From contig MU006103.1 in the NCBI GenBank assembly GCA_010093705.1, forward strand, positions 372,001-436,000: a DNA stretch of 64,000 nt, written 5' to 3'. Of this stretch, positions 1 to 64,000 are shown in pieces. The first letter of the stretch is position 1. Every line of letters starts with the position of its first letter. This DNA comes from Patellaria atrata CBS 101060. Lineage: Eukaryota. Position numbers and translations under genes: made by a program. The notes beneath the pieces were generated by a model. The model did not search any database and was not told the origin of the DNA. It was given only the letters and a program-made list of their open reading frames with translations.

Positions 1-669
1 TGACAGATAGTTGATAGATCCACCAAAGGACCCATACTTCAACAGTACCCATGGTCGCCAATAGCACCAATACTCCAACAGCGCCACCATCTAACAATAC
101 TTAACTTATAAGTCGGAGCCGAGCACTTAGCTCTGAAAACCTCCAACATAAGGCTTGGGAGATCAGCCGTCTGACAGCTCTTCATTCTATCAGAACCAGC
201 CAGTTTGGTATAAGTCGTCAATTTGAAGGTTGCTTTTACTGAACTGTATAGACAATTGAAAGGTCGCAATGGTAAGGTACAAGTTCATCGGTATACTATT
301 ATCTGCACAGAGAGAGTACTGTACAGCAACGAAGGATCGTCCCATCATGCTTGAGTGGGATATTTAGGATGACGTTCTGGATGTAGGTATGTTTAAATCA
401 TACATTTCGAACTGGAAGATATACAAGGTCAAATAGGTTAAAACATGTTGCTCATACTCGAGAGACAATGTAATGGTAAGATATTCCGACCTTGCTTGAG
501 ATGATGTTGTTATTAAGGTAATTACCCAAAACGGACATAGCCTGGAGGGGAACAGCTGTCCCATCATCCTCACATGCCCCTTCCTCCATCCCCCACGCAA
601 AAAGTCCTCACTCACCAGCGAATCCTAAACTACAACCCTCCAAACCCACAGTACTACTCCCCTCTCACA

Positions 670-1883
670 ATGGAGCTCGCCCAATTCGACAACGACCCGA
701 ACCTCTACCTCTTCACCTCCCTCACCGCCGGCTCCTCTCACATCGTCACGGCAACCTCGCGCATAGAAACGATCCTAAAAGCAAACCGCATCCCCTTCAC
801 CTATAAAGATACCGCGACCGATGAGCTCGCGAAGAAGCTCTTCCAGCGACGTGGCGCGAAGAAGAAGCTGCCCTTGCTCGTCAGGCAGGGTTACGTCATT
901 GCGGTATGTGCTCCTAATTCCACGACGCAAAACCGGGGGGGAAAGGGGGCATGGTGTATGGAGGCTAATTTACATTGGGAGTTTTCTAGGATCTAGAAGA
1001 GGTAGAGGATTGGAACGAGATGGATGAAATAGAGGAAAACCTCGGCGATGTGCCTGGCGCGGGGACTATCCCTATGTCCACCGCGCCCACGCCCGCCGCA
1101 TCTTCCACATCCACGCCCGTAAAACAGGCTTCTGCACCGCCGAAACCGAAGGAGGAAGACTCGAAGGCTCTGCCTATGCGGCAGTTGGCCTCTGAGGCTG
1201 CGTCCGTCGCTACAGCGAAGAAGAACGCGGCGGCTGCGGCCCTGAAGCAGACGACGGCTTCTACGATAAGTTCTACGGCAAAGTCTACGGGTAGTACATC
1301 TACAGGTGCATCAATGGGGGAGGAGTCATCTACGTCCTCCACCGCTGCCAAACCTGAGGTTCCACCACCTGCTCAAGCTAGCCCTTCCGGCCCAGCGAAG
1401 ACACATAGAGGGTCGAGTATCAGTTTGGCAAGCGAGGAGGAGATAAAAGCGATTGAGAAAGCGACTGCAATACCTGAGGAGGATGAGGAAGACGAAGAGG
1501 ATGAGGAAAGCGAGGAGGATGAGGAAGACGAGGAGGATGAGGAAGACGAGGAGGATGAGGAAGACGAGGAGGATGAGGACAAGGGAAAGGTCAAACCGGC
1601 GGTACCAGCCACATCCAATGCGGAGAAAGCAGCTGAGGTCAAGCCGGTCACTGAACTGGATGACAAGGGAACGAGTAATTCAGAAGCGAAGAAAAAGCAT
1701 ATGGCAGAAAATGAAGACGAGGACGAAGAGAACGAAGGGGACGATGATGATGATGATAGTGAAGAGGAAGAAAGTGATGAGAGTGACGAAGACCTAACAG
1801 CCATTACATCAAAGATGCCTACAGCAATTGAGACTCAGGGAGCTAAGGAGCCTGAAAATGCAGGAGTTAGTGTAGAGGACTAA
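670..1883 (+). CDS. SH3BGR/glutaredoxin-like (thioredoxin-fold) protein with a long acidic low-complexity C-terminal tail; 2 exons
   Basis: ATG at 670. Intron 904..989 (GTATGT, GCTAAT branch, CTAG) joins LYLFTSLTAGSSHIVTATSRIETILKANRIPF...LPLLVRQGYVIA in frame to DLEEVEDWNE, resembling the SH3BGR-like fold. Poly-E/D tracts follow. Confidence 0.75.
1480..1580 (+). repeat. Coding 18-bp minisatellite (GAGGATGAGGAAGACGAG)n, about 5 copies, encoding (EED)n
   Basis: Tandem GAGGATGAGGAAGAC(GAG/GAA) units are visible in exon 2 of the first gene. Confidence 0.85.
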
Positions 1884-2096
1884 TTAATTTGTATTATGTG
1901 ATTGAAGATATCCATAAAGCGTAAACTATGAATTTTTATTCTCGATATGACATTGCCCGTGTGCTCATTATCATGCTACCACAAGCTATGTACGGTAAAG
2001 ACCGATTGAATTAACAGTTACCCAATGAAGTCATAAAGTCACAACCAAAAGTAAGCGAAAGAGGTATAAGAGAAACGAACGGAGACCGGTTCCAGA

Positions 2097-3435
2097 TCAA
2101 GCGAAAGCGGCATAGCTTTCAATTTTCGTGGCAAAAACGATACTGAGGGCATCTCGAACCTCAAATTCTTCCAGCACGGCCCCAAAGCTAAACGATGTCA
2201 GATGATCTAGCAATATATATAATATAAGCGAGGATTACTTACCCATAACATCTCACCTTTGCCAGAAGATCTTCCTTGATCGTCTGGAAGTCTTCCTTAG
2301 TGAGTTCATTCACACGGGGATGTTGTAGGATGCTCGCCCACGCCATGATAGGCGTAATCTCGCCATCGAGCGGTAGCCGATTGCTGAGATCGAGTAGCTT
2401 GAGCAGGTCGTTCATCGATACGTCCGGCATCTTGTGCGGATACTTTTCTTCGGGGTGCTCGTGGATGTGGCTCTCCGGTGGGCACGAGGCGTTCAGCACA
2501 TGGCCGCTGAAGCTACCTTCAGCATCCTGGGATCTTAGGAGAAGGAACTGGGCATGGTCTAAACATGGTCGCTCGAGTCTGAGGAGAGACACAGGTGTCA
2601 GAAACGATTGTTCCAATCAGGTGAGGGCTGGTGAAGGCCCTACGTATAGTATGCTTTGGATAAGAGAGATAACAGATATACAAGAGAGATGGATTGGGTT
2701 ATTGTTGCGGTGGAGGTGAGAGATATGGTGTTCGATCGTACGTTAAGACAAAATCAATGCCTATCTGGCCATAGTCCATATTGCCTCGATCGAGTTGCTC
2801 TATTGGCGGCTGTCCTTGTATCGATTGGGATGGAAATCCCAAACCTGATGTGCTTGGCGGTGATGTCATGCCGGTGGAGTTTGTTCTGGGATTATAACTC
2901 CCAGAAACGCTACCACTGGAGCTTCCTCCATAACTAGTCGAGCTTCCATTAAAACCTAAGCCGGGACTTAAGTTCGACCCGTCTATTGAAATGCCGTGAG
3001 CAGCTAAAAGGTCTCGCAACTTTCGATTCTCTTCTGCAAAGCGGTCACGTTCGCGTGCAGTATTAGCAAACACCTCCTTGAGACGTAACACTTCTTGTTC
3101 GAGAGCTTTGATATACATCTCTTTTCGTTCTCGGTGTGTTCTGTAAGATGGATATAAGTTCATGCTAGAATGTTGAATTATGGAAGGACTTGCCTCTGAG
3201 CTTGTCGGTTGAGCTCTTGCCTACGAGTTAACGCCGGTTTACTATCTGGTTTGGGACCCCGTCTCTTGGGAGTCTGGCCATCTGAATTTCATAAGTATCA
3301 TGGTTGCATGAAAGTAGAGTGGAGAGTACCTTTCGTGGTTTTCTTATCTCCCGTTAGGTTCTTTAAAAAGCCAAAACTAGCCAAAGGGCTCTTTGAGCTA
3401 TTTGATTCGCTACCTGCTATCAAGTCTTGCACCAT
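2097..3435 (-). CDS. flbB: bZIP transcription factor, FlbB-like; 5 exons (start may be further upstream, e.g. ATG at 3618)
   Basis: Introns 3282..3329, 3141..3193 (GC-AG), 2579..2741 and 2188..2242 give KKTTKDGQTPKRRGPKPDSKPALTRRQELNRQAQRTHRERKEMYIKALEQEVLRL (basic region and zipper). The C-terminus GEITPIMAW...KVRCYGFGAVLEEFEVRDAL resembles Aspergillus FlbB as I recall it. Stop TGA at 2097-2099. Confidence 0.8.
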
Positions 3436-6029
3436 ACCACCATCCGTCGAAACATAATCGGTAGGGCTTCCTCGGTTGCTACCTTGACTTACACTCCCCG
3501 CGGAGCGAGTATGAAAGGGGGTAGCTCTCGAGGAACCCCTCACGATTTGTTCGGTAGGATGATAGTTGGTGCGCGCCGTTAGCCCGTCTGTCCACGACAG
3601 TGAATATGAATGAGACATGGGAAGGTGGAGAAATGAAAAATAAGAGTGTAACAGAGTGAGTTCGAAATTAATGAAGGGAACAAGCGTCGCCTTGCTAATG
3701 AAGATTGTCAAGGAGATAAATGAAGCGCCGGCATCAATGGATTTAATAGCTGGAGGCGATCATGCCATGATAGCTGTTAAGTCCACAGTACCAATCGGAT
3801 ATACAGCTTAATGTATTCTCATACAGGTCAAGAAGTCGAAGACCATGCCTTATAGACAAGGTGAAAGGGTCGACCTGTACAAAACGGGGACTGTATAGGC
3901 CGATTGGCTAGCAGAGTACGAGATAAGAGTAGGCTACGCATGAGGGAATAGGAAGAACACAAATCGTCCGTTACAGCTGACGACATACGACTCAGATTCG
4001 TGGTTGACGATGGCGTCGAGATCCCATGTTTCCCGAATGATGGTGGTGCAGCGAAGGTAGATGGAAGCATGAAAGAAGGGCAGACTAAGGATACATCAAA
4101 CACTTACCATATCCATAACTGTTCGACCTGTGGTGACCCGATTCGCTGCCGCCAATCGCAGTCTCGGTAGGAGATATAGTAGCCATGCTATTGGGTTTGC
4201 ATCTGCGGTTGACGGTCTACCAAACAGTAAGCCTCGGTTTTGCATGCTTTGACATAGAAAGGCGGAGAATGATTCAATACAGATATGAAGCTCGCCGTGG
4301 AAGATTTGGCAAGATAGGGTATGTCGTTCCATGCAAAGCGTCGCTAAGCTAAGCCTCCACACGAAACAATAATGCACAACGTAATCGAAGAGTCAAATGG
4401 AGACGACGAGTTTCGGTGAAATGGGGGCAGTGCATTGAAAAAGAACGGGAGTCCTGAGGTAGAAGAAATAGAGATGGGAGAAGAGGATACAGTTATATGG
4501 AATTGTCGAACGCAAGCACTGAATTGGAGAATAATGCCCAGAGCAGCACAGCGCAGCGCAGCAGGGGATATTGATACTCGATGCTTGGAGTGGATCTGGC
4601 ATGATATACAGAAAACTTACTTACTAGTTGATGAGAGAGTATGGGCAAGAGTCCGCTGGACGTCGATATTCTTGATAAGGTAGGGTTGAAGCGGTTGGTT
4701 GGCAGTTATTTGGAATCCTCGAACATAAGCCGGAGACGGAGAGGCGCTAGTCCCGTTGCACTTGAAGAGGGCTGAAGCAACTTTTGTAAGGAGCGAGGGG
4801 AGGGGAATCACGAGAGAAGGAAAGAAGGAAAGAACCTAATAAGCAGTGGAGATGGGTAAACTGAAAACAAAAACTTTCGGAATGAGAGGGAACAGGATGA
4901 AGCTTTGCTGGAATGTAGTTGGGGGGTGCGGGATAGATTTGTACAGTACGTTTTCTCCTTGTAATGGCAAATAAATGGACGAAGAGATGGAAAATGATGG
5001 ACGAAAATGGCCTACCTTAGCGGTCAATGCTTAATGTTGCGGGGCTCGCTTACTTCCTTTAGGTACACAAACTTTGTCCGTGGCGATAACAGCGATAATA
5101 TGCACAATGGAAATACTGCAGTACCTCCTCTTCTGTCTTATTGTCAGCACTCAGAAAGTTGAGCATGAGACCTCTTTTGAGTTTATATTCCATAGGCATA
5201 TGCAGGGATAATGCTCGATTAGACTTGGGTGCTAACCAGAACTCAGAAGATACGGTACTGTACCTCTACTCGTAAGGTACTCAGTATTTCCTAGCAATAT
5301 CTTCGTCAGAGTCAGATGAATAACTGTGTGGAATATTTTCTCACACCGTTATATGATAACTCTGCACAGTACTTATAGATGGTCTTCGCAGTCAAGTTAT
5401 TCTTGTTACTCAATCCCTTTAGTGCTGATCGGGGCTTCAAAGTGGCACCGTTCTTCGAAATAGAGACCACCCTTCGTTGTTATGGGCAGATATGATTCAC
5501 ATAATCACGTCCTGGGAATTGTGTTGCTAGATATTATTATAGTTCTCTGCTCAAATGTGCTGGAACTACTCCTCTTCCCTGCTTTTGCCCGGCTCAAAAG
5601 CAATAGTTCTATCAGGAATATGCAAAGTCGAGTCGGTTGGCGCAAATACTACGTGGTCATATTCTTTTTTATATCATTGAATGACTGCTTCCTCTTGAGT
5701 ATCTATTGCCCGTATTCCATTAGCCAGATCGCTGATAAGATAGCTCGTAACTATTTCCTAAATAGTGCAACAGATATCCATGTTTTGTTCCACTAGGGCA
5801 AGTTCTAATACCATCAGTGACCTCCACTCGTTCGATCGTTAATAAAATCTCTATCCCAGACTCAGTAACCCCACCTACTCCCAGTTATAAATATGCCTTA
5901 TGTGAAGTCCCTTTACCCCAAGATAGAGGTCTGTAGCTGAATTCCACTTTGCATGTCCTACCGTGTTCTTTGGTGCAAAACCCTTTACTCTCTAAAGTTA
6001 TCTCGTTGTCTTACTATTTCGACTATAAT

Positions 6030-7747
6030 ATGGGGCTAGTTTCAGCTACCAATGCTCTCCTAATATTGTTTTGCTATATTGTCTATAAACAAATTCTATC
6101 TTATCTTTCTTTCCGACGTTTTGAGCAGTTTGCACATAGAAACGGCTGTGAGCCACCACCACCCGGGCCTAGTAAATGGCCGTGGAGTTTGGATCGCTTC
6201 ATTCGAGTACTCAGAATCGGGCAGACCGGCGAAGATCTCCTTGATGATTATTTGTGCAGTGCGTACAAAGAACTCGGACGATATACATATTTCGGAACAG
6301 GGCCTTTCGGGAAACGTTCTGTACAGACGATAGAACCGGACAACATCAAGGCGATTCTGGCAACGAACTTCAAAGACTATGAGCTGGCATCTGGGAGATA
6401 CAAACAATTCTCACCTCTTCTAGGCAAGGGAATCTTTACAACTGACGGAGAAGCCTGGGAACATTCTAGAGCACTTTTCAGACCACAGTTTGCGAGGGAT
6501 ATGATCAATGACTTGGATTCCATTGAAAGACACGTACAAGCTCTGTTCCGGGCAATCCCAAAAGCCAATGACGGATGGACTACAGAATTCGATTTGATGC
6601 CGCTTTTGTTCCGCCTCACTCTCGATACAGCGACTGAATTTCTCTTTGGGGAAAGCGTTAATACGCAATCTTCTAAGAACCCGTATACCGCTCTTTCGGG
6701 TCAGAGGGGACGAGACGTTGGGAATTCTCGGATTGCGAAATCTAAAACTGCGATGGATTACGACGAAGCATTCACCATTATAGGACACTACGTATACAAG
6801 CGGATGCGCTACCATTTTTTATATTTCGTAGCAGACGGATTCGAATTTAGAAACGCCATACGGACGCTGAAAGGCTTTGCCGATCTCTATGTGCGCAAAG
6901 CTTTTGAATCGGCGAAGCATGATATTGAGAAAAGACCGTCCGCGACTGATGGCCGGAAAGAAAAGTTTGTCTTGCTGAAGGCGCTCGTCCAGGACACGCA
7001 GGATCCCGAAAAGCTTAGAGATGAATTATTGGGTACGCATTCCAGAAGCATATTGTCATCTGTAGCCATCAAGAATATTTTTTTTACTGACTTACGGGCT
7101 TTTTAGCATTACTCCTGGCCGGCCGGGATACAACATCATCATTTCTAACTTGGGTATTCCTTCTCCTTTGCAGAAATCCGCGGGTGTTTAACAAACTCCG
7201 GAATGAGATCATGAGTACTTTTCCACCTAACGCTAGGAAATCTCAGGAGAACCTCTCTTTCGCCTCGCTCAAGTCTTGTCGTTACCTTCAACATACAATG
7301 CTTGAAACCTTGCGTCTCTATTCCATCATCTACGTCAATATCCGCGTTGCGATTCGAAATACAGTGTTGCCCATCGGTGGAGGGCCATCTGGCACCGCTC
7401 CTCTCGCAGTGAAAAAAGATGATGCAATTATATACTCAACGTATGCGCTCCATAGACGGCCTGATCTGTGGGGCCCAGATCCAGATCAGTTCAGACCAGA
7501 GAGATGGGAAGGCCGCAAAAGTGGATGGGATTTCCTGCCATTCAATGGCGGGCCTAGGGTATGTCTGGGTCAGCAATACGCATTGACTGAAACTGGATAT
7601 GTCATAGTACGAATGCTACAGACTTTTGATAAGATTGAAGGCATTGGACCAGGAACCAGTGCGGACGAAAAGCCGAATAAAGCCTTAGGGGTTACACTCT
7701 ATCCTCGGGATGGTATTAAGATACGACTGAGAATAGCTAATGATTAG
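6030..7747 (+). CDS. Cytochrome P450, CYP52 (alkane/fatty-acid hydroxylase)-like; 2 exons
   Basis: N-terminal membrane anchor, GIFTTDGEAWEHSRALFRPQF, intron 7033..7106 restoring I-helix LLLAGRDTTS, ETLR (ExxR), PERW and heme motif FNGGPRVCLG. Confidence 0.93.
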
Positions 7748-8974
7748 ATTAGTCAAGGGCGTAGCTGTTATGATCCTTTCTCTTACAGTGGATATTGTGT
7801 CGCTTGAGGTGGTGGTAGGCGGGATGTTCCTGTTCTGCTCACTTAAGGTCGATAAGGTACAGAACTTTTTGAACTCAACTCTTTACCTTACCTATTTAAT
7901 GTATGGAGTATATAAAAAGCAATCTACAAGAACAAATTTGGATTGATTCTAATATCACGCTCCATCACGCTCTTCGACCTTAGTGAAAGAGAACGGGAAT
8001 GGCGGTGATGGTCATGTATCACAAGCGCTTGATTGAATCGAATCCATTCGTGCGGACAAATTCCGACTTTGTTCGGGGAATCGGCAAGTCGGTTCGAAAG
8101 TCAGGGGGCTGATCGGCTCCTTCTCGGGTGAACTACCGACATCAGCCCTCGAAAGTGTTATACCTATCTCCTAGAAATTGTTTTTATCAATCTCTTATAC
8201 CTCACAATACAATTCTCTGGGTCCCAAGACATAATGTCTGAGTCAATTGTCATCCGCCAGTTCTGTTGAACATAGAGAGTTGCCGTCCCTTTCCTCAGTA
8301 ACCTCTACTTACTCCGCAATCCACTCCAGTGTCTCACCGTTAACCAGTGTGTACCCTCCACGCAAACGTATTCCTCCCTCTACCACCTAAAACTCGCACG
8401 TAATTACCCACTGGTTGATTGACCTTACTTTCCCTTTCGAGTAGCAGTGGAGCCGTCGTAGAGTACCCACGCAGACCGTCAGGCTGATATCTCAACTTAC
8501 TCTGGTGCTATTGGAAAATCAGTACACAAAAAGGAATTGGAAGCGGGTGCACCAAAAAGAAATATCACTGGAGAGTTTTATGAAGCAAGAAAGCTTCTTT
8601 CTTCTATAAAATTATAGATTTTGAGAATATAAGGAGCCAAACAGCAGGGCACAAATCTAAGGCCCAGTTCCTGACAGGACCGTCGACTTTCATAACCTGA
8701 AGATGCTTAAGTTTTTTGTTTGCTCTTAGTCTGGCGTCATAGTTTTGGCATGACTGTATTTTTTTACTCGTGCCTCGATACCTTGACTTTTGGATTTCTT
8801 GGCTGTCGGTCTCTGCCTTGACGGGTATAAATAGTCTCTAGCTCCTCACTGTGAATTTCAATATCTCCAAGATCGGCGAACCTCCTCCTCAGTTTTGCAC
8901 GAGTCTTCAAACTCGTTTCTGCCTAAATTTGCCCCGGTCCTAGACGAGATAAAGGAAGTACTCCTCTCTAATAG

Positions 8975-9059
8975 GTATGTCTGCGTCATCATGTTCCAGC
9001 AGTGTCAATACCGACATGATCTTTATTTACATGAAATGTCTAATCCTAATGTTAACTAG
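8975..9059 (+). other. Probable 5'-UTR intron of the Rad53-like kinase gene
   Basis: AG|GTATGT donor at 8975, CTAAT branch site and TAG acceptor at 9059, 25 nt before the ATG at 9085. This explains the apparent N-terminal extension in the ORF track. Confidence 0.6.
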
Positions 9060-9084
9060 TTGGTCGGATACTCTTTCTGTAACC

Positions 9085-12000
9085 ATGGAGGACGAGAACA
9101 CGCAAGTACTCACTCAACAAGTTCTTGATCCCCGTAGGCTTGGGGCTACAAACTCAAGTTTGAATGAGTCGGACATATCAGATGTGATATGTATTCTACA
9201 TCCCTCATCTCCAGCAGCTTTCCGAGTCGTCGCAAGTGCCGCTGAGCGTACTCCTCAGCATGTACTTCAGAATCGCGGCCTATTAACATTCAGCGATGAT
9301 GAAGCTTTAGAGGGAGCAGAAGAAGCAGATACATTCATACTCGCGGAGCATTCTGATCAACCACAAGATCTTGCTTTAAGATTCTCCTCAAGAACCATAA
9401 AACCCTTCTTAGGTTTCTGTTTCGGACGCAATCCTAATCAGTGCGATGTTGTCCTAAGTACAATGTCGGTCAAGAGGGTTAGCAATCTTCACTTCCGCAT
9501 ATTTGTTACCAAAGATGGCATTATCATGATTGAGGATCTTTCCACCAACGGCACCTTAGTGGACGAACGACACCTGAAGGGGAAGGCGAGCGAGCTTCCT
9601 GCTACAAGAATGCTCAACCAGGGCTCTGTCATCCAAATTCCATCTGCAAATCCGGACGAAACGATTAAATTCATTTGCCGCATGCCCTCTCGTGAAGGTC
9701 ATGAGGAAGAGTTTGCTAATAAATTTGATGCGTATATTGCGCGTGTTACCGAAACTCAAGACCCGCATATGCTGGACGCTTTAGGTCATCCAAAACGTAT
9801 TCATGCAGAGCGAAGACAAGTAGTACCTCAAAAAGGAAAACGCCCAACTATGACAAGTGCTTATTCCCACGGTATGCACTGGAATGGAGGCGACCAGTAT
9901 AATGTTGTAGGTCTACTTGGGAAAGGGGCGTTCGCTATCGTGTACCAGATCGCACACGCCATGGATGGCCGTTTACTTGCAGCTAAGGAGCTGGAAAAGA
10001 GACGATTTATCAAGAACGGCCAGCTTGACCAACGTCTTGATAACGAAATGCGAATCATGCAAGCGCTATCCCATCCTAACATAGTACAATACATCGACTA
10101 CAAGGATGATAATAATCACCTATATATCATCATGGAGTACGTTTCTTGCGGTGATCTTCAGGGTTATTTACATAAACACGGAGTATTAACGGAAGAAATG
10201 GCCAAACTTATGGCCCGTCAAATTCTTAATGCATTATCCTACTTGCACGCTAAAAACATCACCCATAGAGACATCAAACCTGACAACATACTCATCTCTT
10301 CTTACGAACCTTTCACTGTTAAGCTATCTGATTTTGGTCTTTCGAAAGTCGTTAAAAACAATGATACATTCCTTAAGACATTTTGCGGGACACTACTTTA
10401 TTGTGCTCCTGAAGTCTTTCCCCACTATGATGCCCATGTGGCGGGAAGGCGTGAGAAACGACGAAGGTCTGGACCAAACGGCAAGCCAGAAAATTTTCAC
10501 TCGTATAGTCAATCTGTAGACATTTGGTCTTTTGCGGGAGTTCTTTGGTTCTCTCTTTGTGGCCAGCCACCATTCGAGGGCGTAATGGATCACAACGGTC
10601 GCGGAATGTTTGACAAGATTATGGACACGGCTCTCGATGTTACACCGCTGAAGGATAATGGTGTCTCAGACAGTGGTATCGGTCTACTCCGAGACATGCT
10701 TAATACTAACCCTGCGCTACGACCAACCGAGAGACAGTGTTTGCGACATCAATGGCTCTACGACGATGTGGATCAACGGGCGGATTCTCCCACAAGAGGA
10801 TTGAAAATGATCCCGGAGGAGAGTGAGGCTAAGGAAGCCGAAACCGAAGCACAGTTGTCACAGTTGAGTCTTCGCGATCACGCTACTGGCGGTGCAGAAG
10901 AAATTGATTACGATTCGGACGATTTCAACTTTCTAAATCCTCGGGAGTCGAAGAGGATCAAGCCCGATATGCTTTACCCACGTAATCAGATTCGCGATCA
11001 GACTGAAGCAACCTCAAGCGCAGATGTATCTTTCGAGCGACCTCGATTTGTAGTTGACGGAGATGAAAGCTTCACCGTCCCCTCCTATCATCCTCGCCCA
11101 AACAGATTGTTCGGTGAGATTGGACAATCTGCGCTAAAGAACCCAAAAGCTTTAGACTTTCATGTCGCTCAAGCTCTCGAGCCACGAGATTCCTCTGCTT
11201 CCGCCGACAGCTCTCATGTGTCACGATGGGATGCATTTGGCGGAGTAGATACTACAGCTGCTTCCATGCATGAACCAGATGTCAATGCGCATGCACAAAA
11301 CCGGGAAGATTTCAACGGCAGTAGCCTTCTAGGAACGTTATCAATGGTTCGAGAGCTCAATATGGCGTCTCCACAATCCGCATATTCCCCGGTAAATGAA
11401 CCACCGACCCCGAAAACGCCGAGCTCATCTCAGAACTTATCGTTTCAAAATGGAGATACATCTGAGGCCGTGGGAAGTCTTTCTGAAGAACCCACTCCGA
11501 AACAGCCAGCGTTCAGCCGGCAAATCAATATCAGTATACCCCCACAGCCTCCATCAATTTATTTCGACTCAGAGGATCCAAGTACACACAGTCCCCAGTA
11601 CGACCTCGACGTTAGTGGCCAAGTCTTTACCGGAGGGGAAGACAGAACACTGGTAGATACATCAGGTACTATTTTGCTCCCGGACACCATGACAGCCCCC
11701 CCTGGAGGACCGATAGACGAAGTACAGAAAGTTGATGGGATACCAACGCTACTTCCACAGGAATTTCGGCGTCCCCGCCCAAGGTTAGGCAGAGTATACT
11801 CAACTATAGATTCCTTCACTACCATCCACCTTCGACTCGAAGACCGCATAACATCTTGGGGTCGTTGGCCAGCGAATTCACACGTCTACCCTGATGGGAA
11901 TGACACGCGAATACCAAAGAACGCTTTCAGTATCTACTTCCATGCCGCAGGGATTGAGAAGGTCCAGGAAGAGGATAAGGATTGGACGAGCTTGGACGGT

Positions 12001-12246
12001 CTACATACTGGAATCACAACCGACACTAAGCACGGCATCCATATCAATGGAGTGAAGCTGATGCCGGAAGATAGTAAGGATGGAAAGCCACTATATGGTA
12101 GACTGTACACCGGAGATGTTATCACTATATACCAAGGAAGCAGAACGAGCGCCCCATTGCGATTTGTGTGCGAATTTTACCACGGAGAAGCAGCGCGGGC
12201 TAGACCCGCCGGGAGTGGATTTGAGGTCAAGAAATCTTCATATTGA
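9085..12246 (+). CDS. RAD53: Checkpoint Ser/Thr kinase, Rad53/Chk2 family (TQ cluster, FHA, kinase, second FHA-like domain)
   Basis: N-terminal TQ motifs (ENTQVLTQ), FHA (FGRNP...SNLHF...DLSTNGT), kinase motifs GKGAFA, AAK, HRDIKPDN, DFG, TFCGTLLYCAPE, and a C-terminal FHA-like region (WGRW...INGVKL). Confidence 0.85.
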   Translation: MEDENTQVLTQQVLDPRRLGATNSSLNESDISDVICILHPSSPAAFRVVASAAERTPQHVLQNRGLLTFSDDEALEGAEEADTFILAEHSDQPQDLALRFSSRTIKPFLGFCFGRNPNQCDVVLSTMSVKRVSNLHFRIFVTKDGIIMIEDLSTNGTLVDERHLKGKASELPATRMLNQGSVIQIPSANPDETIKFICRMPSREGHEEEFANKFDAYIARVTETQDPHMLDALGHPKRIHAERRQVVPQKGKRPTMTSAYSHGMHWNGGDQYNVVGLLGKGAFAIVYQIAHAMDGRLLAAKELEKRRFIKNGQLDQRLDNEMRIMQALSHPNIVQYIDYKDDNNHLYIIMEYVSCGDLQGYLHKHGVLTEEMAKLMARQILNALSYLHAKNITHRDIKPDNILISSYEPFTVKLSDFGLSKVVKNNDTFLKTFCGTLLYCAPEVFPHYDAHVAGRREKRRRSGPNGKPENFHSYSQSVDIWSFAGVLWFSLCGQPPFEGVMDHNGRGMFDKIMDTALDVTPLKDNGVSDSGIGLLRDMLNTNPALRPTERQCLRHQWLYDDVDQRADSPTRGLKMIPEESEAKEAETEAQLSQLSLRDHATGGAEEIDYDSDDFNFLNPRESKRIKPDMLYPRNQIRDQTEATSSADVSFERPRFVVDGDESFTVPSYHPRPNRLFGEIGQSALKNPKALDFHVAQALEPRDSSASADSSHVSRWDAFGGVDTTAASMHEPDVNAHAQNREDFNGSSLLGTLSMVRELNMASPQSAYSPVNEPPTPKTPSSSQNLSFQNGDTSEAVGSLSEEPTPKQPAFSRQINISIPPQPPSIYFDSEDPSTHSPQYDLDVSGQVFTGGEDRTLVDTSGTILLPDTMTAPPGGPIDEVQKVDGIPTLLPQEFRRPRPRLGRVYSTIDSFTTIHLRLEDRITSWGRWPANSHVYPDGNDTRIPKNAFSIYFHAAGIEKVQEEDKDWTSLDGLHTGITTDTKHGIHINGVKLMPEDSKDGKPLYGRLYTGDVITIYQGSRTSAPLRFVCEFYHGEAARARPAGSGFEVKKSSY

Positions 12247-12903
12247 TAACATATTCTACATCACGTTTTAGGGTCTACTAAAATCTCAAAACTGCAAGCG
12301 GGGTGTTGGAGGTTATATCTAGCGTTTCGTTTTCCCAGCATTATTACCACATCTTTCATTTGTAAAGGCGGACATGGTTGGGGTTCGGGTGGTTTCTTCT
12401 TGTTCTTCTTGGAAATGGGATTGAGCCATATAAAACAATGTAGTATAATTATTGGGTAATCACAGCATTAGACTCGTCTATCAATGTTATGAAGCACAAA
12501 GCCCATATAAAATCCCGAAAAGGGGCAAGGTCGGTACGGGATATGTACCCTAAACAACACTCCCGTCCCGAACTCCGCAGGTTGTGCACGACCTAAAACT
12601 AACCTAAACATCCTTTCAGATTAATGTGAATAACGTAATTTCGATTTTCACTCTTCACACAACTTGCTTCTCCCTCATCACTAAAGTGAACATTAACTGA
12701 ATTATCAAATACTATCACCCATTGTACTTATATTGAATCATGCAACCCCGCCTTCAGTGCTAGGCACAGGTGACATTTCCACCAACTCACCCAATCGAGT
12801 CCTTGCCTTCACCTCTCTTAACTGAACCTACCTCCAACGCGAACCTCCACCAGCTCCTCCCACAAACACAACCCCACCTCTCTCCGCGTCTCCTCCGACA
12901 ACA

Positions 12904-13665
12904 ATGTACATACTCCCCTCCCTCTTCCTCCCCGTCGACGAGACAACGACCATGGCCCTCGACCCGCCCTCTCTCACCTACAACCTGGGCAAAAGAAAAC
13001 GCACTATCGCACTCGACGAGCCGAAGGCGGAAAAAGCACAGAAAACAAACACACCGTTCGGAGTTGAGCACCTCGAGGGAAATTGGAACGAGAGACAGGA
13101 GCACGTGCTCCGCGATCTCACCGCCATGTCGAACGCGGGAAATATTAATGTGGAACTCGCCCAACCGACGATGACAAGGAGACACACGCATCCCGTACAT
13201 CGACCGCTTGCTGCGTCAAGGAAGCGGAAATTACACCTCGTACAGTCGGTCCCGGAGCAGAACCATACATCGTCCGCCCCGGGTAGATGTCATATCTGCG
13301 CCCGCCCACAGAGGCTGAAACGGGATCTGTTGGCTTACGCAGACTGTGCGCGCTGCGCAGGACGGACGTGTTTCGTGTGTTTGAGGGTTTGTGAAGGTGA
13401 TGATACTAACCAGGGGAATGGACTGGGGCATGTTGGTGCTACTGCTTTCGATGATATGGGAAAACACGTCGGTCTGGGACAGGGCTACAGAAACGAGCTA
13501 GGAGGGTGTGGGATGCCGGAACCGGGACGGGGAGGAGAATCGGCGGATCACGGCTGCGGCGGACGGAAGGTGTGTAGTCAGTGTTGTGTGGAAGTGGGGC
13601 AGGAGGGACGGAATGTTTGTTTGGATTGTCTTGGACGTTGTCACGGGGAGCGGATGGGGGAGTAG
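12904..13665 (+). CDS. Hypothetical protein with Cys-rich C-terminal half (several CxxC pairs; probable Zn-binding)
   Basis: 253-aa ORF after a CT-rich leader. Contains CHIC, CARC, CFVC, CSQC, CLDC and an NLS-like GKRKR. Confidence 0.7.
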   Translation: MYILPSLFLPVDETTTMALDPPSLTYNLGKRKRTIALDEPKAEKAQKTNTPFGVEHLEGNWNERQEHVLRDLTAMSNAGNINVELAQPTMTRRHTHPVHRPLAASRKRKLHLVQSVPEQNHTSSAPGRCHICARPQRLKRDLLAYADCARCAGRTCFVCLRVCEGDDTNQGNGLGHVGATAFDDMGKHVGLGQGYRNELGGCGMPEPGRGGESADHGCGGRKVCSQCCVEVGQEGRNVCLDCLGRCHGERMGE

Positions 13666-13700
13666 GGGTTGAAATAAGGTACCTTAGGTTTGTACAGTAC

Positions 13701-13702
<2 letters not shown>

Positions 13703-13743
<41 letters not shown>
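13703..13743 (+). repeat. (GA)n microsatellite, about 20 units
   Basis: Uninterrupted gagaga run in the 3' region of the preceding gene. Confidence 0.95.
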
Positions 13744-13745
<2 letters not shown>

Positions 13746-14188
13746 GACGGCCCGGGTGAAAGGTCCCCTTGGGAAGAGTGTATCGTACATATTGGGCAGG
13801 AACGCGTTTGTGGTGGGTGGGTTTGGGCGTTGGAAACGCACTTGCCCCTTTCGGTTGTAATATGGATACGTTACAGTACAGCATCCTGATACCCCTACTT
13901 TAGCAATCAATACAACAGCGGGTTCTTAAGTACGGTATATTCTAATTGCTGTTTAAGTCTTGTACAGTACGAAGCAACATTGTCAATATCAGTGATCTCC
14001 GTTGTGGTCAACTATATCCATTATTGCGTATGATAGTACATGCCTTCTCCGAACCATATCGAGGAAAATAAGCTAAGGGGTATAAAACATTCTCGCCGAG
14101 CCGTCTAGAAAACCTCCCCGCGAAACCATTAAAAAGAAAAAGAAAAGGAGAAAGCTCATCAAAACATTCATCGCAGGCAGGCCCATCC

Positions 14189-15247
14189 TTACGCCCTCTC
14201 CACATGAGTCGTTCTCGGCTTCTCCGTATACGTCCTCTCCCGCCGCTTTCGATGCCCAATGCAAGTCTCCACCATCCACCACACACAGCATATCAGCATC
14301 GCAGCCGTAGCACCCCACGTAAGACCGAGGAACTTATTTCCTCGCTTTGCCTCGATGCCGATATCGTCACCGTACTTGTTGATTATATTACTACCTTTGA
14401 CGACAACGGCCGTAACGATTCCGGAAGCGATGCCGAACGCAAGGAATGCGAGGAGTGCGAGGGCTGCATTTAGAAGCGCGGTTGCGCGGCCGGAGAAGAG
14501 AAGGCCGAGAACTGATGTGATGAGGGTGAGGATGGAGAGTCCGATGCCAATGCAGTAGAGGACGAAGGCGGCGCGACCGGCTATACGGAGGCCGTCGAGA
14601 CCATTTTGGATCGCGTCGGGCCTGGTGGGTAGAGGTTAGCAGTTGCTTGTGTGTAGGAGTGTCATGATCGGGGAGGTTTTGGCGTTTCCATGAACGTACC
14701 ATCTAAGGTCTTCAAGTGTGATTGGAACACCACTGTCGTCTAGGGATTGTTGGAGAATCTCAGTGGGGTTGAAGTGGTACATTGCCCGGCGGTCGGAGCA
14801 ATCTTCGACGTGCTTCTTGGGATTTGTGGTGTCGTTCCCGATGGGGCCAGGTAAGTAACTGCCATAGCAGTAATCCATCAGATGTGCGGAGTACCAGTCC
14901 TGGAGGCCCAATTGCTCGGCGATAGAGCCGACGGCATTGTTGATAAGGTCGGATGCTTGGTCTTGAAGGTCGTCGCCAATGTTATCTATGAACTCTGAGA
15001 TGGGGTTGCTGTTGTCATCATCGTCGCCAGCGTTCAGATCAACTAGCTCGTAGCCGATTCGGGACGTGTTTAACTGAGCGCTGTAAGCTTGCGATTAAGG
15101 TATATGGCGAAGGGGTTCAGAGATACTCACGGTCATGACGTGGTACTCCTCCATAAAGTTCTTTTTATGGCCTGCAAACAGCAACAGGAATCCTAAGATT
15201 GTGGACGCTATGGCGCACAGGATGGGGATGAGGGCCGTCAACCGCAT
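14189..15247 (-). CDS. SUR7/PalI-family multi-pass membrane protein; 3 exons
   Basis: ATG at 15247 followed by a TM helix ending LFAG. Introns 15074..15130 and 14622..14699. Loop motif LNTSRIG...LGLQDWYSAHLMDYCYG...C, then three more TM segments. Stop TAA at 14189-14191. Confidence 0.85.
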
Positions 15248-16302
15248 TTTGATTGACTGGAAATTTATATACAAAAGGTATGTGGAATGAAGGACTGGAG
15301 GAGAGAGGTAGAATCGATCTAGGTACTTGTAGCAAGTCGAAGTCTTGAGAGCAGACTTGTCTTATGGCTTTAAGTTTAAGGACTCGGCAGACAGAAAGTC
15401 AGGCTGAGTAGACAGTCAAAGAAAAGAGATGCGTCACCAGAAAATAAGAAAGAGCCTGGTGGAACGTTATGCTGATATAGACGTTCAGGCGATGACACAA
15501 TCCTCGGTCTTCCTTTACGACAGCCAAGTAGTAGCTAATAAAATACTCAAGGGTCCAAACCTGGAATAAAGAAGGCGAGCCTACTTGTACCATGAATGTT
15601 GTTGACGGTCCCTCGTGGCTGGGGAGCATTCCGATCGAATTTGATTGATGCCAGGTACTGGGACCGTGAGGCGCCAATGACAACAAATCCCATCATTATT
15701 GATTGAAGCAAAAGTTGGCACTGGACGATTATTCACGAGAGACGGGTAACACGGGACAACGCGCGTACGTCATAGCATTAAAAAGCGAAAGATGAAACGC
15801 TTGAGGTGGTGATCATCGTTCTTATGGGAAAGATTTACCGAAGTATCTCTCTGATCACGTGCACGACTTGTACCGTATACTCTACCGCCGTTTACAAGAA
15901 ATGTTTGTCTTCAGTGATTGTAGAGTATATCCAGTAAAACTAGGAGATAAAATCACCGATTGTCATTCTCTTAGTACTGCTAGACTAGGAAACTACAACT
16001 TCCACAGATACCTTGAGAATGGACTGTTTGTTCTTCTGCTCACTTAGAGCTAGAGTGTTCAGGTACTTTATCCTATCTAATTGAGAGAAGACTCTACCGA
16101 AACACATCTAAAGTGGTGATGATTATCTAAATATCCTCGCCCATCTCTCCTTCTTTCCCGTAGTCATTCTCGTAGAGGTCGTTGCTCATTACTCATACCC
16201 ATATCGAACTTTTAGATGCCATTACTAGCAGAAGAGGACTCTCTGTCTTAAAAAGGATGCTATAGCAGATCCAGATGCCCACCCCGAAGAAAAAAAAAAC
16301 CT

Positions 16303-17133
16303 TCAACCAGTCTTCTTCGCAGCTCTACGCGTTTGCATGGGGTGGTCACCTATTCTGTCATTCCACGGTGAATAAGGCGCCGCCATGACGTGTACAGGAT
16401 CTCTTTCAGGTTCACCAGCAGTCGGCCTTCGTTTTTGCTCTTCATGCAACTTATCTAATGAGTCGCCAACAGCATGATACTTCGCCCAGTTGATAGACGG
16501 ACACCGATAGACATTCTGTGGTTGCGGTATAGGACCGAATTTAGAAGGTGGCCCTTGCGGCGAGGACGGGGCAGAATCTGACGCTTCCGACGCTGGACTC
16601 TCCTGGCTGTCGGCTATTTCGATATCATGTGTCGAATCCGTACGCTTTTTGAAAACTTCACCCTCGCTAGGAAGTGGTCGAGATTTGACTTTGGTTTTTG
16701 GTAAGTTGAGAGTAGCCCGGTTGCCGGTAATCTCCTTGACAAACCCCTCGGGGTCCGCAAGAGCGGCTTCTTTGGCGCGTAGTAGCGCTTTGATATCACG
16801 TTTACTCTTTTCACGCTGAATCTGTAAAATGGAGATTGCAGACCTCAAAGCTATTGCATCCGTGTTCTCGCTCTCCGATATTGGTATTGGATCCGGTCTT
16901 CTCATCAGTGTTGTCGCAGGTGGAGGTATGACGCGCTCTTGTTCATTGTGGTCTGCCAGTTGAGCGAGCTTTGCAACAGGTGTTATGGGTGAGAATGGTG
17001 GCCTAGGTGGTTCCGCCGAAGATCCAAACTGGTAGTAATGTGAAAAGTTGTCTCGTGGTGGTGGCGGAACGCTGGATACTGGCGGAGAGGCTTCTGACGC
17101 TTGTCCCTCGGCGGAGAAGGCGAGCGCAGGCAT
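16303..17133 (-). CDS. Hypothetical fungal protein (Pro/Ser-rich with a coiled-coil segment)
   Basis: 276-aa single ORF with ordered-looking blocks DAIALRSAISILQIQREKSKRDIKAL and IPQPQNVYRCPSINWAKYH. Confidence 0.75.
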   Translation of the reverse strand: MPALAFSAEGQASEASPPVSSVPPPPRDNFSHYYQFGSSAEPPRPPFSPITPVAKLAQLADHNEQERVIPPPATTLMRRPDPIPISESENTDAIALRSAISILQIQREKSKRDIKALLRAKEAALADPEGFVKEITGNRATLNLPKTKVKSRPLPSEGEVFKKRTDSTHDIEIADSQESPASEASDSAPSSPQGPPSKFGPIPQPQNVYRCPSINWAKYHAVGDSLDKLHEEQKRRPTAGEPERDPVHVMAAPYSPWNDRIGDHPMQTRRAAKKTG

Positions 17134-18655
17134 AACAGTACTTGGTGGGATTTCTAAAGGAGCGGCGCACAGCTATGTGTCAGTTGCTGGCAGACGGAGC
17201 AAGGGAAAGAAAAGAAAATAGCCCAGATAAATGGTGCTGTTCCTGGTGGAGCGGAAAATGCGACGTATAATTTCACTTTGAGGTAAAGCCAGCGCCACGG
17301 GAGATTTGCTGTTCGGGAGTGGCACGGAGCGGTTGAGAGGCCTGCCGCAAAGATCCGCAAGACCGACTTCCTGAGCACTTTCTTCACTATCAAACATGAA
17401 TCGGATCCGTACCGTACCGTACCGCATCTATACAAAGTCTTTTCGAGTTGTCCTTTTTTACGTACAAATACTGTAACTAGTCTCTATAGCTCTAGTCTAA
17501 GGAAAGTTCCAACTCGCAGTAGTTAACAGGACGGATAAGGACGGAGGTATAAGTACAAGCTAAGGATAAAACACTAATAAGTCCATCATAGTGTTGAGGT
17601 AAAGTAATGGAGTACCTGTTGGTCATGGTGGTCTATACTATTGGATCAGTAACTGCGAACAAATCAAGGGCCTGTCTAATCAGTCTCGTATTATGGTAGG
17701 TGGTTTTATGGTACAGTACTGCAGAACTACATGAACCGGAAGCATATCCAGATACATAAGGGTTCAACAAGATAGCCACAAGAAAACACTAATTCCATGA
17801 TCCTCCTGAGCCGTCTCGAACGGCAGAGCGTGGGATATGTATGTACACGTAAGGTATTTCATCCAGCTACCAGCATCATTGACTGGGCTCTCGCTCCTTG
17901 ATATGTACAGCATCGGAAGTTGCCTATCGGATTTCTGCAGTCCTGTACAGGTACGATCAGATCTACATTGTAAGCTGGCTAGCCATCAGTAAGTACTGTC
18001 GTGGCTTTTCGGCCCTTGAATTCAAATTTTGAAAACAAAATACTCCGAACATCTCAGCTGTGACATGTTCAAGCCATACCAAAGTGTTGTATCTTATCAT
18101 TGGCTACTAAGAAGCGAACATTGGATCGAGATCGATCGACACGAACCGTTAGCCATACCTAAAGTATCACACTCCGCAATTGCATCTTCCTAAGGCGTCA
18201 ACATCTCTTAGTTTTCATTAGCGACTTGTGATTTCACCCATCTAGTTGGCTCATCGTCTTTCGTGTGGCTGTCTCCTCGCAGATGTTGATGCAGTATCTG
18301 GAGCCCGTATACGATAACGCATACTTTCAGCACTGGGCAACGTTCTACCTGTCGTAGCATGAATGTAACTTTGTAATGAGCCATGGAGACACACCCCTAC
18401 CTCTCATCAATTGCCATGTTATATTCCCATTTGTTCTAGGTACCTGGAAATACTCGGCGAGCTCCCGAAAACCATTACTATTGAAGCATCCCAATCGCAC
18501 TAATCGAAGGGCTTAGCTAGAGATTTACCTATACCCTATCGGACTGTCCACTAACGCCATATATCCGGGCTTTACAGCTTGTACTCCTGTTTTCTCGACC
18601 GAAAGTTTGACTTCCAGTATTCTTCTTTCTTCTGAACGAAGCAATTCTTCAAACA

Positions 18656-20146
18656 ATGTCTGAACTCTTGAATGGTTCCCAGAGTCAGGGGCCCAAAGAT
18701 CTCTGGCTCACGAGTTCATTAACAGATCCTCCTTCAAATGGACTAACTGGATCTCGAAAGCCCGCTGTTGGGAGACACGATCCGAGATGTACCCCTCCTC
18801 GATCACCTTGTGCTCCAGCGTTCGCCCAAGATTTGGAAAACAGGATGTTAAAAGATACGATTGAGTCGATTCCAAAGGCTACAGTACAGTTCACACGGCA
18901 TCGACCCCCTGTTTCTAGTAGGACATCAATGTCGGATGATGTTTCTGTCTCATCTTCGCACATGTCTATGTCGACCTCGAAGCGTAAAAAGGGGGGGTCT
19001 AAACTAGGTCTCTTGAGTCTGAAAGAACCGTCGTCAAACGCACTGGAGCAATTTGCAAAACAGGAACGCAAAAAGGCGTCTGAAAAAGGTGCAACCATGA
19101 AAAGTGGCCATTTTCCAGGCGTGTCGTTGCAAAAGTTGCCATCCACAGTTCCAAAGGTCAATCAAAAATGGGATGGTATGCCAGAGTCCACGATACCGAA
19201 GGACAGACGTTCCTCGTCCATCTTTGATGGCAGTTCATCCGTTTTCAACGGAGATTCCTCTTCCAAAGGTCGACCCGGCAGCATGGCCAGCTCCACAAGG
19301 TCCAACTATAATATCGAAAATCGCAGACGACCGAATTCTCTCGTGTCGTCTTCCTTCGAAAGCATTGCCTCGTCTACCGCTGCCGCCTCCTCAATCGGAA
19401 GCCCGCTAAAACCTCAGTCATCGTTCGCGACTTCATTAGCATCACCGAGGGAGGACATTACAGGTTTGGAGAGCCCTCCCATGAGTCCTCCATCTATGGA
19501 CTCGCTCCCAGAAATGACATGCTTCTTCCCTCCAGATGTGCTTTCAACGGGAATTACAGAATCTTCAGTAGAAACCCGAGCCGAAGACTCAAATGGCAAC
19601 AACAGCAGAGACGCTAATTGTCAGCTCACCCCGCCTCTAGAGCCTCTAGATCAGGGCCAAGAGAAAACTTTCGATGACCCTCTTAACTGGTCTCTTCCAG
19701 CAATCGCCATCACGGATGGGATCACTTCATTGAATATTGACCAGTCCCATGAGCCCGAGAGTACCGCTCCGGTCTCTGTCAACGACGACGCCCGAGATAT
19801 GACGTCTCGCGAGGCCCTACATGACGATGAATGTGATAACCTCGTAATATCCCAGACCGCAGACTCACACGAGTCCGTCACCGATTCACTTTCTCCAGTC
19901 CCAGTTCCGGATACAGGGCTCGAAGAGCGTATGCTCCGCGCATCCGAGCAGAGAAGGAGGGAGTATGATACAGTCTCCGTGGTTAGCTCCGTAGCCCCAT
20001 CGGTGTTGTCGGCACAATGGTTCCGGTCGCCGAAAGAGCGACTAGGGTTGGGAGGGAAGATGTGGGTTGAAAGGCCTCTGCCGTGGGAGGAAGGGGGGCA
20101 GGTGGTGGTAGAGAAGAAGAAAAAGAGAGGATTGTTTAACAGGTAG
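18656..20146 (+). CDS. Hypothetical Ser-rich, largely disordered protein
   Basis: 496-aa ORF with short motif-like islands KEPSSNALEQF, KLPSTVPKVNQKWDGMP and WFRSPKERLGLGG. Confidence 0.7.
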   Translation: MSELLNGSQSQGPKDLWLTSSLTDPPSNGLTGSRKPAVGRHDPRCTPPRSPCAPAFAQDLENRMLKDTIESIPKATVQFTRHRPPVSSRTSMSDDVSVSSSHMSMSTSKRKKGGSKLGLLSLKEPSSNALEQFAKQERKKASEKGATMKSGHFPGVSLQKLPSTVPKVNQKWDGMPESTIPKDRRSSSIFDGSSSVFNGDSSSKGRPGSMASSTRSNYNIENRRRPNSLVSSSFESIASSTAAASSIGSPLKPQSSFATSLASPREDITGLESPPMSPPSMDSLPEMTCFFPPDVLSTGITESSVETRAEDSNGNNSRDANCQLTPPLEPLDQGQEKTFDDPLNWSLPAIAITDGITSLNIDQSHEPESTAPVSVNDDARDMTSREALHDDECDNLVISQTADSHESVTDSLSPVPVPDTGLEERMLRASEQRRREYDTVSVVSSVAPSVLSAQWFRSPKERLGLGGKMWVERPLPWEEGGQVVVEKKKKRGLFNR

Positions 20147-20389
20147 ATGGATCGATGGGGGGAGGATGGGTGGTGAATATGACAATAGTTGGGCTGTCGG
20201 ATGAGCCTCTGTTGAACGGGGTAGTCAACATATTCTATAGACGCAGTTTAAATGAAATAAAATCAATCAGTTGCATACCTAAGGTGTCTCTCCTGAATGA
20301 CGTGACAGCCGGCCGCACCTACCCAACGCGCAAACCACGTGCTCGACGGAAGGTGCAAGGCATAAGTACCAACGACCAATCTTCTTTCC

Positions 20390-20507
20390 ATCGAACTCGG
20401 GGGTGTAGCCGAGTAGGCAGGTACCTCGTCTATCTGCAGTGCCGCTAACTTACCGTCACCCCGGGTTCGATACAGAGTACCTTCACCTCGGCGGGGGAAC
20501 TGTTTTT
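20390..20507 (+). ncRNA. Candidate Pol III (tRNA-type promoter) small structured RNA, element A
   Basis: A-box-like TAGCCGAGTAGG 20406-20417, B-box GTTCGATAC 20465-20473, long stem ATCGAACTCGGGGGTG/CACCCCGGGTTCGAT, terminal CAG-AGTA-CC...GG-GAA-CTG hairpin, then T5 and further T runs. No cloverleaf. Confidence 0.55.
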
Positions 20508-21122
20508 AATTTTCTCAATTTTTTTTTTTGATTTCTAACACTTTTGCTGCTGCATTTGTCCTTTTTTCGTTTCACTAGATGATGTGTGTTGCTGGAGTGA
20601 TTCTGGTTGTGGGCTTCGACTTTTTGTTCGTGGTTGCTGGGGAGACCGCTTGGATGAATGAGTCTCTGAAGTAACTACAAGAACCATTAAATTTCTTCGC
20701 TGTACGTACGTACCCTTGTCACAGAGGTTAATATTTAGTTTAGAGGGGGAGATTGGTCTTCTGGAGCGTGGGAGCTGTGGGCTCTGATGATTAATTTTGA
20801 TTGTGATACATACACACATAAAAGGTCAGCGCGGGAGATATTAGTCAGTGCGAGTATAGAGAATCTCCATCGAGTGCAGAGAGATGGATGATATCACGAC
20901 TTTACGCATAGATTCATAACTTACGGTAAAATCAGAACGTACTTGACCGTATTGAACAGCGATTTGACATAATGCATTTTCAACTCTAACACATCATTCA
21001 ATTGTGTACGTGGGGGAACATTCGTTGATACCTCTGCGTAACAACCACAAAAATCAAAGATCATAAAAACCAACACGTCGAACGTAACGTTGCTTCCTAT
21101 TCCCCTCAAGTTCCTAAGTATC

Positions 21123-23937
21123 TTACAGGCTACTCAAAATACTCTGAACGCCCACACTGCCCACATCCTCCCTCTTCAACACATAACTTCTCAACTCATT
21201 TCTCTCGTTCGAATTCCTCAACCTCTCCCTCAACGCCTCAGGCCCAATCACAAACAGCGTTCCCACATCTACCAGAACTTGCATCCCACCCTGGTCCGCC
21301 GCGAAGTGTTCACCGACCGGCCATCCCCGGACCAGCTCCGCGTATTTTGTCACGTCTTTGCTGATGACCAAACCGCCCGTCAGGCTCACGGTGAACTTCC
21401 TGAAATGCTCGAGGAGAAGGGAGCGTAGACCGGTCGCGAGCTCCTCGCAGAATAACTGGCGGTTACGGCCGTCCAGGGAACCTGCCACTGCAGTAGCGAC
21501 GTGAGATAGAAAGGTGAACACGGCGAGACAGGTCGGCGTCTCCGTTCCTAGCGCTAGCGCTGCATCGTCTTTGGGTCGGAAATCCTGCTTCTTCTGCCCT
21601 GCGAGGAGTTTGCCGGTCCACGCAAGGGCGGCGTCAAGTGTGCGTTGTAGGATTGTGCTGATCTTGTGCTCAAAGATGGAAAGATGTGTCTGCGTTGTCT
21701 TCTCGATTTCGCGCCGGATGGTGAGGTTAGGGGAGGCAAGGGGGAAGAGGACGGTTTGAGTGGCGGTTTGTAGAAGGTGGATGATGGTGATAGCGCTACG
21801 GAGAGAGGGAAGGTAGTTGAGGTCAGGTTCTGTTTTGGTATTTTCGGCTGCGGCGGCTTGTTCAGCGGCCGCATCCAGTGCTGTCTCAAGGTATATTTCG
21901 CCCATGTGGGAAAGAAGTAGACTTAGTAGTGCTTGTACGTCTTTTGGTGTTTCGTTGCCGCCGCTTAGCTCCAGGCTTCTCCCCACCCCTTCTGCGAGCC
22001 ATTTGAGCATACGTTTTGCGTTGGGGAGACTTAGAGCGCCATCCTTTTCTGTGACTTCGATCTCCCCTTTCGTCTTTTCGCTATCGGCGTCTTTCAAGCC
22101 TGCGATTCGGAGGAGCATCGCTTTTTGGGATGCTGGGAGGTCAGATGAGTCGAGTTTATCCATATATGCGTCTCTTGCAGACGATATCAGCTCTCTTCCT
22201 CTTTGCCCTAGAGAACCCAGATAGGTTGTAGGTACTTTCCTCCGTTTGGACTAAAAAATCTTAGTATATATCACATAAAAGTATTCGCTTTGTTGCTTAC
22301 GTGATAAATTGTGAATTTGAGCAATAGGGATGAATAAAGCTCCTCTAGATTCTTCTTCTCCCGCTCAATGTACGATGAACCTACAAAGTAAGGAACAAAA
22401 AGATCTTCCAGCTGCTGATCAAGCGTAGCAGCTATTTGTGATGAAACTGGTTCTGGAGTCTGTGTCAACCCATGAGCCTTTAAGTCGTCTACAAGAGTCC
22501 CAATATAGCTTCGAGAAGCTTGTAATGTTCTAAGAAATGCCAATGAGGAGATGGAATTGGCTTTTTCTAAGACCATTTCGAGGCGTTGTTGAATCTATAC
22601 CATGTCAGCATCTGACGAACAAGAGCACTATACCGCGCCTACTGATTGTTGGAAAATACGCTGCAGAAATCTAGAAAGGACTTCATCATAAAAAGGAAAC
22701 GCATTTTTGATGATAAAGGCTTCATTTTGAACGGTTATCTTAACTTCGTCTACAAGCGATTGTAAACTCGGTTCTACGCCCGGGGGTTCGGTGTCTGGAT
22801 CTGCGAGTTGATCCCAGCTGTACATATGGTCAGATGCTTTGGGTGTATGCTTAATTCGTTGGCGGAAGAAATACGTTTCATCATTCCCAGCAACTTCTTC
22901 CGTGATCAATTGACTTCTATCAATGAAAAACGGATGCTGATTGACGAACAACGCCATCATACTGGCACCATCACTAAAATCTCGCAAGGCGATCGCGCAT
23001 TCCTAATATTAAAGTAAATATGTATACAACGTGACATATTGTACAGTTTTGACTAACCCTCATATTTTCAAAATGCTGTTTCCGATAGGAATCATCAAAT
23101 TGCTTGAGAAGATCGGTCTCCAAACCCTCGAGGAACTTTTCGATGATTTCTCTAGTTGAATGTTTGGTGGGAACTGCAGTTTTTCGTCTGTCTGCTCCAT
23201 CTGTTGAAAGCTTACCGTTTACCTGAGAGCCAGTCTCCATTCTTACACTTATTTTCAAGAGTTGTCGCGCGATATGGGCACAGCGAATCTTTCCCTCTGA
23301 TGTACCCAACCTTCTGACGTCTTCTAGTGATGCAAGATTTCCTTTTTCACTAACTTCTATCCAGCATTGTATTAAGAATTTCGCATCCTGAGCCCGTTGT
23401 CGTTGGCCATCTAACTCATCCAACTGCTCTCCAATGCGCACAGCGGTGTTCCCACCAATATCTCCATCTCTTTCACTACTGCTTCCGTTGAGAGAGCTAT
23501 CCAATTGATGGAATGATTCTATTGCTCGCTCCAACTTCTTGCTCAGTTCACTCACATTTGCATTATGTTGCGCTTCCGCTCGGCGTACTGCGCCTGACAA
23601 CTCATTTTCTTGTGACTCGAGCTCTTCGGAGAGGGAACCTAGACGGGATAAGGCATGTTCGAAAGTTCGGATGAGAGGTTTAGGATCGAAAGCGGCTTGG
23701 TGAGTGATTGGAGCTGAGCGACGACTGGCGGGTATAGCACTATCTGATAGAGCTTCTATGAAGTCTTTAACGATGAAGTCTTTACTCTATGATTGAGATT
23801 TAGCCCGCTTACTTGATTCTTGGGTTTGCTAGGTTACTTACGGAGAAAGTCTCGAGGGTAAAGTTATGCCCCTTCCCCCTACTAATAGTACCAACGGATG
23901 ATAGGATTGACGCAGTGTCTCCACTAGAGGTAGGCAT
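21123..23937 (-). CDS. SEC10: Exocyst complex component Sec10; about 6 exons
   Basis: ATG at 23937. Introns include 23787..23841, 23003..23057 and 22818..22874. Motifs FTLETFSSKDFIVKDFIEALS, FDPKPLIRTFE, FVNQHPFFIDR, LLAGQKKQDFRPKD, GGLVISKDVTKY. Confidence 0.9.
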
Positions 23938-24563
23938 CACGAAACAAGTCGGCTTTGATGGCGCATTAGTTGAACTATTTTCGGTAGGTGTAAGGCATTG
24001 CTGATATGATCTTGTTGTTTGCTCTGAGAGGTTAAATCCAGTAGTTTTCCGATTATCCCCTGACGGTCGCAAATCTTTATGTCCCGTTTACAATATCAAA
24101 TCGTGATGAGCCTGGTCGTTATCGAAGTTGTACTGAGGTGTATACCTCCGTCTATACTGTACATCAAACCGTATGGGGTTTAGCTTAACATACGCGTGGA
24201 GTTTGGTAGATGTGGCTGAAGCCCTAGTGATCCCTGTTAGCTTCAAGGTAAGAGCCGCAAAGCGTCGTCGTCACAGGATGGAGCTTGCCTACCAAACTTT
24301 TGTTAGTGCCGGCTGCCGTCTCATTCAAATGGAAGTCAACGTGAATTTATATACAACAATGCGCTCTCCACTTCCTTTCTCCCGAAGTCTCTCATTTTCA
24401 TGAGTATTATCACACTACCAAAGGAATTAATTTTTATCTGTTTCTCTACGGAGTTGTCTCCGCCGCAATTGCTTGTCTCGAGAAGCTTCTCAGCTCAACA
24501 TAGGCACAGACTATCCGCATATATTCTTTCGTTCACCATCGTATATGGTCTATTTGACTCACA

Positions 24564-25735
24564 ATGGTTGGTCGAGCAGAATCCACCGCATTTCACACAA
24601 ACACAGGTCCCAATGGCCAGGAACTCGACGTAAAGGAGAGAGAACAGTTATTTAGACCTTACCTTCCGCAACCACCAATAGCTCCCTACTCTCCCTCCCG
24701 TGTCCCATTCCAAAGACAAAAGGTACCACCAAAAGGTCGTCGCAGAAAGCTAATTCGAAATTTTTTGAAGTCTCGATTCCACTTACTGGTCTATTTCATA
24801 ATTCACGCGATCTTTTCCGTCTATATACGATTCCGTACTGCATATCACGTAACCGTCAATCAATTAATAGCCCCTTTCAGATACCACTGGCGAACCCCTC
24901 AATACATTCAGCGCGATGTTAGCAGTTTAGAGCAAGTTCCACGGCATCTAAGCGTGATATTAGAACTAAACCGCAACGATCGCGACGGGTCTGGGCTGGA
25001 GAGTTTAGTTCACGATGTTGGGCAGATCGCAGCATGGTGTGCCAGTGCTGAGATTCCTTTTCTGAGTGTATACGAGAGAACTGGTACTTAACATAATTCT
25101 TATGGATTTCATTGAGTTGTTGCTTATCTCGACTTTAGGCATCCTAAAGAGCAAAAACGCTCATACATATGAAGCCATTGCAAACACTCTTCAAAACTAC
25201 TTTGGAGATTCTCCAAACCGGCCTACACTCTCAGTTCGAGCTCCAAATTTCCCTTCATTCAGCCCACCGCAGACACCCCCTACCTCAGCGGAGGGCGAGC
25301 TAGTACCTGATGAGGAGGCATCCGATGAGATAGGACCTTTCCTACCACATCTCACAGTTCTTCTCATATCTGCGGAGGACGGACGAACAACTCTTGTTGA
25401 CCTTACAAAAACGTTGGCTGAGATGAGCCAGGATGATAAACTGTTCCCTGATGAGATCACTGCTGAAGTGATCGATGCAGAAATTAGAGGACACGTGATG
25501 GACGAGCCGGATCTTTTAATACTCTTTTCGCCGAAAATCGTACTGGACGGTTACCCTCCTTGGCAACTTCGATTAACAGAGATCTTGTAAGTCATTGTCC
25601 GGTTCCTGAAACGGTATTTCAAAGCTAATGACTATCAAACTCAGTCACTCGCCTGATAATTCAGGTGTAAGCTATATTGTATTCGGGAGAGCTTTGCGAA
25701 AGTACGGCAAAGCACAGATGAGATTCGGGAGATGA
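24564..25735 (+). CDS. NUS1: Dehydrodolichyl diphosphate synthase complex subunit Nus1 (NgBR); 3 exons
   Basis: Introns 25084..25138 and 25587..25644. Motifs PRHLSVIL, AAWCASAEIPFLSVYERTG, EPDLLILF...LDGYPPWQLRLTEIF and the C-terminal RxG motif (MRFGR*). Confidence 0.92.
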
Positions 25736-26028
25736 TAGACACTCCCTTGCACAGTTTTGTCTTTAGTGAATCAGGACATAGCTGGAATAATAAATTCAGT
25801 TGATACCCAAGCGTACCAAGGGATAATTAAATGCGCTCTTCGCTAATAATGCTCCTTATCAGCTGACTTCTACAGCTAGTGCACATGTTCATTCCATTGT
25901 GGCCGGAATGGTGGGTATCTCAATTCTTTGGAATGGGCTAATGCATTTCTTTGTTCGAAGCCTAATGATATTTCGTGGCATCTTTCAGATTAAGATTACT
26001 CGCTGAGATACTCACCAGTGATATCACG

Positions 26029-27729
26029 ATGCCGAGCCCGAATTTTCACCCGCTGTTATCACGAGCTAAAAGGGCGATATCGAATCGTCCTAGACCTTCA
26101 ACTTCTGGTCATTCACCAACATTTCCGGAGGAGACTAAACAAGAGCGATACTATGGCTGCAAATGTCCCGAAAGCCCTACCATAAATGACCTGAAGGAAG
26201 ATCTGGTAGGACGTACAGACACTTTTGAGAGACAGTCCTCCTTTGCTAGTAATCTTGTGGACGAGTTATCACGTATAACCCCCGAAGAGATGACAACTAC
26301 CATAGCTCGATCAGCAGAGAATAATGATGTCATTATGTCTGACTCTCCTCCGAGTATCTTTTCCACTCCGGAGGTCTTTGACCAGGTTAGCTCAAAGAAA
26401 GCGACATCTACATCTTCGAGTCCAACGAGTCCTAGGTATTACCACCGCCTGACTCCTAATAGAAGGGCAATAAGAGCTCAAATGGCGAGCTATGTCGCTC
26501 CGGCCGACTACTCTGTTACTCCACACATGAAGCACCATCCTGTTGGTTTGCAGAGGACGAGGTCCATCCGCAGAAGCACCAGCCGTGGGAGTCAAAAGGG
26601 CAAGATAGGTCTTAAGCTAAAGTACAACACAGTTAGAGTTACAAAATGCATATCTCTGCCCAAGAATAACCACATAGTATCACATTGGCAGTCCATGGTC
26701 AGAGAAGCATCCCTAAACGCAGATTCTCCCACTCGAGCTCTGATCCAAGACGGTCTCAAATCACCCCGGGTCATAGCCCTCAAAAGCGAGTTCATCGACT
26801 TTGGATCCCGTACACTCCCTAAGACGCCAGAAATCTTCTCCAGTCCAACCGAATTGCTCAACTTCTCCATTTCAACGCAATCCACCACGCTCAACTTTCC
26901 CCAATCAACCCCAACAACCCCGCGGGCCAACCAAGACCCACTCCATTCCTTCTACCTGTCTCCAGGCCACTCGCACACCCAATCCCACAATTTCGGCTAC
27001 AATTTCCCCCTCACTCCCATTGCTACCTCTCTCGACACACTCGCTGTGATTGCCTCCGATTCTCCCATTTCCCCGCATCGCACACCTCGCGCCTCCATCC
27101 ACCCTCCGATATCCCGTAGTACCTCTATCCACCTGCACTCAGGTTCCGTCCTCACCGTCATCTCGCCCGAAGACAGCCCCTTCCAGCGCTCGACTTACCT
27201 CCCCGGTCCAATACGCTTACAGCCCCCGTACGCACCCGGGGGTGTCGTCTCCCTCGCGACATGGAAGGAGACATTAACCTTAGACGGGGAAGGCGCAGTG
27301 AGGGCACGAAGACAGAGCGAAGACGCGACGATAGAGGGGCTGGTCAAGTATTTCGAGGGGTTGGGAGTTGAGAGGACCGCGTCAGTCGGCTCCACGGACC
27401 AGTTTTGGAAGAACGGGAGGAGGAGCAGGAGGGCGTTGGCGAGGAGCGTGACGTGGATCGAGGGCATCGGGGAGAGTGGTGAACCACCCGAGAAACCGTT
27501 GCCCGCGTTGCCGGATACCCCGAGGACGCCGGGAACGCCGTGGAGGATCTCGGATTCCGGAAGGGGGTTGGGCGAGGAAAGGGCATCGACGGATCCAGGT
27601 GAAGGGGCAAGGGTGTTTGAGAGACCGAGGAGGCCGAGTAGTGCTACGAGTACTATGACGGGTGGTACCAATAGGAGCAGTATCAGGGGCATTGGAGTTC
27701 GCAGAGGAAGTCGGTTAAAAGAGTTATGA
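26029..27729 (+). CDS. Hypothetical Ser/Pro/Thr-rich protein
   Basis: Long single ORF from ATG at 26029 (about 566 aa) with a motif-like block SIHLHSGSVLTVISPEDSPFQRSTYLPGPIRL. Confidence 0.7.
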   Translation: MPSPNFHPLLSRAKRAISNRPRPSTSGHSPTFPEETKQERYYGCKCPESPTINDLKEDLVGRTDTFERQSSFASNLVDELSRITPEEMTTTIARSAENNDVIMSDSPPSIFSTPEVFDQVSSKKATSTSSSPTSPRYYHRLTPNRRAIRAQMASYVAPADYSVTPHMKHHPVGLQRTRSIRRSTSRGSQKGKIGLKLKYNTVRVTKCISLPKNNHIVSHWQSMVREASLNADSPTRALIQDGLKSPRVIALKSEFIDFGSRTLPKTPEIFSSPTELLNFSISTQSTTLNFPQSTPTTPRANQDPLHSFYLSPGHSHTQSHNFGYNFPLTPIATSLDTLAVIASDSPISPHRTPRASIHPPISRSTSIHLHSGSVLTVISPEDSPFQRSTYLPGPIRLQPPYAPGGVVSLATWKETLTLDGEGAVRARRQSEDATIEGLVKYFEGLGVERTASVGSTDQFWKNGRRSRRALARSVTWIEGIGESGEPPEKPLPALPDTPRTPGTPWRISDSGRGLGEERASTDPGEGARVFERPRRPSSATSTMTGGTNRSSIRGIGVRRGSRLKEL

Positions 27730-29256
27730 TGGGTGTTGTATCAAGTGTTTGAGTTCGGGGATGAATGCTACACGCTTTTTGGCTTTTTTCTGTTTTCTTA
27801 CTGTAAAGTGTAGCTAGATCGTTTACCATCTGTATGATGACGTGTTACACATGAGGAATGTTGTACTCCCGTGTACATGCGGTACATTGCACTGGTGATT
27901 ACTGATCGGGCTAAACGCTTGTGTTAGAAAGTATGAATAGGGCAAACTGTAGCACACCGCTTAAATATACTACTCATCAATTGAGAAAGCAAGTAAGCAG
28001 TTTCGTTATGGACAAGGGACTACTCTGATTGATAATATTTGCATAGAAAAATAATGACTCTATAAATTTATAGTTGTAATGAATGTATATGACATGCTTG
28101 ACAGGTGAACATATGCGAAGAGATACCATAGTAGGTAGACAATACCGTAGCAAGCTGGAAGCCCCCTATTCTCAAAACAAATTTGGATCTGATGGTCACT
28201 CCTCTGAGAAGGTCAAAAAGACGAATTGATCTGAACCGTGTTATTCGTTACCGTAGCAGGAGACGGAAGCTTCAAGCCCATGTTAAGAGGTCGTACTGAT
28301 GGGTAAGTTTGCTTAACCCCCTTCGAACCCAGTCGGCAATTGCAACTGAATGGGGGTGGCTTTATTCTTAGTATTTCTCTTTATTTCGGGGTTGAATATC
28401 TTCGTCTGAAGTAGTAATGTTGGTAAAGTAATTTTTCTTCTTCTCCAAAAGTCTATATTCTTCCTCGAGCTGTTTCACCCGAATTTTAGGAAATATTAGT
28501 ACACCTAAAGAATACTAGAGCGTATATCTACTCAAGAAATATCATAGGTTTTCCATAAATGTAGTGAGCAATGAATTCTGATGATGATCAGTCATTTCCA
28601 GACAGGTCCTTGATACGAGTATTGGAATCTGTGGTTGACAGTCAGCTTTGAACCCATGAACGACATTGATCAACATAAAGGTGGTGTAAATGAAATTCAG
28701 AGACCCGTATTATAAGCACCGACAGCAAGCATTTGTCGATACCTGCTATACCTTTTCCGGCTCTTCCTATATAAAGATTTTGTAGGGTGAAATATCTCAT
28801 CAGAGTAGAATTGATACAGATTAGAAGATGAGGAGAAACTTACATTATGAGTCGACCATTGTTGATAATAGTGCACCGTCCTATTCTCAAGTCATGAAAT
28901 GTCTTCTAACATAAGTGAGGACGTAAATTGAAGCTGAGGTGCTCATGATTCTTCGAGGAAAATTGGACGGGAAGAGAAAACGTTTGATAGAGCACCTACC
29001 ACCTCGATTGGCGCTAATCTTACAGCAGTTTAGGCTTGAGAACCGCGGAGTAGCCCAATTTAGGCCTAGCGAGGGGGAAAATTGGCGGTGAGATGCAGGG
29101 ACGAGACGGGAGCTCAGCACGGGCACCAATTGTAACGTTTTTGGGGTTGCGTGTGCGACTTGCCTCCAAATTGATAAACCTCCCCTTTCGCACACAGAAG
29201 CAGAACTCGACCCTCGCACATATTCCTCTCCTCAATCTTCTCATATCGTGGTAAAA

Positions 29257-30675
<1,419 letters not shown>

Positions 30676-30936
30676 GGTAATGCACTGGAATGCCCCGTCA
30701 CACGATTTAATGTGAAAAATGGAAGGAAAGAAACATTGTTTGGAAAAAAGCAAGAAACTTGCTCACTAATGGTATATACCTAGATGTTTAATCACGAGAA
30801 AATCTTTATTCATCCCCTGAAAATCCGACACGCTGAAATGCTCATGAACGCGCCCCAGTGCTGTATTCATCGTCCCATCTATGTATGAGGTGTTGTTCGT
30901 CACCCCTAAATCATCATCACGAAATATCAAACCCGC

Positions 30937-32855
30937 TCACAGCTCGTTGCGCCCGGGGAACTTGATCTCCCAACCCCGAGGCGGAACCGGGTACCCGATC
31001 CAGAAATACCAGATGCGCATAACCTCGTACACGATGATATTCCATCTGCCCCAAAATGTTAGCATGTGATATGCTAATACACCTCCGTAGAAGCTACATC
31101 AATAGGTGAAACTTACACTTTAGCCGGGATGCCTGCATAGCTCTTCAGCACCCACCAGAACGTGCTCCAGACCAGATCCCATTCCTCGCGGAATTCTTCC
31201 GTGAGAGTGAGGTTTTGCCGTCTATTTCTGCGGTTGAAGTCTGGGCGTCTATCTTCCTCGTCGTCATGGGTATCTCGCTCTTTCTCCTGAGGGAGTGTCT
31301 TCTGCGTGAGCTGTTCCACAGGAATACCAAGCTCCTTCGCCTCCATCATGCGCGAGAAGTCCTTGATAGCGGTGAGTGAATGTGATACGCGACCAAGGGT
31401 GTTAATAAGTGCAACGAGCTCCGTACGGCGGAGTGGCGGATCATTCGAAGAGTCATGCTCATCAAACTCGAAAAGTACTTTGAGCGCGGTACCGTAGCCG
31501 GCCGTCTGCAGTTTGCCCCACAGTCGACACTTATCACAACCTACACAATCCATGATGCGAGAGACGTTACGGAAGCGATTGCGGAAGTCCTCTTTCAGGC
31601 TAGCGACACTAGGATCCCGAAACATGACGGTCTCATCGAAAATTTCGGGGCCAGCGGGAATAGCTGCTGATAGGGAGAGTACAAGGTTTTTGGTCTGTTG
31701 ATCCTGTGCCGGGTCCGCGGAACAGTATTCGTAGTCCTTGATATGCTGGCGGATCTTTCCGACAGCTCGGAGCATGAGGGCGTAGTTGAAGTAGAGGTTT
31801 GAAATGCGCTCGGGGTGTTTGTGGAGACGTTGTTCGTAACATTCGAGATTGGGACTCCATTGGCCGGTAGTTTGGTTCAAAAAATCGTAGCAGAGGTGGG
31901 TAGAGATGGAGGCGTGCATACCACTAACCACGCGGTGGAAGACGCGCTTTTCGAGACATTCATCTTCAAATTCGAGGGTATCTACTCGAGAAGGTTCGGC
32001 GTTGTGGGCGATAGCAGACTGGATGTTTTGTTGAACTACTTGGGCTTTCAGTACGCTTCGCAGATCTTGCGCTGCCTGAGCTTGTCCGCCGAAAGGAGAT
32101 TGGTTCATACTGGATTCCCAGTCTGCTCGAGGTTTGGAGAAACAGTTCTCTCGGTAGATAGCTTCCCATACTTGGTGAGAGCCTGCACCTGCGTAGCCTG
32201 TGAACCGTTCCGGATTATCTATCAGACTGACGTAGTCTCCCTTCCCTGTAGCATTCTCATCATCTGGCACGCAATAGTCCCGGTCATCACAATCGTCATC
32301 ATATTCCACAACGCAACTTTCCCCGACATCTTCACCAAGTTCACCCTGTAACGGCCGTTTCGGTCTCTTCTTCTGAGCTTCTCTTCCAGGATGTTGAGCT
32401 TTTGGGCCCTCCAATTTTCCAAGCTCTTGCGCTCTCCACACTAAAGGTATATCTCCTTCGTTATCTAGGGTATTTACAGCGCATGCTATGTTTCCACACA
32501 TGCCATTTTCTTCGGACCAGAAGGGACATTTCTTGTTATACAGATTCAATCGGTAGTAGGAAAAGAAGTCGGTATTCTGAGTAATCGATTTGACGTAGGG
32601 ATATAATCGGTCGTTGAGGTCGTCGAGGGTAGAATAGGAAGCACACGCATCAGATACTATAGCTCCTGGTTCGAACTGAGAGGGATGTTTAGACGTAAAA
32701 TATCTTCCAGAGGGTGTATTAGTTGAATTAGATTTGCTTACTGCGCAGACATTCGGTTGGGAATTATTTGATTTTGTAGGTGGTTTGGAAGTCGCATGAG
32801 ACGTTCCTAGCAATGAGAAGACTGCTAGATAGAACAGTTTCTCAGCAGCCCGCAT
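30937..32855 (-). CDS. ERO1: Endoplasmic reticulum oxidoreductin Ero1; 2 exons
   Basis: Signal peptide, CPFW...CGNIACAV, NPERFTGY, CLEKRVF, SGMHASISTH and the active site MDCVGCDKCRLWGK. Intron 31046..31116 adds a terminal exon ending RNEL*. Confidence 0.95.
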
Positions 32856-33269
32856 ATTTACGGTTCAACCCCTTTTGATCAATCCCAGAATGTCAGCGCA
32901 TAGGTCCACGATTCGTTTCAGGTTCGGAGGACGCGGCGGGAATATGAACAAGGGAACGGTACTTACTTATGACAAAGGCCGACAAAGAGATGCTTGTTAA
33001 TCGATTGTTTAGGAAGCTCGGCAGCATCAAAGAGGCCAGATTGAATTAGAGAGCTTATTTATGTGGTCAGACCGGGGTGTGGGGGTGGAGTAAGGTAGGT
33101 ATAGTGATCAAGTAGTAGAGTTGGTTGGAGGGAACCGGCCTAAGGCGGAGAGCTATTAACAAGTTGATTGAAAGAGTAGGTCCAGTGACGCGGGTTGCCG
33201 AGGGCTCAATAATGGAAGGTGATAAAGAATATGAACGAGAAATAAACTAGTATATATTGAAATAAAAAG

Positions 33270-33446
33270 GACACCAGGACATTGATGGGAAGTGTCAAAA
33301 TGTCATGCCAGCATCAGGAACCCGCAACGCCACCCAAGCAGTAACTGTTACTCCTGTAAGGTGGCCTCAAGCAGCGGGATGACGGGCATGAAGACGTTTA
33401 CCAACCGCCCGAACCGTACCCGACAGGAGCTGCGTAAACGGCGTCT
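33270..33446 (-). ncRNA. Candidate structured ncRNA (two long hairpins followed by ACAUUU; H/ACA-like 3' hairpin)
   Basis: Nested stems TCATGCC/GGCATGA, CCCGC/GCGGG, GCCACC/GGTGGC, AGTAA/TTACT and AGACG..GTTTAC/GTAAAC..CGTCT. Additional G-U pairs favour the minus strand. Confidence 0.4.
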
Positions 33447-33762
33447 AATTACGAGATGTGTAGGGTCAAATTGATTCTCGGCTTGAAATGCTACGAATAT
33501 AGAATTGAGATCAGTAGGTGAAAATTACCCTCGTGCACCAGAATGTTCACATGCTTATCGATAAGGTCGTTCATCAACAACTAATTGATATGGGGCGGCT
33601 AATCTTCGCCACTTTTTTAGAAGAAATCTAGTCGCAAAATCATTCCCCCAGTCCCGATGGAGCTCGAAGCTTTTCGCGACAATTTGTGACTGTGGAGCTA
33701 CGGGATACGCGTAATTACAAATTCCTCGTGTTCAGAATCCCCTCCCATCCAGATCTGACATC

Positions 33763-36700
33763 ATGGACGACCTTTACGATGAGTATGAACCCATTCCCCT
33801 CAGTCTTACGGGACATGCTAATGGGCCTGCAGATTTGGTAACTTTATCGGCGATGCCGAATCAGAAGAGGAATCCGATAATGGCGCGCCCAACGCGGATG
33901 CGTATGTGTATGACGACGATGCCGAGGAAGAGGAGGAGGTCAATGATCAACAGCTCATGGAGATTGACGAGAGTGGACCTTCCAATGCCGTAGTACTACA
34001 CGAAGACAAACAATACTATCCTACAGCGCAACAAGTCTATGGCGAAGATGTTGAAACCATGGTTCAAGAAGAGGATGCGCAACCTCTCTCTCAGCCCATA
34101 ATAGCGCCTGTTGTACAAAAAAAGTTTGCAGTGGAAGAGACAGACCTACCACCAGTATTCTTCGCTCGAGAGTTTATGGCAGACCTAATGAACTTCCCAG
34201 CACAAATACGTAATATCGCACTAGCCGGTCATTTACATCATGGGAAGACCGCGTTCATGGACCTTCTCGTGATGGAGACTCACGATATACAAGAGCGGTT
34301 AGATAAGAAAAGGGGTAAAAAGCGGGATGAGCAGCTGAGATATACGGACGTGCATATCCTAGAAAGGGAACGAGGTCTATCTATCAAAACGGCACCGATG
34401 AGCTTGGTTTTACAGAGTACGAGAGGGAAATCCCATCTATTTAACATCTTAGACACGCCCGGCCACGTAAATTTTGCAGATGAAATAGCAGCCTCACTCC
34501 GCTTAGTTGATGGTGTCGTACTGGTCGTAGATGTAGTTGAAGGCGTCCAGGTCAATACACAGCAAGTTATCAAGCATGCTGTTCTGGACGGTCTTCCATT
34601 AGTACTCCTCATTAACAAGATGGATCGATTAATACTGGAGTTAAAACTACCACCAACAGATGCATATTTCAAATTGAAACATGTGATCGAAGAGGTGAAT
34701 ACTGTTATCGAAAATACAATCCCAGGTCAGGGCGAAAGTTGGCGAGTGAGTCCCGAGAAAGGCAATGTTGCTTTCGCGTGTAGTAGCATGGGATGGTGCT
34801 TTACTCTCCCATCTTTTGCTAAGATGTATTCCGACAACTACGAAGCGAATAGGGTTGGGAAGCCACGACATTCTGTTAGACCAACAAACGGTGCAACGGC
34901 AAGAATACATACGGATAGTATTGCTCCCGATGAGTTCGCAAAACGGCTATGGGGTGATATTTTCTTCAATCCTGGCAGTCGGAAATTCTCTAGAAAAGGG
35001 CTCGAGGAAGGCTCAAAACGATCTTTCGTTAACTTTGTTCTGGAACCGATATACAAGCTCTATTCTCACACAATTAGCCAGAGCCCAGATGAGCTAAAGG
35101 AAACACTCGCATCTTTAAATATTTATTTAAAACCATCTCAATACAAGGTTGACGCAAAGGATCTATTAAGATTAGTCTGCGCTCAGTTCTTCGGTCCCGC
35201 AAATGGATTCGTTGATATGGTTGTCAATCACATCCCCTCGCCTCCTGACGGCTCTAAGAGGACTCTCGAACGATTTTATACCGGTCCACTAGACACAAAA
35301 ACGGCATCCGCAATGGAAACTTGTGATCAGGATGGCCCACTTGTTGTTCATGTCACTAAACTTTTCAATTCGGTTGATGCAAAGAGCTTCCACTCGTTTG
35401 GTAGAGTTATGAGCGGTACAGCTCGTGCTGGCCAACAAGTTCGTGTATTGGGCGAGGGTTATACTCTCGAAGACGAAGAGGATATGGTTGTAGCAACCAT
35501 AAACGATACATGGATTTCAGAATCCAGATACAATGTCTCCACTAGTGGCGTCCCGGCTGGTAACTTTGTACTCCTGTCAGGTGTCGACAACTCTATCGTC
35601 AAAACGGCCACTATCGTGGCGCAGAAACTCCCCGATGATGAAGATGCCTATATTTTCCGACCGTTAAAGCACTTTTTCGAATCGGTTTTCAAAGTCGCTG
35701 TGGAACCCATCAATCCTTCGGAGCTGCCAAAGATGCTGGACGGTCTCCGTAAGGTCAATAAGAGTTATCCTTTGATTACGACCAAAGTTGAGGAATCCGG
35801 CGAACACGTTGTCCTCGGTACTGGAGAGCTTTATATGGACTGCGTACTACACGATTTACGTCGACTCTATGCCGAGATGGAGATCAAGGTCTCTGATCCA
35901 GTAACCAGATTCTGCGAAACTGTAGTCGAGACATCTGCAATCAAATGCTACGCTCTCACCCCAAACAAGAAGAATAAGCTTACTATGGTGGCCGAACCGC
36001 TAGATCCCGGTATCGCTGATGATATTGAATCTGGTAAAGTCAACATCAAAGATCCAGTTCGCGTTGTAGGGAAATTCTTCGAAGAAAATTATGGCTACGA
36101 CCTACTTGCATCCAGGAACATCTGGGCATTCGGTCCCGATGATATGGGCCCAAACATTCTTCAAAATGACACTCTACCCTCTGAAGTTGATACCAAGCTG
36201 CTCAAGAGCGTTCGTGAAACTATCCGCCAAGGGTTCAGCTGGGCCACTCGTGAAGGGCCACTCTGCGAAGAACCCATTCGCAATATCAAATTCAAGCTTA
36301 TGGATGTCAACCTTGCTCCAGAAGCTATCTTCCGAGGCGGCGGGCAAATGATCCCAACCGCGAGACGAGCTTGCTATTCATCATTTTTGATGGCCTCTCC
36401 TCGCCTTATGGAACCTGTTTACGAATGCTCGATGATTGGACCTGCAGATGCCGTGAGTGCTTTATATACTGTACTTGCACGAAGGAGAGGTCATGTGCTA
36501 CAAGATGGACCCATCGCAGGCACACCATTATACCAGGTCAAAGGATTAATTCCTGTCATAGATTCCTTTGGCTTTGAGACAGACCTGAGGGTAAGTCATA
36601 ACGCTGTCACTAATATGCCTTTTCGCTTCTGCGTCACTAACTTGTCCATACAGATCCATACTCAAGGTCAAGCCACTGTCTCATTAATCTTTGACAAATG

Positions 36701-36896
36701 GTCCATCGTCCCTGGTGATCCCCTCGATAAGGAGATCCAACTTCGCCCGCTCGAACCTGCATCCGCGCAGGCTACTGCACGCGACTTCGTACTGAAGACT
36801 CGGAAGAGAAAGGGTCTCGCTGAGGATGTTACCATCAGCAAATTTTTGGAACCTGATCTCTTCAAAAGTCTCAAAGAGAGTGGTATCTTGGACTGA
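33763..36896 (+). CDS. SNU114: U5 snRNP 116-kDa EF-2-like GTPase Snu114/Cwf10; 3 exons
   Basis: MDDLYDEFGNFIG after removing intron 33783..33832, VVLHEDKQYYP, G1 GHLHHGKT, DTPGHVNF, NKMD. Second intron 36591..36653. Confidence 0.96.
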
Positions 36897-38429
36897 TGAA
36901 AGTAGCTCTGGTAATTGAGGGCCAGAACCTACTTTTAGTATGGTTATGCAATGACACGCAGAATGAGCCAGCCCGTCGTTAGCTCGCCTTTTGACGGAGT
37001 CGGGGGAGAGCGGATAGGAGCAAGTTTCCGCTACGAACGGACAGTGAGTTTTTACCCGCTTGTCGTACTCTTTTAGCGTTCGGTCTGATTGATGCTGTCT
37101 CACCAGAAATATACTCCTGTAGTGTGGACCGCATATTCCAGTTGAGTTAACTTCATTGGAAATTTTTCAGTTCCTCGGGGTTATGCCTGGTTCATATCAG
37201 CTCCCTAGTGAGTCAATTCAAGGAACTTCCTTCTAACTGCATGTTCCATGAAACTTTCCATACTTTCTAGAATAGAGTTCACCCTGAGTCTGAAATAATG
37301 CTTGCCCACCTTCCCGTGAATACGCGGATCGTAAGAGCTTTTTGCGTAGAATACAGAAATAGTCAATCTAGTGCACACGTATTCCTTAATCTTGCGCTGC
37401 TTGATTTCATAGGAAAACTTCCGAGTGATGTTCATGATGTTGAGCCGCTGCCCATTCTCTGTCTATTCAACCCCCTTTAGAACTCCTTGATATGGATCCA
37501 GCAACATAACAACCAAATCCCTCAATAGCCATATAAAACATTTGTACTTCGAGACCGGCTACTAGACCATCATTGTAAGCTGTCCCCACAGATTCCAAAC
37601 ATCATTCATAAAACCTGTCTTTCCCATAGAGCCGATAGCCCCTAAACCAACCACTAGAACGGCTTCCAAAAGCACCTGAATAACTCCACATCTAGAGCAC
37701 GCAAACAACAAAGTATGGACGTCACAGACCGGCAGAAGCAGCATGACTGAGGAGAGAATATTTGATGTAAAAGCCTGGTATATCTTCGTCAGGAAAGGAT
37801 CTTTGATTTTTCTTCCCATCTTGTATCAATATCTTTCTGTTGATTGCTATGTTCCTTTATATCCACACCTTATCATTTTAAGTCTGTCATTATATCGTTT
37901 TATAGACCTATACGAAAAATCATTTTACAGTTCTGCTATCTTTAAGATCATCCCTCTTGCTGGCAGTGCTGAAGATTCCCTATTATAATATCTTGACATT
38001 CATGAAATTCCACCTAGGACGACTTACAGGCTCGACTTTCAAATAAGTCGCAGTATATATTTCTTTAACCTCCATAGCTTTTTGCCCAACGTAAAATCTA
38101 CTTAAGAGCTATAATGAGTCTCATTCCTCAGCTATGCAGTAGTTACCATACACTACGACAGAGGGGTGTAAACAGAAGACCTTATCAACACGAGATGTCG
38201 AGAGCCAGACACAAACACATAAAATAATCGTGCACATAGAACGCCGCGCAGATACATAGAAGAAGAATACTATACATTGAACAGTATTCCCGACCATCAA
38301 AGAACCCATCACCCGCGCCTAGGACACAATTTCCCTATCTAAACACGTGAGTCTCCCCTTCATGTGACTTACCATCTTAGCACTTGCACCGCGCAGCTAA
38401 GAACCTCCAAACCGGTAGTCATTTCCCAT

Positions 38430-38616
38430 AATCCCCCGGGCTAGCCTAGTGGTAACGCCACCAGGAAACATCGACAACCCCGGGGGTCGACTCCTCGAGG
38501 GGGCAAATTGCCCCCATTATCTCGGGCCCCAGTTGGGGCGGCAGATGTACCACGTCCCGCCTAGAAGGCGGGACGTGGGAACTGTTTTTTGAACTTTTTT
38601 TGAACTTTTTTTTTTT
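38430..38616 (+). ncRNA. Candidate Pol III (tRNA-type promoter) small structured RNA, element B
   Basis: A-box TAGCCTAGTGG 38442-38452, T-arm-like CGGGG-GTCGACT-CCTCG containing B-box-like GGGTCGACTCC 38484-38494, GC-rich hairpins, perfect 13-bp stem 38550-38578 inside CAG-ATGTA-CC...GG-GAA-CTG, then T6, T7 and T11 runs. Confidence 0.6.
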
Positions 38617-39640
38617 GGGCTCAGTGGTTTGTGGTTTTTCTGATCGAGGAGAAAGGGGAAATGTATGTAGAGGTGGTGGAGGGTGGTTGCGATTGGAGAA
38701 CGTTGCATGCGTACGTCATTAATCTGTTGAATTTGAGGGTGTTATAGTTGATCTAAAAGCACGATACAGTTAAGGAATAAGACTCGCCGTAGCTCTCGAG
38801 TAGATCTCAGGTCAACCTGAAGACACGGAAGAGATATAAGCAAGAAATACTCCCCGATGTTTAGTGCTAAAACGGCACTGTAAATCACGCTTCGTAGATG
38901 TTCATGAAGGTCTTCCGTCAATCGTACCAGATTACACCGTAACTGTTCGGAACACCATCGGAGACACAGTATCGATAAACCTCATTTCCAACTCTAGAAT
39001 CACCTTCATTTTCCTTACCTATCCTGGTATAGCGGCACACCTACAATTCATCTTGCACGCAGCGGTTGTTGTAGTGTCACCTTCCGTGAGTCCATAACTC
39101 TCTGGGAGAAAGGATTTCGAGTGTATAATGATCCGTATTGAACGTGGTTGAGAAATCTCCTTGGGCTGCCAGAGACGTGATTGTAAAGACTTAGGCTGGA
39201 TATCCATAGGGAACACAGGAATGGGGAGAGAGGATATACGGATGGGGTTGAGAATATTAGAGGCAAGATTGCTGGTGAGGTTAAGGGGTGTGACGATAAA
39301 GATGTACAGAGTTAGAGGATGGAAGTTAGGGAAGTTGAAAATAAGGGGGTTAAAGCGGTGGAGTGACGACAATCAGGGAGATGATACTGTTGTGAGATGG
39401 GGGCTAAGTTTGGGATGTAGAAAGGAGCTTTCGACCGGCTTACTCTATTTATATTCTATATTAATTTTATGTGTGCATGAAGATATATACACTGCTAAGA
39501 GACATCTAAAGCACCGCGTGCTCAACGGAAATAGACATGGGTATCGTGTACGGGGATATGCAGCGACAAACCAGAAGGCTAGAAATGCATCGACAGATAC
39601 CTCCCCAAAGGTAAAAGAGAATACACCAAATCCACCTACC

Positions 39641-41986
39641 CTACCTTTCTTTCATCTCACCATCCACTAAATCCTTCTCATCCTCTCTCTTCTCTCTTTC
39701 ATAGTCCCCTTTCGTAGAATCCACCTCTAGTGTTACAACATTCCCGACTTCCCCATCCTCTCTCAATATATACCTTCCATTCGTTCTTTCCCAAGGCTCC
39801 ACACCCTCACACCCCTTTGGCACCCTGCACGTACCCCTCAACTCTTTCGGCAAAGTCCGCCAAATGACCTCCCTCACTTCCTTGCCTACCTTCTCCATCG
39901 CATCAATGGCCCATAGAACATCAAGGTGCTCATAACCCTCGATGATTTTAGCATGCACGACATCGACATAAGGTTCACGGCCACGCTCGAAGCGGCGAAG
40001 GAGGCGGCGACCATCAACGAGGTCATCGGAGCCGGCTACCCAGAGGGCAAATGGGGGCGCACGTTCGTCGTACCAGGCGTACTTACCTTTGTCATCCTCG
40101 TCATCCTCCGAGTTGTCAGATGAAGGAGGCGTGGTCGTGGTAAGGGCGTGGGGGTGACGGTGATGGTGTGGAGTTTCTGATTCGTCTTCTGGATTCTTAC
40201 GTTCGGAGGGATGCATTTTCTGCTCCTTGAAATACTCCTCGTTTTCCTTGTCCTCAGTTTCCCCATCCTCTTCATCTTCAATTCTGCGTTCCTCACGAGT
40301 GGCTAGAATGCACTTATGTTTGGCGAAGCAGTTTCTTCCTAGCCACCAGCGCATACTCTCGGCGGACACATATACAGGGGCAAACTGGAAGAGTCGAGCC
40401 CGTAGGTCGCGCTCCCAGCGCGCGTCTGTCCAATTGAAGAGGAAGGCGAAGACGCGGTAGCCCATCGCACCGTAGAAGCTAGCCGGTAGTGTAGCATGCA
40501 TTGTCATCATAAACGGAATGAAAGCGTGGATACCGAAGATGACACGGAACATATTCGTCGAAACAATCCGCATGAACTTGAAGTACGCTTTGCCGATCAG
40601 GGGTCCAGCATAGGCGGCAGGTGCGAGCGCGCAAAAGACACTTATTTTCTCACCGATGTCTGGTCGCTGTTCTTTTGCGAGGGCGACAAAGGACTGAGTT
40701 GTCCCTTGGGAATGGGACACAAGGGCTAGTTTGGGGAAACCAGTCTCGGTAAGTACGCGTGATATGAGAGCTGGTAAGTCCATTACTCCCATTTGACGAA
40801 TGTTCCAAGCCCACATGCGAGGGTCTTCATACTTGAGGAGGTTGTGTCGCGGACGGAATCCACAACGGTTGTTGCCCAACCACACATCATAGCCGGATTT
40901 GGCCAGATAGAAGGCTAGACTCTCATCATCGTTGGTGCAGTAAGCGCCAGCGGATTGAAGCAACCCGTGGACAAGAAGAACAGGATATCTCTTGTTATCA
41001 GATTTCTGGGAATCTGGTAGACCAGTTTCATGAACACTATCGTCTTCATCTTGAGGAAAAATATCCGGTGAGTGCGGTTTTCTTTCCTCGGAATTTGCGG
41101 CTTGGCGCTCTTTCGGATTAAAAATGTGCCAGAGTTCAATGATGAAGCCATCTTCCGTCTGTACAAGGAAGATTTCACAATCTAAGCCCACTCTGCGTGC
41201 ATAATACGCTGGGTCACAAACGAGCTTGTCCGGTCCACCTTCGAGTGGTGTATATTCGTCCGAACCAGTCGAATCCTGCTTCTCATCGTTTTTGGATTTC
41301 CACGAATTATCTGCTTCTTTCCTCGCTTTACGTCTCCTTTGCTCTTCATCGAAGAAAGGCCGTCTCTTTTCAGGATTGCGAAAGGTGAGCCACAATCCTA
41401 GATTGCTGAATCCAGCAGGGATACTTGTAAAAGCTGCTCCGAGAATTATGACCAGGAGAAAAAGAAACGACAGGACAGCGGAAGTACACCTGAAGAACCA
41501 GCATTGGAGATTCCGTAGCGGAGTGGGAGGGCCCCATACTGGCAGTGGTGGAAACAGCGGATTTGTTCTTGAGAGAGGTATAGCATCTTTTAACGACGCG
41601 TTGGCGTCCGGACTCTGAGACTCTGCTTCATCACTCGGCCGAACACCATGAATTGTGCCATCTTTTGCCTTTCTCGTTCCGCCTTTCACGGGGTTACTCT
41701 TTGAAGGGTCTCTTCCTTCTAGTTCATCTCTTAAGCGATTGAGCTTCGTGGCCTCCTCGATGGGAACTGCAGGTAGGCGACCACCATTTGCTGTCACTAT
41801 GACTGGGTCTTGGGCAGTTACGAACTTGGCCTCAACGGCTTGAGTAGGACCTGTATTCTCATCCTCTTGATCTGGCGTCAATTGGCCTAGGGTTTCTGCT
41901 TGACGCGCGAACTCAATCGCGTCCTGTACTTTTGACTTTAGATGGGAGTGTGAAGAGCTTCGTGTCACTGTCTTAACCGCACTCAT
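39641..41986 (-). CDS. Alpha/beta-hydrolase lipase / sterol esterase (Tgl1/Yeh-like) with a TM segment
   Basis: VQTEDGFIIELWH, PVLLVHGLLQS, GYDVWLGNNR, DLPALI, nucleophile motif SHSQG, GSDDLVD, YEHLDVLWA. Confidence 0.9.
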   Translation of the reverse strand: MSAVKTVTRSSSHSHLKSKVQDAIEFARQAETLGQLTPDQEDENTGPTQAVEAKFVTAQDPVIVTANGGRLPAVPIEEATKLNRLRDELEGRDPSKSNPVKGGTRKAKDGTIHGVRPSDEAESQSPDANASLKDAIPLSRTNPLFPPLPVWGPPTPLRNLQCWFFRCTSAVLSFLFLLVIILGAAFTSIPAGFSNLGLWLTFRNPEKRRPFFDEEQRRRKARKEADNSWKSKNDEKQDSTGSDEYTPLEGGPDKLVCDPAYYARRVGLDCEIFLVQTEDGFIIELWHIFNPKERQAANSEERKPHSPDIFPQDEDDSVHETGLPDSQKSDNKRYPVLLVHGLLQSAGAYCTNDDESLAFYLAKSGYDVWLGNNRCGFRPRHNLLKYEDPRMWAWNIRQMGVMDLPALISRVLTETGFPKLALVSHSQGTTQSFVALAKEQRPDIGEKISVFCALAPAAYAGPLIGKAYFKFMRIVSTNMFRVIFGIHAFIPFMMTMHATLPASFYGAMGYRVFAFLFNWTDARWERDLRARLFQFAPVYVSAESMRWWLGRNCFAKHKCILATREERRIEDEEDGETEDKENEEYFKEQKMHPSERKNPEDESETPHHHRHPHALTTTTPPSSDNSEDDEDDKGKYAWYDERAPPFALWVAGSDDLVDGRRLLRRFERGREPYVDVVHAKIIEGYEHLDVLWAIDAMEKVGKEVREVIWRTLPKELRGTCRVPKGCEGVEPWERTNGRYILREDGEVGNVVTLEVDSTKGDYEREKREDEKDLVDGEMKER

Positions 41987-43152
41987 ACTACTTCGCTAAC
42001 CTAAAGTTGCTAACCAAGTCACTGCCACACTAGCGTTATCAGAGTGGAGGTGAGGCGTTGAAAATGGAGTTCAAGCTGAGAATATAGAGTTTGTAGATTA
42101 ACATGTGTATAGACTAGGAAATCAGACAGAACGAGAGGGGAAGGGGTATATAGATATATATAGTGAATATTGAATTTTAATTTTTCTGTCAACAAAAAAG
42201 AATGAGAAACATGGCAAGCAAGAACCTGGCAGGAGTTCTTGTTGGCGATCTGCTACGGATATGGGTAAAGTGGCTGAAATTCAAGGGTTTGAAGGAGCTA
42301 ACGCCATCAAAAGACGTCATGTTACACTCGCCTATCGCCAGTATCAGCAAAGAAGATCCTACTGTATCGCCATCGCCTTGGACATGCAGGAAGACTCAAG
42401 ATAGACCTTTGTAGCGGAGATGCCGAGCTCTATAGTTGAGAACGGCTTCATGTTCCTGCTCTCTAAGGAGCTAATATGGAAGCAAGTTCTCGTATCGCCG
42501 AGGAAGGGTACAAATATCACATGTTTGCAATTTGGAAAATCATGCTGATATGCTATTAAAGTGAAGTTAGGGTACCAGTATGGCCAGTCCGTATGATGAT
42601 AGGTAAGATATGTTTTGAGGAGGGAGACTGGAATGAGGTGAGCGGTAAGGTAGATTCCACACGAGAATTGCTGTGTTTGCATGGTTTGTTTTCCTCTCGT
42701 TATCCTTTGATATCACCCGCATTCGGGGTTCCTATTCAAAGTAATATAGGAGTTTAGGGATAAGTCTGATTACCTTATGATGTAAAGATCAGGGACGACG
42801 TCTAGAATTTGATCAATCATTGAACGAGACCTAGATTTGCCGTTCCAATCTTACATAGAAGGAAAAACTCCCTCACATTAGAGACTATATTGATATATAT
42901 TTATCCCTCGTTTATGTAGTACTCAAGATACACTTGTGTACTGTTTACTATCAGTGTAAGAATTCCATTTGAGCAACCTGCCGTGTAGAGGTGCCGTCGG
43001 GAAGTTCAACCTCGGCTTTTCAACCCCAAAGCTCGGAACCCTGTATCTCTGGCCATCACGGCGCGTTGCCGACTACCTCAGCAACCGCAATCTAATGTCG
43101 CCCGTCTCTGGAGAAGTAGAGCTTCGGAGCTCTAACAAAGCATATCCGCATC

Positions 43153-46100
43153 ATGGCATTCGAAAATTCGGCTTTGAACATCGCAAAACGGAAACGACGG
43201 AGACGGAGACTCGACAAACTTCCCCTTGCAGCACATCTAGTCCTCGACGAGCTACTGAAAGGACAAGTCGGAATCCTATCTGAAGATCTCTTCGCAGACC
43301 TCTTTCCAGGATTCAAAAATTCATTTGGTACACGTTGTCATGCAACCTGTGTACATATGTACCATTTGTTAACCATACTGCAGGAAAAAAAGATGAACGG
43401 ACTGACCGGGTTCATCATGTCGCTATTACACCCCGAATGCCGCTCAGCATAACCTCCGCTGCTACTCTCCCTTGGACTATATTACCGGTCCGTCGACAAG
43501 ATACATCCAATGCGGGTGAGAATAGGCCTCATGCTTCTATCCGCTTTCCCGCTGCTTCGCTGGCCCTCCAGTCGTTCGCTCACACCCTCACCTCAATCTC
43601 ACCCAATAAATCCGGGCAACGCTTCGATGTACCAATTGAGATTCACATATCGGATGTCGTACCGTTGGGCCTGGATACAGTGTTTGTGAGTCTAGATACG
43701 GACGCTTTAAAGAAGTTGGATGACGTACAAGCTAAGTTTGGAGGTGGTTTTGATTCTCGTCCCAACCGAGGAGTACCTATCCAGCGAGGGAAACAATCAC
43801 AAGCAAGGGCTTCATCTCAAGATAGATCTTCGCAAAGGGAAAAGACATGGAAAGAGGCTGTTCGAGAAGCTTTGCGAGCACCCAAACTAGTCCATGAAGG
43901 AGATCTATTGCCATTACCACTTCCTTCTCATCCCATAACCCACGTCTCTCCCCCGCCCGCGAAAATTACATTTTGTGAGCCAGTGTCTCAAGGTTTGTTG
44001 CTACCAAGCACAAAGATTGTAATTGTTCAATCCCACACACGTCGAATTGCTTCAAAATTGCCATCATCCGTGCCTGTTCCATTAACCCCTTATGTCGGAT
44101 TTGATGATGGTGAAGATACTTCCAACGAACAATTCTACTCTGCGGCCGAGGACCGGAATCCCTCCCAAGGAGGGACACCCCCTGATGAGGAAGCCTCCGA
44201 CACTTTCGATTCCGAATTATCCACTACTGATGCGGACGATCTCTCTGATGATTCTGAGGACATGATCTCTCTAGATGCGCCTTTATTACCTCCGCATTCA
44301 TCTGGAGTTCTTTCATCATTTTCCTCAGCGACACCACGGCCTGGTGGATTTCAAACTAATGGTGTTGCAACTCCAGGGAGCGTCTTCTCCTCATTCACAG
44401 CAACAACTATACGTGGGCCGTCCCAAAAAGGGAAGGTGTTTAAGGCACAAGGACTCCTCGAGAAGATATCAGATGAATTAATTCATCCCAAACCTAGTGG
44501 TGACGAGGATGAAGAAGCACGGGTGTTTGTAGATACCACAGCCCTTGTCAAAGTTGGCTGCTTCTCTGGGGACTGGGTCAAGCTCGAATCTTATTCTGAA
44601 TCAAATAATCTGGCAATGTGGGGATCATTTGGTGATGAAAATGGAATTGATACAGAGTGGAGAGCAGCAAAAATATATGGACTACCTGAAATTATGACGA
44701 AAAAAGCACCGCGATATCCAATTAATAAGCTTCCTGATCGGAGATCCAGCTTCTTCGGTTTACCGGGTAAACAGTCGACAGCAACAGTGTACATATCACC
44801 AATGATACTGGCGAATCTAGGTGACCCCACACAGTTAAAGATCTCCCCCCTTACAGGACGGCCCTCCGGTGCGCCTAGAATACCGGGCCAGAAGCCACGC
44901 ATCACGGGTGCGTCTCTGCCTCCCTTGGCTAAAGAGGTAACGCTTATGCAACTCTCTACCCCTTTATCTACAGAACGAGTACTCCAACCTAGTTTGTTCA
45001 CTGAATTGAAGACTTATTTCGAGCGGAAGCGGCGGCTAGTCAAAAATGGTGATCTTGTGGGGATTACCGTTGACGAGGCCCTCGGTCGAGCAGTTTACGC
45101 GGGCAGTAATGCAGAGGATGAGACGTCTCTCAATGAACTGCTCAAAGGGATGAAGCATAATACTGGCCAAGATCCAAAGACTTCATCTAATCGAAAGTCA
45201 GTTGCTTGGTTTAAAGTTGGAAATGTTATTACATCATCCGCGGAAGACCCCCCAGAGGATGGATTGGATGGCATATGGGGTGGCATGGCTGTTATTGATG
45301 TTGATAATACTACGATGGATAAAAAGGGCAATGTTCAGGGAAAATTACCTCCGGCATCACAGAACTCATGGTCTTATTATCTTGGTGTGAAGAAATCGCC
45401 CAAGCAAGCTCTAGCATCTGGACGAAATCAGGGTATGGTCGAGCGGCTAAAACCGTACACTTCATCTCTCAGAAGACGGCTTAGAGAACTAATATCCGCT
45501 GCTACAAGCCCTCGAGCCATACATCTTGGTCTTCCACCTTTAGCAATACTTCTTACTTCAACACAGAGGCAAATTGGCAAAGGGTTTGTGGCCACGCAAG
45601 CTTGCGAAGACCTTGGCTTACACACTTTCCCGATCGATGCCTTTGATATCTTGACTGATGGAGGCGCCGGAGGGGGAGATGTGAAAACAGTAGCATTCCT
45701 GGAAACTCGAGCCGAAAGAGCATTATCGTGTGGTGCCGAATTCACAGCTCTGCTTATAAAACATATCGATGCATTGAGCGCTGATAGAATGACAACTTTA
45801 TTAAAAGAAATCCTCGGAAAATCCAGAGTTCTCATTGCAACAACCACCGAAGTCGATAAAGTACCTGAAGGTATCCGCGGAATTTTTAGTCATGAAATTG
45901 AGATGATGGCTCCTGACGAGGGAGAAAGAGAAGGCATTCTTCAAGGCATCGTTGAAGATGTTGGTATCCAATTGGCTGCGGACGTCGATCTCTCTGCTGT
46001 AGCAGTCAAGACCGCAGCTCTTGTTGCTGGTGATCTTGTCGATGTCGTGGATCGGGCGATGCTCGCAAAACGCAACCGTCTGGAAGCGCTCGCTATAACT

Positions 46101-47555
46101 GCCTCCAAATCTTCCCCAGATCCTGAACAAACAATTACTATCAAAGACATAGAACTCGCCGGTGGTAGTGCCAGTTTCACCCTGGCCAAATCTGATTTTG
46201 ATGCAGCAGTTGATGCGGCACGCAAGAACTTTGCTGATGCTATTGGGGCACCTAAGATACCAAATGTCAGTTGGTCAGATGTTGGAGGACTTACACACGT
46301 GAAGGATGCGGTAATGGAAACAATTCAGTTACCCCTTTCACGACCAGAATTATTTACGAAGGGAATGAAAAAACGAAGTGGGATCCTCTTTTACGGTCCT
46401 CCTGGAACGGGCAAAACGCTTCTCGCCAAGGCCATCGCGACCGAATTCTCGCTCAATTTCTTCAGCGTCAAAGGCCCGGAACTACTCAATATGTACATCG
46501 GAGAGTCAGAAGCTAATGTCCGCCGAGTGTTCCAGCGCGCAAGGGACGCAAGACCCTGTGTCGTTTTCTTCGATGAGTTAGACAGCGTTGCTCCCAAAAG
46601 AGGAAATCAAGGTGATAGTGGTGGTGTAATGGACCGGATCGTGAGCCAGCTGCTTGCTGAACTTGATGGCATGAGTGATGGACGAGAAGGCGCTGGAGGA
46701 GTCTTTGTCATCGGCGCAACGAACAGGCCTGATCTACTGGATCAAGCTCTACTTAGACCTGGTAGATTTGACAAGATGCTTTACCTAGGAGTAAGCGATA
46801 CGCATGAGAAGCAACAGACCATCCTGGAAGCTTTGACAAGGAAGTATGTTGTATCACCGAAAATGCTTGGCCGAGAATTTAATGCTTATGAGTTCTATAG
46901 GTTTTCACTCGATCCGTCTCTGTCTCTACGTGCTATCGCCTCCACACTCCCGTTCACGTACACCGGTGCTGATCTGTACGCCTTATGCTCTGACGCGATG
47001 CTGAAAGCTATCACTCGTCAAGCTTCAGCAGTTGACAAGAAAGTCGCTGCGTACAATGCTGATCACCAAGAAGACCCAATATCGATCGCCTACTACTTCG
47101 ACCATTTTGCCCAGCCGGAGGATATAACCGTTGAAGTCACCGAAGCGGACTTCATGCATGCAAAGAATGAGCTCGTGCCCAGCGTGAGCATGGACGAGCT
47201 CAAGCATTACGAACGTGTTAGGAGGACATTTGAAGGCCAAGAGAAGGCTAAGGCACGAGAACGTGAGCAGACAACGGGCCTTCTGCAGCAAAAAGATCCC
47301 AACAGCCAGGTCGGTGGGAAAGCCTTGGCCAAGGGGAAAGGGAGAGGAAAAGGTGCTATCGTGGATTCTCAGGCGGATTCTGCCCAGCACACTTCAGATA
47401 AGGCTAACACAGAGGAAGACGAAGATTCAGATGAGTATCTCATCCGAACAGATAATGTCTCGACGAACGGTTCAGCAATATCGGACAAATCCAGGGTTCA
47501 TGCGGAGGCCGAATTCGGCGAGGCTGCTGATGGGGACGAAGATATGTATACATAG
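43153..47555 (+). CDS. PEX6: Peroxisomal AAA ATPase Pex6; 3 exons
   Basis: Introns 43328..43383 and 46844..46900. Motifs IGAPKIPNVSWSDVGGL, Walker A GPPGTGKT, SVKGPELLNMYIGESEANVRRVF, Walker B FFDELD, ATNRPDLLDQALLRPGRFDK, and a degenerate D1 domain. Confidence 0.95.
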
Positions 47556-49187
47556 ATATGGTAGTCCTTGTCGCGAGTCATTGTACAATAGTTGTCAAAA
47601 GGTTTGAGGGCTAGTGAGCAAGCTGAAGGATTTAGAGCATGTCTCTTTTGTCTCTTACCAGTTACCATGAGACGTTCACCGTAAACCCCAATTCACTCCG
47701 CACGGACTTATGGAATTGCGTATGTACAGTACCTGTCAAGCGAACTAGTTCCCGATCCTGAAGGCAATCAGGGCTCGCTATGTGCCTCATCTTTCCCTAA
47801 CCACTCCCGAGTTACAGGTTGATTTCAACATTATTCTTGAATCTGACAGACAGGGACAACCGAGACAAGTTAAGCTCATACGGGAAGTACCGACATTAGG
47901 ATTTGACGCTTATCCCAAGAGGCCAAGATGCCGTCAAAAATCCCCATTGCGGTTGTTTGTGTAACGGGATTCCGGTGTTCGAAGAAGTTTCGTCCGTGGA
48001 TACCGGCAACCGAATAAAGCGGCATGTTGGCAAAAGGTTAGAGCTTGCGATGAACAACCGCCTGCCTCTAGTTTTGTCGTCTATTCACATTTGATATTCG
48101 TATCTTGATCTGAATTACGATTAGGGGTCAATCTTCATTGGCTGATTTTACAGTTTGGACAATGTTTCGGTGTATTAGCTCTTTTTGCAATGAACGCCTA
48201 TCGTGTTATGCTGGACCGACTGATGCCACCCTCCCACTTCTCTCGACCAGTCACCGGTAAACATCAGACAGTATCATCAATTGTTCTACTCCTAAGCCGA
48301 CCGTGCTTTGCAGAAACCCCCCTCCCCCAAAAGGCCTACTCGACAGTGCCGCACATATCGCACATGTGTGCGTATCGCCGCACGACATCGCGCACACATT
48401 TTTCAACTCCACCTCAAGGGCAACCTCCTCCCAAGAACCCGGCACCAAGGGTCTGTCACGGCCTTTAGAAAACTGTTGGGCCGAAAGAATTAGCCTCAGC
48501 TATATTCAGGTCCCATCCCATGTCTTGGAATTTCTTTCAAAGCCGCGCTGCTGGGATAGAATAGACGCGGTGGTAAGGTGAGGTAGTTGAATACTGCGTA
48601 CTTACTGCAGTATCTGGCCTGTACCACTTGCCATGTGTCTAGATAAGGTACAGTACATACAGTAAGGTAAACCAACAGGCGGCTCGGAGTGTGGAGACGG
48701 GAGGGGAAAGAATCCTCTACTTACCCCCGCCGCCGTTCAAACTCTTCAGCCTGTTCTTCGTCTTGTATGTACATACTCCAGTAACAAAACTCCAACTTTG
48801 GTTACTTACCGTCTTGTAAAACACAGCAACACGGGTACAGAAATTGAATCGGGCCCCTTCAAGCTGAACTATCATCACACATCAGGGCACGATCGTCCAT
48901 GGATTACAACTCGTGGGCGTTCCCGTCAGACTACAAGCGAACAAGGGCAATGATCTCCTTTCCCGTCCGTGGGATGCACATGCCCCAAAAGGTTACGCCT
49001 TACTGATACACCTGTAGAGCATATTCGTACCAAAACTATCATTGTAGAAGACTACTTATCAGTCCAGAGCTCCACACCCAGTCTGTGTTACCCAGAGCGT
49101 GCTGCCCCCATCTCATCTACCCCGTTCCATGATAGCATTTGATATAACTGTATTATACAAAGCTATCATTTCTTTTCCTACCCAGTG

Positions 49188-51064
49188 ATGGACAGGTTCA
49201 CTTCGCGTAGGAGGTCTGTTCAGGATGTGCCGGTGACGTCTATTCTCGCTGGTGGAGATGTTCCCTTCGACCCAAACCACCCAAACTGGACAGCAGACGA
49301 GGAAGTTCTCGCTGCTCTTGGTTACAAGGCCGAGTTCAAACGTGAATTCGGCCTTATGACCACTTTTGCCGTCTCTTTCGCTGTATTAGGTCTCCTCCCG
49401 TCCTTCGCCTCGACTCTTTACTATGGTATGGGCTATGCTGGTACTGCTGGTAAGTTCAAACAAAAACATCTCCCACTTTACTCTATTCTAACGGCGCTTA
49501 GGAATGACATGGGGCTGGGTCGTACGTTTAAAACTTTGACGACGAACACATTATTCACGGAACTGATTCAGATTAGGTTGCGCTCACTGGTATCATGGCT
49601 GTTGCTGCGTCCATGGCTGAAATCTGTTCTTCTATGCCAACCAGCGGTGGTCTCTACTATGCTGCCGCCGTTCTTGCTCCTCCTGGATGGGGTCCTTTCG
49701 CCGCTTGGGTCACCGGTTGGTCCAACTGGTTGGCTCAGGTCACAGCTGCTCCATCAATCAATTGGGGCATTGCGTCTATGACTTTGGCCGCCAAATCTAT
49801 CACGGATCCCTCTTTCCATGCTAGCGATTACCAGGTCTTTCTCCTGACTTCGGCTTTCATGATCATCCACGCCTTCATGGCGTCCGTCCCAACCCGATGG
49901 ATTGCGAATATCAATTCCTTCGGCTCCATCCTTAACATCATGACCCTCATCATCGTTCTCATCATGATTCCGGCAGGTACCAATCGTGAGGAACAGGGTA
50001 TCTCCAAGTTCAACAAGGATAGCGCGGTCTGGGGTGACATCTACAAGGGAACAGCATATCCCGATGGAATTTCCGTCCTCATGTCCTTCATTGCGGTCAT
50101 CTGGACCATGTCCGGTTATGATTCACCCTTCCATTTGGCAGAAGAATGTTCCAACGCCAACGTCGCCTCTCCCCGAGCCATCGTCTTGACCGGTGCAACT
50201 GGCGGTGTTTTCGGCTGGTTCCTTCAATTAGTCGTTGCCTACACCGTCGTCGATATCGATGGTGTTTTGGAATCCGACATTGGTCAACCCTTCGCCGCAT
50301 ACCTTGCCCAGTGCATGTCTCAGAAGATGGTCCTCGCCATCCTCTCCCTAACCATCATCGCCGGTTTCTTCATGGGTCAAGGTGCCATGATCGCCGCGTC
50401 CCGAGTCACCTTCGCCTACGCCCGTGACGACTGCTTCGGCCCCGCCTCCGGCTTCATCAAGAAAGTCCACCCTCTGACCTCGACCCCCGTTAACGCCGTC
50501 TGGTTCAACGCCGTCGTCGGAATCGGCACCCTCTTCCTCATCTTCGGCGGTGAAATTGCCATCGGCGCTCTCTTCTCCATCGGTGCCCTCGCCGCCTTCT
50601 TCTCCTTCGCCACCCCCATCTTCATCAGAGCGTTCCTGGTCGGCGACCGCTTCCGTCGCGGACCCTGGCATTTGGGCAAGTTCAGCATCCCCATCGCCGC
50701 TTACGCCTCCGCTTTCGTCCTCCTCATGATTCCTATCCTTTGCTTGCCGTCTGTTGTCGGCAAGGATCTCACGTGAGTTACTTTTCCCCTCTTCCCCCGA
50801 TTTCCGGTAAATGAAACTATATATACTGACGTCCGATCCAGCGCCGAGACCATGAACTGGACCTGCGTCGTCTGGGGCGGCCCCATGGCTTTCGTCACCG
50901 TCTGGTGGTTCGTCTCGGCCAAACACTGGTTCAAGGGCCCCAAGGTCAACGTCGACCACATGATTCACAACCGCACCGACGCCGTGCTCGAGGGGAAACC
51001 GATGGACTCGGATAGCGGCAGCGACAATGCCGCGCCGGTTGGTGAGAAGAAGACGGAGTTGTAG
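49188..51064 (+). CDS. APC-superfamily amino acid/GABA/polyamine permease (Uga4/Tpo5-like); at least 4 exons
   Basis: LAALGYKAEFKREF, SMAEICSSMPTSGGLYY, WVTGWSNW, GYDSPFHLAEE, SRVTFAYARD, TPVNAVW, MNWTCVV, HWFKGP. Introns 49450..49501, 49522..49576 and 50773..50841. Confidence 0.9.
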
Positions 51065-51090
51065 GTTTGTTTCGTTTTTTTTTTTTGGTT

Positions 51091-51135
51091 AAGGGGGGAT
51101 AAGGGGGATAAGGGGGATAAGGGGGATAAGAGGGG
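51091..51135 (+). repeat. 9-bp tandem repeat (AAGGGGGAT)n, about 4-5 copies
   Basis: Directly visible downstream of the permease stop codon. Confidence 0.85.
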
Positions 51136-51606
51136 AATGGAGGGAAGGGATACAGTTCGTTAATTCGCTTGTTCGGCTCGATATATCCATCTTGGTTCTT
51201 GGTTTCGGTACTCGCTTTTGGAATTGTGGGTTTCGATCGCTGTAATTTCTATAGAGAAAATGGAATGTGTTCGTCTGCTCTTTGTTGTTTCGTTTGCGAT
51301 GTCTGTTTCCCTGGCCTGCCCTATCTATCCCGCCCTAGCGTAGTGTACCCTACCGCATTGGCAAGGAAACATGGCCGAATGTCTGAATGTCTGGATCCGA
51401 CTGACGTCCTGATCGTCGACCTCATACTACCACACCACAGTATTTCACGTCCCACTACCTTAACGCCAGTAGTATCGTACATTGTACTGTACGTGTAACA
51501 TGTAGTTACGTAGTCATACACCCTTCCCCTTATACAGTCATACAAATCCCCCCTTCGCCCCCTTAGAATTACAAACAGAAAAGGGGAAGGAAAGGGGTCG
51601 AAACGC

Positions 51607-51630
51607 TACGATACGATACGATACGATACG
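51607..51630 (+). repeat. (TACGA)n pentanucleotide repeat, about 5 copies
   Basis: tacgatacgatacgatacgatacg. Confidence 0.8.
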
Positions 51631-51669
51631 AGACGGTATCGGTAGGGTAAGGATACGGCGAGGTAGACA

Positions 51670-51776
51670 GTTAGATAGTTGGATGGTTAGATAGTTGGAT
51701 GGTTAGATAGTTGGATGGTTAGATAGTTGGATGGTTAGATAGTTGGATGGTTAGATAGTTGGATGGTTAGATAGTT
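51670..51776 (+). repeat. Perfect 16-bp minisatellite (GTTAGATAGTTGGATG) x6 plus an 11-nt partial copy
   Basis: Six identical head-to-tail copies counted, with no spacers. Confidence 0.95.
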
Positions 51777-52652
51777 AAACGCGTAGGACGGATTGGGATG
51801 GGGATAGGGATGTGTGGGTTACGGTACGAGATGGTTTATTCGAGTCCTGGACCTGGATCTCAAATCCCAAGTTTCGAATCTGGAAGGTATGGTGGACCAG
51901 AGAGCGGGAAAGAGATGGGAATTAGAGGGGAGGGTGGGGGGGATTTTGTGGTGTGCTGGGGTGGAATGGAGTAGACTGTATACTGAGCACGACGGGATGT
52001 GGTATGTCCTTGCGGGTTACCTTCACGTTTGGATTGATGTTGTTGGGGCGTGGGATTGCGGTATGTAAGGTGCTGGATAGGTGAGGTTCGAATGGTGTTG
52101 ATTCTGATTCTGATTTTGGGGTTGGGAGGGTATGTCTACCGCCGCTGTTGACATTTGGGGAGTGGGTAAGGCAAACAGTGGGGCAAAGGTAGATTCGACG
52201 CCCATTTGTAAATTTGCTACGTCACAAGGTAAGCACTTAGAACCGATGTCAACTTTGAGTGAATCTTCATTATATTTCTGACGAAAGCCCCGCTATCCAC
52301 AATCGGTGCGGGTGTTGAAACCGAGATCTTTGAGTACATTAGTACGGTAGAGATAACCGAAAGTGACAATATCGTAACACGTGAGCAGCATTACCTCACA
52401 ATCGTCGATATTAAACCCCGAAAAGGAAAAAAAATATGATGATGAGAATTGATGGCTTCTCCAAGCCACCGCCATACCCTCTACCCAAACTCCCAGGCAG
52501 TGAAATGGAACTGGGGGTAGAGTAAAAAAGGTGATTAAACTGGAGAGAAAGAAAAAGGAGTCATATACCATATATACATGAGAATGTGCATCACGATAAA
52601 CGAGACACAAATCGAAAGATAAATCGAACACATGCAGCAAAACGACTGCATA

Positions 52653-54661
52653 TTAGCAATGATCGAAAGTGTTGTAAGCAAAACTCGCGCCATGATGCCC
52701 TTGAGCATCGAACTGAAATGAAGTTGCGGCGTCGTCAAACCCGATGCCAGGCATTACCGCAACGCCTGCCTGAAGCATGTTGTAGTCCATCGCATAGTCG
52801 TCAAATTGTATCGAGCTGTTGTACGTTGCTAGGTTGGCTGTGTTGAGCATGGTGGCGGAGGGATCGAGAGGAATTTCGGACTTGAAGGGAGGAGTGGGGG
52901 AGGAGACGAACTGGAACTCGAATTCGGAGGGGCTGATGCTGTAGTTTGCGAATTGATCGGTGGAGATTTGATCGTGCGGGCTTGAGTCATGCTTATCGGA
53001 GGTGTCGATGTCTTTGTCCCCTGAGATGACTGTCTCTTCGACTTCTTTTATCCAGATGTTTTTTAAAGTGTCCATGGGTGGGTGATCCCCACCGCCTTTA
53101 CCACCACGTCTCTCCTCATTCTTGCTCTTACGTCCTCGCTTACGCGGGTTGAAGTGGGTTCGACGAAGATGAGCGGCTGCATTGTAGTATGCACCATACT
53201 TCTTTCCCTGACTACATTGCTTGCATTTTGAGAGAAAGTCTTTGTTGGGTGACGCATCTACCGTGACCCAGACCTTTCGTACTTTCGTGTGTACTCGTTC
53301 GGTATGACGACGAAGCTCGTGTTCGCCACGAAACCCATCAGGGTTTTCATCACACTGTTTGCAATATACTTTTGGGTGTGAAGGTCGTACATAATGCGTT
53401 CTCGAAATCGCAGCTAGGCTTTTCGACGATCCGTCTTGACTCTTAACACGCACAATCTGACCTTCAGATGACTCTTTCGCAACCGACGGTTGTTCAGAAT
53501 CTGAGACTTTTGGTTGAATAGAACGTCGACCTTGAGCGAGTTGCTCCTGGCGACGGCGAAATAAACGAGTCTGACTTGATGCAGAGGATTTGAAAGAAGA
53601 CGTGGATGTTGAGCTCTGACTCGAGTCTGATCTCTCCATATCCTCCACAGTATCAGACGATGAGAAGTGAAAAGATGGTGGAACATCACCATGAGAAGGG
53701 GTACAAGACGATGAAACATGATGCTCAGTGTCGACACAAAGGGGATATGAACGGTTGTCTTGTGTCAAGCCGTGCTTGACACCTGACACACTGTTCGAGG
53801 GGAAACACTTCTCTTCAGAGAATACAAAATCAGAAGGTGAAGACGAAACGTTCGAAAGAACAGATTGAACACGCAACAAATTAAATGTATTTGAAAGAGC
53901 TGAACCAGCGATACTACTTTCTCGAGACATCTCGCTTGGAGGTGTCGACACAAACGACTGTTCACCTATTGTTGCGCTGTTAGGTGAGATAGAACCGTCA
54001 TATGGTGACAAGTTCCATTGACTAGAGGTTGGAGCGGATGGATGGGAAGCCCATTGCCCGTTTGAGAACGATTTCTCAGTGCGGCCTGAAAACTTCTCGA
54101 CCCAGTCTTTGGGGTCGTAAACTTCACATTCGTACACGTTTGGTAGTTTTTGACGGAACGAGGTGTTGGATAATTTGTAGGCGTTGGAAGGGTCGTCGCC
54201 AGCAGTCTGCCACTGCGCGGAGTATGGGCCGGAGGATAGACTGGGAGCCGATGATGTGCCCTCGCTACCGGGTGAGGATGCTATTGACGGTACTCTTGTC
54301 ATGGGTGCTGCTGTGGGAAAGGATTGCATCGAGCGATAGGCGCGGCTCATGCTTTGTGGTATCGATAGTTCCTGTGTGAGGTTAGAAGAGGTCCGACAAG
54401 TAACCAAACAGAGTATTCGAAGCGTACATTAGGCCTGGATGAGCTCGGGTATCCTCCATATGACATAGTTCTGGGGATATGAGGTGCCTGATCCGTCCTG
54501 GAGAAGGTATCTTCGATAAGTTGGGCTTTTCTTTCGTTCCATAGTAGTTTGCGTTGATCCTCTGTCAGGTCGGAATGCTGCTGCCAGAATGCCTGACACT
54601 CCTGTTGTAAGAGCTGACGGATCATATCAGTGGTGCTGGTCGACATGCAATTGCTCGCCAT
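52653..54661 (-). CDS. Putative Zn-finger transcription regulator resembling key-lime-pathogenicity (KLAP1-like) proteins; 2 exons
   Basis: Intron 54372..54427 links the 54661 ATG exon in frame. Domain HPKVYCKQCDENPDGFRGEHELRRHTERVH...LSKCKQC...YGAYYNAAAHLRRTHFNPRKRGRK...RGGKGGGDHPP. Confidence 0.75.
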
Positions 54662-56256
54662 AGATATTATGGTTTTGTAATATCGTCTTTCCGTTCGAAT
54701 CTGATTGTTTGATCCTTATTGCTCCCTGTGATCTGATGTTTCGGAGGGCTCGTCTCTAATGAGGATCAGTAAAGCCTAAGTAACATAGTCTACATCACAA
54801 CAGGAAAGTGTACATACGAATTGATAATCGTCCAGAATGGATAAGAGTGAATGGAATTGAAGGGCTGTAGAAATGTGTAAGTTGATAAGTTTGAGGCGAA
54901 CAAGAATGATCAACGGAATGGGAGCGGAGGCGGGTTATGGGACCCTTTTTACTGTGAGGTAGAACGTGCGTTGGCGTGACCCAGTTGGCAGAAGCAATCC
55001 CACAAGATTCCGGTGAGACAAGGGATGACTGCGACACTGAAACGAAGATGATTTGTTTAGAACGTCGATAATCATTGGCAGCCAGCTGAAGATGACGATC
55101 TATAATCAAGGACTTCCGGAGACTGAAAAAGTAACCTGGGCGTCGGGGGCGAGCATCATCACGCTCCAGCACCTTGTATCCCGTACTTCCAGGTTCAAGA
55201 ATCGCACAGCACGGTCGGCATTCGGTCTAGTTCTCGTACACAAACAACGGCCTGTCAAAATTCACCCTCCAAGTCTTCAAGAGACGGTGATAATTGGTTA
55301 CAAAGTCTTGCAGTAGTTGTTGCGTGGGGGATGTTGAGGAGGAGCGAGTTGACTGTTCAAGACTCCAAGCAAATGATATCCAGAAGTGTGTGGTGGGTTA
55401 GGTTCCCATTGGTCGCCTCGAACTTTTCGACTTACAATTTACCTTGATAGTTGATACGCGGATACGCCTGACCGTCATAAGGTCATAGCCTTCCATAACA
55501 CCCCTTGCAGAATTGCTTTGCTGGCTTCCACTGCACTATGTATACAATACATTACCTATCTTCCTTGCCGCGTTGTGGTTAGAGATCGAGGTAGGTGCAC
55601 TTATATACAAGTTAGGTGGATTCGTCATCAAGGTCAGCCACCCACCAGACCGATAACTTGATACAGCGGCATGTCCTTGTGCAGTAGATTAATTCTGTTG
55701 GATAGAAAGCCGTTCACTCCGTACGGTTCGGAGGCCTAAGAACTCTTAGAAGTTGAAACACATCGTCCTTATGCAAAAATTATAGTTCTGGAATAAGATT
55801 ATGGCGAATAGTGTCCTTGTTCAAGACATATCCCCCTAAAGTACTACACTACCGTAGTCGGGCATGAGTCGTTTATCAGAATCCCATAGTAATCGGGCGT
55901 AAACAAAGGCAAACAAGAGAGCTGCGCCCCTCTGCGACCTACCACATTAGACCGAAATGCTTCGTATTCTACACTTCGTTGCTCACATAGCCGTTACTGC
56001 AATATTGGCCCAGGACTTTATTGGTGTATCGGTGCGCGATTTCATTCTTCTGAAAATCTGCCCTGGAGGGCACAAGACCGAGAAAAACATCCAGCTGAAT
56101 TCTATCGGGCTCTCGACATAGGTGCATGAGTTGAAGCCGCACTAATGTCGACTCTGTACTTCTTCGGTCGATCGAGTTATTGACCGGTGCCCAGCTTCTA
56201 GAACCCAGATCTTTCAGAAGGAGCCGATGGTACAAGGTATCTTTTGAGAGCACTGT

Positions 56257-57921
56257 CTATACTTCCCTGAACGCCACTTCTTCAGGCAATCTAAAGCTTG
56301 CGCAGAACATCCTTTTCTTTGGTGCCACATCTCTTACATCGTGGATGCACAACTCTAGCTTCTCATCTGCTTCGTCGATCTCGCATTTGAGTAGACCGCT
56401 GATCCTACTACGTATATCTTTCTTCTCTGCTACGTTATCTTCGCTTTTAGTACTGAAGCAGTATACGTGGACCATAGGAAGTCTCGTACTACTGTGAGGA
56501 TGAAAGAGAGTACGTTGCGATGGCGTGTAGAGACCAATAAACGCTGGAAGAAATGACAATGCAGATGCAGGAAGGTTCATGATATAGTGAGAGAAAATCT
56601 TTGGCTGAACGAGAACCTCCGATTGTGCGTCCTGCACCAGTTTATCCGAACGATTTCCAGAATTAGACGCTCTTCTCTGTCTTGATGTGATGCTTTTCGA
56701 AATAGTCACGGTGTAGGAGTCGTTTAATAGTGACGTGGTGGCATCTCGAATGAAAGTGTGACCATCTTCACAGAACGGACGGACAAACCTATGTACTTTG
56801 TTACGTGTTATTGCATCCTTGAGGCCCGCGAAGCTGTCTGGGTTAAGATCATTTGCCCATATGAAGACCTCCTTTTTACCTGCGGGGATAGCGAAAGGCC
56901 CAACACCAGCCATCACATCACAGACGGCTTCTCCCCTCTTCAAACTGGAGACCATACGAGCATGTTCGGTATGTAATCGAGGGTTCCAGTACACTTTGGC
57001 AAAGTCAAAGTGAAAAGTGCAATCCTCTTCTTTAACTTCTACGTTCAAGTCATCTTTACCTGCAAGAACTTCATATTGAAACGTTCGAAAGGGGTTCTCT
57101 GTGCCTACATCTTGAATCTTATTGATGACCGTGGTTATTTTGGGATTTTTATCGACCAAAACGTCGGCCATGATTTGTTTATATTCTGCAAGGGGTGTTT
57201 TGCCTGAGTGACCTAGTTCACGAAGATTTAGATGTGCTATAAGGATAGTTAGCATTCCGAAGTCACAAGGTATGAGTTGAAGAGCATCATACCAACGTGA
57301 CCCACCATAGAGAAACCCTGTGGGATGTCTTCTATTTGATCTTCAGGCATGATTGCGCTCATTATATCATCTACAGCATGTCAGACCTCGTGTATCTTGA
57401 TGGCCAGTAAATGATATTGCGAACCGTATGTCCAATAGTCGTACTTGAGGTGCAGGTCGTAAGGTATTAATGTTACTTTACCATCACTCTCCAATTCTCG
57501 CAACGTAGCACTCCATGAGGACGGATCTACCTACTGCCATTAATCAAAGTTCACTAACCTAACTTCTTGTTATCCTCATACCGTCGTATTTGATCTCGGG
57601 CTGCAGCAGCAAGCATTTTTTTCCAGTTTTTGCGAAGTCAGGTGTGGGATCTGGAACGACAGTAAGAAGGCGAGGTAATGCGAGTATATCTTTGCTTCTT
57701 TCTAATGATCTCTTGCAGTGTGAAATATCCGTAGGACTATGGACTCGTGCGGCGGATATAGGACATATTTTTTGGAAGAACGACCGGTCGAGAATGCGCA
57801 TTGCGCGATTGACGGGAGGTCGGAACATTGCGTCTTCGGGCATAGATCTTATATACGGTGATCTAACTGATGCGTTGAGAGGGTATTTTTTCGATACTAC
57901 AAAGTGACGCGAACGAGGCAT
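56257..57921 (-). CDS. TRM5: tRNA (guanine37-N1)-methyltransferase Trm5; 4 exons
   Basis: Introns 57527..57581, 57371..57424 and 57237..57292. Motifs VGHVAHLNLR, FHFDFAKVYWNPRLHTEH, SAM motif DVMAGVGPFAIP, ANDLNP, IMNLP, VRDVAPKKRMFCASF. Confidence 0.93.
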
Positions 57922-58269
57922 GTCATAGGGCTGTGAAAGGGGTTTTCGGCTGTCGGAGGGTCTAATTCCCCTTTGTCTCTAGCGTCCTTATGTTCCCCGG
58001 CCAAACCCCAGCAAGTTTGATGAGATAATATGGGTTGGACTGAGTAACAGGAGCAGAGGAGTTGATATTACAATAATAACAACCTAAGAAACACCTTTGC
58101 GCGACTTAAACATCTCTTTGCGACGCGACGAATCAACCTCCGCATCCGTAAACCTTTTCGGAACCGCTCTGCAACTATTCCCGCGTATGGCATATATCTA
58201 GATTATCTCTAGTTACGTGCCGTACCCTCCGACTTGTAACCTCCAAGACCTGGCGGACAAGACAACAAC

Positions 58270-61200
58270 ATGGCTTCGGCCGGGGGAGGAAACATTAAGG
58301 TGGTGGTGCGTGTGAGACCTTTTAATGGCAGAGGTAAGATATTAGAAGCTCCCTTCCCAACACCATACTGACCGTTTATAGAACTGGACCGCGGTGCAAA
58401 ATGCATCGTTCAGATGAAAGGTACCCAAACCGTCCTAACACCTGCTTCACAAAACGATCCCCGGCATAAAAGCAACAAAACTACCCTTGAAGGATCGAAA
58501 ACGTTCAACTTTGATCGGAGTTACTGGTCTTTCAATCGAAACGATCCGAACTTTGCAGGGCAAGAGAATTTGTTCGAAGACTTGGGCAAACCTCTATTGG
58601 ACAATGCATTCCTTGGGTTTAATAACTGTATCTTCGCGTACGGCCAGACGGGTTCGGGAAAGTCGTACTCGATGATGGGGTATGGTGAGGATGCAGGTGT
58701 TATACCAAAGATCTGTCGAAATATGTTCGAACGGATTGAGGAATTACAGCAAGATAAAACTCTAAGCTGTACCGTAGAGGTTTCTTACTTGGAAATCTAC
58801 AATGAACGGGTCCGAGATTTGCTGAACCCTTCTACAAAGGGGAATCTGAAAGTCCGAGAGCACCCCTCCACTGGACCGTATGTGGAAGATCTTGCAAAGC
58901 TCGTAGTACGATCATTTCAGGAAATCGAAAACTTAATGGATGAAGGTAACAAGGCACGGACGGTCGCTGCTACAAACATGAATGAAACCTCGAGTCGTTC
59001 ACATGCTGTGTTTACTTTGACTCTTACGCAACGGCGGCATGATATAGAAACAAACATGGATACAGAAAAGGTTGCCAAGATCAGTTTGGTAGATCTCGCA
59101 GGTTCAGAAAGAGCTACGTCTACTGGTGCTACCGGTGCTCGTCTTAAAGAAGGGGCGGAAATAAACAGATCTCTTTCAACGTTAGGGAGGGTCATAGCTG
59201 CCTTGGCTGATCTTTCCTCTGGAAAGAAGAAAAATGCTTCCCTTGTACCATATCGAGACTCCGTCCTCACATGGCTTCTTAAAGATTCATTAGGGGGTAA
59301 TAGTCTTACAGCTATGATTGCAGCTATCTCCCCTGCGGATATCAATTTCGAGGAAACGTTATCAACATTGCGGTATGCAGATTCAGCCAAACGGATCAAG
59401 AATCATGCTGTTGTTAACGAAGATCCTAATGCTCGTATGATTCGAGAACTCAAAGAAGAGCTTGCTCAACTCCGATCGAAGCTCACTGGTGGAGGTGGTG
59501 CTCCAGGCATCATCGAGGAGCAATATGCACCGGACACGCCGCTAGAAAAACAAATTGTGTCCTTTGCCCAACCTGATGGGACAATTAAGAAAGTCTCCAA
59601 AGCAGAGATCGTGGAGCAACTTAACCAGTCAGAGAAGTTATACAAGGATCTTAATCAGACTTGGGAAGAAAAGCTGGCAAGAACTGAAGAGATTCACAAA
59701 GAACGTGAAGCAGCATTAGAAGAGCTTGGTATTAGTATTGAAAAGGGGTTTGTAGGCTTGTCTACTCCGAAAAAAATGCCTCACTTGGTCAACTTGAGCG
59801 ATGATCCATTACTCGCCGAGTGTCTAATCTATAACCTCAAGCCTGGTACAACTACAGTGGGCAATGTTGAAACTGCCACAAGTGCAGAGATCAGATTAAA
59901 TGGATCTAAAATACTTCATGACCATTGTACATTTGAGAATGTTGATGGAATTGTTACTGTCGTACCTAAAGATAACGCGGGTGTTATGGTTAACGGTGTG
60001 CGAATTGAGAAGCCAAAGCGTCTCAGGAGCGGTTACCGCATTATTCTTGGTGATTTTCATATTTTCCGATTCAATCATCCCGAGGAAGCTCGTGCAGAGA
60101 GACTAGAGCAAGGTAGCTTGCTGCGTCATTCGGTGACCGCCGGTCAACTAGGCTCCCCTTCTCCACGTCCCGGACATGACAGGTCATGGAGTAACGTTAG
60201 TAGAGCAGATTCCGAGATTGATACCGAAAGTCCCCGCACAACCTCTCCTATGCCATTTGCTAGGAGTGGACGTGACTCAGATTGGGCTTTTGCTCGACGG
60301 GAAGCGGTCACAGCAATCCTTGGACCAGATCAGAAGATGTCTAACTTAACAGACGATGAGCTGGATGTATTATTCGACGACCTACAACGGGTTCGTGCTG
60401 TTCGTAGAGGTAGACCAGAAAGCCGGCTTTTCGACGCCGAGGAGGATCTAGAGTCTGTGAATTCCTATCCTATAAGAGAAAAGTACGCGTCTACTGGGAC
60501 GATTGATAATTTCTCGCTTGATACAGCTTTGACCATACCATCAACTCCGCAAGCTGGAGAAGAGGATGAACGCTTAAGGCTAGTAAAGGAAGAAATGCAG
60601 TCTCAACTCGAGAAACAGAAAGAGGAATACCAGGCAAGACTAAAAGAGGCTGAAGAATCAAATGTTGAGATTGAAGAAATACGTGCCGAAAAGGCGAAGA
60701 TGGAGGAAAACCTTCGAGCTGTGAAAGAGGACATGCAAAAACGTCTTCAGGAACAGAAAGAAGAATTCGAGAAACAGCTTAAGGAACTACGACTTACGTC
60801 TCCCTCTCTTCCATCACACAATAGCGAAACGAGTGCAAATGATATTTCGGAGCTTACGGAATCGCAACTCAACCTAGTTCGAGAAATTTTCGATCATTGG
60901 AGAGGTCATAAATATGTCATTATGGTGGAAACCGTCTTTCAAAATGCTGCAATTCTTAAGGAGGCACAGATTATGAGCCAGCAGATGGACAAACATGTTG
61001 TCTTCCAGTTCTGCGTAGTAGACGTCGGACACTCCTTCGCTTCCTCTTACGATCTTGTCCTCAGCGGTAGTCCCAGCGAGGATGATGAAGACCTTGAATT
61101 GACCCGCAAGCCATGCATTGGAGTAAGAGTAGTGGACTTCAAGAATAACGTCATCCATCTATGGTCTCTCCAAAAACTTCGCAAAAGGATATTGTTAATG

Positions 61201-63153
61201 CGCCAGATGTATCAATATTTAACCCGTCCAGAATATCTGCAGCACTTTCGACTCGAAAATCCGTTCGAGGAATCCTGTATGCCTGAGTACTCTCGCATCG
61301 GCGATGCTGATGTTCCGCTTGCTGCGGTATTTGAATCTCGAGTCCAGGACTTCTCTTTAGATGTTCTTTCACCCTACACATCCGGTGCCATTGGAATTGT
61401 CCGCCTGTCTCTGGAACCTTCTTCTGCAGAAGCTCCATCATCCACGTTAAAATTCAATGTTGTAATGCACGAAATGATTGGTTTCCCGGAGCGCGAAGGG
61501 ACCGATGTACACGCACAGTTATTTGTTCCAGGCATTTCCGAGGAAGGTGGAGCTACCACAACTTCACTAATCAAAGATTTTGATGAGAGTCCAGTACGCT
61601 TCGAAAGCGTTCATAGTATGAGTTTACCGTTTTCCAGCCCTCGTGGTGCTTCTCTTCGAATCAGTATCTTCGCAAAGGTTGCCCCTATGCATCTTGATAA
61701 ACTCCTTAGCTGGGATGACATGCGTGATTCAGCTCCTCGCCCACAACAGAAGCGGAGTGCTTCCAGGATTCCGGAACACGAATACTACACTGAAGAGCGG
61801 CACGATATTTTCACGAGGGTGCAAGTCATGGAGATCACGGAGGATGGAGAATACCATCCGGTAGAGGTCATTCAATCGAGCGCATTAGACGTGGGATCAT
61901 ACCAGCTACATCAGGGGCTTCAAAGAAGGATTGTCGTCAATCTCACTCATAGTTCGAGTAAAGCATTGCAATGGAAAGAAGTTTCCGGTGCTCGTATGGG
62001 GCGTGTTCGCCTTATAGATCCCTCTGGGAGATCCCCTGACATCGAACCAGCACAACCAGAGGTATCCTTGAAAATGGTCTCGCCGCCCGTAGTTAAGGAT
62101 CATGCTGACGGTACAACCAATGTTACTTTTATCTGCCAGTGGGATTCCAGCATGCATGGTTCGCTTTTGCTTGACCGTACAACCGCGGAGAAGTATAGGG
62201 TCAGCGTTAGTCTCATCTGGGACGTGATATGTGCGAAACTCAGCAGACCGATGGTCTTCTCGCTCGATCTCGCCACCCAAATCCGCTCGCGAGCATATAT
62301 ACGGCCGACCTCGATGTTTATGCAGTTATGGAACGCTACAAGAGTCGTGCATTCCACCGTTGGAAACTTCTCAGTAGCCGTCCGCCCGACTTCCGCGAAA
62401 CGAGCCAGCGACCTCTGGCGAATGAACACACAAAATGACTACATCAAAGGCGAAGAGAATCTGAGCGGCTGGACACCTCGAGGGATCTCTCTAGTAAAAG
62501 ACTTCATCGCTGCTCGCAAACGCCGGCGGCGTATTGCAGAGATCGAAACCGCTCGTAGCGTCCTCAGCTCTCGTACCCTCACCTTGAACCCAACGTCTCC
62601 ATCCATCTCTTCCGAAAAGCTCACTGAGCAGCAAGAAGCGCTTCTCCGTCGTGTTCTAGATCTCTGGAAACCAAACAAAGACATCAGCACCACGATTCTC
62701 GCAAAGCAGAACACCGAACCCCCAACAAACGGCGCCGCGTTCGCTCCCAACCCTACCATCAACGGCTCATCTGCGCCTACCCTAATCGCAGAAGTCCGCT
62801 TCATACCTAAAAATCCCTCTCTCCTAAAGGGCGGGTATCTCATGACACCCGACGACACGGCAACGCGGTGGGTGCGACGCTACGTCGAACTTCGTCGGCC
62901 GTACCTACATATCTACTCCGTCCCGGAAGGAGATGAACTGAACGCAGTCAATCTGGCAAACTCTCGGATCGACCATCAGCCCCAGATCGCGAAGCTACTG
63001 AGGAGAAATAATAGTAATGTGTTTGCGGTGTATGCACCGCAAAATACATATCTGTTTGCCGCGAGGACGGAAAGAGATAAGGTCGAGTGGATTTTAAAGA
63101 TTGATCAGAGTTATTTTAGTAGTGGGGGGACTACGCCGGATGAAGGGGACTAA
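58270..63153 (+). CDS. Kinesin-3 (Unc104/KIF1 family; UncA/NKIN2-like) with motor, FHA and C-terminal PH domains; 2 exons
   Basis: NIKVVVRVRPFN, intron 58334..58381, P-loop GQTGSGKS, NETSSRSH, DLAGSER, FHA (PHLVNLSDDP...IILGDFHIFRFNHP) and PH domain (KGGYL...WVRRYVELRRPYLHIY). Confidence 0.96.
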
Positions 63154-63608
63154 GGTACCACCGAAAGAGTAGGGTAGCCTGTATATATTCAGGGTGATTT
63201 TTGTTCGTCTTTACGTTCTTATTTTTGGTAATAGGATCTTTCAAGGAACTGTACCGCTACGGTTTTTGCATTGGTTGGGCGCGAATGAAGAGAATTGTTT
63301 GATACCCCTATCTGTTTCCGCATTTAGACTTGGATAGAGAGGTTGTTATTATTAGCAATGCCAATCACGACGATGTCGTTGTACAGTATCATGTAGTTTG
63401 GTGTATCATAACCCTATAGTTGGTGTTGTCTATTTCGCGTGCTTCCCCTTCAGTAGTGGAAGGGACGGTATGTAGTATCTATAAGATACTTCATCGTCCT
63501 CGTGACGTACCGGTAGCATCGTCCGATCCCACCTTGGATCACATCAACGCATCCTATCATAGCCAACATGTATCAGATGCTGTAACTCCCTGTACCCACC
63601 CGCGCCTC

Positions 63609-64000
63609 TCAACCAGCCTTCTTCTTCTTATCCTCAATACAATCAATATTGTCCTCCGGCACAACCGGATACGTCTCCGTTATAAAATCAAACACATCAT
63701 CGCTCAAATCACCCTGTACCGTAATCTCCTCTCCCCCTCCGGGCACCTTCGTAACCGAGCTCCCCGTCGCAAACTTCTTCCCAAAATCCTTCGCCACCTT
63801 CTTCAACTCGAGCCCGAAGGCCTCCAAGCCCGACACCACGGTCACGTATTTGCGTTTGCTGCGCTCGACCCGCTTGATCAGCACTTGCGATTCTGCGCGC
63901 TCGGCGGCTTGTCGTTGTTCGAGGGCAGAGGCTTTGGCGGCCTTTTTGGAGGCGTCTTTTTCGGCGCGCTTTTGGGCTTCGACGGAGAGGGCCGCCATGT
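63609..64000 (-). CDS. TMA22: Translation machinery-associated protein 22 (DENR, SUI1 domain); 5' end outside the window
   Basis: IKRVERSKRKYVTVVSGLEAFGLELKKVAKDFGKKFATGSSVTK...EEITVQGD, the SUI1 domain of DENR/Tma22. Confidence 0.9.
   Translation of the reverse strand, partial: MAALSVEAQKRAEKDASKKAAKASALEQRQAAERAESQVLIKRVERSKRKYVTVVSGLEAFGLELKKVAKDFGKKFATGSSVTKVPGGGEEITVQGDLSDDVFDFITETYPVVPEDNIDCIEDKKKKAG

Follow-up and report, generated by a model that had tools for sequence, protein, structure and literature searches.

To our knowledge, few RNA polymerase III (Pol III) transcripts are known in filamentous fungi beyond tRNAs, 5S, U6, SRP and RNase P RNA. Type-2 Pol III RNAs of animals include vault RNA, BC1 and 4.5SI, and in yeast, ZOD1 and ETC9/iYGR033c are said to be relic tRNA genes that retain the A and B boxes. 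Low-copy tRNA-related SINEs, 140–493 bp in length, have been reported in Aspergillus fumigatus (PMC5063351). For the Au-like SINEs of plants, PMC6007223 gives a length of ~144 nt, box A at 13–24, box B at 57–67, and a 3′-terminal hairpin common with RTE LINEs. Furthermore, PMC3547838 describes Pol III precursors with a tRNA-type head for milR-4 of Neurospora and for tRNA-miRNA units in murine gammaherpesvirus 68, the former being an instance of tRNA-headed small-RNA design in filamentous fungi.

Here, a window of 64,000 nt from Patellaria atrata CBS 101060 (contig MU006103.1, 372,001–436,000, forward strand) was analyzed, in which two loci, element A (about 20390–20529, +) and element B (about 38428–38616, +), look like an undescribed small family of Pol III units, candidates for now as judged from their sequences. 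Both are intergenic with convergent genes on either side: of the two spacers that contain them, one lies downstream of the Sec10 gene and the other is flanked by the Snu114 and lipase genes. In both elements the 3′ end consists of CAGA(T)GTACC followed by a hairpin, GGGAACTG, and a run of T; the promoter boxes and this 3′ cassette are kept by A and B, while the tRNA cloverleaf is lost from their heads. With moderate confidence, we assign A and B to a small, dispersed family of type-2 Pol III units that derive from tRNA genes, of which they would be two diverged representatives. In our reading, the family is probably a low-copy one having a common 3′ stem and terminator cassette. Like vault RNA, BC1, and 4.5SI, such units would measure 90–160 nt, carry internal A and B boxes, and end in oligo-U, with a body that has nothing to do with tRNA function, but A and B have no sequence or Rfam match to these RNAs. 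Vault and Y RNAs have the 5′ end closed with the 3′ end, whereas the 3′ cassette of A and B closes on itself.

The common 3′ module and T runs

The 3′ parts of the two elements consist of the following features.

20473–20502, + strand: 3′ module of A, CAG-AGTA-CC-ttcacctcggcgg-GG-GAA-CTG, around a weak hairpin (sequence, pattern search, structural scan)
38542–38584, + strand: 3′ module of B, CAG-ATGTA-CC-acgtcccgcctagaaggcgggacgt-GG-GAA-CTG (sequence, pattern search, structural scan)
38550–38578, + strand: perfect 13-bp hairpin within the module of B, longest among the close perfect inverted repeats of the window
20503–20507 (T5), 20510–20513 (T4) and 20519–20529 (T11), + strand: triple T-run of A (sequence)
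38585–38590 (T6), 38595–38601 (T7) and 38606–38616 (T11), + strand: triple T-run of B (sequence)

The pattern GTACC-N8-38-GGGAACTGTTTT is matched twice in the window, each time on the + strand, and never in 100 dinucleotide shuffles; the tail described for both loci in an earlier note made from the sequence is confirmed. Chance can be excluded for this tail common to A and B. A scan for helix-(N)GTA-helix and helix-GAA-helix followed by T4 returned A, B, and one weak unrelated match in the window. The longer form of the module pattern has only 21 matches in 596 Gb of prokaryote genomes, and the metagenome matches are all attributable to chance. The module had been called identical at the two loci: CAG/CTG, CC/GG, and GAA are indeed common to both, but B has an extra T (ATGTA vs. 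AGTA). The apical hairpins had been taken as completely different, but GGCGGG is found on the 3′ arm in both, so they may not be wholly unrelated. The hexamer CATCGA is also present in both as stated, but it precedes the A box in A (20389–20394) and lies between the boxes in B (38469–38474).

In addition to what had been noted, the similarity of A and B extends beyond the first T run up to T11 in both. T runs of at least 9 occur four times on both strands of the window, and two of these are the T11 at 20519 and 38606. The triple T-run architecture is found only at the A and B loci in the window, and in B the runs are arranged as three GAACT-Tn repeats. T5 at 20503 and T6 at 38585 provide the four to five or more T shortly downstream that are looked for in a terminator.

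Loop E, i.e., the sarcin-ricin or bulged-G motif, occurs in helix IV-V of eukaryotic 5S rRNA. The A(U)GUA/GAA strands of the module may form an asymmetric purine-rich internal loop of this type. As in the loop E arm of 5S rRNA, AGUA in the tail of A may face GAA, with a Watson-Crick helix on either side and the 3′ end just behind; on the other hand, the adjoining helices have other sequences than those of 5S rRNA, B has AUGUA with its extra U, and no 5S match appears in Rfam. The loop-E fold is tentative, because of this extra U and because the energy model, which scores canonical pairs, prefers for the tail of A another register, AGU/ACU plus CCUUC/GGGGG, over the loop-E register. Covariation is impossible here since the module helices are identical in the two copies.

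Promoter boxes

For the promoter search, the A-box consensus was TRGCNNAGT(N)GG, near the 5′ end, and the B-box consensus was GGTTCGANNCC, expected 30–60 nt or further beyond the A box. The boxes found are as follows.

20406–20417, + strand: A box of A, TAGCCGAGTAGG, exact consensus match
20464–20474, + strand: B box of A, GGTTCGATACA, one mismatch, its end overlapping the 3′ module by two bases (box search)
38442–38452, + strand: A box of B, TAGCCTAGTGG, exact consensus match, within an 8-bp hairpin (MFE fold)
38484–38494, + strand: B box of B, GGGTCGACTCC, one mismatch, within a T-arm-like hairpin (box search)

Exact A-box sites number three on both strands of the window, two of them in A and B. 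The distance from A-box start to B-box start is 58 nt in A and 42 nt in B, which falls within the range of tRNA genes. When a strict pair is defined as an A box without mismatch and a B box having no more than one, 20–110 nt apart, the window holds two pairs, at A and B, against a mean of 0.013 over 300 shuffles, none of which had two or more; A-box-like and B-box-like motifs are present upstream of both tails, as had been claimed. Strand and order of the strict pairs match the module at both loci. The upstream flanks of A and B align no better than shuffles, and therefore no shared upstream promoter element is supported.

Under looser box criteria, the pairing is not significant (shuffle mean 1.44; at least two pairs in 86 of 200 shuffles). 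This result, the number of only two copies, and the perfect DNA palindromes of which B is made would suit shared pieces that arose by coincidence, or that serve as a motif bound by protein at the DNA level and have no connection with any RNA. Such an explanation is very improbable, since three independent features coincide at both loci: box pair, module, and triple T-run stand in the same order on the same strand at A and B, and each alone is far beyond chance. On the sequence level, it is supported that both loci are built like a type-2 (tRNA-type) Pol III unit, well beyond chance.

Folding and possible relation to tRNA genes

The heads of the elements contain the following structural features.

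20390–20405, + strand: likely start region of A and 5′ strand of a 13–15-bp helix (ATCGAACTCGGGG...), pairing with the B-box region (inverted repeat, MFE fold)
20411–20444, + strand: core hairpin region of A, apparently in further genomic copies (extra-depth contigs)
38433–38440, + strand: 5′ strand of B, CCCCCGGG, pairing with 38479–38486 (inverted repeat I6, 8/8 complementary; MFE fold)
38481–38497, + strand: T-arm-like hairpin of B, CGGGG-GTCGACT-CCTCG (our own reading from the sequence)
38499–38515, + strand: GC-rich hairpin of B, GGGGGCAA-A-TTGCCCCC, absent from A (fold, inverted repeats)
38526–38539, + strand: GC-rich hairpin of B, GCCCC-AGTT-GGGGC, absent from A (fold, inverted repeats)

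In A, positions 20390–20402 and 20459–20471 form an inverted repeat (I1) with 92% complementarity, and the predicted fold has −46.5 kcal/mol (z −2.3) on the + strand vs. −37.1 kcal/mol (z −0.6) on the − strand. A high degree of structure is predicted for B (z −5.5), which folds equally well on both strands. Its module, folded alone, gives an MFE structure with closing GCAG/CUGU, a 5 × 3 internal loop, and the 13-bp stem (z −5.9). All helices of B are perfect Watson-Crick palindromes with no G-U pairs; with the equal folding on both strands, B thus resembles the outcome of a DNA-level process more than that of long RNA-level selection. The earlier note had proposed a family under selection for a shared structural module: its type-2 Pol III build and the lack of a known-family match hold good, whereas such selection is one reading only. 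A LINE-type tail common to different heads, as expected of the SINE family that the note named too, would account for the pattern as well.

Neither A nor B belongs to an Rfam family at the gathering threshold, and at E up to 10 nothing beyond noise was obtained (best E 0.42). The sole Rfam echo at the T-arm-like hairpin of B is mascRNA-menRNA with E 7.1, which is not significant, and the only gathering-level match in the whole window is the Afu_198 snoRNA at 28684–28817. As the identity of A and B, 5S, U6, SRP, RNase P/MRP, Y, vault, and snoRNAs were rejected, for no covariance model of these matched. ARAGORN at default settings, with or without introns, finds no tRNA at A or B, and Infernal finds none at E up to 10 in 95-nt and 83-nt stretches of the loci; by this lack of a cloverleaf, A and B were also rejected as tRNA genes. 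At normal thresholds of Rfam, ARAGORN, and Infernal, the claim that no tRNA, 5S, snRNA, SRP, or RNase P/MRP can be recognized in them is borne out. At 80% of the threshold (-ps80), ARAGORN gives a poor Arg(TCG)-like cloverleaf for A only, which agrees with an origin from a tRNA gene.

A and B might then be decayed tRNA genes that keep their promoter boxes, either as TFIIIC chromatin landmarks or as dying genes, with no useful RNA. Like ZOD1 and ETC9/iYGR033c, reportedly, they have a decayed tRNA body with both boxes still in usable form, in an intergenic position. The intact boxes with the cloverleaf lost in ARAGORN (except for the poor one of A at 80%), the lack of a tRNA match by Infernal, and the location of both loci between convergent genes all fit. 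However, independent decay leaves unexplained the identical tail of 9–10 nt plus 13 nt with the same triple T-run, the three extra stable hairpins of B, and the apparent further copies of the non-tRNA core of A; unlike A and B, ZOD1 and ETC9/iYGR033c, each a single locus, are not known to have paralogous copies or a structured 3′ cassette in common. Decay is thus a rather unlikely account.

The further copies are suggested by sequencing depth. Two sequencing runs contain window DNA, both of genomic DNA; the contig data come from one genomic study with one sample, possibly the source of the window itself. In one genomic run, two 32-letter contigs, at 20411–20442 and 20413–20444, each differ by one letter from the core of A and have depths of 1100 and 750 vs. 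311 for a single-copy contig, i.e., about two to four times single-copy. These depths hint at a few further copies of the core of A in the genome. In the depth bin holding B in the same run, there are no extra contigs at 95% likeness.

Possible expression and origin

Returning to the preferred reading, a family of type-2 Pol III units, we infer transcription, start site, internal-loop fold, and protein partner of A and B as follows. TFIIIC would bind the A and B boxes of each unit, and Pol III would start ~15 nt upstream of the A box, the start site of A being placed from tRNA-gene geometry. Transcription would end at the first T run, with the two T runs behind serving as a back-up; the predicted transcripts measure roughly 118 nt for A and 163 nt for B. 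The cassette would be composed of the 3-bp CAG/CUG closing helix, the A(U)GUA/GAA loop, the CC/GG helix with the variable hairpin, and the oligo-U end. We propose that it acts as a terminal handle, in which the stable 3′ stem by the U tail would bind protein and fix the 3′ end; putative partners are a La-type end-binding protein and another protein on the internal loop, and the head and apical hairpin would be free to vary. If transcribed, A and B would add a Pol III RNA family with its own conserved 3′ scaffold in filamentous fungi; a simple pattern search would suffice to locate such units in further genomes, and they would be useful as compact Pol III expression cassettes.

A more specific version would be fungal “cassette” RNAs, in which the degenerate tRNA head is a promoter only, the conserved basal bulged-G stem by the U tail is a dock for one protein, and the apical hairpin is a variable payload, different in each member and either released or displayed as a small RNA: a cellular counterpart of Neurospora milR-4 and the gammaherpesvirus tRNA-headed units, but with its own conserved scaffold. 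As in the milR-4 and gammaherpesvirus 68 units (PMC3547838), a tRNA-type promoter head in A and B is succeeded by one or more hairpins, the last of which runs straight into a T cluster. The head of the milR-4 and gammaherpesvirus units is a genuine tRNA or a good tRNA mimic and is cleaved by RNase Z, whereas A and B have no acceptable cloverleaf. As tRNA-hairpin small-RNA precursors A and B were rejected, having no valid cloverleaf and a longest stem of 13 bp plus the 3-bp closing helix, which is short for Dicer. The payload version is considered unlikely.

The family may have spread as DNA or via RNA, and the main rival is that A and B are two tRNA-derived SINE subfamilies whose 3′ cassette is the stem-loop tail from one partner LINE, with no cellular function. 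The stem-loop would be recognized by the LINE reverse transcriptase and followed by the short repeated T-rich end. A SINE with a LINE-derived tail and a cellular small-RNA gene fit about as well. If SINEs, A and B would mark an undescribed fungal SINE/LINE pair with a T-rich end; in either reading, the two loci merit annotation. There are points against SINEs: no bracketing direct repeats of at least 8 nt, that is, no target-site duplications, were found at A or B, though old copies could have lost them; an A-rich tail is absent; no partner LINE is known, and neither a LINE nor another copy of the tail lies in the 64-kb window; and B has no extra contigs in its depth bin. Unlike SINEs, A and B end in a Pol III terminator-like T run plus two more T runs, and those beyond the first would not be copied because Pol III should terminate as soon as it meets T5–6. 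Moreover, the 13 AfuSINE sequences tabulated in PMC5063351 have no sequence likeness to A and B, and none of them contains the tail 12-mer. A SINE origin is a tentative possibility.

Several observations favor it. A near-identical tail on different heads is a classic SINE pattern, three AA(C)T-Tn units close the tail of A as well as that of B, and the core of A is apparently present in a few more copies. Like the tRNA-derived SINEs of PMC6007223 (Au-like) and PMC5063351 (AfuSINE2), the elements are about 120–160 nt long and apparently low in copy number, with the A box close to the 5′ end and the B box 40–60 nt on, a terminal stem-loop common to otherwise different elements, and a short repeated end; the Au-like SINEs parallel the boxes with a shared 3′ hairpin, and the A. 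fumigatus SINEs the low copy number. Finally, an identical tail and T11 beside wholly diverged heads suggest that the tail was shared recently, so that a SINE or gene conversion fits better than old paralogs.

The 3′ module, promoter boxes and T runs of two intergenic elements

Two intergenic elements on the forward strand, element A (about 20390–20529) and element B (about 38428–38616), end in a common 3′ module of the form CAG-A(T)GTA-CC-hairpin-GG-GAA-CTG followed by a T run, and both carry the boxes of a tRNA-type internal promoter:

20406–20417, +: A box of element A
20464–20474, +: B box of element A
20473–20502, +: 3′ end of element A, CAG-AGTA-CC-ttcacctcggcgg-GG-GAA-CTG and then T5, as read from the sequence
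38442–38452, +: A box of element B
38484–38494, +: B box of element B
38542–38584, +: 3′ end of element B, CAG-ATGTA-CC-acgtcccgcctagaaggcgggacgt-GG-GAA-CTG and then T6, as read from the sequence
38579–38616, +: tail of element B, three tandem GAACT-Tn units (T6, T7 and T11)

The earlier note had called the module identical in the two elements. Its helices and GAA strand indeed agree and a T run follows in both, but the 5′ strand of the element B internal loop is longer by one T. Likewise, the apical hairpins, said there to be completely different, have GGCGGG in common on the 3′ arm, and the CATCGA blocks are present in both elements as described but differ in their placement relative to the A box. 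The pattern GTACC-N8-38-GGGAACTGTTTT matches the window twice, both times on the + strand, and was found in 0/100 dinucleotide shuffles. A search for CAGA(N)GTACC-N6-36-GGGAACTGTTT gave 21 matches in 596 Gb of prokaryote genomes, used as a chance control, and 56 in a metagenome collection; two module matches in 64 kb are therefore far above chance. A generic scan of the window for helix-(N)GTA-helix...helix-GAA-helix-T4 returned elements A and B and one weak, unrelated site.

Under loose box criteria, the two box pairs observed are not significant (shuffle mean 1.44; at least two pairs in 86/200 shuffles). When an exact A box is required 20–110 nt from a B box that deviates at no more than one position, two pairs are found in the window, one each at elements A and B, against a mean of 0.013 over 300 shuffles (one pair in four shuffles, two in none). 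The A-box-like and B-box-like motifs reported in the earlier note hold at both elements. Absent from the earlier note is a triple T-run behind the module, T5-AA-T4-CTCAA-T11 in element A and T6-GAAC-T7-GAAC-T11 in element B, which a search of both window strands located at these two elements only; two of the four T runs of at least nine in the window are their T11. The tail of element B looks like a slippage duplication of the terminator, and that of element A is a similar AA(C)T-Tn series. The DNA 3′ of T11 has no similarity between the two elements.

Two loci 18 kb apart thus combine the box pair, the terminal stem and the triple T-run with order and strand unchanged, and a resemblance of the two elements by mere chance is very improbable. 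Because these three independent features coincide with order and strand alike, elements A and B may, to judge from their motifs, belong to a single family of type-2 Pol III units, a reading to which we give about an even chance; its basis is two loci in one window and an indirect hint of a few more copies.

Likeness to known RNAs and predicted folds

Over the entire window, cmscan with gathering thresholds gave a sole match, to an Afu_198-type snoRNA, which puts the window with Aspergillus-like filamentous fungi:

28684–28817, −: box C/D snoRNA, Rfam Afu_198 (46.6 bits against a gathering threshold of 40, E 2.6e-05)

Permissive Rfam scans at the two loci returned nothing for element A and noise for element B (best E 0.42), and scans of 95-nt and 83-nt pieces of the loci gave no tRNA match; the best match for the element B piece was the tRNA-like mascRNA model (E 7.1), resting on a T-arm-like hairpin. 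ARAGORN at default settings, with introns on or off, detected no tRNA at either element, and at 80% of its threshold it folded element A (20399–20487) into a poor cloverleaf of Arg(TCG) type, whose acceptor stem contains three G-U pairs and whose T stem is broken. Since default ARAGORN and Infernal-type searches gave no tRNA match and the one cloverleaf is poor, the elements are not tRNAs, and the earlier statement that they match no tRNA or known small RNA is borne out by cmscan, the permissive scans and default ARAGORN. With introns allowed, ARAGORN also called, at 54329–54715, a tRNA-Ser(GCT) whose intron would measure 291 nt; the call is probably a false positive and overlaps a long opposite-strand ORF. 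The boxes, a class-II-like word of element A (GCCGAGT) and the T-arm-like hairpin of element B (CGGGG-GTCGACT-CCTCG in our own reading of the sequence) are in line with descent from tRNA genes. ZOD1 and ETC9 of yeast are relic tRNA genes, and it is rather unlikely that elements A and B are silent relics of this kind.

Folding and inverted-repeat searches gave the following helices:

20390–20402 with 20459–20471, +: element A, helix of 13–15 bp, from the fold and the inverted-repeat search
38433–38440 with 38479–38486: element B, 5′ strand CCCCCGGG and its partner
38499–38515 and 38526–38539: element B, two extra GC-rich hairpins between the B box and the module
38499–38515: element B, second perfect inverted repeat, 8 bp, 35 nt from the 13-bp one
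38550–38578: element B, 13-bp perfect hairpin with a 3-nt loop, the longest of the 27 close perfect inverted repeats in the window with arms of at least 7

In element A, the 5′ end therefore pairs with the B-box region; this long helix encloses the A box and a hairpin and is followed directly by the 3′ module. The element reaches −46.5 kcal/mol (z −2.3) when folded as the + strand, against −37.1 (z −0.6) for the − strand, a clear advantage for the former. Element B, whose A box is embedded in an 8-bp hairpin, is very stable (z −5.5), equally on both strands. Its helices are without exception pure Watson-Crick palindromes, with no G-U pair among them; this perfection is accounted for by none of the explanations tested. 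Many of them resemble restriction-site hexamers (CCCGGG, GTCGAC, CTCGAG and GGGCCC).

Folded alone, the element B module has a minimum-energy structure in which GCAG/CUGU forms the closing helix, followed by a 5x3 internal loop and the 13-bp stem; the element A module prefers a different register, AGU/ACU plus CCUUC/GGGGG. AGUA opposite GAA is the bulged-G (loop E/sarcin-ricin) arrangement; we take AGUA/GAA of element A to fit this layout, and element B presumably fits it only with the extra U. The module helix sequences are the same in both elements (n = 2), hence there is no covariation. At 20446–20456 and 20470–20478, element A contains the words GCTAAC, ACTTACC and GATACAGAG, which we take to resemble a fungal branch-point word, the complement of a GGTAAGT 5′ splice site and the U6 ACAGAG box, respectively. 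These words were taken as coincidence and a spliceosomal-motif reading was dropped, the defining motifs being absent; readings as a Helitron end, MITE or NUMT, judged from sequence, were dropped as their defining ends or motifs are absent.

Possible origins of diverged heads with a common tail

The heads of elements A and B have diverged beyond alignment, whereas the tail including T11 is the same, and this leaves two possible origins, selection or a recently shared tail. Under selection, a group of small-RNA genes would have retained promoter and tail; the terminal stem, next to the U tail, would be a putative protein-binding, end-defining handle, and the apical hairpin would vary freely. The perfect element B palindromes, free of G-U pairs, and the identity of the two T11 runs argue against long-term selection at the RNA level. 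Alternatively, the elements may be pure SINEs, in which different heads recently gained one tail as SINE families borrow a LINE 3′ end, a possible reading, though less probable than that of a family of Pol III units. Au-like plant SINEs, with box A at 13–24, box B at 57–67 and a terminal hairpin common with RTE LINEs, have nearly the same layout (PMC6007223), and Aspergillus fumigatus is reported to have SINEs that are tRNA-related and low in copy number, although none of the 13 AfuSINE sequences printed there resembles element A or B (PMC5063351). Against a SINE, target-site duplications are absent at both elements (no direct repeats of at least 8 nt bracket either one in the flanks), neither has an A-rich end, and Pol III would be expected to stop at the first T run.

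In Neurospora, a filamentous fungus, the abundant milRNAs depend on Pol III and the small RNA is immediately followed by a T cluster; milR-4 is cut by RNase Z from a tRNA-containing precursor, as in a murine gammaherpesvirus (PMC3547838). Because this precedent exists, a “promoter head plus payload hairpin” mechanism may be entertained for elements A and B by analogy, though it is quite improbable; with short stems and no valid tRNA moiety, they do not belong to the milR-4/gammaherpesvirus class. We infer transcription of the two elements, their conservation, the fold of the internal loop and any function. The main texts searched on fungal Pol III small RNAs describe no such family, and a full-text search with six stretches of the elements returned primer coincidences only, in eight papers. 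Elements of this general kind, tRNA-derived small RNAs of Pol III or SINEs, are already known; the main texts searched contain no description of this cassette.

Genomic setting and further copies

Element A is flanked by the following ORF and a Sec10 exocyst gene, whose 3′ ends both face it:

18656–20146, +: serine-rich ORF of 496 aa, no Pfam family, just upstream of element A

Element B is flanked, in a spacer of 2.7 kb, by a Snu114/EFTUD2-type gene and an alpha/beta-hydrolase lipase-type gene, both of which have their 3′ ends towards it. The flanks 5′ of the two elements align no better than shuffles. CACGTG is found at 20336–20341, 54 nt ahead of the 5′ helix of element A, and at 38344–38349, 89 nt ahead of that of element B; there are eight such sites in the 64 kb, and these two may be chance. 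By eye, a TAAGNACC word and TTTCC(C)AT are also common upstream. None of the three is claimed as a shared upstream element, as the flanks align as shuffles do.

Among the 56 metagenome matches to the module, a scripted screen for closed hairpin, boxes and T run found none with both boxes and a closed hairpin, and three of these loci, read individually, match by chance: their DNA is unrelated and for the most part looks coding. Viral contigs gave no match to a 20-mer of the element A core. Two genomic DNA sequencing runs, X1 and X2, from one sample of one study were compared with the window over 20000–39000. One 33.9-kb contig spans the whole region without differences and may be the window's own source. 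Only three pieces of run X1 fall on these 19 kb: the long contig, at depth 311, and a pair of 32-letter contigs, 20411–20442 (depth 1100) and 20413–20444 (depth 750), each with one letter different. The short high-depth contigs suggest a few slightly different copies of the element A core hairpin elsewhere in the genome. The depth bin with element B has no surplus contigs in either run. In run X2, a low-depth contig (4.1 vs about 430) skips 229 bases, 36580–36810, close to the 3′ end of the Snu114-like gene; the gap may represent a rare variant or have arisen as an artefact of assembly.
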